Assembly (NCBI RefSeq): GCF_022846255.1 | Contig: NZ_AP025682.1 | Origin: Escherichia coli | GTDB taxonomy: Bacteria; Pseudomonadota; Gammaproteobacteria; Enterobacterales; Enterobacteriaceae | Length of the DNA stretch: 64,000 nt | Strand: one strand, 5' to 3' | Part shown: piece after piece, positions 1 through 64,000 of the stretch | Layout: each line of letters begins with the position of its first letter | Numbering within the stretch: position 1 is the stretch's first letter | Program-made: the position numbers and the translations under genes | Notes under the pieces: generated by a model | What the model saw: only the letters and a program-made list of their open reading frames with translations | What the model was told of the DNA's origin: nothing | Database searches by the model: none

Positions 1-12
1 AGGTGGGATTAA

Positions 13-222
13 TTACCAGCGGTAATCATGGCGTTTTTCCCAACTATCAACCTCTTTTTCTGCCTGATCTTTCTGATAACCGTAGCGTTCCTGGATTTTA
101 CCCACTAACTGATCACGTTTTCCTTCAATGATCGTCATATCATCATCGGTCAGTTTGCCCCATTGCTCTTTCACTTTACCTTTAAACTGTTTCCAGTTAC
201 CGCCGGCTTCATCTTTATTCAT
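13..222 (-). CDS. yjbJ: Stress-induced protein YjbJ (CsbD/UPF0337 family), about 69 aa
   Basis: ORF track 13..228; translation MNKDEAGGNWKQFKGKVKEQWGKLTDDDMTIIEGKRDQLVGKIQERYGY matches remembered YjbJ; start set at second Met. Confidence 0.85.
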   Translation of the reverse strand: MNKDEAGGNWKQFKGKVKEQWGKLTDDDMTIIEGKRDQLVGKIQERYGYQKDQAEKEVDSWEKRHDYRW

Positions 223-337
223 AATCAAGACCTCATCGTTAGGTTGTGAATGAGAGTACGTTCACTTTTCTTCTGAACGTGAGATTAAGTGTAGTCAGCA
301 ATTTGGCTTAGGATTATTTATTCAGAATTTTTAACCG

Positions 338-1663
338 TCACGTTGCGACAAACCAGGTATCGTTACGCCAGTGACGCCGCCAGATAGCCGCCAGAGAAAG
401 CCCGCGTAACGCCAGAAAGACGGTTAACGCCAGCCACAAACCATGATTCCCCAGCCACGGCAGCGTAAGGAGCGTCAGCGCAAAACCTGCGGCGGCCACC
501 GCCATACTGTTACGCATTTCGGCGGCACGCGTTGCGCCTATAAACATGCCGTCCAGCAGATAACACCAGACGCCGACCAACGGCAAAATCACCTGCCAGA
601 TAAGATAGCGGTCAGCCAGCTGCTGAATCTGGGTTAACGACGTCAGCAACGCAATGATGTGTTCCCCTGCCAGCAAATAAACCACCGAAAACAGTAACGC
701 TACGATCCCCGACTGGCGGCACGCTGCCCGCCAGACATCCAGCAATTGACTACCGTCGCGCGCACCGTATGCCTGACCGGAATGTGCTTCAACCGCGTAG
801 GCAAAACCATCCAGCGCATAGGCGGTAAAGGTGAGTAGCGTCATCAGAACCGCGTTAACAGCGATAATGTCACTCCCCAGTCGCGCGCCAAGTACGGTGA
901 TCGCGCCGAAACAGAGTTGCAACAACAGCGAGCGCAGCATGATATCGCGGTTAAGCGCCAGCAAGCGACGGAAATTTCCTCGCCAGGCAGTTTTCAGCAT
1001 TTCGCCGGAGATTCCGCGTAGTTTGAGGATTTTACGCACCATTAGCAGACCAATCAGCAATGTTGCATATTCCGCAATAACCGTCGCCAGCGCCGCGCCC
1101 TGCACGTTCATATGCAGCCCCATCACCAGCCAGACATCCAGCACAATGTTGAGGATATTGCCGACCACTAACAAAATTACTGGCGCACGGGCATATTGCA
1201 CGCCGAGTAACCAACCAAGTAATACCAGATTCGCCAGCGACGCCGGTGCGCTTAACCAGCGGATTTCAAGAAAGCGCCGCGCCTGTTCTAGCACCGCTTC
1301 GCTGCCGCCAACAATATGCAGCGCCAGATCGATAATCGGCGTACGCAGCAGCGCAATTAACGCCCCAGCCCCCAACGCCAACAGCAACGGTTGCACCAGC
1401 GCACGGGCTAGTGCCTGAGGATTTTTGGCACCATAAGCCTGCGCAGTCAGCCCGGTGGTGCTCATGCGTAAAAACAGCAACAACATAAAGAGAAAGCTGG
1501 TCGCCGTTGCACCAACCGCCACGCCGCCCAAATAAACCGGACTATCAAGATGACCAATTACCGCCGTATCGACCAGTCCCAGCAACGGAACGGTGATATT
1601 GGAGAAAATCATGGGTAAGGCGAGATGCCAGAGTGCTTTATCAGATGAAGTGAGGAATGCCAT
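338..1663 (-). CDS. dinF: MATE-family efflux protein DinF (SOS-inducible); start codon uncertain
   Basis: ORF track 338..1816; 12-TM MATE-like translation immediately downstream of lexA as in the lexA-dinF operon; start placed at Met of MAFLTSSDKALW, the upstream 51 codons overlap lexA and are probably not coding. Confidence 0.85.
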   Translation of the reverse strand: MAFLTSSDKALWHLALPMIFSNITVPLLGLVDTAVIGHLDSPVYLGGVAVGATATSFLFMLLLFLRMSTTGLTAQAYGAKNPQALARALVQPLLLALGAGALIALLRTPIIDLALHIVGGSEAVLEQARRFLEIRWLSAPASLANLVLLGWLLGVQYARAPVILLVVGNILNIVLDVWLVMGLHMNVQGAALATVIAEYATLLIGLLMVRKILKLRGISGEMLKTAWRGNFRRLLALNRDIMLRSLLLQLCFGAITVLGARLGSDIIAVNAVLMTLLTFTAYALDGFAYAVEAHSGQAYGARDGSQLLDVWRAACRQSGIVALLFSVVYLLAGEHIIALLTSLTQIQQLADRYLIWQVILPLVGVWCYLLDGMFIGATRAAEMRNSMAVAAAGFALTLLTLPWLGNHGLWLALTVFLALRGLSLAAIWRRHWRNDTWFVAT

Positions 1664-1736
1664 GCAGACAAGCCTGATGAAGAGAGATGAAAAAACAAAC
1701 CGCGACGCCAGGCGGCATCGCGGTCTCAGAGATATG

Positions 1737-2345
1737 TTACAGCCAGTCGCCGTTGCGAATAACCCCAACCGCCAGCCCCTCAATGGTGAAGCTCTGCTGA
1801 CGAAGGTCAACGACAATTGGTTTAAACTCGCTGTTTTCTGGCAACAGTTCGACTTTATTGCCCTGTTTTTTCAGGCGTTTAACGGTAACTTCGTCATCAA
1901 TACGTGCGACAACGACCTGACCGTTACGTACATCCTGAGTTTTATGCACTGCCAGCAAATCGCCATCCATAATGCCGATATCTTTCATCGACATCCCGCT
2001 GACGCGCAGCAGGAAATCAGCATTCGGCTTGAACAAGGAAGGATCGACCTGATAATGACCTTCGATATGCTGTTGCGCCAGAAGCGGTTCACCGGCAGCC
2101 ACACGACCTACCAGCGGCAACCCTTCTTCCTCTTCCTGCAATAAACGAATCCCGCGTGATGCGCCGGAAACAATTTCAATAACGCCTTTGCGTGCCAGCG
2201 CCTTCAGATGTTCTTCAGCCGCGTTTGGGGAACGGAACCCCAAACGCTGCGCGATTTCCGCACGCGTCGGCGGCATACCTGTCTGGCTGATGTGATCACG
2301 GATGAGATCAAACACCTCTTGTTGCCTGGCCGTTAACGCTTTCAT
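1737..2345 (-). CDS. lexA: LexA repressor, 202 aa
   Basis: Translation [69 protein letters not shown] with Ser-Lys dyad self-cleavage domain; full-length match to remembered LexA. Confidence 0.97.
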
Positions 2346-2353
2346 TCCGCCCC

Positions 2354-2390
2354 CTGGGTGTATATACAGTTATGCTGTGAGTATATACAG
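2354..2390 (-). promoter_or_regulatory. Two tandem LexA boxes (SOS boxes) in the lexA promoter
   Basis: ctgggtgtatatacag (2354..2369) and ctgtgagtatatacag (2375..2390) fit CTG-N10-CAG with TATATA core, directly upstream of lexA start. Confidence 0.85.
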
Positions 2391-2454
2391 CAAAAGGCGA
2401 TTTTGGAACCATAAACTGCACAATAAACCAGAGATTTATCGAAATCTGGAAGGG

Positions 2455-2823
2455 TTATCCAAAATGCGACCATAACAGGATGCACCAGGTAATCACGGCG
2501 ACGATAATGGCAATCAGCACTGCGGCGGATCCCATATCTTTAGCGCGTCCGGAAAGCTCATGGTATTCAGAGCCAATTCGGTCAACCACAGCTTCGATGG
2601 CGCTATTGAGAATTTCCACAATCATCACCAGCATCACGGAGCTGATAAGCAGCACGCGGGTAATCGCGTCCACATCCAGCCAGCAGGCGATAACCACCGC
2701 TAACAATACCGCTACGCCTTCCTGACGGAATGCCGCTTCGTTGATCCATGCAGCGCGTAAACCTTTCCAGGAATAGCCAGCAGCTTTGATAATTCGGATG
2801 AATCCAGTGGTATTATTGGCCAT
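2455..2823 (-). CDS. dgkA: Diacylglycerol kinase, 122 aa
   Basis: ORF track translation MANNTTGFTRIIKAAGYSWKGLRAAWINEAAFRQE, small 3-TM protein, conserved position between lexA and plsB. Confidence 0.95.
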   Translation of the reverse strand: MANNTTGFIRIIKAAGYSWKGLRAAWINEAAFRQEGVAVLLAVVIACWLDVDAITRVLLISSVMLVMIVEILNSAIEAVVDRIGSEYHELSGRAKDMGSAAVLIAIIVAVITWCILLWSHFG

Positions 2824-2993
2824 TGAAAGAACCTTTTTACATTATGAGCGTCAATATCAGTGTACCGTTAAATCCGATGATTCGGGTTTGCGTAACGCCG
2901 CGCGAAACATGAGCGGATACCACAGAATTTCCCATGACTTTCTGCTATCCTTGCCGCGCATTTGCATTATTAACCAGAGGCTTTACATCGTTT

Positions 2994-5417
2994 ATGTCCG
3001 GCTGGCCACGAATTTACTACAAATTACTGAATTTACCATTAAGCATCCTGGTAAAAAGCAAGTCTATTCCGGCGGATCCTGCCCCGGAACTGGGGCTGGA
3101 TACCTCTCGTCCAATTATGTACGTTTTGCCGTACAACTCGAAAGCTGACTTGCTGACGTTGCGCGCCCAGTGTCTGGCACATGACCTGCCTGACCCGTTA
3201 GAGCCGCTGGAAATCGACGGCACGCTACTGCCGCGCTATGTGTTCATTCACGGCGGGCCGCGTGTGTTCACCTATTACACGCCGAAAGAAGAGTCTATTA
3301 AGCTGTTCCACGACTATCTCGATTTGCACCGCAGCAACCCAAATCTGGATGTGCAGATGGTGCCAGTATCGGTGATGTTTGGTCGCGCGCCGGGGCGTGA
3401 AAAAGGCGAAGTGAACCCGCCGCTGCGTATGCTTAACGGCGTACAGAAATTTTTCGCTGTACTGTGGCTCGGTCGCGACAGTTTTGTGCGTTTCTCGCCG
3501 TCAGTTTCGCTGCGCCGTATGGCGGATGAACACGGCACGGATAAAACTATCGCTCAGAAACTGGCGCGCGTGGCGCGTATGCACTTTGCCCGTCAACGCC
3601 TGGCTGCCGTGGGTCCACGTCTGCCTGCTCGTCAGGATCTGTTTAATAAGCTGCTCGCCTCCCGCGCCATTGCGAAAGCGGTAGAAGATGAAGCGCGCAG
3701 CAAAAAAATCTCCCATGAAAAAGCGCAGCAGAACGCGATTGCGCTGATGGAAGAGATTGCGGCGAATTTCTCTTACGAGATGATCCGCCTGACTGACCGC
3801 ATTCTGGGCTTCACCTGGAACCGACTTTACCAGGGTATCAACGTCCATAACGCCGAGCGCGTTCGCCAGCTGGCCCACGACGGCCATGAGCTAGTGTATG
3901 TGCCTTGCCACCGCAGTCACATGGACTACCTGCTGCTTTCTTACGTGCTGTATCACCAGGGGCTGGTGCCGCCGCATATCGCCGCCGGGATCAACCTGAA
4001 CTTCTGGCCGGCCGGGCCGATTTTCCGCCGTCTGGGGGCGTTCTTTATTCGCCGTACGTTTAAAGGCAATAAACTTTATTCCACCGTTTTCCGTGAGTAT
4101 CTCGGCGAACTGTTCAGCCGTGGTTATTCCGTCGAGTATTTCGTGGAAGGCGGTCGTTCCCGTACGGGGCGTTTGCTGGATCCGAAAACCGGTACGCTAT
4201 CGATGACCATTCAGGCGATGCTGCGTGGCGGCACTCGTCCGATTACGCTGATTCCGATCTATATCGGTTATGAGCACGTCATGGAAGTGGGTACTTACGC
4301 CAAAGAACTGCGCGGTGCGACGAAAGAGAAAGAGAGCCTGCCGCAGATGCTGCGTGGTTTAAGCAAGCTGCGTAATCTCGGTCAGGGGTACGTCAACTTC
4401 GGTGAACCAATGCCGTTGATGACCTACCTTAACCAGCACGTACCAGACTGGCGTGAATCTATCGATCCCATCGAAGCGGTGCGTCCGGCCTGGTTAACGC
4501 CGACGGTCAATAATATTGCTGCCGATCTGATGGTACGCATTAACAACGCAGGCGCGGCAAACGCCATGAACCTGTGCTGTACTGCGCTTCTGGCGTCACG
4601 TCAGCGCTCACTCACCCGCGAGCAGTTAACCGAGCAACTCAACTGCTACCTGGATCTGATGCGCAACGTGCCTTACTCCACGGACTCTACCGTTCCTTCA
4701 GCCAGCGCCAGCGAGCTTATCGATCACGCGCTGCAAATGAACAAGTTTGAAGTCGAGAAAGACACTATCGGCGACATCATCATTCTGCCGCGCGAGCAAG
4801 CGGTGCTGATGACCTACTATCGCAACAACATTGCGCATATGTTGGTGCTGCCTTCTCTGATGGCGGCAATTGTCACCCAGCATCGCCACATCTCCCGCGA
4901 CGTATTGATGGAGCACGTCAATGTGCTTTACCCAATGCTGAAAGCGGAACTGTTCTTGCGCTGGGATCGCGACGAGTTACCGGACGTTATTGATGCGCTG
5001 GCAAATGAGATGCAACGTCAGGGGCTGATTACCCTGCAAGATGATGAGTTGCATATCAACCCGGCGCATTCTCGCACGCTACAGCTGCTGGCCGCAGGCG
5101 CGCGCGAAACGCTGCAACGTTATGCCATCACCTTCTGGCTGTTGAGTGCCAACCCGTCGATCAACCGCGGTACGCTGGAGAAAGAGAGCCGCACCGTCGC
5201 GCAACGTCTCTCCGTGCTGCACGGTATCAACGCGCCGGAGTTCTTCGACAAGGCGGTGTTCAGTTCTCTGGTGCTGACACTGCGTGATGAAGGGTATATC
5301 AGCGATAGCGGCGACGCCGAACCGGCAGAAACGATGAAGGTGTATCAGTTGCTGGCGGAGTTGATTACATCAGACGTGCGTTTGACGATTGAGAGTGCGA
5401 CGCAGGGCGAAGGGTAA
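2994..5417 (+). CDS. plsB: Glycerol-3-phosphate acyltransferase PlsB, 807 aa
   Basis: ORF track 2934..5417; start moved to ATG at 2994 ([29 protein letters not shown]); HXXXXD acyltransferase motif region ([17 protein letters not shown]) present. Confidence 0.95.
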
Positions 5418-5429
5418 TCAGTGAGAATT

Positions 5430-5527
5430 GCCGGATGCGACGCAAACGCCTTATTCGGCCTACCATGATCTGCAAATTCAATAAATTGCGATATGTTGTA
5501 GGCCTGAGAAGCGCAGCGCATCAGGCA
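5430..5527. repeat. REP/BIME palindromic units in plsB-ubiA spacer
   Basis: gccggatgcgacgcaaacgccttattcggcctac and gtaggcctgagaagcgcagcgcatcaggca match REP consensus (GCCGGATGCGGCG...CTTATCCGGCCTAC). Confidence 0.7.
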
Positions 5528-5537
5528 ACCCAGAAGA

Positions 5538-5566
5538 AAGCCGGATGATCATCCGGCTTTTTTACA
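5538..5566 (+). terminator. Rho-independent terminator (hairpin aaagccggatgatcatccggc followed by T-run)
   Basis: Perfect GC-rich palindrome followed by tttttt downstream of plsB; could also act on the convergent ubiCA transcript. Confidence 0.6.
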
Positions 5567-5569
5567 TCA

Positions 5570-6442
5570 TCAGAAATGCCAGTAACTCATTGCCAGCCCT
5601 AAAAACAGTACCAGACCAACATAGTTATTATTCATAAATGCTTTAAAGCAGGCTTCACGCTCGCGGTTGGCAATCAGTTTTTGTTGATAAACAAACAGCG
5701 CGCCAGCTACCAGAATTGACCAGTAATATCCCCAGCCTAAGCCATTTAACTCACCGATGATCGCCATCAGCGCTAGTACGCCAATCTGCAAAATACCAAT
5801 AATCAATTTATCGTATTGGCCGAACAGGATTGCGGTGGATTTAATGCCAATCTTCACATCATCATCGCGGTCAACCATCGCATACTGCGTGTCGTAAGCC
5901 ACCGCCCAGAGAATATTGGCGAGGAACATTAACCAGCAACTCAATGGCACCGACTCACTCACAGCGGCAAAAGCCATTGGAATCGACCAGCCAAACGCCG
6001 CGCCCAGCACCACTTGCGGTAGATGGGTATACCGCTTCATAAACGGGTACACCCACGCCAGCGCCAGCGCGGCAATCGACAACAGAATAGTCATCGTATT
6101 CAGCGTCAGCACCAGTAAAAATGAAATCAGTACCAGCACTACAAACAGCGCGCGCGCCTCTTTCTCCGTTACCGCGCCGCTGGGAAGTGGTCGGTTCGCC
6201 GTGCGCTTAACATGACCATCAAACTTGCGGTCAGCATAATCATTCACCACGCAACCAGCAGCGCGCATCAGCCAGACGCCCGCGACAAACACCGCCAGGA
6301 TCCAGAGCTGGGGAACGCCCGGTGTCGCCACCCACAACGCCCATAATGTTGGCCAGAGCAGCAGTAACGCGCCAATTGGCTTATCCGTACGCATTAAGCG
6401 ATGAAACGCCAGCAGCTTATTCTGCGTCAGACTCCACTCCAT
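5570..6442 (-). CDS. ubiA: 4-hydroxybenzoate octaprenyltransferase UbiA, 290 aa
   Basis: Translation [37 protein letters not shown] with NDxxDxxxD prenyltransferase motif ([11 protein letters not shown]); multi-TM. Confidence 0.95.
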
Positions 6443-6454
6443 ATTTTTTTCCTC

Positions 6455-6952
6455 TTAGTACAACGGTGACGCCGGTAAAAACAGTTCTGTTAGCAACAGC
6501 GGTTTACCGCTTAATCGCAGGCGGGAACGTCGCCCCCACAGTCCGGCATCACGGCCTATCTCAATAAAGTCCCGGGTTAATGTCGATGATGTGAACAGAT
6601 AGCGTCCTAACGGCGTTTTACCTAATTTTTGTAACGCCAGCTCCGGCCCGCTTAACGTTGACACAGGAACGACGGTACGACCGGCAAGCCACGGTTCACC
6701 ATCGGCACATAACAAAATTTCACGTAACCAGTAACGAGACTCTTTCGGCAGCAGTGGCAGTTCTTCGGGGATTTCATTCTGCTCGACAAACCCTTCGCGG
6801 ATCATCGTCACGCTCACCGTTTTTCCCTGCTGTTCAAAACGTTTTGTCATGGAATCTTCCAGCAACAGCCAGTCGAGCAGTTGCGGCTCCAGGGCAGGGA
6901 TCTCTGTAAAATAGCGCAGCGCACGCAGTTGCGTTAACGCGGGGTGTGACAT
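6455..6952 (-). CDS. ubiC: Chorismate pyruvate-lyase UbiC, 165 aa
   Basis: ORF track 6455..7057; start moved to [44 protein letters not shown]; ubiC-ubiA operon arrangement. Confidence 0.9.
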
Positions 6953-7130
6953 GCCGAACTCTCCGTTACATAACGTAAAGGCATTGTATCGCAGAAAAAT
7001 ATTTACGGGAGATGTAAAGCAAATTAAGTGAACTAATGCGCAACAAAAACGCAACAATAGTACAGGAGGAGAAAAAAAGGTGCGCCAGGAGACGCACCAG
7101 TTGTTGCAAAATCAGCACTGTGGGGCGTAA

Positions 7131-8051
7131 TTACCCCTTGCCTTTTACACTGCTGATAAAGGTGGAACGGGCAGATGTCGACCCCAGGCGTTCAGCTTCA
7201 TCAAGCAGTTTTAACGCCTTATCAACATCACCTTTCGCGACAGCGTTTTTGATCGCGGTATTAAAATAACTTTCCGTGTCGTTGAGCATCGGCTCGCTTT
7301 TCTTCACCGGTGCCGGAGCGGGTGCAGCCACAGCTGGTGCCGCCGTGTTGCCTACCGTAACCGGAGCTGGAGCGGAAGAACCAAATAGTGGTCCTACCAA
7401 CACGCTGGAGCTGGAGTTCGTTTTCACTTTCAGTTTCAGTAAGCCATCGGTGGTATGACGAGCAACCGGATCGGGAATATCCGGGATCGAGTTACCGACG
7501 CCTTTGGCATAGGCTTTAGCCGGGTCGAGCAGTTGAGTCGTCTGCTGGAGATCTTTTTCCGTGGTAAAGACCAGAACATAAAGTTTTTGCTGCCCCAACG
7601 CCGGTGTCAGGCGCATAACGCCTTCCAGCCGATCTGCACTCATCACGCCGGGTTCCTGGTAGGTGAAATAACTGCTGGGGAAGAAGGCTGATGGGGTCAT
7701 GTTCTGATCAAGAATCAGCACATTCGGCGCAAATACGCTGGTTTGTTTGTTCACTTCGCTGGTCAGCGTCAGTGTCAGTTCACCAATGTTTGCCGGGACG
7801 CTGTACGCAGCAACCGGACCACTGATGCCAGGGACATTCAGTTGTTGGCCGCCGGTCGACAGTTGAGTAGTCTGGGTTTTAGATTGATCGACCGGTGTCC
7901 AGGTGAGTTGTTGCAGCGCGGCAGATGGAATGGCTGGCGCGTCGCTGGTGTTTTGCGGTACGTAGTTAACATCGGCAAGGCTGATTCCAGGTGCGCTTGC
8001 CAGCAACCCTGCTGATAAACAGAGAGCGATGAGACTTTTATTCATTTTCAT
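7131..8051 (-). CDS. malM: Maltose operon periplasmic protein MalM, about 306 aa
   Basis: ORF track 7131..8060; signal peptide MKMNKSLIALCLSAGLLASAPGISLA; last gene of malK-lamB-malM operon. Confidence 0.9.
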   Translation of the reverse strand: MKMNKSLIALCLSAGLLASAPGISLADVNYVPQNTSDAPAIPSAALQQLTWTPVDQSKTQTTQLSTGGQQLNVPGISGPVAAYSVPANIGELTLTLTSEVNKQTSVFAPNVLILDQNMTPSAFFPSSYFTYQEPGVMSADRLEGVMRLTPALGQQKLYVLVFTTEKDLQQTTQLLDPAKAYAKGVGNSIPDIPDPVARHTTDGLLKLKVKTNSSSSVLVGPLFGSSAPAPVTVGNTAAPAVAAPAPAPVKKSEPMLNDTESYFNTAIKNAVAKGDVDKALKLLDEAERLGSTSARSTFISSVKGKG

Positions 8052-8146
8052 TGTTTTCACCTCAAAATCTGGAGCTCAGCGGTAGCCAGGCAATAGCGCG
8101 CTAAACCCGATAATCAGAGGGGCTTTCGCCCCTTAAAGCTGTTTTT

Positions 8147-8272
<126 letters not shown>

Positions 8273-8282
8273 GGTTTTGCTA

Positions 8283-9653
<1,371 letters not shown>

Positions 9654-9694
9654 TCACATCACCTGTGACAGGCTTTGTGTGTTTTGTGGGGTGC

Positions 9695-10810
9695 TTAAAC
9701 GCCCGGCTCCTTATGCAGTCGACGACATGCAGTGCCATCCTCACGGAACAGATGGCAACGCTCTGGCGGCAGGCCGATAGCGAATGTGGCACCTTCTTCT
9801 ACCAACACCACGTCGTTCTGGCGGTACACCAGGTTTTGACGAATGGAAGGGATCTGGATATGGATTTGGGTTTCGTTGCCGAGTTGCTCGACGACCTGAA
9901 CTTCACCCTCAAGGATGACGTCAGCGATATCACTCGGCAGTAGATGTTCCGGGCGAATACCCAGCGACATATTGGCTCCAACCTGGACATCACGGCTTTC
10001 AACCGGCAGCCAGACTTGCTGACGATTCGGCATCGGCAGCTCCACCTGCACTTGATCGATTGCGGTGGCGGTCACTTTTACTGGCAGGAAGTTCATCTTT
10101 GGAGAACCGATAAATCCGGCGACAAAACGGTCTGCCGGATAGTGATACAGCTCCAGCGGTTTCCCAACCTGCGCCACGCGACCAGCGTCCAGCACCACGA
10201 TTTTGTCGGCCAGCGTCATCGCTTCGACCTGATCGTGGGTGACGTAAATCATTGTGCGGCCCAGGCGTTTATGCAGACGGGAGATTTCGATACGCATTTG
10301 CACACGCAGTGCAGCATCGAGGTTGGAGAGCGGTTCATCGAGCAAAAATACGCTTGGCTCGGCCACCAGCGTACGGCCAATCGCCACACGCTGACGCTGA
10401 CCACCGGAGAGCGCTTTCGGTTTGCGATCCAGCAAATGCGCCAGTTGCAGCACTTCCGCAACCTGGTTAACTCGCTGGTTAATCACTTCTTTTTTCGCAC
10501 CAGCCAGTTTCAGGCCAAATGACATGTTTTCTGCTACTGACAGGTGGGGATAGAGCGCGTAAGACTGAAACACCATACCAACGCCGCGTTCTGCAGGCGG
10601 AGTGTCATTCATCCGCTTCTCACCGATGAACAGGTCGCCGCTGGTGATCGTCTCAAGCCCGGCAATCATGCGCAGTAAAGTCGATTTACCGCAGCCAGAC
10701 GGTCCGACAAACACCACGAATTCACCTTCATGGATATCGAGATTGATATCTTTCGATACCACGACCTCGCCCCAGGCTTTCGTTACATTTTGCAGCTGTA
10801 CGCTCGCCAT
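9695..10810 (-). CDS. malK: Maltose/maltodextrin ABC transporter ATPase MalK, 371 aa
   Basis: ORF track 9695..10900; start moved to ATG at 10810 ([21 protein letters not shown]); Walker [10 protein letters not shown], signature LSGGQRQR. Confidence 0.95.
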
Positions 10811-12365
<1,555 letters not shown>

Positions 12366-12374
12366 TGCTGTGAA

Positions 12375-12500
12375 ATGCCGGATGCGGCGTGAACGCCTTA
12401 TCCGGCCTACGAAATTGAAACGTATGTAGGCCTGATAAGACGCGTCAGCGTCGCATCAGGCAGTTGTTGTCGGATAAGGTATGAAAGCCTTATCCGTCCT
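12375..12500. repeat. REP/BIME cluster in malE-malF spacer
   Basis: tgccggatgcggcgtgaacgccttatccggcctac / gtaggcctgataagacgcgtcagcgtcgcatcaggca / tgtcggataaggtatgaaagccttatccgtcc. Confidence 0.8.
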
Positions 12501-12518
12501 GGAATGAGGAAGAACCCC

Positions 12519-14063
12519 ATGGATGTCATTAAAAAGAAACATTGGTGGCAAAGCGACGCGCTGAAATGGTCAGTGTTAGGTCTGCTCGGCCTGCTGGTGG
12601 GTTACCTTGTTGTTTTAATGTACGCACAAGGGGAATACCTGTTCGCCATTACCACGCTGATATTGAGTTCAGCGGGGCTGTATATTTTCGCCAATCGTAA
12701 AGCCTACGCCTGGCGCTATGTTTACCCGGGAATGGCTGGAATGGGATTATTCGTCCTCTTCCCTTTGGTCTGCACCATCGCCATTGCCTTTACCAACTAC
12801 AGCAGCACTAACCAGCTGACTTTTGAACGTGCGCAGGAAGTGTTGTTAGATCGCTCCTGGCAAGCAGGCAAAACCTATAATTTTGGTCTTTACCCGGCGG
12901 GCGATGAGTGGCAACTGGCGCTCAGCGACGGCGAAACCGGCAAAAATTACCTCTCCGACGCGTTTAAATTTGGCGGCGAGCAAAAACTGCAACTGAAAGA
13001 AACGACCGCCCAGCCCGAAGGCGAACGCGCGAATCTGCGCGTGATTACCCAGAATCGTCAGGCACTGAGTGACATTACCGCCATTCTGCCAGATGGCAAC
13101 AAAGTGATGATGAGCTCCCTGCGCCAGTTTTCTGGCACGCAGCCGCTCTACACACTCGACGGTGACGGCACGCTGACCAATAATCAGAGTGGCGTAAAAT
13201 ATCGTCCAAACGACCAGATTGGTTTTTACCAGTCCATCACTGCTGACGGCAACTGGGGTGATGAAAAGCTAAGCCCCGGTTACACCGTGACCACCGGCTG
13301 GAAAAACTTTACCCGCGTCTTTACCGACGAAGGCATTCAGAAACCGTTCCTCGCCATTTTCGTCTGGACCGTGGTGTTCTCGCTGATCACTGTCTTTTTA
13401 ACGGTGGCGGTCGGCATGGTTCTGGCGTGTCTGGTGCAGTGGGAAGCGTTGCGCGGCAAAGCGGTCTATCGCGTCCTGCTTATTCTGCCCTACGCGGTGC
13501 CATCGTTCATTTCAATCTTGATTTTCAAAGGGTTGTTTAACCAGAGCTTCGGTGAGATCAACATGATGTTGAGCGCGCTGTTTGGCGTGAAGCCCGCCTG
13601 GTTCAGCGATCCGACCACCGCCCGCACGATGCTGATTATCGTCAACACCTGGCTGGGTTATCCGTACATGATGATCCTCTGCATGGGCTTGCTGAAAGCG
13701 ATTCCGGACGATTTGTATGAAGCCTCAGCAATGGATGGTGCAGGTCCATTCCAGAACTTCTTTAAGATTACGCTGCCGCTGCTGATTAAACCGCTGACGC
13801 CGCTGATGATCGCCAGCTTTGCCTTTAACTTTAACAACTTCGTGCTGATTCAACTGTTAACCAACGGCGGCCCGGATCGTCTTGGCACGACCACGCCAGC
13901 CGGTTATACCGACCTGCTTGTTAACTACACCTACCGTATCGCTTTTGAAGGCGGCGGGGGTCAGGACTTCGGTCTGGCAGCAGCAATTGCCACGCTGATC
14001 TTCCTGCTGGTGGGCGCGCTGGCGATAGTGAACCTGAAAGCCACGCGAATGAAGTTTGATTAA
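12519..14063 (+). CDS. malF: Maltose ABC transporter permease MalF, 514 aa
   Basis: ORF track 12504..14063; start at [26 protein letters not shown]; large periplasmic loop and EAA-type permease motif. Confidence 0.95.
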
Positions 14064-14077
14064 GGGAGATAACAAAA

Positions 14078-14968
14078 ATGGCAATGGTCCAACCGAAATC
14101 GCAAAAAACACGTTTGTTTATTACTCACCTGCTACTGCTACTTTTTATCGCGGCGATTATGTTCCCGCTACTGATGGTCGTCGCTATCTCACTGCGCCAG
14201 GGGAACTTTGCGACCGGCAGCCTGATCCCGGAGCAAATCTCCTGGGATCACTGGAAACTGGCATTAGGTTTTAGCGTGGAACAGGCTGATGGTCGCGTTA
14301 CACCGCCGCCGTTTCCGGTACTGCTATGGCTGTGGAACTCGGTAAAGGTCGCCGGGATTTCCGCGATTGGCATTGTGGCGCTCTCCACCACCTGCGCCTA
14401 CGCTTTCGCCCGTATGCGCTTTCCAGGCAAAGCGACGCTGCTGAAAGGAATGCTGATTTTCCAGATGTTCCCGGCAGTACTTTCACTGGTCGCGTTGTAT
14501 GCGTTGTTTGATCGTCTGGGTGAGTACATTCCATTCATTGGCCTGAATACTCACGGCGGCGTAATTTTCGCGTATCTGGGTGGGATTGCGCTGCATGTCT
14601 GGACCATCAAAGGCTATTTCGAAACCATCGATAGTTCGCTGGAAGAAGCGGCTGCGCTGGATGGTGCGACACCGTGGCAGGCCTTCCGCCTTGTCCTGTT
14701 GCCGCTGTCAGTACCGATTCTGGCGGTGGTGTTCATCCTGTCGTTTATCGCTGCTATTACTGAAGTTCCGGTCGCATCGCTGTTACTGCGTGACGTAAAC
14801 AGCTACACCCTGGCCGTGGGGATGCAGCAATACCTCAACCCGCAAAACTACCTGTGGGGTGACTTTGCCGCTGCTGCCGTGATGTCTGCATTACCGATCA
14901 CCATCGTCTTCTTGCTGGCTCAACGCTGGCTGGTCAACGGCCTGACGGCAGGTGGTGTGAAAGGTTAA
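14078..14968 (+). CDS. malG: Maltose ABC transporter permease MalG, 296 aa
   Basis: Translation [60 protein letters not shown]; EAA motif region [21 protein letters not shown]. Confidence 0.95.
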
Positions 14969-15039
14969 AGATGTTGTTCTGCCAATGTTATGCCGCTGCA
15001 CCCTCAACTTACGTTATCCCAACTTGTGACTGTTATTCG

Positions 15040-15061
15040 GCGCTCCACGGAGCGCCTTTTT
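15040..15061 (+). terminator. Rho-independent terminator after malG (ggcgctccacggagcgcc + T7)
   Basis: Perfect 7-bp stem GC hairpin followed by ttttttt at 15055..15061, lying in the 94-bp convergent spacer between malG and psiE. Confidence 0.65.
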
Positions 15062-15472
15062 TTACTCCCGCTTCAGCCGTTTCGAATTACATAACCACAG
15101 GGTGATCACCAGTAACAGGATCGCAGCCGAGTAGATCAACACATCCAGTGGCGATTTATGATCGACGATGATCAAGCGCACAATGGCGGTGATCCCAATA
15201 TAGACAAAGTAACGTAGCGGGAAGTGAAAACCGGACTGAAAGTACTTCACAATCAGCGCGATAAATTCGAAATAGAGAAAGTAAACCACCAGCCCTTCTA
15301 CCAGCTCATATTTGCTGGTTTGTTCTGGCGCGAACAGCACATCAGCCAGATGCACCGTTTCTTTGCCGAGGAAGACAACCAAAATCAGGCCGAGGCACAG
15401 CAGGCCAAGATTGAGTACGGTCTGCAAAATGGTGGAGATAAACTCCACGCGCGGACGAGAGAGTGACGTCAT
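15062..15472 (-). CDS. psiE: Phosphate-starvation-inducible inner membrane protein PsiE, 136 aa
   Basis: ORF track 15062..15601; start moved to [38 protein letters not shown] matching remembered PsiE; 4-TM protein. Confidence 0.9.
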
Positions 15473-15716
15473 AGCAGTACCTCCTTCACAGTGGCGAGCT
15501 TCCTGTATAACGCAAAAATGTGACGGGGATCTATATTTTTTGTGTATGTTTTGTTCAACCTGGATTAAGTGGGCATCTCCCATCAACATCGTATCTGGCA
15601 AAACACACTGTCCAAAAAATCACCCATTCAGGTGATTCCCAGCCACCAGCAATGCGCGAAAAATCGACAATGTTCCTCTGGAACAAATGAAACGTAACCT
15701 GATAAAGGTGGTAAAA

Positions 15717-15965
15717 ATGAAGCCTTATTTTGCTGCTTTGATGTTATCAGTCTCTGTTCTTCCTGCTTATGCTGGTCCGCTCGGTACTGCTGATAAAGCC
15801 GACCTACCGCAAAGCAATGTCTCCAGCCCAATGATGGCCCAGTCGCTCAGGCAACCAGACCTGCAACCGATATCGACGGACAGGAAGACAGAATGTTTTC
15901 GCCTTTACACACCAGATCGCAAACCGGGGGTGAACTGCGTTCCTGATGGCTCGACAGGCCATTAA
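15717..15965 (+). CDS. Small predicted secreted protein (signal peptide MKPYFAALMLSVSVLPAYA); possibly the yjbT-type small periplasmic protein
   Basis: ORF track 15687..15965; ATG at 15717 preceded by aaaggtgg SD-like sequence; cleavable-signal-like N-terminus; identity to yjbT is from memory only. Confidence 0.45.
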   Translation: MKPYFAALMLSVSVLPAYAGPLGTADKADLPQSNVSSPMMAQSLRQPDLQPISTDRKTECFRLYTPDRKPGVNCVPDGSTGH

Positions 15966-16011
15966 GAATGAGGGTGCCAGTGAGTGCGAAAACTGGCACC
16001 TTTTTCATGAC

Positions 16012-18108
16012 TTAGCGGAAATTGACGCTACGGTCGCTGGTCATGTCATACAACTGGAACTTACGCCCAAGTTGCTGACCACCGTCACGCGTCAGCGGCG
16101 TCCAGCCAATTGCCGCACGGCTGCGTGTCGGGCCAGACGAGAAGAGATCCAGCGGTACAGAGACATACACGCCTTTGGTGAAGTCCCCTTCGCCGTACTC
16201 CTCTTTTGAAACATTAGTGATCGTGGCATAGCCACCCACCACCACGCCGCTATCAAAGCGTTTGGCGATCTCCAGCGTGCCGCCTTTATCCCCAGCCAGA
16301 TACTGCCCGACGCTCGCTTTCACTAACACATCCTGAGCGAAAGATGGCGTCCAGTAGGCGGTCAGATGTCCGGTTTTCACGCTGTAGTCGGTGAATTTCA
16401 TCATATCTTTTGCACTACGCCAGTCGCGCTGTTTAACGTAGTTGGCATCCACACCAAACGCCCAGTTGCTGTCCAGCGGGCGATACAACACTTCTGCCCC
16501 CGCACCGCCAAACATGGTTTCGAGATAACCTCCGTAGACCTGACCGTAGAAGCCGTTGCCCAGATGCTGGAAGTAGTTGGCTTGCAGGTTATTCACATAG
16601 ACATCGTTCTGCACATACTCGCGCACATGGGTACGCACGCGCGGTAAGTGCGAGTCCTGCGGCGGATTGGTGTAGTTAAACTTGTCGTAGTTGTTGGCAA
16701 GGTTAGCAAACAGACTGCCGGTGGTCAGCAGATGGTCCGTCAGCCACAAATCCGCCGTTCCCATCACGCCCAGCTGATACATGTAAAAGTTTTCCGGGCC
16801 ACCGACCGACTGGTTCAGCACCGGATCGATATGAAAATCAAAGCGCGATTTGTCGATATACCAGCCCTGCTCGGTGGACTTCGGAACCACTGGCTCGACG
16901 CGTTTTTGCGCCAGCTTCGTTTCGTGGCCCAACGGCTCTCCGGCGAGATGATTTTTCAGGCTGGCGACATCGGTTTCCGTCGTCACCTGCGGCATGTTAA
17001 GGCGATTTTCCGTAATGCGGATCGTTTTGATCCCATCCGGTAGATCGTTCATCACGATCCGATTAGCACGGATGATCCCTTCGCGCGGATCACGATATTT
17101 CACCTGCTCGCCGGTAACATACAGCGTATCGCCTTTCGCCTGGATCTGCGGATCGGCAAGTCCTGCATTGTATTTCAACAGCGTTAACTGATTCGCCACC
17201 ACCGAATGCTGCAAAATGGCATCCTGCGGCTGCGGTTGATATTGCGGGCGGGCGTTATCGTTGTAAGACGGGCGCAGATCGTTAAAGTTGGTGCGCAGCG
17301 TGACGCCAAACATAAAAGTGTTGCCACGTTCATAGCTAAGGTTAACGTCGGCCCAATCGGTAACGCGATAAATCGCCCCGACGTTAAACTTACTTTTTTG
17401 CTCCAGCTTTCCGGCAAAATCCTGCTGATAATTATTGCCTTCATACTCCAGTTTCAGACGCAGCGGTTGCCAGGGCGTCTGGTATTCCACGCCGCCAAAC
17501 AGTGAGGCCGGGCCGTGGAACATCTGGCTGCCGTCGATAGATCCCGCCTGTTTGTAGCTGTTATCGCGATAGCAATATTTATCACTGGCTGAACAGAGCG
17601 GATTTTTCACGTTACCGCTAGTGCCCAGATATCCCCAGCCCAGGCCGAGTGTAAAATCGAACGGCCCCCAGGCTTTGCTGGCAACAAGATATTCCGCATC
17701 AAACAGCCCCGTACCGCCGATATCCCGCGCACCAACCGCCACTTGCGGCAGCCAATAACTCTCTTCCCACAAACGCAGTTTGAGATCGAAGGCTTTATCT
17801 TTATACGTTTGATCGCCAGAGAACGCTTCGACGCTGCTGTACTGCCGGGTGCGCACGTCGGTGTAGCGCAGCGTTGTTTCCAGCCACGGGAAGAGTTGCA
17901 CTGAAGCTGAGTAATAACGGTACTGATCGTTATCGCGATAGTTCAGGCTCAGCTCCCCTTCCCGCGCCATGCGCGCGGTGGGCGTTTGTAATAATCCTAC
18001 GCCACCGAAATCCGATTGCGACGGACCAATGGGCGCAGGATATGTTTCGCCGTAGCAAGCTGTGCTAATGCCCAGCGCCAGTAAGCTAAGCAGATGTCTT
18101 TTTTTCAT
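16012..18108 (-). CDS. yjbH: YjbH, predicted outer-membrane beta-barrel/lipoprotein of the yjbEFGH exopolysaccharide-associated operon, 698 aa
   Basis: ORF track 698 aa with signal peptide [20 protein letters not shown], ends ...SVNFR (aromatic C-terminus typical of OM proteins); gene order yjbE-F-G-H conserved. Confidence 0.85.
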
Positions 18109-18845
18109 TATTGGGGTATCCGCTGCGTCAGAGTCTGAAGAATGTCGGCGTTAAGGGCATCAGGTGTCTCACTCCAGACGGAGTCCGCGAGGCCAACATA
18201 AATAATGCTGCCGGGCATCGGCTCTACGTGACGCTTGTTCCAGTAAGCCACCGGCGCTTTTTGCGTGCGTCCGTCCGGGTAAACCACCCACGCGTAGCTG
18301 CGATCCGCACCGCTGAGCAGGCTCTGGTCAGAGAGATAGCTCGCCACGTCGCGACCTGGAATGAATGGCTGCTTGCCAGGACGACTGATAAGCCCGAACA
18401 ACGTGACCGTGGACGGCGGCGTTCCGACCCACAGCGTGTAGTTGCCCTGCAACGGCGGGTTACCGCGTTCGGCAACGCGGACGATATCAGGATCAAGATT
18501 GATTTTTTGCCTGCCCGTCACTTTCAACGCCTGAATTTGCTGGCGTAAGGCGTTAATCGCGGCGGCATCGTCGGCGCTGGAGTCTGCAGCCAGTTCTGCC
18601 AGCCGTGTCAGCAACGCCTGCTGCTGACGCAATGCAGCCGCCGTGGCCAGCTCTTCGCTAATCACCGCTCCGGGCCACCAGCTGTTTGCCAGCCGCGGTT
18701 GGCCTACCAGATCGATTAAATGCTCTGCGCCCGTCAGCGTTTTGGCCTCACTGCTGCCATTGCTGAACACCTTGACGGTTCCCGCCGCGAAGACTGATGA
18801 CGCCCCCGCACTCAAAAGCAACGCGACAATAGTTTGTTTAATCAT
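18108..18845 (-). CDS. yjbG: YjbG, secreted protein of yjbEFGH operon, about 245 aa
   Basis: ORF track 18108..18941; start set at [20 protein letters not shown] (signal peptide); overlaps yjbF stop by 4 nt (translational coupling). Confidence 0.8.
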
Positions 18846-19480
18846 TGTTTTGCCGCCTTGATGAGGGTGGTTTTCACCGGGAAGTAATCCGCGCCAAGAT
18901 ACTGTTCCGACTGGCGAATTTGCCCTTCGCTGTCGATCCAATAGCGGTTATGCCAGCGCGCCTGGTCAGTGAAGACTTCTTCGTCCAGCACGCGAACCGG
19001 GGTTTCATCGCTGCCGACTTTGACGGTATCGGTGCCATTCCATTTGAAGACTGAGCGCGCGGTGGCGTAGCGTACCTGCTGGTACTCGGTCCAGCCCATC
19101 GTGCGCGTCCAGGTTGCACCATCAATGATTTGTGCGGGTTTAATCAGCGGGTCGGCGGCAAGGTTATTCACTTCAATCAGGTTGTCGCCGCCAAGCAAAG
19201 TCTTCACCAGACGACCATGTTGTGTGACAAGGGTGGCCTGATCCTGAGTGACCCATTTTTGTTGTCCGTCTTCAGCGAAGGCCAGCACCACAAATAACTG
19301 CGGCCCGCCATTAAGCTGCATGTACTGGCTGGCGTAGGGCATATTTTGAATATCATCGTCCGTCAGCTGTACGCCTGGCGTACCGAACAGACTGTCCCAC
19401 AGTGAATTGCCCAGCTCTTTAGTCGTGGCTGAACAGGCCTGTAATAGCAGGCAGATAAGAATGAGTGCTGGTCGCTTCAC
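18842..19480 (-). CDS. yjbF: YjbF, predicted lipoprotein of yjbEFGH operon; start approximate (GTG)
   Basis: ORF track 18842..19510; lipobox LLQAC near N-terminus (ALILICLLLQACSATTKELG); both ORF-track start and my chosen start are GTG codons. Confidence 0.8.
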   Translation of the reverse strand: MKRPALILICLLLQACSATTKELGNSLWDSLFGTPGVQLTDDDIQNMPYASQYMQLNGGPQLFVVLAFAEDGQQKWVTQDQATLVTQHGRLVKTLLGGDNLIEVNNLAADPLIKPAQIIDGATWTRTMGWTEYQQVRYATARSVFKWNGTDTVKVGSDETPVRVLDEEVFTDQARWHNRYWIDSEGQIRQSEQYLGADYFPVKTTLIKAAKQ

Positions 19481-19593
19481 GACTCTTCTCCAGAGGGGCA
19501 GAATAACCACACCGGAGTGTGGTTATGGTAAATCCCTTCATACTTCAAGTCACAGATGCGATGACTCGAATTATTTTGGGGATGCATACTTTA

Positions 19594-19836
19594 TTACTGG
19601 GTACTGGTGGTCGTGGTTGTGGTGGTCCCGGTATTAGAACCATCACCGCCACCGGTTGCCGCGAGCGCGACACCCACCGCCGAGCTTACGGTGCTGACGC
19701 TGGTCGCGGAGGAACTACCCGCCGAAACCGACGTTGCTGCCGCCCCTGCCGCTTCGCCCACCTGTACAGGTGCAGCCCACGCAGAAGTCGCCGCAAGCGC
19801 AGATATGGCAAAAATGCCATACAGAACTTTTTTCAT
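19594..19836 (-). CDS. yjbE: YjbE, small secreted low-complexity Ser/Thr/Ala/Gly-rich protein, 80 aa
   Basis: Translation [80 protein letters not shown]; signal peptide plus poly-Thr tail. Confidence 0.8.
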
Positions 19837-20138
19837 AACAATTTCCCTTCATTGAATGAATGGAGATTTACCCAAAACATTTCGGGCGGGATCGAGTATA
19901 CACAACTAAAGCATGCGAATTACGGCGCGGGGAATTAGTGATGGAGTTTTAGGACAATTGGAATGAATATCAAATATAAGCTTTGACTTATATATAAATA
20001 ATATTAAAAATCATGAAGTTAAAATAAAATAAAAAGTAATTAATCTGCGTATTTTCCGAAATCAACCACGATTAAAAATTTATTTTAGGATTAACCTCAC
20101 TGTATGATTTTCGTTAAATGACAGACAAGAGGATTTAT

Positions 20139-20177
20139 CTGATAAAACAATGCCGACTTATAGTCGGCATTGTTTTT
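20139..20177 (-). terminator. Hairpin caatgccgac-ttata-gtcggcattg flanked by A and T runs; candidate bidirectional terminator downstream of pgi
   Basis: 10-bp perfect stem; T-rich tract follows on the minus strand (pgi direction), T5 follows on plus strand. Confidence 0.5.
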
Positions 20178-20243
20178 AAGGCTATTTAATCAATCGTACT
20201 ATGTATTAATTGCCGAATACGATGTACATATCGGCATCGACCT

Positions 20244-20320
20244 GTAGGCCTGATAAGACGCGACCGCGTCGCATCAGGCATCGGTTGCCGGATGCGGCGT
20301 GAACGCCTTATCCGGCCTAC
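20244..20320. repeat. Two REP units (BIME) immediately downstream of pgi
   Basis: gtaggcctgataagacgcgaccgcgtcgcatcaggca and ttgccggatgcggcgtgaacgccttatccggcctac. Confidence 0.8.
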
Positions 20321-20333
20321 ATATCGACAATGA

Positions 20334-21983
20334 TTAACCGCGCCACGCTTTATAGCGGTTAATCAGACCATTGGTCGAGCTATCGTGGCTGCTGATTTCT
20401 TTATCATCTTTCAGCTCTGGCAGAATACGGTTCGCCAGTTGTTTACCCAGCTCCACGCCCCACTGGTCGAAGGTGAAGATGTTCAGGATCACGCCCTGAG
20501 TAAAGATTTTGTGCTCATACAGCGCAATCAACGCCCCCAGGCTGAACGGAGTGATTTCACGCAGCAGGATGGAATTGGTCGGGCGGTTACCTTCGAACAC
20601 TTTGAACGGCACCACGTAGTCAAGCGTTGCCGGATCTTTACCCTGATCACGATATTCCTGCTCAACCACTTCGCGGGATTTACCAAACGCCAGCGCTTCG
20701 GTCTGAGCAAAGAAGTTAGACAGCAGTTTCTGGTGATGATCAGAGAGCGGGTTATGGGTGATAGCCGGAGCGATGAAATCGCACGGTACCATTTTGGTTC
20801 CCTGGTGGATCAGCTGATAGAACGCGTGCTGACCGTTCGTGCCAGGTTCACCCCAGATAATCGGGCCAGTCTGGTAATCCACAACCTTACCGTTACGGTC
20901 AACATACTTACCGTTGGATTCCATATTGCCCTGCTGGAAGTACGCCGCGAAACGGTGCATATACTGGTCATACGGCAGAATCGCTTCAGTTTCCGCGCCA
21001 AAGAAATTGTTGTACCAGATGCCAATCAGCGCCAGCAGTACAGGCAGGTTTTTCTCGGCAGGCGTGGTGGAGAAATGCTTGTCCATCGCGTGTGCGCCAG
21101 AAAGCAGTTCAACGAAGTTATCAAAGCCGATGGAGAGAACAATCGACAGGCCAATCGCTGACCACAAAGAGTAACGACCGCCGACCCAGTCCCAGAACTC
21201 GAACATGTTGGCAGTATCAATACCAAACTCGCCAACGGCTTTGGCGTTGGTTGAGAGCGCCGCAAAGTGTTTCGCAACGTGCTTCTCATCACCTGCCGCT
21301 TTCAGGAACCAGTCACGCGCGCTGTGGGCGTTGGTCATGGTTTCCTGAGTGGTGAAGGTTTTAGATGCTACCAGGAACAGCGTGGTTTCCGGGTTTACTT
21401 TTTTCAGCACTTCCGCGATGTGAGTCCCATCGACGTTAGAAACAAAGTGCATGTTCAGGTGGTTTTTGTATGGACGCAGTGCTTCAGTCACCATGTACGG
21501 GCCGAGGTCAGAACCGCCGATCCCGATGTTCACTACGTCAGTGATTGCTTTGCCGGTATAGCCTTTCCACTCACCGGAAATAATCGCTTCCGAGAAGGTT
21601 TTCATCTTCTCCAGCACCGCGTTGACTTCCGGCATAACATCTTTGCCATCAACCAGAATCGGGGTATTGCTACGGTTACGCAGCGCTACGTGCAGTACGG
21701 CGCGGTTTTCAGTGCGGTTGATCTTCTCGCCAGAGAACATCGACTTAATCGCGCCCGCCAGATCGCACTCTTTCGCCAGATCTTGTAATTTCGCCAGCGT
21801 CTCTTCAGTGATGCGGTTTTTGGAGTAATCCACCAGCATCTGATCGTCGAAGGTTGCGGAGAACTTAGAAAAACGATCGCCGTCTTTAGCAAAAAGATCG
21901 GCGATCGTAACGTCTTTCATTTCATCGAAGTGTTTCTGTAGTGCCTGCCAGGCAGCGGTCTGCGTTGGATTGATGTTTTTCAT
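20334..21983 (-). CDS. pgi: Glucose-6-phosphate isomerase Pgi, 549 aa
   Basis: ORF track 20334..21989; start at [72 protein letters not shown]; full-length match to remembered Pgi. Confidence 0.97.
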
Positions 21984-22204
21984 TAGCAATACTCTTCTGA
22001 TTTTGAGAATTGTGACTTTGGAAGATTGTAGCGCCAGTCACAGAAAAATGTGATGGTTTTAGTGCCGTTAGCGTAATGTTGAGTGTAAACCCTTAGCGCA
22101 GCGAAGCATTTATTAGCTGAACTACTGACCGCCAGGAGTGGATGAAAAATCCGCATGACCCCATCGTTGACAACCGCCCCGCTCACCCTTTATTTATAAA
22201 TGTA

Positions 22205-22430
22205 CTACCTGCGCTAGCGCAGGCCAGAAGAGGCGCGTTGCCCAAGTAACGGTGTTGGAGGAGCCAGTCCTGTGATAACACCTGAGGGGGTGCATCGCCG
22301 AGGTGATTGAACGGCTGGCTACGTTCATCATCGGCTACAGGGGCTGAATCCCCTGGGTTGTCACCAGAAGCGTTCGCAGTCGGGCGTTTCGCAAGTGGTG
22401 GAGCACTTCTGGGTGAAAATAGTAGCGAAG
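22205..22430 (+). promoter_or_regulatory. Lysine riboswitch (L-box) in lysC 5' leader
   Basis: Leader contains conserved L-box segments (agaggcgc...gtaacggtgttggaggagcc...ctgagggggtgcatcgccgagg...) upstream of lysC ATG at 22508; position and motifs as known for E. coli lysC. Confidence 0.75.
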
Positions 22431-22507
22431 TATCGCTCTGCGCCCACCCGTCTTCCGCTCTTCCCTTGTGCCAAGGCTGAAAATGGATCCCCTGACACGA
22501 GGTAGTT

Positions 22508-23857
22508 ATGTCTGAAATTGTTGTCTCCAAATTTGGCGGTACCAGCGTAGCTGATTTTGACGCCATGAACCGCAGCGCTGATATTGTGCTTTCTGATGCC
22601 AACGTGCGTTTAGTTGTCCTCTCGGCTTCTGCTGGTATCACTAATCTGCTGGTCGCTTTAGCTGAAGGACTGGAACCTGGCGAGCGATTCGAAAAACTCG
22701 ACGCAATCCGCAATATCCAGTTTGCCATTCTGGAACGTCTGCGTTACCCGAACGTTATCCGTGAAGAGATTGAACGTCTGCTGGAGAACATTACTGTTCT
22801 GGCAGAAGCGGCGGCGCTGGCAACGTCTCCGGCGCTGACAGATGAACTGGTCAGCCACGGCGAGCTGATGTCGACCCTGCTGTTTGTCGAAATCCTGCGC
22901 GAACGCGATGTTCAGGCACAGTGGTTTGATGTACGTAAAGTGATGCGTACCAACGACCGATTTGGTCGTGCAGAGCCAGATGTAGCCGCGCTGGCGGAAC
23001 TGGCCGCGCTGCAGCTGCTCCCACGCCTCAATGAAGGCTTAGTGATCACCCAGGGATTTATCGGCAGCGAAAATAAAGGTCGTACAACGACGCTTGGCCG
23101 TGGAGGCAGCGATTATACGGCAGCCTTGCTGGCGGAGGCTTTACACGCATCTCGTGTTGATATCTGGACCGACGTCCCGGGCATCTACACCACCGATCCA
23201 CGCGTGGTTTCCGCAGCAAAACGCATTGATGAAATCGCGTTTGCCGAAGCGGCAGAGATGGCAACTTTTGGTGCAAAAGTACTGCATCCGGCAACGTTGC
23301 TACCCGCAGTACGCAGCGATATCCCGGTCTTTGTCGGCTCCAGCAAAGACCCACGCGCAGGTGGTACGCTGGTGTGCAATAAAACTGAAAATCCGCCGCT
23401 GTTCCGCGCGCTGGCGCTTCGTCGCAATCAGACTCTGCTCACTTTGCACAGCCTGAATATGCTGCATTCTCGCGGTTTCCTCGCGGAAGTTTTCGGCATC
23501 CTCGCGCGGCATAATATTTCGGTAGACTTAATCACCACGTCAGAAGTGAGCGTGGCATTAACCCTTGATACCACTGGTTCAACCTCCACTGGCGATACGT
23601 TGCTGACGCAATCTCTGCTGATGGAGCTGTCTGCACTGTGCCGGGTGGAAGTGGAAGAGGGTCTGGCGCTGGTCGCGTTGATTGGCAATGACCTGTCAAA
23701 AGCCTGCGGCGTTGGCAAAGAGGTATTCGGCGTACTGGAACCGTTCAACATTCGCATGATTTGTTACGGCGCATCCAGCCATAACCTGTGCTTCCTGGTG
23801 CCCGGCGAAGATGCCGAGCAGGTAGTGCAGAAGCTGCATTTTAATTTGTTTGAGTAA
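22508..23857 (+). CDS. lysC: Lysine-sensitive aspartokinase III LysC, 449 aa
   Basis: Translation MSEIVVSKFGGTSVADFDAMNRSADIVLSDANVRLVVLSASAGITNLLVALAEG; aspartokinase domain plus C-terminal ACT domains. Confidence 0.97.
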   Translation: MSEIVVSKFGGTSVADFDAMNRSADIVLSDANVRLVVLSASAGITNLLVALAEGLEPGERFEKLDAIRNIQFAILERLRYPNVIREEIERLLENITVLAEAAALATSPALTDELVSHGELMSTLLFVEILRERDVQAQWFDVRKVMRTNDRFGRAEPDVAALAELAALQLLPRLNEGLVITQGFIGSENKGRTTTLGRGGSDYTAALLAEALHASRVDIWTDVPGIYTTDPRVVSAAKRIDEIAFAEAAEMATFGAKVLHPATLLPAVRSDIPVFVGSSKDPRAGGTLVCNKTENPPLFRALALRRNQTLLTLHSLNMLHSRGFLAEVFGILARHNISVDLITTSEVSVALTLDTTGSTSTGDTLLTQSLLMELSALCRVEVEEGLALVALIGNDLSKACGVGKEVFGVLEPFNIRMICYGASSHNLCFLVPGEDAEQVVQKLHFNLFE

Positions 23858-23859
23858 AC

Positions 23860-23897
23860 ACAGTATGGCCCGGAAGACATTATTTCGGGCCGTATTG
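23860..23897 (+). terminator. Rho-independent terminator after lysC
   Basis: Hairpin ggcccggaagacattatttcgggcc followed by gtattgttttt. Confidence 0.6.
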
Positions 23898-24109
23898 TTT
23901 TTCTTGTCATTATGCCCATAAATAAACGAGTCTATTCCCTGTTAACCAGCGTCTTTATCGGAGAATAATTGCCTTTAATTTTTTATCCGCATCTCTAACT
24001 AATTATCGAAAGAGATAAATAGTTAAGAGAAGGCAAAATGAATATTATCAGTTCTGCTCGCAAACGAATTCCCGTACACTGAACTCTCTGGCTCACTGAG
24101 GGCACCATC

Positions 24110-24382
24110 ATGGCACTCCCCCGTATTACCCAAAAAGAGATGACTGAACGCGAGCAGCGTGAACTTAAAACACTGCTGGATCGGGCGCGGATTGCGCATG
24201 GTCGCGTACTGACCAACTCCGAAACTAACAGCATTAAGAAAGAGTACATCGATAAATTAATGGTCGAGCGTGAGGCTGAAGCGAAAAAAGCCCGCCAATT
24301 GAAGAAAAAGCAGGCTTATAAACCGGATCCTGAGGCGTCATTTAGCTGGTCAGCAAATACGTCGACGCGCGGCAGGCGCTGA
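24110..24382 (+). CDS. yjbD: YjbD, DUF3811 family protein, 90 aa
   Basis: Translation MALPRITQKEMTEREQRELKTLLDRARIAHGRVLTNSETNSIKKEYIDKLMVEREAEAKKARQLKKKQAYKPDPEASFSWSANTSTRGRR. Confidence 0.85.
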   Translation: MALPRITQKEMTEREQRELKTLLDRARIAHGRVLTNSETNSIKKEYIDKLMVEREAEAKKARQLKKKQAYKPDPEASFSWSANTSTRGRR

Positions 24383-25255
24383 TTAACGCCCCTTCTTTTT
24401 GCGCCCCGGCGAGGTAAAACGCTTACCGTTGGACGCCGGGCGACCGCCTTTTTCCGCCGTTTTTTCCATCTTAACGACTGGACGTTTGATGCCTACCGTT
24501 TTCGGTTTGGCCTTCGCTTTAGGTTTTGCCTCGGAAGAGGAATTTTCAATGAGCTTAAAGAGATCGATTAACTCATCGTCGGTTAAATCGCGCCACTCAC
24601 CCAGCGGAATGCCGCTTAAGCTGACGTTCATAATGCGCGTACGTTCCAGCTTTTTCACTTCGTAACCAAAGTGCTCGCACATGCGACGAATCTGACGGTT
24701 CAGCCCCTGCACCAGGGTAATGCGGAAGACAAACGGTGCTTCTTTTTTGACTTTGCACTTTTTAGTTACTGTCCCGAGGATCGGCACTCCCGCCCCCATA
24801 CCACGAATAAATTCATCGGTAATCGGTTTATCAACCGTCACCAGATACTCTTTCTCATGATCGTTACCCGCACGGAGGATCTTATTCACCAGATCGCCGT
24901 GATTGGTGAGGAAAATCAGCCCCTGGGAATCTTTATCCAGGCGGCCAATCGGGAACACGCGTTTGCTGTGGTTAACGAAATCGACAATGTTATCGCGCTC
25001 GCCATCTTCGGTGGTGCTGACAATACCGACGGGCTTGTTCAGGGCGATAAGTACCAAATCTTCGGATTCCCGAGGCTCAATCAACTGACCGTTTACTTTC
25101 ACAACGTCGCCGGGTTTCACCTGATCGCCAATGGTGGCTCGCTTGCCATTAAGGAACACATTGCCTTGCTCGATATAGCGATCCGCTTCGCGGCGTGAGC
25201 AAATTCCGCTTTCGCTGATGTATTTATTTAAACGGACTGATGAGTCGGGCAGCAT
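24383..25255 (-). CDS. rluF: 23S rRNA pseudouridine(2604) synthase RluF, 290 aa
   Basis: S4 RNA-binding N-terminus ([34 protein letters not shown]) and RsuA-type catalytic motif ([17 protein letters not shown]); Lys-rich C-terminal tail. Confidence 0.9.
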
Positions 25256-25602
25256 AAATTCTCCTGTAAAACGCGGAATATACCGTACCTCTTAGCGGGG
25301 AAAAACAGGGTTATGCGGCAACGTCGAAATTAAATGTGATCTGCCACGCCTTTTATCACAAAAGTGTCTCCGGAAGTACGATGCAAATTTGCCTGGCAAA
25401 ATAAGAATAATCAACAAATTACGAATCGCTGCACACCTGTGCTGATGACTACTACGCAGAGAAACAAATGTGCAAGAGAAAGCGCTATTTCCCCCCATGC
25501 AAAGAGTGAAAAATCGCTTTGAAAGGCCATCATGATGGGGTTATATCAGATCAAGCGGTGAGAACGCGTATTTGCACAAATGTGCAGAACCAGGAGGCGG
25601 CA

Positions 25603-26550
25603 ATGGAAAACAGTGACGATATCCGTTTGATTGTGAAGATTGCCCAACTCTATTACGAACAGGATATGACGCAGGCGCAAATTGCGCGCGAACTGGGTAT
25701 TTACCGCACCACCATCAGCCGCTTGCTTAAACGAGGCCGCGATCAGGGAATTGTCACCATCGCCATCAACTATGACTACAACGAAAATCTCTGGCTGGAG
25801 CAGCAAGTGAAGCAAAAGTTTGGCCTGAAAGACGTTGTGGTGGTGTCAGGAAATGATGAGGATGAAGATACTCAACTGGCGATGATGGGGTTACACGGCG
25901 CGCAACTGCTGGATCGCTTGCTGGAACCTGGCGATATTGTCGGTTTTTCCTGGGGCCGCGCGGTGAGCGCACTGGTTGAAAACTTGCCGCAGGCGGGGCA
26001 ATCGCGGCAGTTAATTTGCGTGCCGATTATTGGCGGCCCGTCCGGTAAACTCGAAAGCCGCTATCACGTAAACACATTAACCTACAGCGCGGCAGCGAAG
26101 CTGAAAGGGGAATCGCATCTCGCGGATTTTCCGGCTCTGCTGGATAACCCATTAATTCGTAATGGGATCATGCAGTCTCAGCACTTTAAAACCATCTCTG
26201 CCTACTGGGATAATCTGGATGTCGCCCTGGTGGGAATTGGCTCACCGGCCATTCGCGACGGCGCTAACTGGCATGCGTTTTATGGTGGTGAAGAGAGTGA
26301 CGACCTGAATGCCCGCCAGGTTGCTGGCGATATTTGCTCGCGCTTTTTTGATATTCACGGCGCAATGGTTGAAACGAATATGAGCGAAAAAACACTCTCT
26401 ATCGAAATGAATAAATTAAAGCAGGCACGGTATTCCATTGGCATTGCCATGAGCGAAGAAAAATACAGCGGAATTGTTGGTGCACTGCGTGGAAAATATA
26501 TTAATTGTCTGGTAACGAATAGCAGCACAGCTGAACTATTACTGAAATAA
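25603..26550 (+). CDS. sorC: SorC-family transcriptional regulator of the L-sorbose operon, 315 aa
   Basis: ORF track 25519..26550; ATG at 25603 preceded by caggagg; N-terminal HTH (MTQAQIARELGIYRTTISRLLKRGR) plus sugar-phosphate-binding domain; heads a sorCDFBAME-like gene set. Confidence 0.85.
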   Translation: MENSDDIRLIVKIAQLYYEQDMTQAQIARELGIYRTTISRLLKRGRDQGIVTIAINYDYNENLWLEQQVKQKFGLKDVVVVSGNDEDEDTQLAMMGLHGAQLLDRLLEPGDIVGFSWGRAVSALVENLPQAGQSRQLICVPIIGGPSGKLESRYHVNTLTYSAAAKLKGESHLADFPALLDNPLIRNGIMQSQHFKTISAYWDNLDVALVGIGSPAIRDGANWHAFYGGEESDDLNARQVAGDICSRFFDIHGAMVETNMSEKTLSIEMNKLKQARYSIGIAMSEEKYSGIVGALRGKYINCLVTNSSTAELLLK

Positions 26551-26619
26551 AAATCTTCCCGATGTTTACCGTAATAAAAATTACGGCGGGTCCCTATTAT
26601 CTAAAATCAGGAGTCTGTT

Positions 26620-27426
26620 ATGCAAACGTGGTTAAATTTGCAGGATAAAATCATTATTGTCACCGGTGGCGCATCCGGTATTGGTCTGGCGATTGTAGAG
26701 GAATTATTAGCACAAGGCGCAAACGTACAGATGGTCGATATTCACGGTGGCGATGGTCAATATGAAGGTCATAAAGGCTATCAGTTTTGGCCGACCGATA
26801 TTTCCAGCGCCAAAGAGGTAAATCATACGGTAGCGGAAATTATCCAGCGTTTTGGTCGCATCGACGGTCTGGTCAATAACGCCGGGGTCAATTTCCCGCG
26901 TCTGCTGATCGACGAGAAAGCGCCTGCCGGGCAGTATGAACTCAACGAAGCTGCATTCGAAAAAATGGTCAATATCAACCAGAAAGGCGTTTTTCTGATG
27001 TCGCAGGCGGTGGCGCGACAGATGGTCAAACAACATGATGGCGTGATTGTGAATGTTTCCTCAGAAAGTGGGCTGGAAGGCTCAGAAGGCCAAAGCTGTT
27101 ACGCCGCGACCAAAGCCGCGCTCAATAGCTTCACGCGCTCCTGGTCGAAAGAGCTGGGTAAGCACGGTATCCGTGTGGTCGGTATCGCGCCAGGGATTCT
27201 GGAAAAAACAGGACTGCGCACGCCGGAATATGAAGAAGCGCTGGCGTGGACGCGCAATATCACCGTCGAGCAGCTGCGTGAAGGCTATACCAAAAATTCC
27301 ATTCCTATTGGGCGCGCCGGAAGATTAGCAGAAGTGGCTGATTTTGTTTGTTATCTGCTGTCTGAACGCGCCAGCTATATCACCGGAGTAACCACTAACA
27401 TTGCGGGCGGCAAAACGCGCGGCTAA
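26620..27426 (+). CDS. sorD: Sorbitol-6-phosphate 2-dehydrogenase-like short-chain dehydrogenase (SorD), 268 aa
   Basis: SDR Rossmann motif TGGASGIGLA and catalytic YxxxK (SCYAATKAALNSF); position after sorC. Confidence 0.8.
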   Translation: MQTWLNLQDKIIIVTGGASGIGLAIVEELLAQGANVQMVDIHGGDGQYEGHKGYQFWPTDISSAKEVNHTVAEIIQRFGRIDGLVNNAGVNFPRLLIDEKAPAGQYELNEAAFEKMVNINQKGVFLMSQAVARQMVKQHDGVIVNVSSESGLEGSEGQSCYAATKAALNSFTRSWSKELGKHGIRVVGIAPGILEKTGLRTPEYEEALAWTRNITVEQLREGYTKNSIPIGRAGRLAEVADFVCYLLSERASYITGVTTNIAGGKTRG

Positions 27427-27435
27427 GGAGGCTTT

Positions 27436-27843
27436 ATGGTCAACGCCATTTTTTGTGCGCATGGCAAATTAGCTTGCGCCATGCTGGAATCGGTTCAGAT
27501 GGTGTACGGCGATGCCAGGGTCGAGGCCGTTGAATTTGTGCCCGGCGAGAACGCCGGAGACATTGTGGCAAAGCTGGAGAAGTTAGTAAGCATTCACAAT
27601 CAAGATAAGTGGCTAATCGCCGTGGATTTACAGTGCGGCAGCCCGTGGAATGCGGCAGCGATGCTTGCGATGCGCAATCCTCGTCTGCGGGTAATCAGCG
27701 GCCTTTCTCTGCCGCTGGCGCTCGAACTGGTTGATAACCAGGACAGCATGAATGTTGATGAACTGTGTGAACACCTGACGCAAATCGCAAAGCAAACCTG
27801 CGTCGTCTGGAGACAGGTGGCAACAGCAGAGGAGGATTTCTGA
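27436..27843 (+). CDS. sorF: PTS mannose-family EIIA component for L-sorbose (SorF), 135 aa
   Basis: N-terminal AHGKLA region typical of EIIA-Man phosphohistidine domain; size and operon position. Confidence 0.85.
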   Translation: MVNAIFCAHGKLACAMLESVQMVYGDARVEAVEFVPGENAGDIVAKLEKLVSIHNQDKWLIAVDLQCGSPWNAAAMLAMRNPRLRVISGLSLPLALELVDNQDSMNVDELCEHLTQIAKQTCVVWRQVATAEEDF

Positions 27844-28337
27844 TGAACATTACGCTCGCCCGCATTGATGACCGCCTGATCCACGGCCAGGTCACTACCG
27901 TCTGGTCTAAAGTGGCTAACGCCCAACGCATTATTATCTGCAATGACGAAGTTTATAACGATGAAGTTCGCCGGACATTATTGCGTCAGGCTGCGCCACC
28001 GGGAATGAAGGTTAACGTGGTCAATATTGAAAAAGCCGTCGCGGTTTATCACAACCCGCAATATCAGGACGAAACCGTTTTTTATCTTTTCACTCGCCCA
28101 CAAGATGCCTTAGCAATGGTTCGCCAGGGGGTAAAAATAGGTACCCTGAATATTGGCGGTATGGCCTGGCGTCCTGGTAAGAAACAGTTAACCAAAGCAG
28201 TTTCATTAGATGACGATGATATTAACGCATTTCATGAGTTAAATAATCTTGGCGTCATACTGGATTTACGCGTCGTAGCGTCAGATCCCTCAATCAATAT
28301 TATCGACAAAATAAACGAACAGTTAATCGCAAATTAA
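27843..28337 (+). CDS. sorB: PTS mannose-family EIIB component for L-sorbose (SorB), 164 aa
   Basis: Conserved N-terminus RIDDRLIHGQV of EIIB-Man family; start overlaps sorF stop (ATGA). Confidence 0.85.
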   Translation: MNITLARIDDRLIHGQVTTVWSKVANAQRIIICNDEVYNDEVRRTLLRQAAPPGMKVNVVNIEKAVAVYHNPQYQDETVFYLFTRPQDALAMVRQGVKIGTLNIGGMAWRPGKKQLTKAVSLDDDDINAFHELNNLGVILDLRVVASDPSINIIDKINEQLIAN

Positions 28338-28402
28338 ATAATAGCGCCTGTGTACATATGCTTTAACAGGCAGGGATGACGACACTTAAAAGGTGACAAA
28401 TT

Positions 28403-29200
28403 ATGGAAATAAGTACCCTACAAATCATTGCTATATTTCTTTTTTCCTGTATTGCCGGAATGGGCAGCGTGCTGGATGAATTTCAGACTCATCGTCCGTT
28501 AATTGCCTGTACGGTGATTGGCTTAATTCTCGGTGATTTAAAAACCGGAATTATGCTCGGTGGTACGCTGGAATTGATAGCTCTCGGCTGGATGAACGTC
28601 GGCGCGGCGCAATCTCCGGATTCTGCACTCGCCAGCATAATCTCCGCCATTCTGGTTATCGTTGGTCAGCAAAGCATCGCCACCGGAATCGCCATCGCGT
28701 TGCCTGTGGCTGCGGCAGGCCAGGTGCTGACGGTGTTTGCCCGTACCATCACCGTAGTGTTCCAGCACGCGGCGGATAAAGCAGCGGAAGAAGCACGGTT
28801 TCGCACTCTCGATATTCTGCATGTCTCCGCGCTTGGCGTGCAGGCACTGCGCGTTGCTATTCCGGCACTGATTGTCTCGCTGTTCGTCAGCGCTGATATG
28901 GTGAGCAATATGCTGAGCGCCATTCCCGAATTTGTGACCCGTGGGCTGCAGATTGCTGGCGGTTTTATCGTGGTGGTCGGTTACGCCATGGTGCTTCGCA
29001 TGATGGGCGTGAAATATTTGATGCCTTTCTTTTTCCTCGGTTTCCTCGCAGGTGGCTACCTCGATCTCAGTCTGCTGGCGTTCGGTGGCGTCGGCGTGAT
29101 CATGGCCCTGCTCTACATCCAGTTAAATCCACAGTGGCGTAAAGCTGAACCACATCCCCAGACCACCACTATCACCGCCCTTGACCAACTTGATGATTAA
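28403..29200 (+). CDS. sorA: PTS mannose-family EIIC component for L-sorbose (SorA), 265 aa
   Basis: Multi-TM permease with EIIC-Man-like length, between EIIB and EIID genes. Confidence 0.85.
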   Translation: MEISTLQIIAIFLFSCIAGMGSVLDEFQTHRPLIACTVIGLILGDLKTGIMLGGTLELIALGWMNVGAAQSPDSALASIISAILVIVGQQSIATGIAIALPVAAAGQVLTVFARTITVVFQHAADKAAEEARFRTLDILHVSALGVQALRVAIPALIVSLFVSADMVSNMLSAIPEFVTRGLQIAGGFIVVVGYAMVLRMMGVKYLMPFFFLGFLAGGYLDLSLLAFGGVGVIMALLYIQLNPQWRKAEPHPQTTTITALDQLDD

Positions 29201-29210
29201 CGGAGCCATC

Positions 29211-30035
29211 ATGGAACAGAGAAAAATTACACGCAGCGATCTGGTGAGCATGTTTCTGCGCTCCAACCTGCAACAGGCGTCCTTTAACTTTGAACGTATT
29301 CACGGGCTGGGTTTTTGCTACGACATGATCCCCGCCATCAAGCGACTTTACCCATTAAAAGAGGATCAGGTTGCGGCGCTCAGGCGACACCTGGTGTTCT
29401 TCAATACCACGCCAGCCGTATGTGGCCCGGTCATCGGCGTCACTGCCGCCATGGAAGAGGCGCGGGCCAACGGCGCGGAAATTGATGACGGTACCATTAA
29501 CGGCATCAAAGTCGGTCTGATGGGACCATTGGCAGGAGTTGGCGATCCACTGGTCTGGGGAACGCTGCGCCCGATTACCGCCGCGCTCGGCGCATCTCTG
29601 GCACTTTCGGGCAACATTCTCGGCCCGCTGCTGTTTTTCTTTATTTTCAACGCGGTGCGTCTGGCGATGAAGTGGTATGGCCTACAACTCGGCTTTCGCA
29701 AAGGGGTGAATATCGTCAGCGATATGGGCGGTAATTTGCTGCAAAAACTCACCGAAGGCGCGTCGATTCTCGGACTGTTTGTGATGGGCGTGCTGGTGAC
29801 CAAATGGACGTCAATCAACGTACCGTTGGTGGTTTCACAAACGCATGCCGCCGATGGCTCCACCGTCACCATGACCGTGCAGAACATTCTCGACCAACTT
29901 TGCCCTGGTTTGCTGGCGCTCGGTCTGACGCTACTGATGGTTCGTCTGCTCAACAAAAAAATTAACCCGGTATGGCTGATTTTCGCCCTGTTTGGCTTAG
30001 GGATTATCGGCAATGCGCTGGGCTTCCTGTCCTGA
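29211..30035 (+). CDS. sorM: PTS mannose-family EIID component for L-sorbose (SorM), 274 aa
   Basis: ORF track 29181..30035; ATG at 29211 after cggag SD; EIID-Man-like hydrophilic N-terminus then TM segments. Confidence 0.85.
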   Translation: MEQRKITRSDLVSMFLRSNLQQASFNFERIHGLGFCYDMIPAIKRLYPLKEDQVAALRRHLVFFNTTPAVCGPVIGVTAAMEEARANGAEIDDGTINGIKVGLMGPLAGVGDPLVWGTLRPITAALGASLALSGNILGPLLFFFIFNAVRLAMKWYGLQLGFRKGVNIVSDMGGNLLQKLTEGASILGLFVMGVLVTKWTSINVPLVVSQTHAADGSTVTMTVQNILDQLCPGLLALGLTLLMVRLLNKKINPVWLIFALFGLGIIGNALGFLS

Positions 30036-30086
30036 TTCTTCGCCCCGGCACGACTGCCGGGGCCATCGCTCAACATGAGGTGGTTT

Positions 30087-31316
30087 ATGAAAACAACAGC
30101 TCTGCGTCTTTATGGCAAACGTGACCTGCGTCTGGAAACCTTTGACCTTCCTGAAATGCAGGAGGATGAAATCCTCGCAACGGTGGTCACTGACAGCCTG
30201 TGCCTCTCTTCCTGGAAAGAGGCCAATCTGGGTGAAAACCATAAAAAAGTACCCGACGATGTGGCGACCAATCCCATCATCATCGGCCACGAATTTTGCG
30301 GCGATATTCTGGCCGTGGGTAAAAAGTGGCAGCACAAATTCCAGCCGGGTCAGCGTTATGTGATTCAGGCCAACCTGCAACTCCCCGACCGCCCGGATTG
30401 CCCCGGCTACTCCTTCCCGTGGGTAGGCGGCGAAGCGACGCATGTGGTTATTCCCAACGAGGTCATGGAACATGATTGCCTGCTGGCATACGACGGCGAA
30501 ACCTATTTTGAAGGCTCGCTGGTTGAACCGCTTTCCTGCGTGATTGGCGCGTTCAACGCCAACTATCATCTTCAGGAAGGTAGTTATAACCACACGATGG
30601 GGATTCGCCCGCAAGGGCGCACGCTGATACTCGGCGGCACCGGCCCGATGGGGCTGCTGGCGATTGATTATGCGCTACATGGACCCGTTAACCCGTCGCT
30701 GCTCGTCATTACCGATACCGACAACGACAAATTGAGTTATGCACGCAAGCACTATCCATCAGAACCACAAACACTGATTCATTATCTCAATGCCGCCGAT
30801 GCAGCATTTGATACGTTAATGGCACTGAGTGGCGGTCACGGCTTCGATGATATTTTCGTCTTTGTGCCTAATGAAGGACTGGTGACTCTCGCCTCTTCCT
30901 TGCTGGCGACAGATGGTTGTCTGAATTTCTTCGCCGGACCGCAGGATAAGCACTTCAGCGCGCCAATTAATTTCTACGATGTGCATTATGCATTTACCCA
31001 CTACGTGGGCACGTCAGGCGGCAATACCGACGACATGCGCGCAGCGGTCAAATTGATTGAAGAGAAAAAAGTGCAGGCCGCAAAAGTGGTAACACATATT
31101 CTTGGGCTGAATGCCGCGGGCGAAACCACGCTTGAATTGCCTGCCGTCGGCGGCGGCAAAAAGCTGGTGTATACCGGGAAATACCTGCCGCTGACGTCAC
31201 TCACGCAGATTCAGGATCAAGCACTGGCGGTGATTCTGGCGCATCATCAGGGGATCTGGTCCGGTGAGGCGGAGCAATACCTGCTCGCCCATGCAGAGGC
31301 AATTTCCCATGATTAA
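30087..31316 (+). CDS. sorE: Sorbose-1-phosphate reductase-like zinc-dependent alcohol dehydrogenase family protein (SorE), 409 aa
   Basis: ORF track 30075..31316; ATG at 30087 after gaggtgg; MDR/zinc-ADH-like sequence (GHEFCGDIL, Rossmann GGTGPMG). Confidence 0.8.
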   Translation: MKTTALRLYGKRDLRLETFDLPEMQEDEILATVVTDSLCLSSWKEANLGENHKKVPDDVATNPIIIGHEFCGDILAVGKKWQHKFQPGQRYVIQANLQLPDRPDCPGYSFPWVGGEATHVVIPNEVMEHDCLLAYDGETYFEGSLVEPLSCVIGAFNANYHLQEGSYNHTMGIRPQGRTLILGGTGPMGLLAIDYALHGPVNPSLLVITDTDNDKLSYARKHYPSEPQTLIHYLNAADAAFDTLMALSGGHGFDDIFVFVPNEGLVTLASSLLATDGCLNFFAGPQDKHFSAPINFYDVHYAFTHYVGTSGGNTDDMRAAVKLIEEKKVQAAKVVTHILGLNAAGETTLELPAVGGGKKLVYTGKYLPLTSLTQIQDQALAVILAHHQGIWSGEAEQYLLAHAEAISHD

Positions 31317-31475
31317 TCGCGCTACTTAACTCTGCATGTCGCTGGCTGGTCGCCGCGGCAACTTCGCGACCTGATGTGCGGCTGATTGCTGAAGCGGCAC
31401 AATGTGCACGAGAAGGATAAAAAAACATCAGCGCCTTAAGGGGCGCTCAAATTGGTGGCAAAGTGCACATTGTTT

Positions 31476-31574
31476 ATGCCGGATACGGAATGAAGCCTTA
31501 TCCGGCCTACATAATCTTGAAAATTCAATATATTGCAGTTATCTGGTAGGCCAGGTAAGCGTAGCGCATCAGGC
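31476..31574. repeat. REP/BIME units between sorE and pepE
   Basis: atgccggatacggaatgaagccttatccggcctac and ggtaggccaggtaagcgtagcgcatcaggca. Confidence 0.7.
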
Positions 31575-31697
31575 AATCCTGTGTTTGTCATCAGTCTCAG
31601 CGCCTGTGCAATATGTGACATCGTGAGCCATGTCAGTAAGTGGTTAAATTCGCAGTGGTAGCATTCCTTCCGTGTTTTCTTACTAACCGGAGAAGTA

Positions 31698-32387
31698 ATG
31701 GAACTGCTTTTATTGAGTAACTCGACGCTGCCGGGTAAAGCCTGGCTGGAACACGCGCTGCCGCTGATTGCTGAACAGTTGCAGGGTCGCCGTTCTGCGG
31801 TATTTATTCCTTTCGCTGGCGTAACGCAGACCTGGGATGATTACACAGCGAAAACGGCTGCGGTTCTCGCTCCGCTGGGTGTTTCTGTCACCGGTATTCA
31901 TAGCGTTGTCGATCCCGTTGCCGCGATTGAAAATGCGGAAATTGTGATTGTCGGCGGCGGTAATACTTTCCAGTTGCTGAAACAGTGCCGCGAGCGCGGG
32001 CTGCTGGCACCCATTACTGACGTGGTGAAACGTGGCGCGCTGTATATTGGCTGGAGCGCAGGCGCTAACCTTGCTTGCCCAACCATTCGTACCACCAACG
32101 ATATGCCGATTGTCGATCCGCAAGGTTTCGATGCGCTAAATCTGTTCCCGCTGCAAATCAACCCGCACTTCACCAACGCGCTGCCGGAAGGCCATAAAGG
32201 TGAAACCCGTGAGCAGCGTATTCGCGAACTGCTGGTCGTCGCGCCAGAACTGACGATTATTGGTCTGCCGGAAGGTAACTGGATCACAGTAAGTAAAGGT
32301 CACGCTACGCTGGGTGGCCCGAACACCACTTATGTGTTTAAGGCTGGTGAAGAAGCGGTGCCGCTGGAAGCGGGTCACCGTTTTTAA
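31698..32387 (+). CDS. pepE: Alpha-aspartyl dipeptidase PepE (peptidase E), 229 aa
   Basis: Translation [50 protein letters not shown]; S51 peptidase with Ser nucleophile context GWSAGAN. Confidence 0.92.
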
Positions 32388-32425
32388 GTGAATTGCCGGA
32401 TACATGATCCGGCATCTTGTTCATA

Positions 32426-32461
32426 GTGCCTGATGCGACGCTTTACGCGTCTTATCAGGCC
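32426..32461. repeat. Single REP unit between pepE and yjbB
   Basis: gtgcctgatgcgacgctttacgcgtcttatcaggcc. Confidence 0.65.
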
Positions 32462-32476
32462 TTCAGGGTCACGGTA

Positions 32477-34108
32477 TTAATACTCGTCCCGTCCTTCATC
32501 TTCATCCGGCTGTTCCAGCACACTGTAAGCCACCGAACAAAACAGCGAGTTCAGACGCTGCATATCTCCCAGTAAGCCTAAATGTAGCGAACTGGTTTCA
32601 ATACTCTGCACGTTTTGCTGGTGCAGGCGATCGACGTGGGCGTGGGAATAGCGGCGATTAAGAATGCGAAAACGATGTTTGCTGCGGCGCAAACGACGGG
32701 CGCTGGTAACATCGCCAGAGAAGAAAACCGACATTGCCAGTTTTAAATTACTGAGCAATTGCTCATAGAGCGCATCCAGTTCCTTCAAGCCATCAAGCGA
32801 AAATGCTCGCCTTGCTGCCAGCGATTTGTCGGCAATTTCACTCCCCATGCGCTCGACGATATCGGAGGCCTGTTCAAGGTTGAGCGACATTTCGATGATC
32901 TCCGCCCAGCGGCGCGACTCTTCTTCTGCCAGTTCCTCTTTTGGCATCCGCGCCAGATACAGCTTAATGGCGGTATAGAGAACGTTGATGTCATCAGCCA
33001 GCTTACGCAGCTCTTTCTCCTGCCGTGGCTCGCCGTGCATCACTTTATTCAGCCCTTCCATCATCTGTTCCATGGCGTCGCCAATGCGCAGGGTTTCGCG
33101 GGCAGCGTTCGCCAGAGCAAGCGTGGGCGTATCCAGCGCGCTGACATCCAGATGTTTAGGCCGTAGCTGGGTATCCAGTTCCGGTTCATCGCGAATAATC
33201 GTTTTGCAAAACCGTGCCATCGGGTCAACGAATGGCAACATGACCAGGCAGCGTACAAGGTTGTAGAAGACGTGGAAATAGATCACCAATTCCGCTTTTG
33301 GCAATGGCAACTTCCCCATTGTCTCTGCCAGCAAATGAACAAACGGCAGGATAATCAGGCTACCCACCAGCTTAAACAGCAGGCTACCCAGCGCGACACG
33401 GCGGGCTGCGGCATTGGCGGCACTGTTGTTGAGCATCGCCAGCAGGCCGGAACCGAGGTTTGCACCAATCACCAGACAAAGCGCCACTGGGAAAGAGATA
33501 ATGCCTGCGGCGGTCAGAGTCGCGGTCAGCAGTACCGCGGCAAGGCTGGAGTAGCTGATAATGGCGAACATCGCACCAATCAGCGCATCCAGCAAAATGT
33601 CGCCAGTCAGCGAGGCAAAGATCACCTGAACGCCGTTTGCCTGAGTGATCGGCGTTACGGCCTGCACAATCAACTCCAGCGCCAGTAAAATCAGCCCAAG
33701 ACCAATACCGACGCGGCCCAGTTGCCCGGCGCGTGACTGTTTGCGTCCGAGGAAAAAAATCACGCCGATAAAAATAAGTAACGGTGACAGCCAGGATAAA
33801 TCGAAGGTGAGAATACGCGCCATCAGCGCCGTCCCGACATCTGCACCCAGCACAATCACCAGCGCAGGCGCGAGAGCAACCAGATCCTGAGCGACGAACG
33901 AGGTCACCAGCATGGTGGTGGCATTACTGCTCTGCACCAGTGCGGTAACGCCTATCCCCGCGCAAAAGGCGAGCGGCTTCTTTTCGACGCTCCGGCTAAG
34001 GACAGTACGCAGACGCGCGCCGAAGACGCGCATTACGCCTGTTCGAACAATATGAGTCCCCCAGACCAGCAGGGCGACGGCAGAAAGCAGGTGAAGCAGC
34101 GTTAACAC
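32477..34108 (-). CDS. yjbB: Na+/phosphate symporter family protein YjbB, 543 aa
   Basis: Multi-TM N-terminal half plus PhoU-like C-terminal domain; length and position match remembered yjbB. Confidence 0.88.
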   Translation of the reverse strand: MLTLLHLLSAVALLVWGTHIVRTGVMRVFGARLRTVLSRSVEKKPLAFCAGIGVTALVQSSNATTMLVTSFVAQDLVALAPALVIVLGADVGTALMARILTFDLSWLSPLLIFIGVIFFLGRKQSRAGQLGRVGIGLGLILLALELIVQAVTPITQANGVQVIFASLTGDILLDALIGAMFAIISYSSLAAVLLTATLTAAGIISFPVALCLVIGANLGSGLLAMLNNSAANAAARRVALGSLLFKLVGSLIILPFVHLLAETMGKLPLPKAELVIYFHVFYNLVRCLVMLPFVDPMARFCKTIIRDEPELDTQLRPKHLDVSALDTPTLALANAARETLRIGDAMEQMMEGLNKVMHGEPRQEKELRKLADDINVLYTAIKLYLARMPKEELAEEESRRWAEIIEMSLNLEQASDIVERMGSEIADKSLAARRAFSLDGLKELDALYEQLLSNLKLAMSVFFSGDVTSARRLRRSKHRFRILNRRYSHAHVDRLHQQNVQSIETSSLHLGLLGDMQRLNSLFCSVAYSVLEQPDEDEGRDEY

Positions 34109-34327
34109 GAGTTCAGGTTCTCCTTATCGTTATATGTTCCTGAAGCAATTGAATGACCAAAGGACCGGAAACACGCTGACTGGCATCTTTACTGTGCCTT
34201 TTGACCTTCGTTTTTCCGGCTAAGATTATTCCAGCCTGTTTCCAGTATAAGTGTTTCATATTAATAAAGAGACAGGGCACTCATTGAGCGCCCTGTTTGT
34301 TGTAAGGAAAAGTGACAGATTTGTGAA

Positions 34328-38011
<3,684 letters not shown>

Positions 38012-38172
38012 ACTTGCTCCCGACACGCTTAACCCAGATTTAATAAAAATTCAACAAACCATACTGGCATAAACGCATCTGTGGTAAAAGCGACCACCAC
38101 GCAACATGAGATTTGTTCAACATTAACTCATCGGATCTGTTCAGCAACTATTGCATTCGCTGATAATAAAAA

Positions 38173-38187
38173 TGAAAATGATTTCCA
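38173..38187 (+). promoter_or_regulatory. IclR-box-like palindrome in iclR promoter (autoregulation site)
   Basis: tgaaaatgatttcca matches remembered IclR box TGGAAATNATTTCCA at 14 of 15 positions, about 25 bp upstream of iclR ATG. Confidence 0.6.
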
Positions 38188-38210
38188 CGATACAGAAAAA
38201 GGAGACTGTC

Positions 38211-39035
38211 ATGGTCGCACCCATTCCCGCGAAACGCGGCAGAAAACCCGCCGTTGCCACCGCACCAGCGACTGGACAGGTTCAGTCTTTAACGCGTGGC
38301 CTGAAATTACTGGAGTGGATTGCCGAATCCAATGGCAGTGTGGCACTCACGGAGCTGGCGCAACAAGCCGGGTTACCCAATTCCACGACCCACCGCCTGC
38401 TAACCACGATGCAACAGCAGGGTTTCGTGCGTCAGGTTGGCGAACTGGGACACTGGGCAATCGGCGCACATGCCTTTATGGTCGGCAGCAGCTTTCTCCA
38501 GAGCCGTAATTTGTTAGCAATTGTTCACCCTATCCTGCGCAATCTAATGGAAGAGTCTGGCGAAACGGTCAATATGGCGGTGCTTGATCAAAGCGATCAT
38601 GAAGCGATTATTATCGACCAGGTACAGTGTACCCACCTGATGCGAATGTCCGCGCCTATCGGCGGTAAATTACCTATGCACGCTTCCGGTGCGGGTAAAG
38701 CCTTTTTAGCCCAACTGAGCGAAGAACAGGTGACGAAGCTGCTGCACCGCAAAGGGTTACATGCCTATACCCACGCAACGCTGGTGTCTCCTGTGCATTT
38801 AAAAGAAGATCTCGCCCAAACGCGCAAACGGGGTTATTCATTTGACGATGAGGAACATGCGCTGGGGCTACGTTGCCTTGCAGCCTGTATTTTCGATGAG
38901 CACCGCGAACCGTTTGCCGCAATTTCAATTTCCGGACCGATTTCACGTATTACCGATGACCGCGTGACCGAGTTTGGCGCGATGGTGATTAAAGCGGCGA
39001 AGGAAGTGACGCTGGCGTACGGTGGAATACGCTGA
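38211..39035 (+). CDS. iclR: Glyoxylate-bypass repressor IclR, 274 aa
   Basis: ORF track 38151..39035; start at MVAPIPAKRGRKPAVATAPATGQVQSLTRGLKLLEWIAESNGSVALTELAQQAGLPNSTTHRLL. Confidence 0.93.
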   Translation: MVAPIPAKRGRKPAVATAPATGQVQSLTRGLKLLEWIAESNGSVALTELAQQAGLPNSTTHRLLTTMQQQGFVRQVGELGHWAIGAHAFMVGSSFLQSRNLLAIVHPILRNLMEESGETVNMAVLDQSDHEAIIIDQVQCTHLMRMSAPIGGKLPMHASGAGKAFLAQLSEEQVTKLLHRKGLHAYTHATLVSPVHLKEDLAQTRKRGYSFDDEEHALGLRCLAACIFDEHREPFAAISISGPISRITDDRVTEFGAMVIKAAKEVTLAYGGIR

Positions 39036-39051
39036 CTTTTTCGCCTCTGAT

Positions 39052-40877
<1,826 letters not shown>

Positions 40878-40900
40878 AGTCAGCAACGTTTATCGGTTGC

Positions 40901-42205
40901 TTAGAACTGCGATTCTTCGGTGGAGCCGGTCAGCGCGGTAACTGAAGACGTGCCACCTTGAATAATGGTCGTCACTTTATCGAAGTAACCTGTACCCACT
41001 TCCTGCTGGTGAGATACGAAGGTATAGCCATCTTTCGCAGCGGCAAATTCCGGCTGCTGCACTTTCTCAACATAGTGCTTCATACCCTCACCCTGGGCAT
41101 AGGCGTTTGCCAGGTCAAACATGTTGAACCACATGCTGTGGATACCTGCCAGGGTGATGAACTGGAACTTGTAGCCCATATCCGACAGCTGCTGCTGGAA
41201 GCTGGCAATAGTTTTGTCGTCGAGGTTTTTCTGCCAGTTGAACGAAGGCGAGCAGTTATAAGCCAGCAGTTTGCCCGGATATTTCGCGTGGATGGCTTGT
41301 GCAAAGCGACGCGCCAGTTCCAGGTCCGGCGTGGAGGTTTCACACCATACCAGGTCAGCATATGGCGCATACGCCAGGCCACGGCTGATCGCTTGCTCAA
41401 TACCCGCATGAGTACGGAAGAAGCCTTCACTGGTACGCTCGCCAGTAATAAATTCTCTGTCATATGGGTCGCAATCGGAGGTAATCAGATCCGCCGCATC
41501 GGCATCGGTACGAGCAACCAGCAGGGTTGGAACGCCCGTCACATCAGCTGCCAGACGCGCCGCGACCAGTTTCTGAATAGCTTCCTGAGTTGGCACCAAA
41601 ACTTTGCCGCCCATGTGACCACATTTCTTCACTGATGCCAGCTGATCTTCGAAGTGAACTGCCGCTGCACCGGCTTCAATCATCGCTTTCATCAGTTCAA
41701 AGGCATTCAGTACACCGCCAAAACCGGCCTCCGCATCGGCGACGATCGGCAGGAAGTAATCGACATAGTGCGGATCGCCCGGCTCAATGCCCGCGGACCA
41801 TTGGATCTGATCCGCACGGCGGAAAGTATTGTTGATCCGCTCCACCACAGCTGGCACCGAGTTTGCCGGATAGAGCGACTGATCCGGATACATGCTGGCC
41901 GCCAGGTTAGCGTCCGCCGCTACCTGCCATCCCGACAGATAGACTGCTTCAATACCCGCTTTCGCCTGTTGCAGCGCCTGACCGCCAGTCAGTGCACCGA
42001 GGCTGTTGATGTAGCCTTTTTTCGACTCGCCGTGCAGCAGACGCCACATTTTCGCCGCGCCCAGTTGCGCCAGGGTGCATTCCGGATTGACCGAACCGCG
42101 TAATTTCACCACATCTTCCGCGCTGTACGGGCGAGTAATGCCTTCCCAACGCGGTTGAGTCCACTCTTTCTGTAATTCTTCAATTTGTTGTGTACGGGTT
42201 TTCAT
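40901..42205 (-). CDS. aceA: Isocitrate lyase AceA, 434 aa
   Basis: ORF track 40901..42220; start at [38 protein letters not shown]; catalytic KKCGH motif present. Confidence 0.96.
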
Positions 42206-42234
42206 GTGCAGATGCTCCATAGTTATGTAGTGGT

Positions 42235-43836
42235 TTACGCTAACAGGCGGTAGCCTGGCAGGGTCAGGAAATCAATTAGCTCATCGGAAGTGGTGATCTG
42301 TTCCATCAAGCGTGCGGCATCGTCAAAACGCCCATGGGAGAAACGTTCTTCGCCCAGTTCGCTGGCAATGACTTTCATCTCTTCGCCCAGCATCTGGCGG
42401 AACAAGGCTTTAGTCACCGGTTTGCCATTGCTCAACGTTTTTTGATGATGGATCCACTGCCAGATTGAGGTACGGGAAATTTCAGCCGTCGCCGCATCTT
42501 CCATCAGGCCATAAATCGGCACACAGCCATTGCCAGAGATCCACGCTTCGATGTACTGCACAGCCACGCGAATGTTGGCGCGCATACCTTCTTCGGTGCG
42601 TTCACCATCACAAGGTGCCAGCAGCTGATCGGCAGTAATCGGCGCGTCTTGTTCGCGCATCACCTCAAGCTGGTTTTTGCGGGAGCCGAGAATATCGTTG
42701 AATACCGCCATTGCCGTATCAGCAAGGCCCGGGTGAGCGATCCATGTGCCATCGTGACCGTTATTGGCTTCCAGCGATTTATCCGCTTTTACTTTGTCGA
42801 GCACCTGGTTATTGCGCTCTTCATCTTTGCTCGGAATAAACGCCGCCATGCCGCCCATCGCAAAAGCACCGCGTTTATGGCAGGTTTTAATCAACAGGCG
42901 TGAGTAAGCATTCAGGAAGGGTTTATCCATCGTCACTGCCTGTCTGTCTGGCAGGACGCGATCGGGATAGTTTTTCAATGTTTTGATATAACTGAAGATG
43001 TAATCCCAGCGACCGCAGTTCAGACCAACAATATGGTCACGCAGCGCGTGAAGGATTTCATCCATCTGGAACACGGCGGGCAGCGTTTCAATCAGCAACG
43101 TCGCCTTGATGGTGCCGCGCGGCAGATTAAAGCGATCTTCTGCATAGCTGAAGACTTCGCTCCACCAGGCCGCTTCCTGCCAGGACTGGGTTTTCGGCAG
43201 ATAGAAATAGGGACCGCTGCCCTTTGCCAACAGTGCCTGATAGTTGTGGAAGAAATAGAGCGCAAAATCAAACAGGCTACCGGGGATTGTCTCACCACGC
43301 CAGGTGACATGTTTTTCCGGCAAGTGCAGACCGCGTACCCGACAAATCAAAACCGCTGGATTGGGCTTGAGCTGATAAATTTTGCCTGCTTCATTGCTAT
43401 AGCTGATGGTGCCGTTAACCGCATCGCGCAGGTTAATTTGCCCATCGATCACTTTGTTCCAGTCTGGTGCCAGTGAATCTTCGAAATCGGCCATAAAGAC
43501 TTTCACATTGGCGTTGAGCGCGTTGATCACCATCTTGCGCTCTACAGGTCCGGTAATCTCTACGCGACGATCTTCTAAGTCCGCAGGAATCCCGCTAATT
43601 TTCCAGTCAGCATCACGAATGGAAGCTGTTTCCGAAATGAAATCAGGCAACGTTCCGTTATCGATATCCTGCTGCTGCTGAATGCGCGCTGCCAGAAGTT
43701 TATTGCGTTGTGGCGTAAAATGCGTCACCAGCTCAGTCAGAAATTCTACCGCTTCGGCAGTAAGAATTTGCTTCTCCTGCTCGCCATACGGCCTTGTAAA
43801 AGCCAGTTCATCGATTGTTGTTGCCTGTTCAGTCAT
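42235..43836 (-). CDS. aceB: Malate synthase A AceB, 533 aa
   Basis: ORF track 42235..43854; start at [40 protein letters not shown]. Confidence 0.95.
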
Positions 43837-44029
43837 CGTGCAGCTCCTCGTCATGGATCCGAAAACTTCCCCACTGTGAACGAAGGATCGTTGTGCGCTT
43901 TTCGTTCAGCACAACTAAGACTACTCATTTAAAATGCAAAATCAAAAACAATTTCCATTTTAATTAAAAATACATGTTAACTTACTGATAACAATATAAA
44001 TAAAATTTATTCACTTGCTGAGGTGTGTT

Positions 44030-44060
44030 TCGGAAATAAAAAAGGCACCCGAAGGTGCCT
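44030..44060 (-). terminator. Rho-independent terminator downstream of metA
   Basis: On minus strand hairpin aggcaccttcgggtgcct followed by ttttttatttcc; lies just past metA stop (44105). Confidence 0.6.
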
Positions 44061-44104
44061 GAGGTAAAGTGCTGAATCGCTTAACGATCGACTATCACAG
44101 AAGA

Positions 44105-45034
44105 TTAATCCAGCGTTGGATTCATGTGCCGTAGATCGTATGGCGTGATCTGGTAGACGTAATAGTTGAGCCAGTTGGTAAACAGCAAATTACCGTGACT
44201 ACGCCAGCTCGCTCGCGGTTTGTTTTGCGGATCATTGTGCGGGAAATAGTTATACGGTACATCCGGATCCAGTCCGGCTTCCACATCGCGGAAAAATTCC
44301 TGCGCCAGCGTTTGCGCATCATATTCGGGATGGCCCGTCACAAAGGCAATTCGCTTATCTTTGCTGGCAAACAGATATGCATCCCCTTCTTCCGTCTCTG
44401 CCAGAATTTCCAGATCGGTGTAATCACGAATCAACGCTGCCGGAAAGTCAGCATAGCGCGAATGCGGTGCCAGGAATGAATCATCAAAGCCACGCGTCAG
44501 AAGCGCATGAGGATGGAGAATATGATGCTCGTAAACGCCAGAGAGTTTGTCGGTGCGGGTTTGCTTAGGAATGCCGTAGAGGATATTGAGCGCGGCCTGT
44601 ACAGCCCAGCAGACAAACAGCGTCGAGGTAACGTGATCTTTCGACCACTCCAGCACCTGTTTGATCTGCGGCCAGTAAGCGACATCATTAAACTCCACCA
44701 GGCCCAGCGGCGCGCCGGTAACTATCAGACCGTCAAAGTTTTGTTCCTGAATATCTTCAAAGTTACAGTAGAAGTTATTCAGATGCTCTGCGGGCGTGTT
44801 GCGCGATTCACGGGAATCGATGCGCAACAGCTGAATATCGACCTGCAAAGGTGAGTTTGAAAGCAGGCGCAGAAACTGATTTTCAGTTTCGATCTTCTTC
44901 GGCATCAGGTTAAGGATAAGCACCTTTAGCGGACGAATTTCCTGACCAGACGCGCGAGAAGTTGTCATCACAAAGACGTTTTCTTCACGCAAGAAATTGA
45001 CGGCGGGTAGCTCGTCCGGCACACGAATCGGCAT
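44105..45034 (-). CDS. metA: Homoserine O-succinyltransferase MetA, 309 aa
   Basis: Translation [89 protein letters not shown]. Confidence 0.96.
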
Positions 45035-45190
45035 AACCTGATTACCTCACTACATACGCTTATACGTTTAGACATCCAGATAGCTGAAGATAACCAGAAA
45101 ATTTACCAATGTCGAGCCTGCATGTTGAAGGTGAGAAAGTTTCAAGGAAAAGGCTACGTTAGAATATAAGAATGACGAAAAGGAGAGAAA

Positions 45191-45634
45191 ATGGTTATTA
45201 GTATTCGCCGCTCACGGCATGAGGAGGGGGAGGAACTCGTTGCGATTTGGTGTCGTTCTGTCGATGCCACTCACGATTTTTTATCAGCAGAGTATCGGGC
45301 CGAGCTGGAAGAGCTGGTGCATTCCTTTCTGCCGGAAGCACCGTTGTGGGTCGCGGTTAATGAGCGGGATCAGCCGGTTGGGTTTATGTTGTTAAGTGGG
45401 CAGCATATGGATGCGCTGTTTATCGATCCTGATGTGCGCGGCTGCGGCGTGGGCCGGATGCTGGTGAAGCATGCGCTCTCAATGGCCCCGGAACTGACAA
45501 CCAATGTTAATGAGCAAAATGAGCAGGCGGTTGGGTTCTATAAGAAGGTGGGCTTTAAGGTTACGGAACGCTCTGAGGTGGACGATTTGGGGAAACCGTA
45601 TCCGTTGCTGAATCTGGCATATGTGGGGGAATAA
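45191..45634 (+). CDS. yjaB: GNAT-family N-acetyltransferase YjaB, 147 aa
   Basis: GNAT acetyl-CoA binding motif (RGCGVGRMLVKHAL), size 147 aa, position next to metA. Confidence 0.85.
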   Translation: MVISIRRSRHEEGEELVAIWCRSVDATHDFLSAEYRAELEELVHSFLPEAPLWVAVNERDQPVGFMLLSGQHMDALFIDPDVRGCGVGRMLVKHALSMAPELTTNVNEQNEQAVGFYKKVGFKVTERSEVDDLGKPYPLLNLAYVGE

Positions 45635-45679
45635 GCTGCCCCCTATCGTGCTATCGTGCCTGCGTAAGCTGGAGCAGAC

Positions 45680-45744
45680 GCGCCAGCGTCGCAGCCGGCC
45701 TTTTTCTGCACCAGCGCAAAAAGGCCATCCTGACGGATGGCCTT
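45680..45744. terminator. Convergent terminator region between yjaB and rrfE (rrn operon terminator on minus strand; T-run after GC-rich segment on plus strand)
   Basis: Minus-strand hairpin aaggccatccgtcaggatggcctt followed by tttttgcgc, immediately 3' of 5S rRNA; plus strand ccggcc + ttttt after yjaB. Confidence 0.55.
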
Positions 45745-45756
45745 CTGCTTAATTTG

Positions 45757-45876
45757 ATGCCTGGCAGTTCCCTACTCTCGCATGGGGAGACCCCACACTA
45801 CCATCGGCGCTACGGCGTTTCACTTCTGAGTTCGGCATGGGGTCAGGTGGGACCACCGCGCTACGGCCGCCAGGCA
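45757..45876 (-). rRNA. rrfE: 5S ribosomal RNA (rrfE-type)
   Basis: Reverse complement reads TGCCTGGCGGCCGTAGCGCGGTGGTCCCACCTGACCCCATGCCGAACTCAGAAGTGAAACGCCGTAGCGCCGATGGTAGTGTGGGGTCTCCCCATGCGAGAGTAGGGAACTGCCAGGCAT, the E. coli 5S sequence. Confidence 0.96.
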
Positions 45877-45974
45877 AATTCTGTTTTATCAACACGTCTC
45901 GTTATGACCTGTCGATTTAATCTGTATCAGGCTGAAAATCTTCTCTCTATCCGCCAAAACATCTTCGGCGTTGT

Positions 45975-48879
<2,905 letters not shown>

Positions 48880-49072
48880 TCACAACCCGAAGATGTTTCT
48901 TGCGATTCATCATCGTGTTGCGAAAATTTGAGAGACTCACGAACAACTCTCGTTGTTCAGTGTTTCAATTTTCAGCTTGATCCAGATTTTTAAAGAGCAA
49001 ATATCTCAAACATCACCCGAAGATGAGTTTTGAGATATTAAGGCAGGTGACTTTCACTCACAAACCAGCAAG

Positions 49073-49148
49073 TGGCGTCCCCTAGGGGATTCGAACCCCT
49101 GTTACCGCCGTGAAAGGGCGGTGTCCTGGGCCTCTAGACGAAGGGGAC
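49073..49148 (-). tRNA. gltV: tRNA-Glu (UUC) in 16S-23S spacer
   Basis: Reverse complement reads GTCCCCTTCGTCTAGAGGCCCAGGACACCGCCCTTTCACGGCGGTAACAGGGGTTCGAATCCCCTAGGGGACGCCA. Confidence 0.96.
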
Positions 49149-49233
49149 GTATCAGTCTGCTTCGCAAGACGCCTTGCTTTTCACTTTCTATCAGACAATC
49201 TGTGTGAGCACTTCAAAGTACGCTTCTTTAAGG

Positions 49234-50775
<1,542 letters not shown>

Positions 50776-50954
50776 AAAAGTTTGATGCTCATGAATTAAA
50801 CTTCGTAATGAATTACGTGTTCACTCAGAGACTTGGTATTCATTTTTCGTCTTGCGACGTCAAGAATCCGTATCTTCGAGTGCCCACACAGATTGTCTGA
50901 TAAATTGTTAAAGAGCAGTTGCGACGCGGCTTTCAGCTCACTGTCGCGAGGTGG

Positions 50955-50986
50955 CGTATATTACGCTTTCCTCTTTCAGAGTCAAC
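50955..50986 (-). promoter_or_regulatory. rrn P2 promoter
   Basis: Minus strand reads TTGACTctgaaagaggaaagcgTAATATacgcc (-35 TTGACT, -10 TAATAT). Confidence 0.7.
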
Positions 50987-51063
50987 CCTGAATTTCAGGA
51001 TTTTTCTCTTCAACCGAACCGGCTGTTTGTGTGAAGTGATTCACATCCGCCGTGTCGATGGAG

Positions 51064-51096
51064 GCGCATTATAGGGAGTTCTCCGCAGGCCGCAAT
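51064..51096 (-). promoter_or_regulatory. rrn P1 promoter with GC-rich discriminator; AT-rich UP-element-like tract upstream (to about 51125)
   Basis: Minus strand reads TTGCGGcctgcggagaactcccTATAATgcgcctcc preceded by tcatttttctgcaatttttctat. Confidence 0.7.
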
Positions 51097-51266
51097 AGAA
51101 AAATTGCAGAAAAATGACTGACTGCTGCATTCCCCAGCAAAACCCCGCTTTATACCTTTTTACGCACAGAGTTATCCACAATCATCAATGTAATTTCTGT
51201 ATTTTTCCCACGGTAAACACTGTCAAAATTGTGATCACCATTGAAAGAGAAAAATTCGCGAGCGTT

Positions 51267-51282
51267 GCGCAAACGTTTTCGT
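51267..51282 (+). promoter_or_regulatory. PurR operator (PUR box) upstream of purHD
   Basis: gcgcaaacgttttcgt matches PUR box consensus ACGCAAACGTTTTCGT at 15 of 16 positions. Confidence 0.75.
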
Positions 51283-51389
51283 TACAATGCGGGCGAAAAA
51301 TAAGGATGCCCCGTTAGGGGCGTTAGCTGAGTTTTTCGCGAAAAATTCAGCTAACGCTCTCTGTAATAGTCAAATCCAGGGGATTTACC

Positions 51390-52979
51390 ATGCAACAACG
51401 TCGTCCAGTCCGCCGCGCTCTGCTCAGTGTTTCTGACAAAGCCGGTATCGTCGAATTCGCCCAGGCACTTTCCGCACGCGGTGTGGAGCTGCTGTCTACA
51501 GGGGGCACTGCCCGTCTGTTAGCAGAAAAAGGTCTGCCGGTAACCGAAGTTTCCGATTACACCGGTTTCCCGGAGATGATGGATGGACGCGTGAAGACCC
51601 TGCATCCGAAAGTACATGGTGGCATTCTGGGCCGTCGCGGCCAGGACGATACCATTATGGAAGAACATCAGATCCAGCCTATCGATATGGTGGTTGTTAA
51701 CCTGTATCCGTTCGCCCAGACCGTTGCTCGTGAAGGCTGCTCGCTGGAAGATGCGGTTGAGAACATCGATATCGGCGGCCCGACGATGGTGCGCTCTGCC
51801 GCCAAGAACCATAAAGATGTCGCCATCGTGGTGAAGAGCAGCGACTACGACGCCATTATTAAAGAGATGGATGCCAACGAAGGATCGCTGACGCTTGCAA
51901 CCCGTTTCGACCTCGCTATCAAAGCCTTTGAACATACCGCCGCCTACGACAGCATGATTGCCAACTACTTCGGCAGCATGGTCCCAGCCTATCACGGTGA
52001 AAGCAAAGAAGCCGCCGGTCGCTTCCCACGCACGCTGAACCTGAACTTCATTAAGAAGCAGGATATGCGTTACGGCGAGAACAGCCACCAGCAGGCTGCC
52101 TTCTATATAGAAGAGAATGTAAAAGAAGCCTCCGTTGCTACCGCAACCCAGGTTCAGGGTAAAGCCCTCTCTTATAACAACATCGCCGATACCGATGCGG
52201 CGCTGGAGTGCGTGAAAGAGTTCGCCGAGCCGGCATGTGTGATTGTGAAGCACGCCAACCCTTGCGGCGTGGCTATCGGCAATTCCATTCTTGATGCTTA
52301 CGATCGCGCGTACAAAACCGACCCGACCTCCGCGTTCGGCGGCATTATCGCCTTTAACCGCGAGCTGGATGCGGAAACCGCGCAGGCCATCATTTCTCGT
52401 CAGTTCGTCGAAGTGATTATTGCGCCGTCCGCCAGCGAAGAAGCACTGAAAATCACCGCCGCCAAGCAGAACGTACGCGTTCTGACCTGCGGTCAGTGGG
52501 GCGAGCGTGTTCCGGGTCTTGATTTCAAACGAGTTAACGGCGGTCTGCTGGTTCAGGATCGCGATCTGGGCATGGTCGGCGCGGAAGAACTGCGCGTCGT
52601 CACCAAACGTCAGCCGACTGAACAAGAGCTGCGTGATGCGCTGTTCTGCTGGAAAGTGGCGAAGTTCGTGAAATCCAACGCCATCGTCTATGCCAAAAAC
52701 AATATGACCATCGGCATTGGCGCGGGCCAGATGAGCCGCGTGTACTCCGCAAAAATCGCCGGTATTAAAGCCGCCGATGAAGGTCTGGAAGTGAAAGGTT
52801 CCTCAATGGCTTCTGACGCGTTCTTCCCGTTCCGCGACGGTATTGATGCCGCCGCCGCTGCGGGCGTGACCTGCGTAATCCAGCCTGGCGGTTCTATCCG
52901 TGATGACGAAGTGATTGCCGCCGCCGACGAGCACGGTATTGCGATGCTCTTCACCGACATGCGCCACTTCCGCCATTAA
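51390..52979 (+). CDS. purH: Bifunctional AICAR transformylase / IMP cyclohydrolase PurH, 529 aa
   Basis: Translation [87 protein letters not shown]. Confidence 0.96.
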
Positions 52980-52990
52980 TGGAGCGACAG

Positions 52991-54280
52991 ATGAAAGTAT
53001 TAGTGATTGGTAACGGCGGGCGCGAGCACGCGCTGGCCTGGAAAGCGGCACAGTCGCCGCTGGTTGAGACTGTTTTTGTTGCTCCGGGTAACGCAGGCAC
53101 TGCGCTGGAGCCTGCACTGCAAAACGTCGCTATCGGCGTAACCGATATCCCGGCGCTGCTGGATTTCGCACAAAACGAAAAGATCGATCTAACCATCGTC
53201 GGCCCGGAAGCGCCGCTGGTGAAAGGCGTGGTCGATACCTTCCGCGCCGCCGGGCTAAAAATCTTCGGCCCAACCGCAGGCGCCGCGCAACTGGAAGGCT
53301 CGAAAGCGTTTACCAAGGATTTCCTGGCCCGCCATAAGATCCCTACGGCGGAATACCAGAACTTCACCGAGGTCGAACCTGCGCTGGCGTATCTGCGTGA
53401 AAAAGGCGCGCCAATCGTCATTAAAGCGGACGGTCTGGCTGCTGGGAAAGGCGTGATCGTGGCGATGACGCTCGCAGAAGCCGAAGCCGCCGTTCACGAC
53501 ATGCTGGCGGGCAATGCGTTTGGCGATGCGGGCCATCGCATCGTCATCGAAGAATTCCTCGACGGCGAAGAAGCCAGTTTCATCGTGATGGTGGACGGCG
53601 AGCATGTGCTGCCGATGGCCACCAGCCAGGATCACAAACGCGTAGGCGATAAAGATACCGGACCAAACACGGGCGGGATGGGCGCTTACTCCCCTGCGCC
53701 AGTAGTGACCGATGAGGTTCATCAGCGCACGATGGAGCGTATCATCTGGCCAACCGTGAAAGGCATGGCGGCGGAAGGCAACACCTACACTGGTTTTCTC
53801 TACGCGGGCCTGATGATCGACAAACAGGGCAATCCGAAGGTTATTGAATTTAACTGCCGCTTTGGCGATCCGGAAACCCAGCCGATTATGCTGCGCATGA
53901 AGTCCGATCTGGTTGAGCTCTGCCTGGCGGCCTGTGAAGGCAAGCTGGACGAGAAAACGTCCGAGTGGGATGAACGCGCTTCTCTCGGCGTGGTGATGGC
54001 TGCGGGTGGATATCCGGGCGATTACCGCACCGGCGATGTGATCCACGGCCTGCCGCTGGAAGAAGTGGCAGACGGCAAAGTGTTCCACGCGGGCACGAAA
54101 CTAGCGGATGACGAGCAGGTAGTGACCAGCGGCGGGCGCGTACTGTGCGTTACCGCGCTGGGTCATACCGTGGCAGAAGCGCAGAAACGCGCTTATGCCT
54201 TAATGACCGATATCCATTGGGACGACTGCTTCTGCCGGAAAGATATCGGCTGGCGCGCTATCGAACGCGAGCAGAACTAA
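52991..54280 (+). CDS. purD: Phosphoribosylamine-glycine ligase PurD, 429 aa
   Basis: ORF track 52979..54280; start at MKVLVIGNGGREHALAWKAAQSPLVETVFVAPGNAGTA; ATP-grasp fold. Confidence 0.95.
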   Translation: MKVLVIGNGGREHALAWKAAQSPLVETVFVAPGNAGTALEPALQNVAIGVTDIPALLDFAQNEKIDLTIVGPEAPLVKGVVDTFRAAGLKIFGPTAGAAQLEGSKAFTKDFLARHKIPTAEYQNFTEVEPALAYLREKGAPIVIKADGLAAGKGVIVAMTLAEAEAAVHDMLAGNAFGDAGHRIVIEEFLDGEEASFIVMVDGEHVLPMATSQDHKRVGDKDTGPNTGGMGAYSPAPVVTDEVHQRTMERIIWPTVKGMAAEGNTYTGFLYAGLMIDKQGNPKVIEFNCRFGDPETQPIMLRMKSDLVELCLAACEGKLDEKTSEWDERASLGVVMAAGGYPGDYRTGDVIHGLPLEEVADGKVFHAGTKLADDEQVVTSGGRVLCVTALGHTVAEAQKRAYALMTDIHWDDCFCRKDIGWRAIEREQN

Positions 54281-55602
54281 CGCGACAGTTTTGCCAATAG
54301 CGTTTTGCGCGTGATCCCTAACTGGCGGGCGGCTTCGGTTTTGTTGCCGCCCGTTTTCTCCAGCGCCGCCAGAATCACCTCTTTTTCGACTTCCACCAGC
54401 GGCTGAATATCCTGACTTTGTACCAGCGGGATCGGCGTACTGGCAATCGCCAGCGGCAGCTCGCGTTCGGAAATATATTCCCCGGTCAGCAGCACCACCG
54501 CCCGTTCCACCGCGTTTTCCAGTTCACGAATATTTCCCGGCCAGTCGTAATGAATCAGCAGATCCATCGCCTGGGGCGTAAAGCCTTTTACCGCCTTGCG
54601 ATTACGTTCGGCAAAGCGCTGAAGAAAATGGCCAGCCAGCAGAGGAATATCTTCCCGCCGTTGCCGCAGCGATGGTACTTCAATCGCCACCACGTTCAGC
54701 CGATAGTAGAGATCCTGGCGAAAACGCCCGGCATTCACCTCTGCGGCAAGATCGCGATGGGTTGCCGCAATCAGCCGGACATCAACCGAAATAGTCTGGT
54801 TGCTACCGACACGCTGAACTTCGCGCTCCTGAATCGCACGTAGCAGACGCACCTGCATCATCGGCGAGATATCGCCAATTTCATCGAGAAACAACGTGCC
54901 GCCGTCCGCCTCAACAAAGCGCCCTTCCCGGCGTTTGTCGGCCCCGGTAAACGCCCCTTTTTCGTGACCGAACAATTCAGACTCCAGCAAGGATTCGTTG
55001 AGCGCCGCGCAGTTGAGCGTTACCAGCGGTTTTTCGCTACGTGCGCTACTGGCGTGAATCGCCCTGGCGACCAGCTCTTTACCGGTGCCGGAATCGCCGT
55101 GGATCAGCACCGTGGCTTCCGATGGCGCGACGAGGGCGATTTCACTGAGCAGGTGTTGCATCGCCGGGCTTTTACCGACCATACCGAACTGGCTGGCAGA
55201 CACCGCAGGCGTTTCAGCGTCAACACTGTGTGTATGCGCGAGCGCCTTTTCCAGCGTCGCCTGTAGGTTATCGAAATCCAGCGGCTTGATGAGATAATCC
55301 AGCGCCCCGGTTTTCAACGCCTCTACCGCCGTCTCGACGCTGGAGTACGCGGTCATAATCAGCACCGGAATCGCGGGGTTTAATGTTTTGATCTCTTTTA
55401 GCGTGGCGATGCCGTCCATCTCTGCCATTCGCACATCGCAAAGCACAAGATCAAAAACCTGTTCCCGCACCTGCTCCAGCGCCTGTCGCCCGCTGTTCGC
55501 CAGCGCGACGTTATAGCCCCAGCCGCGCAGCAAAGCCTGCAAAATAGTGCAGTGGCTAATGTCATCATCCACCACCAGAATATCGATATTATCGTGCGTC
55601 AT
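54277..55602 (-). CDS. zraR: Sigma-54-dependent response regulator ZraR (HydG), 441 aa
   Basis: Receiver domain (DILVVDDD...D54-like), AAA+ sigma54-activation domain with GAFTGA motif (EKGAFTGA) and C-terminal HTH; overlaps zraS stop by 4 nt. Confidence 0.93.
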
Positions 55603-56975
55603 CCTTGTGGGTCCTTACGCGTAATAGTGACCGGAAGCCAGAGGGTGAACGTTGCGCCTTTTCCCTCCTGGCTTGCGACCTGAATTGTACCACCGTGTTG
55701 TTCAACAATATTATGCACGACCGCCAGCCCCAGTCCGGTGCCTTCGGCTTTGGTGGTGAAGTACGGAGTGAAGATGGCTTCAAGCTGATCTGCCGCAATT
55801 CCCTTACCGCTGTCGGTAACGCTGATTTTCACACCCGTGCCGCTTTCGCTGGCCGTCACGCTAATCACGCCATGCTGACCAATCGCCTGAATAGCATTGA
55901 GATAGAGATTCAACAGGACCTGAGTCAGCCTGTCCGGATCGGCCTGAATTTCCGGTAATGTGTCGTTGGCGGTAAAGCGTAACTGGATCTCCCGGCTGTT
56001 TGCATCCTGGCTTACCAGCTGTAATGAGTGGTTAATCAGCGTGTTGAGATCCACCGCCTGCAAAGCCAGATGCGTTGGCTTAACCAGTTCCAGCAACTCG
56101 CTTACCACGCGGTTTAAACGGTCGGCTTCTTTCGCCATCACCTGCGCCAGTTGATGCGCTTCTCCCCCTGCTGGCGCGCGTTCGGCAAAGTATTTCGCCA
56201 GCCCTTTAATCGAGGAAAGTGGGTTACGGATTTCGTGGGCAACACCTGCCGCAAGATGCCCCAGCGCCACCAGCTTCTCTTTGCGCTTCATTTCATCTTG
56301 CAACAACTGGCGCGAGCGCAGATAGCGACGATACCAGAAGAATGACAACACGCTTGCCAGCAAGACCGTCGCCAGGGCGAAGAGGATAATCAGGGTGTTT
56401 CTCTGCTCACGATCTTCGGCACTCACAATATTACTGGCGTCGAAAGCGATGAAAATTGCTTGTGGTGTCGCGGCATACTGCTGCATATGGCGCATCCGGT
56501 GCATTCCAGCAGCAAACATCGGTTGAAACTGGCGATAAATTTCCAGAACAGGCTCACCGTCTGCGCTATCGATCCGCCGCCACCCTTCTTCATCTCCCGG
56601 ATGTAACTGCTGCATTTCCTGCGGGGAATAAAGCTGTTTTCCCACCATGCCGGAGTTGCTATGCATCACGATTGTTCCTTGTTCATCCGTGACCGCAAAC
56701 CAACGTACTCCAGGCTGCCCGGCCATTTCTTCCAGTAATGCCTGCTGCTGCGCATGATGCATGCGCATCCCCATGCCGACGCGCGAGCCGGATTCGAGAG
56801 CACGGATAAGTACACTGCCTTTTTCCAGCAGCGTTTGTCTGGCGGCTGCAGTCTCGCGCCCGTAATCGCGAATCACTGTCACCGCAAACAGCCCCACCAG
56901 CCCAACAATGACCACGGGGAGGATCGCGCTTAACCATTTAGCTAAAGAGTCTTTAGAACGTTGCATAAAACGCAT
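55599..56975 (-). CDS. zraS: Sensor histidine kinase ZraS (HydH), 458 aa
   Basis: Two TM segments flanking a periplasmic domain, H-box (AAGVAHEIRNPLSSIKG) and HATPase_c G-boxes (DSGKGI, GTGLGLAVV). Confidence 0.9.
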   Translation of the reverse strand: MRFMQRSKDSLAKWLSAILPVVIVGLVGLFAVTVIRDYGRETAAARQTLLEKGSVLIRALESGSRVGMGMRMHHAQQQALLEEMAGQPGVRWFAVTDEQGTIVMHSNSGMVGKQLYSPQEMQQLHPGDEEGWRRIDSADGEPVLEIYRQFQPMFAAGMHRMRHMQQYAATPQAIFIAFDASNIVSAEDREQRNTLIILFALATVLLASVLSFFWYRRYLRSRQLLQDEMKRKEKLVALGHLAAGVAHEIRNPLSSIKGLAKYFAERAPAGGEAHQLAQVMAKEADRLNRVVSELLELVKPTHLALQAVDLNTLINHSLQLVSQDANSREIQLRFTANDTLPEIQADPDRLTQVLLNLYLNAIQAIGQHGVISVTASESGTGVKISVTDSGKGIAADQLEAIFTPYFTTKAEGTGLGLAVVHNIVEQHGGTIQVASQEGKGATFTLWLPVTITRKDPQG

Positions 56976-57006
56976 CTTCTTCTTTGCCTGCTCATCCCTT
57001 TCTGAC

Positions 57007-57022
57007 AGCAGAAATCATGCCA
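57007..57022 (-). promoter_or_regulatory. Candidate sigma-54 (-24/-12) promoter for zraSR
   Basis: Minus strand reads TGGCATgatttcTGCT (GG and GC spaced 12 nt), about 30 nt upstream of zraS start. Confidence 0.55.
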
Positions 57023-57073
57023 TCTTTTATCAGCGCTTACCCTGCGCTGTAACACAAAGGCTTAAGTTTCAAT

Positions 57074-57119
57074 GAGTAAAAATGACTCGCTACCCGCAGC
57101 AGGCGAGTCATTTTTACTC
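57074..57119. promoter_or_regulatory. Perfect 17-bp inverted repeat pair (gagtaaaaatgactcgc N12 gcgagtcatttttactc), candidate ZraR enhancer/UAS between divergent zraP and zraSR
   Basis: Arms at 57074..57090 and 57103..57119 are exact reverse complements; located between the two sigma-54 promoter candidates. Confidence 0.65.
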
Positions 57120-57161
57120 GTTTATCATGCCAGATTACCCGTCATATCAGCGTTTCATCGT

Positions 57162-57177
57162 TGGCACGGAAGATGCA
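57162..57177 (+). promoter_or_regulatory. Sigma-54 (-24/-12) promoter for zraP
   Basis: TGGCACggaagaTGCA (GG-N10-GC) about 35 nt upstream of zraP ATG. Confidence 0.7.
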
Positions 57178-57212
57178 ATATCCGAAGTAAGACAACCACT
57201 GGAGGATTAACC

Positions 57213-57638
57213 ATGAAACGGAACACGAAAATTGCCCTGGTAATGATGGCGCTTTCAGCAATGGCGATGGGATCGACATCTGCATTTGCTCACGGCGGAC
57301 ATGGTATGTGGCAGCAAAATACCGCGCCTTTGACCAGCGAACAACAGACAGCGTGGCAGAAAATCCATAATGACTTTTACGCTCAAAGCAGCGCACTGCA
57401 ACAGCAACTGGTGACGAAGCGTTATGAATACAATGCCCTGTTAGCCGCGAACCCACCGGATAGCAGCAAAATTAACGCGGTCGCCAAAGAGATGGAGAAT
57501 TTGCGTCAGTCGTTAGATGAGTTACGGGTGAAACGGGATATTGCGATGGCTGAAGCGGGTATTCCGCGCGGAGCCGGAATGGGCATGGGCTACGGCGGCT
57601 GCGGTGGTGGCGGTCATATGGGTATGGGCCACTGGTAA
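57213..57638 (+). CDS. zraP: Zinc-resistance-associated periplasmic protein ZraP, 141 aa
   Basis: ORF track 57072..57638; start at ATG 57213 after ggagg SD: MKRNTKIALVMMALSAMAMGSTSAFAHGGHGMWQQ...; Gly/His/Met-rich C-terminus GMGMGYGGCGGGGHMGMGHW. Confidence 0.92.
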   Translation: MKRNTKIALVMMALSAMAMGSTSAFAHGGHGMWQQNTAPLTSEQQTAWQKIHNDFYAQSSALQQQLVTKRYEYNALLAANPPDSSKINAVAKEMENLRQSLDELRVKRDIAMAEAGIPRGAGMGMGYGGCGGGGHMGMGHW

Positions 57639-57639
57639 A

Positions 57640-58341
57640 TCAGAACGTTTTCTCGTTGGGTTGCCAGCGACAGAAATCAGAGTTTGCCACCAACAGTAAT
57701 TGCGAACCTTCGGGCGCTTCCAGCCATGCCACGCTGACATCAACAGAAGAGCGGCTCTGGCGGCGCTCGATATGCGCTATCGCCTGCGAATCTAAATCAG
57801 GTTTAATGGTTTGCCCTTCGCAGGTGGTCACGGTCTGTTCCATCGCATGCCAGCGCCCCTGGCGCAGCACGACTCTCCCCTGACGTAAGGCATCGCTAAT
57901 CTGGCGGATCTGATCAGCACGATAACGGTATAAATCGATTTGGTCGTTAGAAAGCTGCTGCTTTTCCCCATCGGATTCACGTTGCATAAAGCTCAGATCA
58001 CCGCGATCGTCAAAACGCGCGCGAATGTTCACCGGCGGTTTGCTGTAAACATTGATATTGATGAGCGTGAGGTTATCGCCCTGCCAGCGATACTCTCGCG
58101 TTGTGGTATCGCCACTGCGCCACGGGCTAAACACGGCAAGCAGATGCACATTATCGCCGCTGTCTTTTCGCCAGATGCGTACCGCGCCCTGGTCTTCAGC
58201 AAATCCACTGGCGGTAAAGGGAGGAAGTGAAGAGTTGTGACTACAGGCAGTAAGAAACAGAGCGCCCGCCAGCATCAATGATCGACGCCAGAAAGACAAA
58301 AGGGGTGAAACCACCCCTTCGTTAAAACTGTTCACTGCCAC
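57640..58341 (-). CDS. yjaH: YjaH, DUF1481-family predicted lipoprotein; start approximate
   Basis: ORF track 233 aa; N-terminus ...RRSLMLAGALFLTACSHN contains lipobox LTAC; conserved position next to hupA. Confidence 0.8.
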   Translation of the reverse strand: MAVNSFNEGVVSPLLSFWRRSLMLAGALFLTACSHNSSLPPFTASGFAEDQGAVRIWRKDSGDNVHLLAVFSPWRSGDTTTREYRWQGDNLTLININVYSKPPVNIRARFDDRGDLSFMQRESDGEKQQLSNDQIDLYRYRADQIRQISDALRQGRVVLRQGRWHAMEQTVTTCEGQTIKPDLDSQAIAHIERRQSRSSVDVSVAWLEAPEGSQLLLVANSDFCRWQPNEKTF

Positions 58342-58347
58342 GCAATC

Positions 58348-58620
58348 TTACTTAACTGCGTCTTTCAGTGCCTTGCCAGAAACAAATGCCGGTACGTTAG
58401 CTGCGGCAATTTTGATTTCTTTACCGGTCTGCGGGTTGCGGCCAGTACGCTCAGCGCGGTGGTTCACTTTGAAGGTACCGAAACCAACCAGTTGTACAGC
58501 ATCGCCTTCTTTCAGAGACTCAGTAATTGCAGCCAGAGTGGACTCCAGAGCAGCTTTAGCCTGGGTTTTGGACAGTTCTGCTTTCTCTGCAATTACATCA
58601 ATCAGTTGAGTCTTGTTCAT
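58348..58620 (-). CDS. hupA: DNA-binding protein HU-alpha, 90 aa
   Basis: Translation [90 protein letters not shown]. Confidence 0.97.
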
Positions 58621-58806
58621 AAGTTATCCTTACAATGTGTTTATCGCTTGCTAAGCATCGAGTGCGACGGAAATGCCAGAATAGCACTCTCCTGCATACA
58701 CGCACCGATAGCCACTTTTTTTCGCCCCCCAAATGTAGACCAGACGGGGGGCGAAAGGGAAGACTCCAGGTACGACAAATCAGGCGTTAAATCACGTTTT
58801 CTGGTC

Positions 58807-59397
58807 TTATTGCTGAAAAATTATACCAATATTGCTCTCACCCGCCTCACGCAAGTCTGCCCTAAGGCCTTTTATCAGCTCGATATCGCGTTCTTCGCAC
58901 TCAGCTAAAAGTCGGAATATTTCCCACTGAATGTCCCATTCTTGCTCTACAGCTGGGTTTTCTTTGAGCTCTTCATCGCTCATTTCGCGACCAGCCTGAG
59001 TCATTTCCAGCATCGCCACGGTCGTGATGGAGGTCTTACTCACTTCCACCGCGTGTTCGAGCGTTTCGCCACTTAAACGCGAATGGACCAGTTCACTTAA
59101 CGCCACGCAAGCATCAATTGCCGGATAAACGCCGTACAGATCGAAATCGTCGGCTGAAGGAATCGCTTCTTCAAATTTCTCCAGTTGGCTGTCGAAATTT
59201 ACTTTTGCGTCTTTGACGGTCAGCGTTTCCCAAATGAGATCGAGAATGCGGCGGTAAATCTGCCCATCGCCGAAGCCGGTTTGCTGACAGAATACGGCGT
59301 AATTGGGGTACATGCGTTCGCATAAGCAGGCCATAAAAGTGACATGCTGCCAGCTTTCCAGGCGCTCCAGACGCAGATGAATTGGGTTTTGTAACAT
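58807..59397 (-). CDS. yjaG: YjaG, DUF416 family protein, 196 aa
   Basis: ORF track translation MLQNPIHLRLERLESWQHVTFMACLCERMYPNYAVFCQQTGFGDGQIYRRILDLIWETL; conserved position between hupA and nfi. Confidence 0.85.
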   Translation of the reverse strand: MLQNPIHLRLERLESWQHVTFMACLCERMYPNYAVFCQQTGFGDGQIYRRILDLIWETLTVKDAKVNFDSQLEKFEEAIPSADDFDLYGVYPAIDACVALSELVHSRLSGETLEHAVEVSKTSITTVAMLEMTQAGREMSDEELKENPAVEQEWDIQWEIFRLLAECEERDIELIKGLRADLREAGESNIGIIFQQ

Positions 59398-59439
59398 GTT
59401 GAGTTCTCAAATACGGAAATTATCCGCAGTTTACCTGAA

Positions 59440-60111
59440 TTAGGGCTGATTTGCTGTATAGCGCACGAACGCCGGACGTTCCGAGGCCACCGCGTCCGCC
59501 CAGCGCGTTGGCTCCGGCAGACGATAGCCTTTCATGCAGCGTTGTACCCACGCCAGCGCGCTGTCCACGCTGACCCGATGGCCGGTAGCGATAAACAACG
59601 GGTTACAGCGCGCTTTGCTGCGCCAGACCCAGGCCAGCTGCTCGCCTTTATCCATCAGCGGGGCCAGCGCGCCCGGTTCGCTGGAGAGCGGTTCGAATTT
59701 ACCGCAGAGCCGTTTTTTCGCTACGCCAATGGTCGGCACATCCACCAGCAAACCAAAATGGCTGGCGACGCCAAGACGGCGAGGATGCGAGATCCCATGA
59801 CCATCGACAAACACTAAATCCGGCTTTTGTGACAGCATCTCCCACGCTGCCAGCAGCGCAGGATATTCACGAAAGGAGAGAAAACCAGGAATGTAAGGCA
59901 TGGTGGTGGCGATGCGGGCCACTTTATACTCCACCAGCTCAAGCGAGGGGTATTTCAGCAGCACCATCGCCGCTCGCGTCACTTCGCCGCCCTGCTCAAA
60001 TCCGACATCGGCTCCGGCGATCAGATCCGGCGGATCTTTATCGAGTCGATCCTCGCGGATCACAGAAGAAGCCAGTTCAATTTGTTGAGCGCGTAATGAC
60101 GCGAGATCCAT
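59440..60111 (-). CDS. nfi: Endonuclease V (deoxyinosine 3' endonuclease) Nfi, 223 aa
   Basis: Translation [87 protein letters not shown]. Confidence 0.93.
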
Positions 60112-60120
60112 AATCGCTCC

Positions 60121-61185
60121 TTAGCGGTGATACTGTTCAGACAAGCGATGCACTGCCTCCACAAACACGCCTGCATGTTCTGGCGGCACATCCTGATGAA
60201 TGCCGTGACCAAGGTTAAAGACATGGCCTTCGCCGTGACCGAAACCGGCAAGTATAGACGCCACTTCTTCTTCAATGCGGGCAGGCGGCGCGTACAGCAT
60301 CGACGGGTCCATATTACCCTGCAGCGCGACTTTATTGCCCACGCGACGGCGCGCATCGGCGATATCCGTTGTCCAGTCGAGGCCCAGCGCATCGCAACCG
60401 GTTTCTGCCATCGCTTCCAGCCACTGTCCGCCACCTTTGGTAAACAGCGTGACCGGTACGCGGCGACCGTCGTTTTCACGCAGTAAACCATCAACAATTT
60501 TATGCATGTAATAGAGCGAGAACTGTTGATAATCGCGCCCGGTAAGCACGCCGCCCCAGGTGTCGAAAATCATGACTGCCTGAGCACCGGCTTTAATCTG
60601 CGCATTCAGATACAAAGTGACGCTTTTCGCCAGTTTATCGAGTAGCGCGTGCAGCGCCTGTGGATCGGCATACATCATTTTTTTGATCACGGTGAACGCT
60701 TTGCTGCTGCCGCCTTCCACCATGTAGGTCGCCAGCGTCCACGGGCTGCCGGAAAAACCAATCAGCGGCACTTCGCCTTTCAGTTCGCGACGAATGGTAC
60801 GCACCGCGTTCATCACGTAACCCAGCTCCTCTTCCGGGTCCGGAATTGGCAGTTTATCGACGTCGGCTTTGCAGGTGACTGGCGAGGTAAAACGCGGACC
60901 TTCTCCGGCTTCAAAATAGAGCCCTAACCCCATCGCGTCCGGCACGGTGAGGATATCGGAAAAGAGGATCGCCGCATCCAGCGGGTAGCGACGCAGCGGT
61001 TGCAAAGTCACTTCGCACGCCAGCTCGGCGTTTTTGCACAGCGACAGAAAATCGCCCGCCTGGGCGCGCGTGGCTTTATATTCCGGTAGATAGCGACCCG
61101 CCTGGCGCATCATCCATACTGGAGTGACATCAACGGGCTGGCGCAGCAGCGCCCGCAGATAACGATCGTTTTTAAGTTCGGTCAT
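60121..61185 (-). CDS. hemE: Uroporphyrinogen decarboxylase HemE, 354 aa
   Basis: Translation [89 protein letters not shown]. Confidence 0.96.
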
Positions 61186-61224
61186 TTTGGCTGTTCCTTA
61201 GTGCGTCAGGCGGTCAGTGTATCA

Positions 61225-61998
61225 TCACTCATACTCTGCCCGACACATCGCCACCGTATCTTCTATCAGACGGCGCGCTACGGTGCCGGGCGGCGGGAGT
61301 AACGGCAAATCGTCATAGCGATACCAGTTCGCCTCGAGCAATTCTTTCGGGTCGATCACGATCTCGCCGCTGTCATATTCCGCCATAAACGCGGTCATTA
61401 ACGACTGAGGAAACGGCCACGGTTGGGAGGTCACGTAACGCAAGTTTTTAACTTTAATTCCGCTCTCTTCCATCACTTCCCGCGCGACTGCCTGCTCGAG
61501 GGTTTCACCCACTTCGACGAATCCGGCAAGTACTGTATGGACACCGTTACGATGGCGGGTATGCTGGGCGAGGAGGATCGAATCATCGCGACGGATGGCA
61601 ACAATAATGCAGGGGGCGATTTGCGGGTAGTAACGCTCACGGCAATGGCTGCACAGCATCGCCCATTCGGTTTTGCTTGGATACATTTCATGCCCGCAGT
61701 AACCACAGTATTTATGCGATCGGTAAAACTCCGCCAGTTGCACGCCACGTCCGGCCAGTTGAAACAGCCCAACATCGAGATCAATGACCTGACGTACCGA
61801 CCCCATATCGTGACGCCGCTGCTGTTGTACTAACCAAACAGGTTCCCCTTGCCATTCGCCGATTTGTAGTGCGCGCTGACCCACAAGATCGAAATTTGCC
61901 GCTTCGCCATATGGCAATTCTCCCTTCGGCAACCATAATTTTTGTTCATGGCTGACGACCCACCAGCCGTGATCTAATTTTTCAATTATACGATCCAT
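61225..61998 (-). CDS. nudC: NADH pyrophosphatase NudC (Nudix hydrolase), 257 aa
   Basis: Zinc-binding CxxC...CxxC ([28 protein letters not shown]) and Nudix box ([25 protein letters not shown]). Confidence 0.93.
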
Positions 61999-62092
61999 AG
62001 CTCTTGCACTACCTTTGCATCACTGGCATGTTTAACATGGTTTTTACATTTCTCACTGAGCAGTTTTTGAATACAAACTTGCGGAGTCAATC

Positions 62093-62569
62093 ATGCTTAA
62101 CCAGCTCGATAACCTGACGGAACGCGTCAGAGGAAGTAACAAACTGGTTGATCGCTGGCTACATGTACGTAAGCATCTGCTCGTGGCTTACTACAATCTG
62201 GTTGGCATTAAGCCTGGCAAAGAATCGTACATGAGGCTAAACGAAAAAGCCCTTGATGATTTTTGTCAGAGCCTGGTCGATTACTTGTCTGCCGGACATT
62301 TCAGTATTTATGAGCGCATTCTTCATAAGCTGGAAGGCAACGGGCAACTCGCGCGCGCCGCGAAGATTTGGCCGCAACTCGAAGCCAATACCCAACAGAT
62401 TATGGATGACTACGATTCCAGCCTGGAAACCGCCATCGATCATGATAATTACCTTGAGTTTCAACAGGTTTTATCTGACATCGGCGAGGCGCTGGAAGCA
62501 CGCTTTGTGCTGGAAGATAAGTTGATTCTGCTGGTACTTGACGCCGCCCGCGTCAAACATCCTGCTTGA
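62093..62569 (+). CDS. rsd: Regulator of sigma D (anti-sigma-70 factor) Rsd, 158 aa
   Basis: Translation MLNQLDNLTERVRGSNKLVDRWLHVRKHLLVAYYNLVGIKPGKESYMRLNEKALDDFCQSLVDYLSAGHFSIYERIL. Confidence 0.9.
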   Translation: MLNQLDNLTERVRGSNKLVDRWLHVRKHLLVAYYNLVGIKPGKESYMRLNEKALDDFCQSLVDYLSAGHFSIYERILHKLEGNGQLARAAKIWPQLEANTQQIMDDYDSSLETAIDHDNYLEFQQVLSDIGEALEARFVLEDKLILLVLDAARVKHPA

Positions 62570-62602
62570 GTTCTGCGCTGTTAACGCGTAATTTACATTC
62601 AA

Positions 62603-62628
62603 CGCCCCGTTTGTGGGGCTAATTTCTT
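62603..62628 (+). terminator. Hairpin ccccgtttgtgggg followed by T-rich tract, candidate rsd terminator
   Basis: Short GC stem then ctaatttcttg about 35 nt after rsd stop. Confidence 0.45.
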
Positions 62629-62720
62629 GTCGGAGTGCCTTAACTGGCTGAGACCGTTTATTCGGGATCCGCGGAACCTGATCAGGCTAATACCTGCGAA
62701 GGGAACAAGAGTTAATCTGC
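62620..62720 (+). promoter_or_regulatory. TPP riboswitch (THI element) in thiC leader
   Basis: Conserved THI-box segments ctgagaccgtttattcgggatc ... ggaacctgatcaggctaatacctgcgaagggaac upstream of thiC ATG at 62802. Confidence 0.75.
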
Positions 62721-62798
62721 TATCGCATCGCCTTTGCGGCGATCGTCTCTTGCTTCATCCGTCGTCTGACAAGCCACGTCCTTAACTTTTTGGAATGA

Positions 62799-64000
<1,202 letters not shown>

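What the first reader, a model, noticed from the sequence alone, without database searches (positions are those of the whole stretch)
45635..45756. yjaB abuts the 5S rRNA terminator: yjaA absent
Only about 120 bp of terminator structure separate yjaB from the rrfE-type 5S gene. In K-12 I recall yjaA (another Clermont phylotyping marker) between rrfE and yjaB. With arpA also absent, the marker combination would point to a non-A/B1 lineage (candidates: phylogroup F or some B2, or a cryptic Escherichia clade). This is inference from only two of the four markers.
Basis: partly seen in the sequence, partly recalled or inferred. Interest (0 to 1): 0.35.

Follow-up and report, generated by a model that had tools for sequence, protein, structure and literature searches.

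The report
Ordinary yjaA-less rrnE–yjaB spacer
The gene yjaA really is missing between the 5S rRNA gene and yjaB, but this is the ordinary gene-less version of the locus carried by about half of all E. coli; the only mild oddity is that the surrounding DNA looks like phylogroup B2, which normally has yjaA.

Summary
yjaB ends at 45634 and the rrnE 5S gene ends at 45757. The 122 bp between them hold no yjaA coding sequence, relic or primer site.

The interval is not a deletion scar. It is the standard yjaA-less allele of this spacer:
- the conserved rrn terminator hairpin
- one degenerate REP palindrome
- an 8-bp tandem duplication

The allele is common. 2,821 of 5,426 complete E. coli genomes carry it and 2,594 carry the yjaA cassette. 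Salmonella, Citrobacter and Klebsiella also have yjaB abutting the 5S gene.

arpA is also absent. iclR and aceK lie 16 bp apart, as in the B2, F and G references.

Over about 18 kb of shared columns the window groups with five B2 references (100% bootstrap; 98.7–99.2% identity). It does not group with F or G (about 97.5–97.7%), and a cryptic clade is excluded (92–96%).

All five B2 references carry yjaA. No complete RefSeq E. coli genome combines a B2-like yjaB with this junction, so this is an atypical yjaA-negative B2-type strain.

The gene polymorphism itself is already known; it is a Clermont typing marker. Interest is low.

The parts
45191..45634 (+). yjaB (GNAT acetyltransferase, 147 aa), convergent with rrnE. 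It is B2-like up to its stop codon. Its last sense codon is GAA (Glu), as in yjaA-less alleles; K-12 has GCG (Ala).
   Evidence: ORF. RefSeq annotations of the homologous gene. SNP table. The alignment with K-12 breaks inside the last codon.
45635..45756 (.). 122-bp rrfE-yjaB spacer, the yjaA-less allele. This is the finding's interval.
   Evidence: Non-homologous to the 520-bp K-12 segment that holds yjaA. Co-linear with the spacers of G, F, E and B1 strains and of Escherichia sp. E1V33. A junction-spanning query is fully covered in 2,821 of 5,426 complete E. coli genomes.
45625..45643 (+). Small hairpin (GGGGG, 9-nt loop, CCCCC) that encloses the yjaB stop codon.
   Evidence: Minimum-free-energy fold of the + strand.
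45643..45658 (.). 8-bp tandem duplication, CTATCGTG twice.
   Evidence: Repeat family D2. The duplication is shared with F, G, LR134078 and CP159994. E, B1 and E1V33 have one copy.
45668..45699 (.). Degenerate REP-type palindrome. Its core TGCGACGCTGGCGCGTCT lies at 45676-45693 on the - strand.
   Evidence: The same core, at up to 2 mismatches, falls inside each of the window's four Rfam naRNA4/REP hits. There is a sub-threshold naRNA4 match at 45673-45726 (18.7 bits, E = 0.4). The hairpin appears in the fold.
45716..45747 (-). rrnE intrinsic terminator: stem AAGGCCATCC/GGATGGCCTT, 4-nt loop, then UUUUUGCG on the rrn sense strand. On the opposite strand it is possibly a weak terminator for yjaB.
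   Evidence: Inverted repeat I1. Hairpin energy -23.6 kcal/mol, z = -6.2. In 14 aligned sequences from six genera no pair is broken except one cell, and one pair shows a compensatory G-C to C-G switch, 7 versus 7. The simple terminator scan did not flag it.
45757..45876 (-). 5S rRNA gene (rrfE).
   Evidence: Rfam RF00001 at 45759-45874, 92.8 bits. Alignment to K-12 rrfE.
45975..50775 (-). Rest of the rrnE operon: 23S at 45975-48879, tRNA-Glu(UUC) at 49073-49148, 16S at 49234-50775.
   Evidence: Same order as K-12 rrsE-gltV-rrlE-rrfE.
39036..39051 (.). arpA-less junction: 16 bp between the stop codons of iclR (about 38211-39035, +) and aceK (39052-40776, -; 574 aa).
   Evidence: ORFs. The B2 type strain, G and F strain IAI39 have the same spacing. 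A 301-bp query across the junction is fully covered in 1,308 of 5,426 genomes and is 100% identical in BH100. arpA DNA is present in 4,105 genomes.
44105..45034 (-). metA, the left-hand synteny anchor.
   Evidence: ORF. Homologous genes are annotated.

Best explanation
The 122-bp interval is the ordinary yjaA-less allele of the spacer between the rrnE operon and the convergent gene yjaB.

Layout, read on the rrn sense (-) strand from the 5S end:
- about 12 nt of trailer
- the conserved rrn terminator hairpin (10-bp stem, 4-nt loop, U-run)
- one degenerate REP palindrome
- an 8-bp tandem duplication
- the yjaB stop codon, held in a small hairpin

Inferred function. The terminator stops rrnE transcription. 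The REP element and the hairpins close and stabilise the yjaB 3' end. Together they insulate two converging transcription units.

yjaA is absent because the window carries the alternative haplotype, not because the gene was deleted. The yjaA-positive allele differs over the whole stretch, from 7 nt after the 5S gene to the last codon of yjaB. It has a different terminator, then yjaA, then its own spacer.

Both alleles are old. The yjaA-less form occurs in Salmonella, Citrobacter, Klebsiella and Pseudocitrobacter. The yjaA form occurs in Kosakonia and Phytobacter. Homologous recombination moves the alleles between lineages.

The window's flanking DNA is of B2 type and arpA-less. Its spacer is the F/G sub-type, carrying the 8-bp duplication. 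So this is a yjaA-negative strain of B2 affinity. Either it kept the allele of the B2/F/G ancestor, or it regained that allele by recombination. The direction is inferred, not shown.
For: Anatomy:
- ORFs, rRNA and tRNA.
- Repeats and folds.
- REP core shared with the window's four naRNA4 hits.
- Terminator conserved across six genera, with one compensatory pair.

Allelic replacement rather than deletion:
- Homology to K-12 stops right after 5S plus CAAATTA and resumes in the last codon of yjaB.
- The window has the GGCCATCC-type terminator, not the K-12 CCCCGG-type.
- The spacer is co-linear with those of the G, F, E and B1 strains and E1V33.

Frequency:
- 2,821 genomes carry the yjaA-less junction and 2,594 the yjaA cassette, out of 5,426.

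Other genera:
- yjaB abuts the 5S gene in Salmonella, Citrobacter, Klebsiella and Pseudocitrobacter.
- yjaA occupies the same slot in Kosakonia and Phytobacter, at 65-66% amino-acid identity and with a conserved ribosome-binding-site region.

Recombination at the locus:
- In E. whittamii the yjaB-yjaA-rrfE segment is about 99% identical to K-12, while its flanks are about 93%.
- LR782233 has a B2-like flank but a B1-type spacer.

Lineage:
- 98.7-99.2% identity to five B2 references, about 97.5-97.7% to F and G, 96.8-97.1% to the A, B1, E and other arpA-positive references.
- The B2+window clade has 100% bootstrap overall and 91-100% in four sub-regions, including 40800-45634, which ends at the junction.
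Against: - Lineage is inferred from one 25-kb stretch of a mosaic chromosome. Parts of the window are closer to G (14-16 kb) or to nothing sampled (51.9-54.3 kb).
- chuA, TspE4.C2 and the whole-genome position are unknown.
- All five B2 references carry yjaA. Since no complete RefSeq genome pairs a B2-like yjaB with this junction, the combination is unusual and its origin is unresolved.
- Only one or two SNPs near the yjaB 3' end bear on a crossover point.
- Terminator and insulator function is predicted, not measured. The consensus terminator scan found no site.
Confidence: 0.82

Rival explanations
1. The window comes from a phylogroup F or G strain. Those groups normally show the arpA-negative, yjaA-negative pattern.
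For: F strain IAI39 and the G-type APEC O78:H4 have the same gene order: arpA-less, with yjaB abutting the 5S gene. The window's spacer is closest to the F-like strain EC200461 and to IAI39, and shares their 8-bp duplication. Like G, the window lacks the two small genes between yjbB and metH.
Against: Over 18,338 shared columns the window differs from F and G at 416-462 sites, but from B2 references at only 153-232. Bootstrap support for window+G and for window+F is 0% in every sub-region. The shikimate dehydrogenase gene that the two F-type references carry between sorE and pepE is absent from the window (versus).
Confidence: 0.08
2. yjaA was deleted recently from a normal yjaA-positive B2 allele.
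For: The flanking genes are B2-like, and every B2 reference examined carries yjaA.
Against: A deletion would leave the K-12/B2-type terminator (CCCCGGTCCATAAGGCCGGGG) or part of the yjaA-yjaB spacer. Instead, the whole interval is the yjaA-less haplotype, including the REP element and the F/G-type 8-bp duplication. There is no YjaA-coding relic.
Confidence: 0.03
3. The window comes from a cryptic Escherichia clade or another Escherichia species.
For: The arpA-negative, yjaA-negative pattern also occurs outside E. coli sensu stricto. Escherichia sp. E1V33 has the same yjaA-less junction.
Against: Identity is 93-96% to E1V33, 92-93% to E. whittamii and about 94% to E. albertii, compared with about 99% to B2 E. 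coli. In the rooted tree the window sits deep inside E. coli.
Confidence: 0.01
4. The junction is an assembly artefact: a mis-join at the rrn repeat that skipped yjaA.
For: rRNA operons often break or mis-join assemblies. The independent 100%-identical contig from run DRR322657 covers only 32433-40868, not the junction.
Against: The junction is base-for-base co-linear with thousands of finished genomes. A mis-join to another rrn operon would not reproduce the locus-specific REP and duplication next to yjaB.
Confidence: 0.02

Closest known systems
yjaA presence/absence marker of the Clermont triplex and quadruplex phylotyping schemes
   Same: This is the same locus and the same polymorphism. 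The window is negative in silico for the yjaA primers and for the arpA reverse primer, while K-12 gives the expected 211-bp and 400-bp products (primers from PMC4322292; scheme described in PMC6113867).
   Different: Nothing differs at the level of the marker. The unusual point is the background: the published B2 profiles read here are arpA-negative, chuA-positive, yjaA-positive (PMC4322292 figure legend), and this B2-like segment is yjaA-negative. From my own recollection of Clermont 2013 and 2019, not checked here, a (- + - +) profile is also accepted as B2 or G.
yjaA-less rrfE-yjaB spacer of E. coli phylogroups F and G (IAI39, EC200461, APEC O78:H4)
   Same: Same length class (122-123 bp), and the same REP element, terminator and 8-bp tandem duplication. 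There are only a few substitutions, 2-3 against EC200461.
   Different: The adjacent yjaB and aceBAK-metA genes are of B2 type, not F or G type.
rrn operon distal terminator hairpin of Enterobacteriaceae
   Same: The stem GGCCATCC/GGATGGCC followed by UUUUUGCG lies directly after the 5S gene in Escherichia, Citrobacter, Klebsiella, Salmonella, Pseudocitrobacter and Kosakonia. From memory it matches the sequence known as rrnB T2; this was not checked with a tool.
   Different: The loop is inverted relative to some close relatives: CCGTCAGG here, CCTGACGG in others. K-12 rrnE, the yjaA allele, uses an unrelated hairpin.
REP / BIME extragenic palindromes (Rfam naRNA4, RF02564)
   Same: The 18-nt core is shared with the window's four bona fide naRNA4/REP hits, and it lies between convergent 3' ends.
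   Different: It is a single, degenerate copy scoring 18.7 bits against a gathering score of 59.5.

Membership tests
yjaA-negative allele (Clermont marker) | No amplicon from primers yjaA.1b and yjaA.2b, and no YjaA coding sequence | tested here: met
   No primer site at up to 4 mismatches in the window; the K-12 control gives 211 bp. tblastn best E = 7.6. Only the 64-kb window could be tested, not the whole genome.
yjaA-negative allele (Clermont marker) | The junction is homologous to that of known yjaA-negative genomes | tested here: met
   Co-linear with the G, F, E and B1 strains. Full-length matches in 2,821 of 5,426 genomes.
arpA-negative allele (Clermont marker) | No product from primers AceK.f and ArpA1.r; iclR and aceK adjacent | tested here: met
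   The ArpA1.r site is absent. AceK.f is present with 2 mismatches. The iclR-aceK gap is 16 bp. There is no ArpA tblastn hit. The junction is 100% identical to that of B2 strain BH100.
E. coli phylogroup B2 | Clusters with B2 strains in a sequence phylogeny | tested here: met
   Local test only: 18,338 shared columns, 100% bootstrap for the B2+window clade, 91-100% in four sub-regions. The whole genome is not available.
E. coli phylogroup B2 | Typical quadruplex profile: arpA-negative, chuA-positive, yjaA-positive | tested here: not met
   arpA-negative is met, but yjaA is absent.
E. coli phylogroup B2 | chuA present; TspE4.C2 status | not testable with these tools
   Neither locus lies in the window; no primer sites were found.
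E. coli phylogroup F | Profile arpA-negative, chuA-positive, yjaA-negative, TspE4.C2-negative, and clustering with F strains | tested here: not met
   The two testable markers fit. However, the window does not cluster with IAI39 or CUVET19-1993 (0% bootstrap; 416-462 differences against 153-232 to B2).
E. coli phylogroup G | Clusters with ST117-type strains; ybgD marker | tested here: not met
   0% bootstrap for window+G. ybgD is not in the window.
Cryptic Escherichia clades, E. albertii, E. whittamii | Sequence divergence from E. coli at species or clade level | tested here: not met
   92-96% identity to E1V33, E. whittamii and E. albertii, against about 99% to B2.
Intrinsic (Rho-independent) terminator | G+C-rich hairpin followed by a U-run at the 3' end of a transcription unit | tested here: met
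   A 10-bp stem, -23.6 kcal/mol, z = -6.2, then UUUUUGCG. Conserved with one compensatory pair. The simple scan did not list it. Actual termination was not measured.
REP element | Match to the REP consensus or covariance model, and an imperfect palindrome | tested here: inconclusive
   The core is identical to the other REP copies in the window, but the Rfam naRNA4 score is 18.7 bits against a gathering score of 59.5.

The most novel reading that the evidence does not exclude
The window may represent a rare B2 sub-lineage. The lineage is also present in sequencing run DRR322657, whose contig matches the window exactly upstream of the junction. Three other B2-like chromosomes (LR134078, CP159994, LR782233) share the yjaA-less state.

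This sub-lineage either branched before most of B2 acquired the yjaA cassette and the two-gene insert between yjbB and metH, or swapped both back by recombination.

Such strains would be typed as F, or as B2/G, by the Clermont PCR depending only on TspE4.C2. They could also help date the gain of yjaA within B2.
Probability: 0.35. Interest if true: 0.25.

Novelty: already known. Interest (0 to 1): 0.12.

Why it matters
Practical consequence. The marker state arpA-negative, yjaA-negative would lead PCR or in-silico Clermont typing to call this strain F, or B2/G, although its local sequence is B2. This is a known weakness of marker-based typing when recombination shuffles the markers (PMC6113867, PMC4138120).

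Biological point. The locus is a clean example of two ancient alternative haplotypes kept at one position and exchanged by homologous recombination, even between species (the E. whittamii case). Nothing here changes what is known about yjaA, rrnE termination or E. coli population structure.

Tried and rejected
1. Ranking of BLAST hits. These first suggested that G/F strains were the closest relatives, at 97.7-98.2%. This was an artefact of ranking by coverage times identity: B2 genomes lose coverage because of the yjaA cassette and an extra two-gene insert. Per-base profiles and trees showed B2 to be closest.

2. Looking for the source genome by exact protein match.
- AceK occurs only in contigs from a single run, DRR322657.
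- The exact YjaB protein occurs in LR134078, CP159994 and LR782233. Their loci are 98.6-98.9% identical to the window, they are not in the annotated collection, and I could not name them.

3. Relic of yjaA. A faint similarity between the window's GCGCTGGTGCAGAAAAAG and the last codons of yjaA is too short to count. The same motif, GCG-YTG-GTG, follows the terminator in yjaA-less Salmonella and Citrobacter.

4. The 23S-5S spacer as a clue to a recombination donor. It is G-like here, with 1 mismatch in 45751-46000 against 17 for the B2 type strain. I rejected this because rrn spacers vary between operons and undergo gene conversion.

5. Whether the window is basal to B2. Support is 85% overall but only 1-61% in sub-regions, so this is unresolved.

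6. Literature searches for yjaA-negative B2 lineages found nothing specific.

7. The consensus terminator scan found no site, although the hairpin is clear in folding and conservation analyses.

Full report
**1. The observation**

The window carries the rrnE operon on the minus strand:
- 16S at 49234-50775
- tRNA-Glu(UUC) at 49073-49148
- 23S at 45975-48879
- 5S at 45759-45874 by Rfam

purH lies upstream. Downstream are yjaB (45191-45634, + strand) and metA (44105-45034, - strand). Aligned to K-12 rrfE, the 5S gene ends at 45757.

In K-12 MG1655 the order is rrfE (b4010), yjaA (b4011), yjaB (b4012), metA.

The window contains no yjaA:
- tblastn with K-12 YjaA gives only noise, best E = 7.6.
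- Both Clermont yjaA primers lack any site at up to 4 mismatches. In K-12 they give the expected 211-bp product (primer sequences from PMC4322292).

arpA is absent too:
- iclR ends at 39035 and aceK at 39052, 16 bp apart.
- There is no ArpA tblastn hit.
- The ArpA1.r primer site is missing.

**2. What the 122 bp are**

The interval is not the K-12 region with yjaA cut out. Homology to K-12 stops 7 nt after the 5S gene and resumes only inside the last codon of yjaB. This codon is GAA here and GCG in K-12. Between those points, 122 bp in the window replace 520 bp in K-12, and even the rrn terminator differs.

On the rrn sense strand the interval reads, in order:
- A short trailer.
- A perfect 10-bp stem (AAGGCCATCC/GGATGGCCTT) with a 4-nt loop, followed by UUUUUGCG. 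Its energy is -23.6 kcal/mol, z = -6.2.
- A palindrome whose 18-nt core, TGCGACGCTGGCGCGTCT, recurs at up to 2 mismatches inside each of the window's four Rfam naRNA4/REP hits. The palindrome itself scores below threshold for that family.
- An 8-bp tandem duplication, CTATCGTG twice.
- A 5-bp hairpin enclosing the yjaB stop codon.

The terminator hairpin and its U-run follow the 5S gene in Escherichia, Citrobacter, Klebsiella, Salmonella, Pseudocitrobacter and Kosakonia. One base pair is switched G-C to C-G in half of the 14 aligned sequences.

My reading is that this is a convergent-terminator and insulator spacer. The function is inferred from structure and conservation. It was not measured, and the simple terminator scan did not flag the hairpin.

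**3. How common it is**

- A query spanning the yjaB 3' end and the spacer is fully covered in 2,821 of 5,426 complete E. coli genomes.
- The K-12 yjaA cassette is found in 2,594 genomes, almost always once per genome.
- The two counts add up to nearly the whole collection. The locus is therefore a two-allele polymorphism at roughly 52:48.
- F strain IAI39, a G-type APEC O78:H4, an O157:H7 (E) and an O26 (B1) all have yjaB abutting the 5S gene.
- The arpA-less iclR-aceK junction is fully covered in 1,308 genomes. arpA DNA is present in 4,105.

**4. Age of the two alleles**

A scan of one genome per species with YjaB as query gave two groups:
- In Salmonella, Citrobacter, Klebsiella and Pseudocitrobacter, the 5S gene lies 90-280 bp beyond yjaB with no yjaA. 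The spacer usually holds REP elements plus the same terminator.
- In Kosakonia and Phytobacter, yjaA (65-66% amino-acid identity to K-12) sits in the same slot. It lies directly after the GGCCATCC-type terminator, and the ribosome-binding region is conserved.

Both arrangements therefore predate E. coli.

Recombination moves them between lineages. In the E. whittamii reference genome the yjaB-yjaA-rrfE segment differs from K-12 at 11 of about 1,150 positions, whereas its aceA-aceB-metA flank is about 7% divergent.

**5. Lineage**

The first BLAST rankings put G/F strains on top at 97.7-98.2%. That was an artefact of ranking by coverage. A 25-kb query found B2 strains (BH100, Nissle 1917, the type strain ATCC 11775) at 98.9-99.1%. 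F/G-like strains were at 97.7%, O157:H7 at 97.0% and K-12 at 96.7%.

I fetched the homologous region from five B2 strains and from G, two F-type, E, B1, A and one further arpA-positive strain. Each was projected onto window coordinates.

Over 18,338 shared columns:
- The window is 98.7-99.2% identical to the B2 strains. The B2 strains are 98.85-99.4% identical to each other.
- It is about 97.5-97.7% identical to F and G.
- It is 96.8-97.1% identical to the A, B1, E and other arpA-positive references.

Neighbour-joining trees:
- B2+window has 100% bootstrap overall, and 91-100% in each of four sub-regions. One of these is 40800-45634, which ends at the junction.
- Window+G and window+F have 0%.
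- Whether the window is basal to, or nested within, the five B2 strains is not stable (85% overall, 1-61% by sub-region).

Escherichia sp. E1V33 and E. whittamii are only 92-96% identical to the window and fall outside E. coli in the rooted tree.

So the strain is not A or B1, not F or G, and not a cryptic clade. It has B2 affinity. The caveat is that this rests on about 25 kb of a visibly mosaic chromosome.

**6. The one unusual point**

- All five B2 references carry yjaA.
- No complete RefSeq E. coli genome combines a B2-like yjaB with the yjaA-less junction. The best full-length matches, at 96.9-98.2%, are G or F-like strains.

The lineage does exist elsewhere:
- A contig from run DRR322657 is 100% identical to window 32433-40868.
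- Three GenBank chromosomes (LR134078, CP159994, LR782233) encode exactly the same YjaB protein. They have B2-like aceB-metA sequence and also lack yjaA.

The window's spacer is the F/G sub-type: it has the 8-bp duplication and is 2-3 substitutions from the F-like EC200461. LR782233 instead carries a B1-type spacer.

Near the yjaB 3' end the window shares one SNP with G and with the three yjaA-less B2-like genomes, against all yjaA-positive B2 strains.

These data fit two readings:
- retention of the ancestral allele of the arpA-less B2/F/G clade
- replacement of a yjaA allele by recombination, with a crossover in the yjaB 3' end

I cannot decide between these two. A simple deletion is excluded, because nothing of the yjaA-type terminator or spacer remains.

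**7. Comparison with what is known, and verdict**

The presence or absence of yjaA and arpA is the basis of the Clermont typing schemes (PMC6113867; PMC4322292). Recombination-driven mis-typing is documented (PMC6113867; PMC4138120).

The interval is a member of the known yjaA-less allele class, with the known rrn terminator and a REP-type element. Nothing here is new in kind. The atypical marker state in a B2-type background is a minor epidemiological curiosity: PCR would call the strain F, or B2/G, depending on TspE4.C2. Interest is low.

Noticed in passing
L003 (E. whittamii Sa2BVA5), about 9700-11035: The yjaB-yjaA-rrfE segment is about 99% identical to E. coli K-12 (11 mismatches in about 1,150 bp; YjaA is 100% identical). 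The adjacent aceA-aceB-metA region is about 93% identical. This looks like a recent cross-species import of the yjaA cassette by homologous recombination.
   Followed up: partly
window 51900-54300 (purH 3' end and purD): The best identity to any of 5,420 complete E. coli genomes is only 97.3%, although neighbouring DNA is about 99% identical to B2. This is a divergent patch from an unsampled donor.
   Followed up: partly
window 34109-34327 (yjbB-metH gap): The window lacks two small hypothetical genes that all five B2 references and F strain IAI39 carry here. The G, E, B1 and A references lack them too. This is a second indel at which the window departs from typical B2.
   Followed up: no
window 45731-45734 (terminator loop): The 4-nt loop, together with its closing pair, is inverted between close relatives. 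On the rrn sense strand it reads CCGTCAGG in the window, G and B1, but CCTGACGG in LR134078, O157:H7, Salmonella and Klebsiella. This would fit a hairpin template-switch or gene conversion between rrn operons.
   Followed up: no
window 14001-16000: This stretch is 99.85% identical to the G-type APEC strain but only 97.75% identical to the B2 type strain, the reverse of most of the window. It is a sign of a mosaic chromosome.
   Followed up: no
window 39431-39450 (aceK): The Clermont AceK.f primer site carries 2 mismatches in this strain. This has no effect here because arpA is absent.
   Followed up: no
window 40804-40874 (aceK-aceA spacer); L050 22916-24264; L049 5262-6610: Where the window has a REP/naRNA4 element, B2 strain BH100 and F strain IAI39 each carry an IS1397 insertion. 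From my own knowledge, IS1397 is known to target REP/BIME elements.
   Followed up: no
L057 (strain 98190) about 30629-30910; L018 (S. enterica diarizonae) downstream of yjaB: Some genomes have a longer spacer of about 280-305 bp. It holds an rrnB-like double terminator (a T1-type hairpin, then a 5S-end relic, then the T2-type hairpin). This is a third structural variant of the locus.
   Followed up: no
L055 (strain CUVET19-1993) 26964-28423: In this F-like strain an IS3-family element truncates yjaB itself. This accounts for some of the roughly 11 genomes that fit neither allele count.
   Followed up: no

Follow-up and report, generated by a model that had tools for sequence, protein, structure and literature searches.

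The window examined here, the whole 64-kb stretch of DNA that was analysed, carries purH at 51390..52979 (+ strand, ORF start at 51390) and, downstream of it, purD at 52979-54280 (+). An rrnE-type rRNA operon lies divergently on the minus strand, with its 16S gene at 49234-50775. The PurR operator (PUR box), GCGCAAACGTTTTCGT, was located at 51267..51282 (+); it is the sole match in the window to ACGCAAACGTTTGCGT with no more than three mismatches, it is conserved in related leaders, and the same site was reported for purH-purD in a PurR ChIP study (PMC3159470). Directly after the PUR box is the hexamer TACAAT at 51283..51288 (+), which by its position is the -10 element of the purHD promoter. 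On alignment, TA[C/A]AAT was found directly 3' of the PUR box in 76/76 leaders, with T1, A2, A4, A5 and T6 invariant, and we therefore infer that transcription starts near 51295 (51294..51297, +; about 7 nt past the hexamer, by spacing). This would give a leader of about 95 nt with the palindrome described below inside it. In the data searched from Kim 2012 and Ettwiller 2016, no usable purH start was found. Window position x corresponds to NC_000913.3 coordinate 4,258,922 - x, which places the palindrome at 4,207,565-4,207,602 on the complement strand of that genome, where purH ends at 4,207,532, rrsE starts at 4,208,147 and the annotation between them is empty. The 401 nt around the site are 99-100% identical across 4888 complete E. 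coli genomes. As read from the sequence, the palindrome is about 270 nt from the putative rrnE P1 region.

The sequence at 51320-51357 (+) is GCGTTAGCTGAGTTTTTCGCGAAAAATTCAGCTAACGC, a near-perfect palindrome of 38 nt. The initial annotation had described it as perfect arms of 11 bp that enclose a 16-nt core, itself almost palindromic; a repeat finder returned the same object as two abutting arms of 19 nt each (51320-51338 and 51339-51357, spacer 0), of which 18/19 positions (95%) are complementary. The one imperfection is G51331 opposite T51346, which is a G.U pair in RNA. The other features pointed out earlier were also recovered: the small hairpin just 5' of the palindrome, ccccgttagggg, reads at 51309-51320, the palindrome does lie between the PurR operator at 51267-51282 and the purH start codon at 51390, and no T-run follows it, since TCTCTGTA has only 4 T in 8 and a terminator scan did not call the hairpin on the + strand. 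A palindrome of this kind was matched in none of 100 shuffles, and it ranks second-longest among the local inverted repeats of the window. Its AT-rich centre is TTTCGCGAAA, T-rich on the left and A-rich on the right.

RNA folding of 51290-51400, the check that had been suggested for a hairpin in the mRNA, gave -39.9 kcal/mol with a z of -4.4, and the 38-mer folded by itself gave -22.5 kcal/mol. The reported palindrome is predicted to form a stem-loop, P2 (51320..51357, +), in which 17 pairs join 51320-51336 to 51341-51357 around a CGCG loop; G.U, G-C and G.U pairs between the UCUCUG tract and 51317-51319 are predicted to lengthen it to 20 pairs. The small GC hairpin P1, GCCCC-GUUA-GGGGC at 51308..51321 (+), has 1-2 nt in common with the base of P2, and end-to-end stacking of the two helices is therefore expected. 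Upstream of P1 is an A-rich single-stranded 5' tail ending in AAGGAU (51295..51307, +). Its positions 51295-51303 are predicted to be unpaired with a probability of 0.98-1.0, and its GGAU pairs in silico solely with a long-range partner. The tail is variable among genera (58-66% identity; GGA(U/C) in about 90/130 leaders). Directly 3' of P2 is the CU tract UCUCUG at 51358..51363 (+), which has 95% identity; CGCUCU is nearly invariant, and C75, T76 and C77 of leader alignment A1 are invariant. P1, P2 and CUCU thus form a compact module that starts about 13 nt from the predicted 5' end of the RNA. From the 3' end of P2 to the purH start codon there are 32 nt, in which a weak hairpin, P3 (AAAUCC-AGG-GGAUUU, 51372..51386, +; pair probability about 0.55), contains the Shine-Dalgarno AGGGGA at 51378-51383. 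A Klebsiella A-to-U change sits in the P3 loop, and in leaders of the Buttiauxella/Erwinia type P3 is missing and the linker is different, yet equally conserved.

Several other pairings and reading frames in the leader were considered and set aside. Pairing of UCUCUG with CAGGGG as an anti-Shine-Dalgarno had a probability below 0.01, and the Klebsiella A-to-U change fits the P3 loop. RNAalifold proposed P1 CCCC with Shine-Dalgarno GGGG; these columns are invariant and hence show no covariation, and the pairing has a probability of 0.015. An open reading frame at AUG 51306 has 3 codons in E. coli and 6 in Salmonella, and its AUG is missing in the Buttiauxella/Pantoea types, which does not suit a leader peptide; neither does a 49-aa ORF at 51287, which begins upstream of the putative transcription start. 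The 9-mer AGCUAACGC, shared with 16S rRNA at 49908-49916, is at chance level as a case of rRNA mimicry.

For comparative analysis, purH loci were taken from 80 species genomes, 3 Pectobacteriaceae genomes and 53 metagenomic contigs sharing the PUR box and -10, and 76 distinct leaders were aligned using MAFFT. In this alignment 97% of P2 cells are paired and double changes occur at 9/16 pairs; these statistics were reached by 0/500 shuffles, and slid controls were 29-55% paired. A larger set of 109 distinct P1-P2 modules, drawn from Enterobacteriaceae, Erwiniaceae, Pectobacteriaceae and metagenomic relatives, gave 91.4% pairing against 33-46% in slid controls, with both sides changed at 11/17 pairs in a total of 118 cells; such cell counts are not independent evolutionary events, and several of the changes mark whole clades. 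At one P2 pair 36 sequences have C-G in place of G-C, and at another 22 have G-C in place of U-A. The initial annotation had proposed looking for conservation and covariation in related genomes and had named a lack of them as grounds for dropping the idea of an RNA structure; the outcome was the opposite, as both are present.

The kind of mispairing that is tolerated in P2 also indicates which nucleic acid is under selection. Among the 109 modules, P2 has 123 cells with G.U or U.G as against 18 with A.C or C.A. In duplex or cruciform DNA every G.T has its A.C counterpart on the opposite strand, and so this excess points to the sense-strand purH RNA. Together with the compensatory changes it supports, at the level of structure, the earlier suggestion of an mRNA hairpin. 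The apex of P2 is hypervariable in length, from 3 to about 55 nt (a 4-nt loop in E. coli); nevertheless in 108/109 cases the P2 region folds into a single hairpin of 15-32 pairs without branches, and the apical inserts show more self-complementarity than shuffled versions of themselves (mean z = -2.4). Across 74 species, identity to E. coli is 95% and 93% in the two arms and 97% in the -10 hexamer, as compared with 60% at purH four-fold sites and 42% in the apex. The stem is not uniformly perfect, since a C.C or C.U mismatch is found at one P2 position in 52/109 modules and a mismatch at a second position in 34/109. P1 is a genuine hairpin as well. Its loops in E. coli and relatives include GUUA, GUAA, GAAA, GCGA and UUUU, its stem is kept by double changes (C-G to A-U, C-G to U-A and G-C to A-U), and in Dickeya and Pectobacterium the P1 stems are entirely different.

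With a covariance model of P1-P2, the sense strand reached 72.9 bits, 41 bits more than the antisense strand with its 31.9. When the 64-kb window was searched with this model, the purH leader was the sole match and nothing else exceeded 11 bits; in 433 kb of related DNA there was exactly one sense match per matched locus, always in the purH leader. Seven leaders had no match to the model (L097, L115, L121, L123, L090, L085 and L119). The first four of these are 81-82 nt long and carry the hairpin AAAAGCG-AUGA-CGCUUUU followed by AUCUUU, L090 has CCGCA...UGCGG followed by UUUUAUCC, and L090, L085 and L119 differ from the other module-less leaders. Since the module is absent from some leaders of Enterobacterales, it is not essential for purH expression. 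In Entomohabitans, P1-P2 is kept, with a U-A to G-C double change, and about 100 nt are inserted before the ribosome-binding site. Judged by this comparison of sequences, P2 is a selected sense-strand RNA structure that occurs once and only at purH. It has been conserved in at least three families (Enterobacteriaceae, Erwiniaceae and Pectobacteriaceae), and its arms are constrained in sequence as well as in pairing.

In order to place the element among known features, we searched genomes, annotations and the literature. In BLAST, which at this database size detects only near-identical copies of at least about 19 nt, each half of the module was found at one place per genome in 5419/5426 complete E. 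coli genomes; an 88-nt query returned two places per genome only since the palindrome matches its own reverse strand. RefSeq annotation has no feature on the palindrome. Rfam 15 at the gathering threshold gave nothing in 44000-54000 besides rRNA, tRNA and StyR-44, and at E <= 10 in 51200-51450 there were only chance matches, to mir-725 (23.8 bits against a threshold of 76) and to snR67. The ZTP riboswitch, RF01750, had no match in 51200-51450 even at E <= 10. A full-text search of the accessible literature returned no paper with the palindrome sequence; the sequence papers of 1989-1990 may mention the dyad symmetry. The purH leader hairpin is hence new to Rfam, RefSeq and the accessible literature, while its kind, a conserved cis-acting leader hairpin, is known.

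Two readings would place the function, or the origin, of the palindrome in the DNA. The inverted repeat might be a binding site for a regulator, as the initial annotation had considered, or a cruciform that responds to negative supercoiling from the divergent rrnE promoters. It is true that purHD has DNA-level regulators beyond PurR, since RbsR represses and PhoP activates it, as cited in PMC10912719 and PMC10100675, and the centre of the palindrome is AT-rich and not far from the putative rrnE P1 region. Against this, the arms are set apart by distances that differ more than tenfold, yet the DNA inserted between them remains self-complementary, a combination which counts against a dimeric DNA-binding site; neither duplex nor cruciform DNA would account for the excess of G.U over A.C; the AT-rich centre, with the 42% identity given above, has not been conserved; and, as read from the sequence, the polarity of TTTCGCGAAA is the reverse of that in LacI-family operators such as the PUR box, a 16-bp site with a central CG and its A-rich half on the left. 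A search for a second PUR box on the palindrome, allowing up to three mismatches, led back to the operator at 51267-51282 as the one site of the window that fits the consensus. The PhoP box (T/G)GTTTA-N5-(T/G)GTTTA has no match in 51300-51360 at up to three mismatches, the nearest being at 51203-51230 on the minus strand. With variable arm distance, self-complementary apices and no match of the PurR, PhoP or BoxA type, a second regulator site on DNA is disfavoured, and we consider the DNA-level reading as a whole to be very improbable. A relic of a mobile or repeated unit (REP/BIME- or MITE-like) without function, which had also been raised, is scarcely credible. The palindromic shape would suit it, and apical inserts in some lineages could reflect insertion events. 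The element is single-copy in the 5419 E. coli genomes, though, and sits at the orthologous position in three families; a covariance-model scan of 497 kb found no further copy, compensatory substitutions are present, and the arms are as conserved as the -10 hexamer and far more constrained than four-fold sites. The suggestion of a relic palindromic unit was accordingly rejected. Like REP/BIME elements, the purH element is an imperfect palindrome, about 35-40 bp long, in noncoding DNA; unlike them, it is single-copy, and its place is a 5' leader and not the space that separates convergent or co-directional genes. The window does contain a REP-like palindrome, at 8219-8253, which has no resemblance to that of purH.

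Two further readings accept the RNA hairpin and differ in what it would do. P2 with its U/C-rich tract could be a weak, possibly factor-dependent intrinsic terminator or a pause hairpin, and as such an attenuator or pause element that caps read-through into purHD or times transcription-translation coupling. Its stem of 17-20 bp, with a GC-rich GCG/CGC base and -22.5 kcal/mol, has what the hairpin of an intrinsic terminator needs, and a pyrimidine tract is directly 3' of it; where E. coli has 4 U in the 8 nt of this tract, leaders of the Buttiauxella, Pantoea and Serratia-like types have 5-6, and the module-less lineages L097, L115, L121, L123 and L090 have a short hairpin and a U-run at the same place. 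However, the E. coli tail UCUCUGUA falls short of the usual U-tract (at least 5 U in 8), which is reached in the Buttiauxella-, Pantoea- and Serratia-like relatives, and no terminator was called there on the + strand. Conservation in the tail falls on cytosines, bases that would not be maintained if termination were what is selected. The supplementary data of an E. coli Term-seq study (eLife 62438) list no purH 3' end, with the proviso that the lists may be incomplete and short RNAs unstable. Neither is there a conserved antiterminator pairing, as the complementarity in E. coli between 51293-51300 and 51332-51339 is not kept in other genera and lies partly upstream of the putative start. We regard termination or pausing as unlikely. 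Slightly less likely again is that the lower stem, the recurrent mismatch and the CGCUCU flank are an operator for a protein that feeds back on purHD, for which the candidates would be RNase III (processing), Nus factors acting through a BoxA-like CGCUCUU(U)A that some lineages have, and PurH as a moonlighting RNA binder. Conservation of both arm sequences exceeds the need for pairing, and the two P2 mismatches described above are persistent. PurH was among the proteins picked up by a screen of the RNA interactome of E. coli (bioRxiv 10.64898/2026.07.23.740326), but the same preprint names no RNA partner for it. CGCUCUUA is found in 25/122 module-bearing leaders and the core GYUCUUUA in 8/122; the E. 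coli GCTCTCTGTAA, however, differs from BoxA at three positions, of which position 6 is one, and published lists of BoxA targets do not contain purH. The RNase III site lists of Gordon 2017 hold no site at the palindrome, purH being possibly too weakly expressed there, and Potts 2017 has no CsrA CLIP peak on purH. Moreover, proteins and ligands usually recognise RNA at loops and junctions, and it is there that conservation is lowest.

Of these possibilities a control element in the RNA itself is the one that fits the comparative data best. The module is very probably an RNA-level element acting in cis. As the best explanation we lean, by a narrow measure, towards a leader RNA stem-loop that would act in cis on the fate of the purHD mRNA after initiation, a view drawn from sequence comparison and folding. 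The palindrome would then be the DNA template of the long P2 stem-loop in an untranslated purHD leader of about 95 nt, and the P1-P2 module would form a second layer of control beneath PurR repression, after transcription initiation. The stacked P1-P2 helices may set mRNA lifetime, ribosome access to the nearby binding site, or both; to stability or translation as the function we give a little less than an even chance. P1-P2 would be a constitutive structural element and not a ligand-sensing switch, and since the loops and junctions are the least conserved parts, with no sign of a ligand pocket, a riboswitch is unlikely. Conservation of the arm sequences exceeds what pairing needs, for which reason a trans-acting factor is suspected, and the lower stem with its CUCU flank is probably also read by such a factor. 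That a specific bound factor exists is nonetheless doubtful in our estimate. The first suspect would be the double-strand-specific RNase III; a helix of about 20 bp comes close to the length that this enzyme takes.

A few published and modelled data bear on how such an element could work. According to Supplementary Data 2 of Potts 2017, the purH mRNA has a half-life of 10.0 min in wild type, and the mRNAs of purK, purN and purM are shorter-lived, at 5.6-6.5 min; the longer purH half-life is a hint, from one data set, of a role in stability. In thermodynamic modelling, Shine-Dalgarno pairing was similar with and without P1-P2. Similar accessibility of the Shine-Dalgarno, together with the insert of about 100 nt in Entomohabitans, argues against a simple translational clamp, and the insert also argues against a strictly distance-dependent effect on translation. 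The roughly 13 unpaired nt before P1 do not agree with the usual rule for a 5'-terminal protective hairpin, which speaks against a classical 5' stabiliser.

As regards RNase III, about 22 bp fit into the enzyme, which has a preference for 5' UTRs (PMC6212723). P2 is of a suitable size, about two turns of double-stranded RNA, with 17 pairs, or 20 with the G.U/G-C/G.U extension. The only site listed between purH and rrsE by Gordon 2017, at 4207874, maps to about 51048, which is in the rrnE leader. Binding of CsrA across AAGGAU (51302-51307) and the Shine-Dalgarno was also considered; the GGA motifs are present but the external data are unsupportive, as Supplementary Data 2 of Potts 2017 enters 'No' for purH under CLIP-seq, co-purification, prediction and crosslinking. 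For BoxA, the consensus is GYTCTTTAANA and a boxA-null double mutant is C4T/T6C (PMC5725501). At up to one mismatch the E. coli purH leader has no BoxA, and GCTCTCTGTAA has three mismatches; the two rrnE BoxA sites, one in the leader at 50906-50916 and the other at 48988-48998, match the consensus perfectly. Partial resemblance to BoxA, in the form of CGCUCUUA or GYUCUUUA, is confined to Erwiniaceae and Pectobacteriaceae.

The known systems closest to the purH leader share some features with it and differ in others. In E. coli the pnp and rnc leader hairpins are RNase III processing sites that set mRNA lifetime. P2 of purH is likewise a long, largely perfect stem of near 22 bp in a 5' UTR, conserved in enteric bacteria and not a terminator; the difference is that RNase III cleavage is reported for pnp and rnc and not at the purH hairpin. 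Stabiliser hairpins of the ompA type lie within a few nt of the 5' end. purH resembles them in having a stable 5'-proximal structure and a comparatively long-lived mRNA (10 min against 5.6-6.5), and departs from them in the approximately 13 unpaired nt that precede P1, if the proposed start is right, and in a stem sequence conserved far beyond the need of a generic stabiliser. With pyrBI-type attenuators the purH leader shares a GC-based hairpin and a pyrimidine-rich tract in the leader of a nucleotide-biosynthesis operon, but its U-tract is poor and has conserved C residues, there is no conserved leader peptide or antiterminator, and no 3' end is reported. Nut sites consist of a boxB hairpin and BoxA, and are bound by NusB-NusE. 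P1 of purH resembles the rrn and lambda nut arrangement in being a small GC hairpin with a GNRA-type loop, and in the leaders of Erwiniaceae and Pectobacteriaceae the hairpins are followed by a BoxA-like GYUCUUUA or by CGCUCUUA, the lambda nut BoxA 8-mer; in E. coli, on the other hand, the tract GCUCUCUG departs at critical positions and half of the motif is paired in P2.

The ZTP (pfl) riboswitch, RF01750, occupies the position upstream of purH in many other phyla, and to our knowledge Enterobacterales lack a ZTP riboswitch guarding purH. The purH element is similar in being a structured leader RNA that would add control after initiation; it differs in having no pseudoknotted two-domain architecture, in its variable loops and junctions and in the absence of an Rfam match. 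It may be that enteric bacteria solve at purH, with a different device, the problem that the ZTP riboswitch solves elsewhere. The alarmone ZTP was first described in Salmonella. A more speculative extension, which we would put at a distinctly low likelihood, is that P1-P2-CUCU is the RNA operator of a dedicated purHD feedback loop in Enterobacterales, with PurH, a Nus-type complex from the neighbouring rrnE, or a protein that carries a metabolite and so signals the status of AICAR/ZTP or folate as equally speculative candidates for the factor. If this were true, the pur regulon would have a second, RNA-level layer, and the loop would possibly be the missing sensor for the ZTP alarmone.

The purHD operon is a textbook case, and we know of descriptions of its control only at the DNA level (PurR, and lately RbsR and PhoP). 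That an RNA structure in the purH leader is kept in three families with the same stringency as the promoter implies that the final two steps of IMP synthesis, as well as AICAR clearance, are under a post-transcriptional constraint not described before. Since the element is small, single-copy and easily mutated with compensatory controls, the question is directly testable. It is also a candidate 'purH leader' motif for annotation of the Rfam type, and the leader calls for caution in gene calling, as N-terminally extended PurH models run into it. On the opposite strand, P1 with a T-run was considered as a minus-strand terminator and set aside, the T-run being one that is not conserved.

The small GC hairpin P1 (51308-51321) and the long stem-loop P2 (51320-51357) of the purHD mRNA leader were followed both in folding predictions of the E. 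coli leader and in the purH leaders of relatives. When the leader was folded with RNAfold together with the first 36 coding nucleotides, GGAUG (51304-51308) was predicted to pair with CGUCC (51402-51406), and CGUU (51312-51315) with AACG (51397-51400). Pairing of 51304-51315 with 51397-51406 is thus predicted to enclose the ribosome-binding site and to replace P1. The pattern by which all leaders were selected contained CGTCC, making CGUCC invariant in the sample, and for this reason covariation in this sample does not bear on the pairing with CGUCC.

The structured leader also bears on the annotation of the PurH start codon. In comparison to the 529-aa protein, database entries P0003, P0005, P0006 and P0009 (542 aa) carry an N-terminal extension of 13 residues, and entries P0008, P0011 and P0012 (597-598 aa) one of about 69 residues. 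The extra residues would have to be encoded within the structured leader, which makes a miscalled start codon the probable explanation for them.

Among the relatives, the 212-nt purH leader of Entomohabitans teleogrylli (locus L039, 265-476) retains P1-P2, in which a U-A pair of P2 has changed on both sides to G-C, and has an insert of about 100 nt between P2 and the Shine-Dalgarno sequence. In seven other purH leaders (L097, L115, L121, L123, L090, L085 and L119) the PUR box and the -10 sequence are kept and the P1-P2 module is absent; model R1, the covariance model of P1-P2, gave no match in any of them. Four of these (L097, L115, L121 and L123) are 81-82 nt long; their hairpin is short, AAAAGCG-AUGA-CGCUUUU, and AUCUUU comes after it. 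The leader of L090 has CCGCA...UGCGG and then UUUUAUCC. In L085 and L119 the hairpin is a diverged one; that of L119 reads GUUUCUGAA...UUCAGAAC.

P1 gave a terminator-like score when read in the minus-strand direction, where ATCCTTATTT comes after it. In Klebsiella and other genera the T-run of this sequence is not kept; a minus-strand terminator was therefore set aside, and judged from sequence conservation the likeness is probably fortuitous. A 9-mer from the 3' arm of P2, AGCUAACGC, recurs in the 16S rRNA (49908-49916, minus strand), inside the self-complementary segment CUAACGCGUUAAG; it is matched in the window about as often as chance would give. Among the local inverted repeats of the window, only AATGAGTAAAAATGACTCGC / GCGAGTCATTTTTACTCGTT at 57071-57122 (20-nt arms, 95% complementary, 12-nt spacer) is longer than the purH palindrome. 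A REP-like palindrome, GCGTCGCATCAGGCA / TGCCGGATGCGACGC at 8219-8253, offers a point of comparison for the purH palindrome, which is single-copy.

Divergent from purH lies a complete rrnE-type rRNA operon (45759-50775, minus strand). It matches the BoxA consensus GYTCTTTAANA perfectly at two places, in its leader (50906-50916) and in the 16S-23S spacer (48988-48998), and StyR-44 at 48887-48995. Upstream of the purH promoter, two overlapping PhoP-box-like matches were found on the minus strand (51203-51230). Among the activators of purHD, PMC10100675 lists PhoP; each of the two matches has 3 mismatches, and matches of this quality are common all over the window.

What the first reader, a model, noticed from the sequence alone, without database searches (positions are those of the whole stretch)
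57000..57212. zraP / zraSR divergent sigma-54 control region with a perfect 17-bp inverted-repeat enhancer
Two -24/-12 elements face outward (TGGCACggaagaTGCA toward zraP; TGGCATgatttcTGCT toward zraS). Between them lie two exact reverse-complement 17-mers separated by 12 bp, consistent with the known ZraR-dependent, zinc-responsive architecture. The ORF-track zraP ORF is extended 47 codons upstream through this regulatory DNA and should be trimmed.
Basis: partly seen in the sequence, partly recalled or inferred. Interest (0 to 1): 0.3.

Follow-up and report, generated by a model that had tools for sequence, protein, structure and literature searches.

The report
Known zraP–zraSR zinc-response control region
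This is the well-studied DNA switch between the E. coli genes zraP and zraSR, where two outward-facing sigma-54 promoters share one central binding platform for the zinc-activated regulator ZraR; it is real and intact but ordinary and already known.

Summary
All sequence claims check out. TGGCACGGAAGATGCA lies at 57162-57177 (+) and faces zraP. TGGCATGATTTCTGCT lies at 57022-57007 (-) and faces zraS. Exact reverse-complement 17-mers lie at 57074-57090 and 57103-57119, 12 nt apart. The listed zraP ORF (57072-57638, 188 aa) runs 47 codons beyond the real start at 57213.

The 237-bp spacer differs from E. coli K-12 MG1655 at one base (57181). The two promoter motifs are the published sigma-54 ChIP-seq motifs for zraP and zraS. 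ZraR binds this spacer in published gSELEX and ChIP-exo work.

A footprint over 16 genomes from five genera adds detail:
- Only four islands are conserved: the two promoters and the two ZraR sites.
- Each site is itself a dyad, consensus RYGRGT-AAAAATG-ACYCRC.
- The site centres are always 31 bp apart, about three helical turns.
- The exact 17-bp inverted repeat occurs in only 5 of 16 genomes.
- Escherichia lacks about one helical turn (11 bp in 11 of 12 cross-genus comparisons) on the zraP side.

Verdict: observation confirmed, interpretation supported, already known, low interest. Side notes: ZraS has two sensor-domain alleles in E. coli, and some public records annotate spurious ORFs over this enhancer.

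The parts
57007..57022 (-). zraSR sigma-54 promoter, -24/-12 element TGGCATGATTTCTGCT; predicted transcription start about 56996
   Evidence: Pattern match. Identical to the sigma-54 ChIP-seq motif OS39, whose predicted start lies 21 bp before the gene. 14 of 16 columns are invariant across the 11-sequence, five-genus alignment.
57073..57089 (.). Left ZraR site (enhancer half), TGAGT-AAAAATG-ACTCG, centre 57081
   Evidence: Arm of the inverted repeat. 12 of 17 columns are invariant across genera. The core GTAAAAATGAC is present in 15 of 16 genomes, with one base changed in E. albertii.
57090..57103 (.). 14-bp spacer between the two dyad sites; its length is fixed but its sequence is free
   Evidence: Column identity is only 0.58, yet the core-to-core distance is 31 bp in 16 of 16 genomes. 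E. coli polymorphisms in the enhancer stretch cluster here.
57104..57120 (.). Right ZraR site, CGAGT-CATTTTT-ACTCG (perfect 5-bp dyad arms), centre 57112
   Evidence: Inverted-repeat arm. 15 of 17 columns are invariant across genera.
57162..57177 (+). zraP sigma-54 promoter, -24/-12 element TGGCACGGAAGATGCA; predicted transcription start about 57188
   Evidence: Pattern match. Identical to ChIP-seq motif OS38, whose predicted start lies 25 bp before the gene. 12 of 16 columns are invariant. The Salmonella orthologue was bound in ChIP-chip and its gene induced 16-fold by a constitutive activator.
57201..57205 (+). zraP ribosome-binding site GGAGG, 7 nt before ATG 57213
   Evidence: Read directly from the sequence. 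The core GAG is invariant across the 11 aligned sequences; the flanking positions vary.
57213..57638 (+). zraP coding sequence, 141 aa (true start)
   Evidence: NCBIfam ZraP equivalog scores 274 bits against a cutoff of 200 and covers residues 1-141. It is 99% identical to K-12 NP_418430.2.
57072..57212 (+). Spurious 47-codon upstream extension of the zraP ORF; it runs through the enhancer and the promoter
   Evidence: ORF list. In-frame stops lie 0-6 codons upstream in E. albertii, Citrobacter and Salmonella. The predicted transcription start, 57188, lies downstream of the ATG at 57072.
55599..56975 (-). zraS sensor histidine kinase gene
   Evidence: NCBIfam ZraS equivalog scores 886 bits against a cutoff of 479. 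It is 85% identical to K-12 ZraS, with the differences concentrated in the periplasmic domain.
54277..55602 (-). zraR, the sigma-54-dependent response regulator (the enhancer-binding protein)
   Evidence: NCBIfam ZraR equivalog scores 995 bits against a cutoff of 760. It is 99% identical to K-12 ZraR.

Best explanation
This is the native zraP/zraSR divergent control region of an E. coli-type chromosome. Sigma-54 RNA polymerase sits in closed complexes on two outward-facing -24/-12 promoters. ZraS phosphorylates ZraR in response to periplasmic zinc or lead, or to envelope stress. Phosphorylated ZraR binds as dimers to two dyad sites (consensus RYGRGT-AAAAATG-ACYCRC) whose centres are 31 bp apart, about three helical turns, so both dimers lie on the same face of the DNA. 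The dimers assemble into an AAA+ ring there. DNA looping brings the ring to either promoter, about 92 bp away on the zraP side and about 100 bp away on the zraS side. ATP hydrolysis then opens the promoter. The outputs are the periplasmic protein ZraP and more ZraS and ZraR (autoregulation).

Shown here: the sequence elements, their near-identity to K-12, and their conservation and fixed geometry across genera.

Shown by others: sigma-54 occupancy, ZraR binding to this spacer, and dependence on zinc and ZraR.

Inferred from the NtrC-family paradigm: one dimer per site, ring assembly and looping.
For: - **Gene identities.** All three flanking genes match their equivalog models.
- **Identity to K-12.** The spacer differs from K-12 at one base, 57181.
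- **Promoters.** Both motifs equal the sigma-54 ChIP-seq motifs OS38 and OS39 and give the same predicted starts. Zhao 2010 also lists them. RpoN holoenzyme gSELEX gives a peak in this spacer.
- **ZraR binding.** The only strong ZraR gSELEX peak is this spacer, with 81 of 86 clones. ChIP-exo gives peaks upstream of zraP and zraSR, and zraS expression falls in a zraR knockout grown with zinc.
- **Salmonella.** The orthologous motifs were bound in ChIP-chip and their genes induced. They are identical to those in locus L013.
- **Footprint.** Column identity is 0.92-0.99 on the two promoters and two sites, against 0.40-0.63 across the unassigned intergenic stretches and the inter-site spacer.
- **Geometry.** Site spacing is 31 bp in 16 of 16 genomes. 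The enhancer centre lies 99.5-100.5 bp from the zraS start everywhere. It lies 102.5-103.5 bp from the zraP start outside Escherichia and 90.5-91.5 bp within it, a difference of about one helical turn.
- **Population.** The 71-bp enhancer stretch is 100% identical in 4353 of 5419 E. coli genomes. The variants examined fall mostly in the inter-site spacer and flanks; one touches position 16 of the left 17-mer, and none touch the core.
- **No alternative signals.** No sigma-70-like promoter or terminator-like site was found in 56850-57750.
Against: I found nothing substantive against this reading. Four caveats apply.
- The base-resolution ZraR footprint (Leonhartsberger et al. 2001, PMID 11243806) is not in the held library. 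Assigning ZraR to these exact 17-19 bp sites therefore rests on conservation, on my recollection of that abstract (two inverted repeats separated by 14 bp), and on lower-resolution binding data.
- Bonocora et al. mark both promoters as 'P', meaning predicted in EcoCyc, so the transcription starts quoted here are predictions.
- One review lists the ZraR enhancer consensus as not known.
- Nothing here tests zinc response in this particular strain, whose ZraS sensor domain differs from that of K-12.
Confidence: 0.95

Rival explanations
1. The inverted repeat acts as a nucleic-acid structure (an RNA or DNA hairpin, a bidirectional terminator or a cruciform) rather than as a pair of protein-binding sites.
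For: As a single strand it folds into a 21-bp stem at -18.8 kcal/mol, z-score -8.6 against shuffled sequences.
Against: - It lies upstream of both predicted transcription starts, between divergent genes, so neither sigma-54 promoter transcribes it.
- No T-run follows it and the terminator scan found nothing.
- Across genera the stem positions are conserved as sequence, not as pairs. The two 17-mers differ at 1-4 positions in 11 of 16 genomes with no compensating changes.
- The asymmetric centre AAAAATG is invariant in 31 of 32 sites.
- The 'loop' keeps a fixed length with free sequence. This fits two phased protein sites better than a hairpin.
Confidence: 0.02
2. The 188-aa ORF from ATG 57072 is the real zraP product, so the 'regulatory' DNA is coding.
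For: The frame is open for 49 codons upstream in the E. coli-type sequences. Public databases hold ZraP entries of 174-186 aa.
Against: - RefSeq K-12 ZraP is 141 aa.
- The equivalog model ends at residue 1 of the short form.
- The short form begins with a typical signal peptide and is preceded by GGAGG.
- In-frame stops lie 0-6 codons upstream in E. albertii, Citrobacter and Salmonella.
- An 11-bp indel, which is not a multiple of three, falls inside the supposed extension.
- The sigma-54 transcription start lies downstream of ATG 57072.
Confidence: 0.01
3. The two conserved dyads bind a regulator other than ZraR, or one in addition to it, and ZraR binds elsewhere in the spacer.
For: The binding data I could read (gSELEX, ChIP-exo) place ZraR in the spacer but not on specific bases. 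A second semi-conserved block exists at 57036-57058.
Against: - The dyads are the only strongly conserved non-promoter elements.
- They have the GT-N7-AC type dyad seen for the related activator NorR.
- They sit about 90-100 bp from both promoters, the usual place for an enhancer.
- They match my recollection of the published footprint, two inverted repeats 14 bp apart.
Confidence: 0.03

Closest known systems
E. coli K-12 zraP-zraSR (formerly yjaI-hydHG) intergenic region, ZraR/sigma-54 dependent (Leonhartsberger et al. 2001; Bonocora et al. 2015)
   Same: The 237-bp spacer is the same length and the same sequence at all but one base. The gene order is the same. Both sigma-54 motifs and both dyad sites are identical.
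   Different: There is one substitution at 57181 (T here, C in K-12), 7 nt before the predicted zraP start. The adjoining ZraS periplasmic domain is the other, commoner E. coli allele.
NtrC enhancer at glnAp2 (two strong dimer sites about three helical turns apart, upstream of a sigma-54 promoter)
   Same: Two dyad sites lie on the same face of the helix, about 100 bp upstream of a -24/-12 promoter. The activator is a response regulator of the NtrC family. This comparison rests on established knowledge, and ZraR also matches the NtrC model strongly.
   Different: The site sequence is different. Here one enhancer lies symmetrically between two divergent sigma-54 promoters and serves both.
NorR enhancer sites at norVW (GT-N7-AC dyads)
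   Same: The dyad core has the same form, GT-N7-AC (PMC2831303). The ZraR sites read G-R-G-T-N7-A-C-Y-C.
   Different: NorR needs three sites and IHF. Here there are two sites, the central 7 bp is a conserved asymmetric AAAAATG, and no IHF consensus was seen.

Membership tests
zraP/zraSR ZraR-dependent divergent sigma-54 control region | Lies between divergently oriented zraP and zraSR orthologues | tested here: met
   The NCBIfam equivalogs for ZraP, ZraS and ZraR all score above cutoff. Gene order matches K-12.
zraP/zraSR ZraR-dependent divergent sigma-54 control region | Two outward-facing -24/-12 (GG...GC) sigma-54 promoter elements at the right distance from the genes | tested here: met
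   Pattern matches. Both are identical to the motifs under the published sigma-54 ChIP-seq peaks.
zraP/zraSR ZraR-dependent divergent sigma-54 control region | ZraR-binding enhancer between the promoters | tested here: inconclusive
   The sequence is identical to the K-12 spacer that binds ZraR in gSELEX and ChIP-exo, and the dyads are conserved at fixed spacing.
zraP/zraSR ZraR-dependent divergent sigma-54 control region | Induction by zinc or lead through ZraS and ZraR | not testable with these tools
   This needs a promoter fusion or RNA measurement in this strain. Published data exist for K-12.
Bacterial enhancer-binding-protein (NtrC-type) upstream activating sequence | Two or more dyad-symmetric sites, helically phased, about 80-150 bp upstream of a sigma-54 promoter | tested here: met
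   In the window the 6-bp dyad arms match at 4 of 6 positions (left site) and 5 of 6 (right site); across the 16 genomes the range is 3-6 of 6. The centres are 31 bp apart in 16 of 16 genomes, and the enhancer centre lies 91.5 and 100.5 bp from the predicted starts.
Intrinsic terminator or structural hairpin | G+C-rich stem followed by a T-run, positioned at the end of a transcript | tested here: not met
   The scan found no terminator-like site. The element lies upstream of both genes, and arm complementarity is not maintained across genera.

The most novel reading that the evidence does not exclude
The cross-genus footprint may show more than the literature I could read records. First, the shared enhancer appears to be under strict geometric constraint: 31-bp site spacing, near-equal distances of about 100 bp to both promoters, and a deletion of about one helical turn on the zraP side in Escherichia. 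Second, a semi-conserved block, TAACCCTG-N7/8-ACACAAA at 57036-57058, lies upstream of the zraS promoter only. It could be a site for an unrecognised extra factor that sets the balance between the two promoters.
Probability: 0.15. Interest if true: 0.3.

Novelty: already known. Interest (0 to 1): 0.1.

Why it matters
It matters little beyond correct annotation. The region is a characterised regulatory switch, and zinc and lead biosensors are built on its zraP promoter (PMC5391612). The practical value is twofold. The zraP ORF should start at 57213, and the small ORFs lying over the enhancer should not be called as genes. The cross-genus comparison also gives a clean consensus for the ZraR site and shows that its geometry, not the perfect 17-bp repeat, is what is conserved.

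Tried and rejected
- **Original footprint paper.** PMID 11243806 is not held. A full-text search for the site sequence found no paper. The footprint is therefore cited from memory only.
- **IHF site.** I inspected both flanks by eye against WATCAANNNNTTR and found no match that is conserved across genera. A literature search for zraP plus IHF gave nothing relevant.
- **Compensatory changes within a site.** GAGT..ACTC versus GGGT..ACCC looked like covariation at first. All four combinations occur, so these positions are simply R and Y.
- **Hairpin or terminator reading.** Rejected.
- **Genome-collection scan.** The scan with the single ZraP protein returned only 10 loci, from Escherichia and Citrobacter. 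I added Salmonella, two further Citrobacter species, Kosakonia and Pluralibacter through protein search and contig look-ups. Klebsiella and Enterobacter were not sampled.
- **Extra TGGCAT hexamer.** The one at 57132-57127 (-) has no -12 partner and is confined to Escherichia, so I do not count it as a third promoter.

Full report
**Observation**

I read 56400-57700 and listed the ORFs.
- zraR lies at 54277-55602 (-), zraS at 55599-56975 (-) and zraP at 57213-57638 (+). The spacer is 56976-57212, 237 bp.
- The pattern TGGCAY-N6-TGCW matches only twice in the whole 64-kb window. Both matches lie in this spacer and both face outward: 57162-57177 (+) toward zraP and 57022-57007 (-) toward zraS.
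- The 17-mer GAGTAAAAATGACTCGC occurs at 57074-57090 (+) and, as an exact reverse complement, at 57103-57119. The arms are 12 nt apart.
- The mechanical ORF 57072-57638 is 188 aa, 47 codons longer than the 141-aa ZraP.

**Identity of the locus**

- The three proteins match the NCBIfam equivalog models for ZraP, ZraS and ZraR, all well above cutoff.
- ZraP and ZraR are 99% identical to the K-12 proteins.
- The spacer aligns to K-12 MG1655 without gaps and with one substitution, at 57181.
- The locus is present in 5420 of 5426 complete E. coli genomes.
- The 71 bp around the enhancer are 100% identical in 4353 of 5419 genomes.

**What is already known about this DNA**

- Bonocora et al. 2015 list sigma-54 ChIP-seq peaks OS38 and OS39 with the motifs TTGGCACGGAAGATGCA (zraP) and ATGGCATGATTTCTGCT (zraS). 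Their predicted starts lie 25 and 21 bp before the genes. In the window these correspond to 57188 and 56996.
- Zhao et al. 2010 list the same two promoters.
- RpoN holoenzyme gSELEX also gives a peak in this spacer.
- Shimada et al. 2021 found the zraP/zraSR spacer to be the single high-affinity gSELEX target of ZraR, with 81 of 86 clones.
- Choudhary et al. 2020 found ZraR ChIP-exo peaks upstream of zraP and zraSR, and zraR-dependent expression with zinc.
- In Salmonella the orthologous motifs were bound by sigma-54 holoenzyme, and the genes were induced by a constitutive activator.
- The original footprint paper, Leonhartsberger et al. 2001, is not in the held library. From memory, its abstract describes HydG binding to 'two inverted repeats separated by a 14 bp spacer'.

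**Anatomy**

That remembered description fits the sequence once each arm is read as a dyad in its own right.
- The left site is TGAGT-AAAAATG-ACTCG at 57073-57089.
- The right site is CGAGT-CATTTTT-ACTCG at 57104-57120.
- They are 14 bp apart, and their centres are 31 bp apart.

**Phylogenetic footprint**

I collected the orthologous spacer from 15 further genomes:
- three additional Escherichia species, an unnamed Escherichia isolate and two divergent E. coli;
- the Citrobacter amalonaticus group, C. freundii and C. rodentium;
- Salmonella enterica;
- Kosakonia arachidis;
- Pluralibacter lignolyticus.

All 16 genomes carry both sigma-54 motifs, and all 16 carry the two cores 31 bp apart; the core is exactly GTAAAAATGAC in 31 of the 32 sites, and the left site of E. 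albertii has one change. In an 11-sequence alignment column identity splits sharply.

| Element | Column identity |
|---|---|
| zraS promoter | 0.99 |
| zraP promoter | 0.97 |
| Left ZraR site | 0.92 |
| Right ZraR site | 0.96 |
| Inter-site spacer | 0.58 |
| Other unassigned intergenic stretches | 0.40-0.63 |
| zraP leader | 0.76 |

- Over 32 sites the consensus is RYGRGTAAAAATGACYCRC. G3, G5, T6, A7-A11, G13, A14, C15 and C17 are invariant.
- The exact 17-bp complementarity between the arms holds in only 5 of 16 genomes. What is selected is two copies of a protein site in mirrored orientation at fixed spacing, not a hairpin.
- The enhancer centre lies 99.5-100.5 bp from the predicted zraS start in every genome.
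- It lies 102.5-103.5 bp from the predicted zraP start outside Escherichia and 90.5-91.5 bp within it. The difference of about one helical turn keeps the helical phase.

**Mechanism**

The best-supported reading is the standard mechanism for a bacterial enhancer-binding protein. ZraS phosphorylates ZraR. ZraR dimers occupy the two phased dyads and assemble into an ATPase ring. DNA looping delivers the ring to sigma-54 polymerase waiting at either promoter. The result is zraP expression and zraSR autoregulation.

The sequence elements and their conservation are shown here. Sigma-54 and ZraR occupancy and the dependence on zinc and ZraR are shown by the cited papers. Dimer-per-site binding, ring assembly and looping are inferred from the NtrC family.

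**Rivals**

- *Structural hairpin or terminator.* The repeat would fold well as a single strand. However, it lies upstream of both starts, has no T-run, is not picked up by the terminator scan, and shows no compensatory changes across genera.
- *The long ORF is real.* The RefSeq start, the extent of the equivalog model, the ribosome-binding site and signal peptide, in-frame stops in other genera, an 11-bp indel inside the supposed extension, and the position of the transcription start all argue against it.

**Verdict**

The feature is already known and interest is low. The most that could be new is the geometric detail and a semi-conserved block at 57036-57058 on the zraS side, which I could not assign to any factor.

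Noticed in passing
window 56390-56860 (zraS codons ~40-195, periplasmic sensor domain): ZraS is mosaic relative to K-12. The N-terminal ~40 residues and the transmembrane and cytoplasmic parts are about 99% identical, but the periplasmic domain is much more divergent and 7 aa shorter. E. coli genomes fall into two classes: 4183 carry the window's allele at 95% nucleotide identity or more, and 1236, including K-12, match at only 60-80%. K-12 therefore carries the minority sensor allele.
   Followed up: partly
window 57082-57210 (+), 42-aa ORF; also 57072-57212: RefSeq for E. coli O157:H7 PV15-279 annotates this 42-aa ORF as 'hypothetical protein' WP_001297563.1. It lies directly on the enhancer and the zraP promoter. 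Public ZraP entries of 174-186 aa also exist. Both look like annotation artefacts.
   Followed up: partly
window 57036-57058: A semi-conserved block, TAACCCTG-N7/8-ACACAAA, has column identity 0.82. It lies about 41-63 bp upstream of the predicted zraS start and has no counterpart on the zraP side. It does not match the IHF consensus, and its function is unexplained.
   Followed up: partly
window 57121-57161 compared with loci L008-L017: Escherichia lacks about one helical turn (11 bp in most comparisons) between the right ZraR site and the zraP promoter, relative to Citrobacter, Salmonella, Kosakonia and Pluralibacter. Helical phase is kept although the sequence in this stretch is not conserved.
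   Followed up: yes
window 57127-57132 (-): A third TGGCAT hexamer (part of a 9-bp direct repeat, ATCATGCCA, shared with the zraS promoter) abuts the right ZraR site. It has no -12 partner and is not conserved outside Escherichia.
   Followed up: partly
L013 (Salmonella) 1-1313 (-): The automatic gene call for Salmonella zraS (487 aa) starts upstream of its own sigma-54 promoter motif. This is the same kind of over-extension as the zraP ORF, on the other side of the spacer.
   Followed up: no
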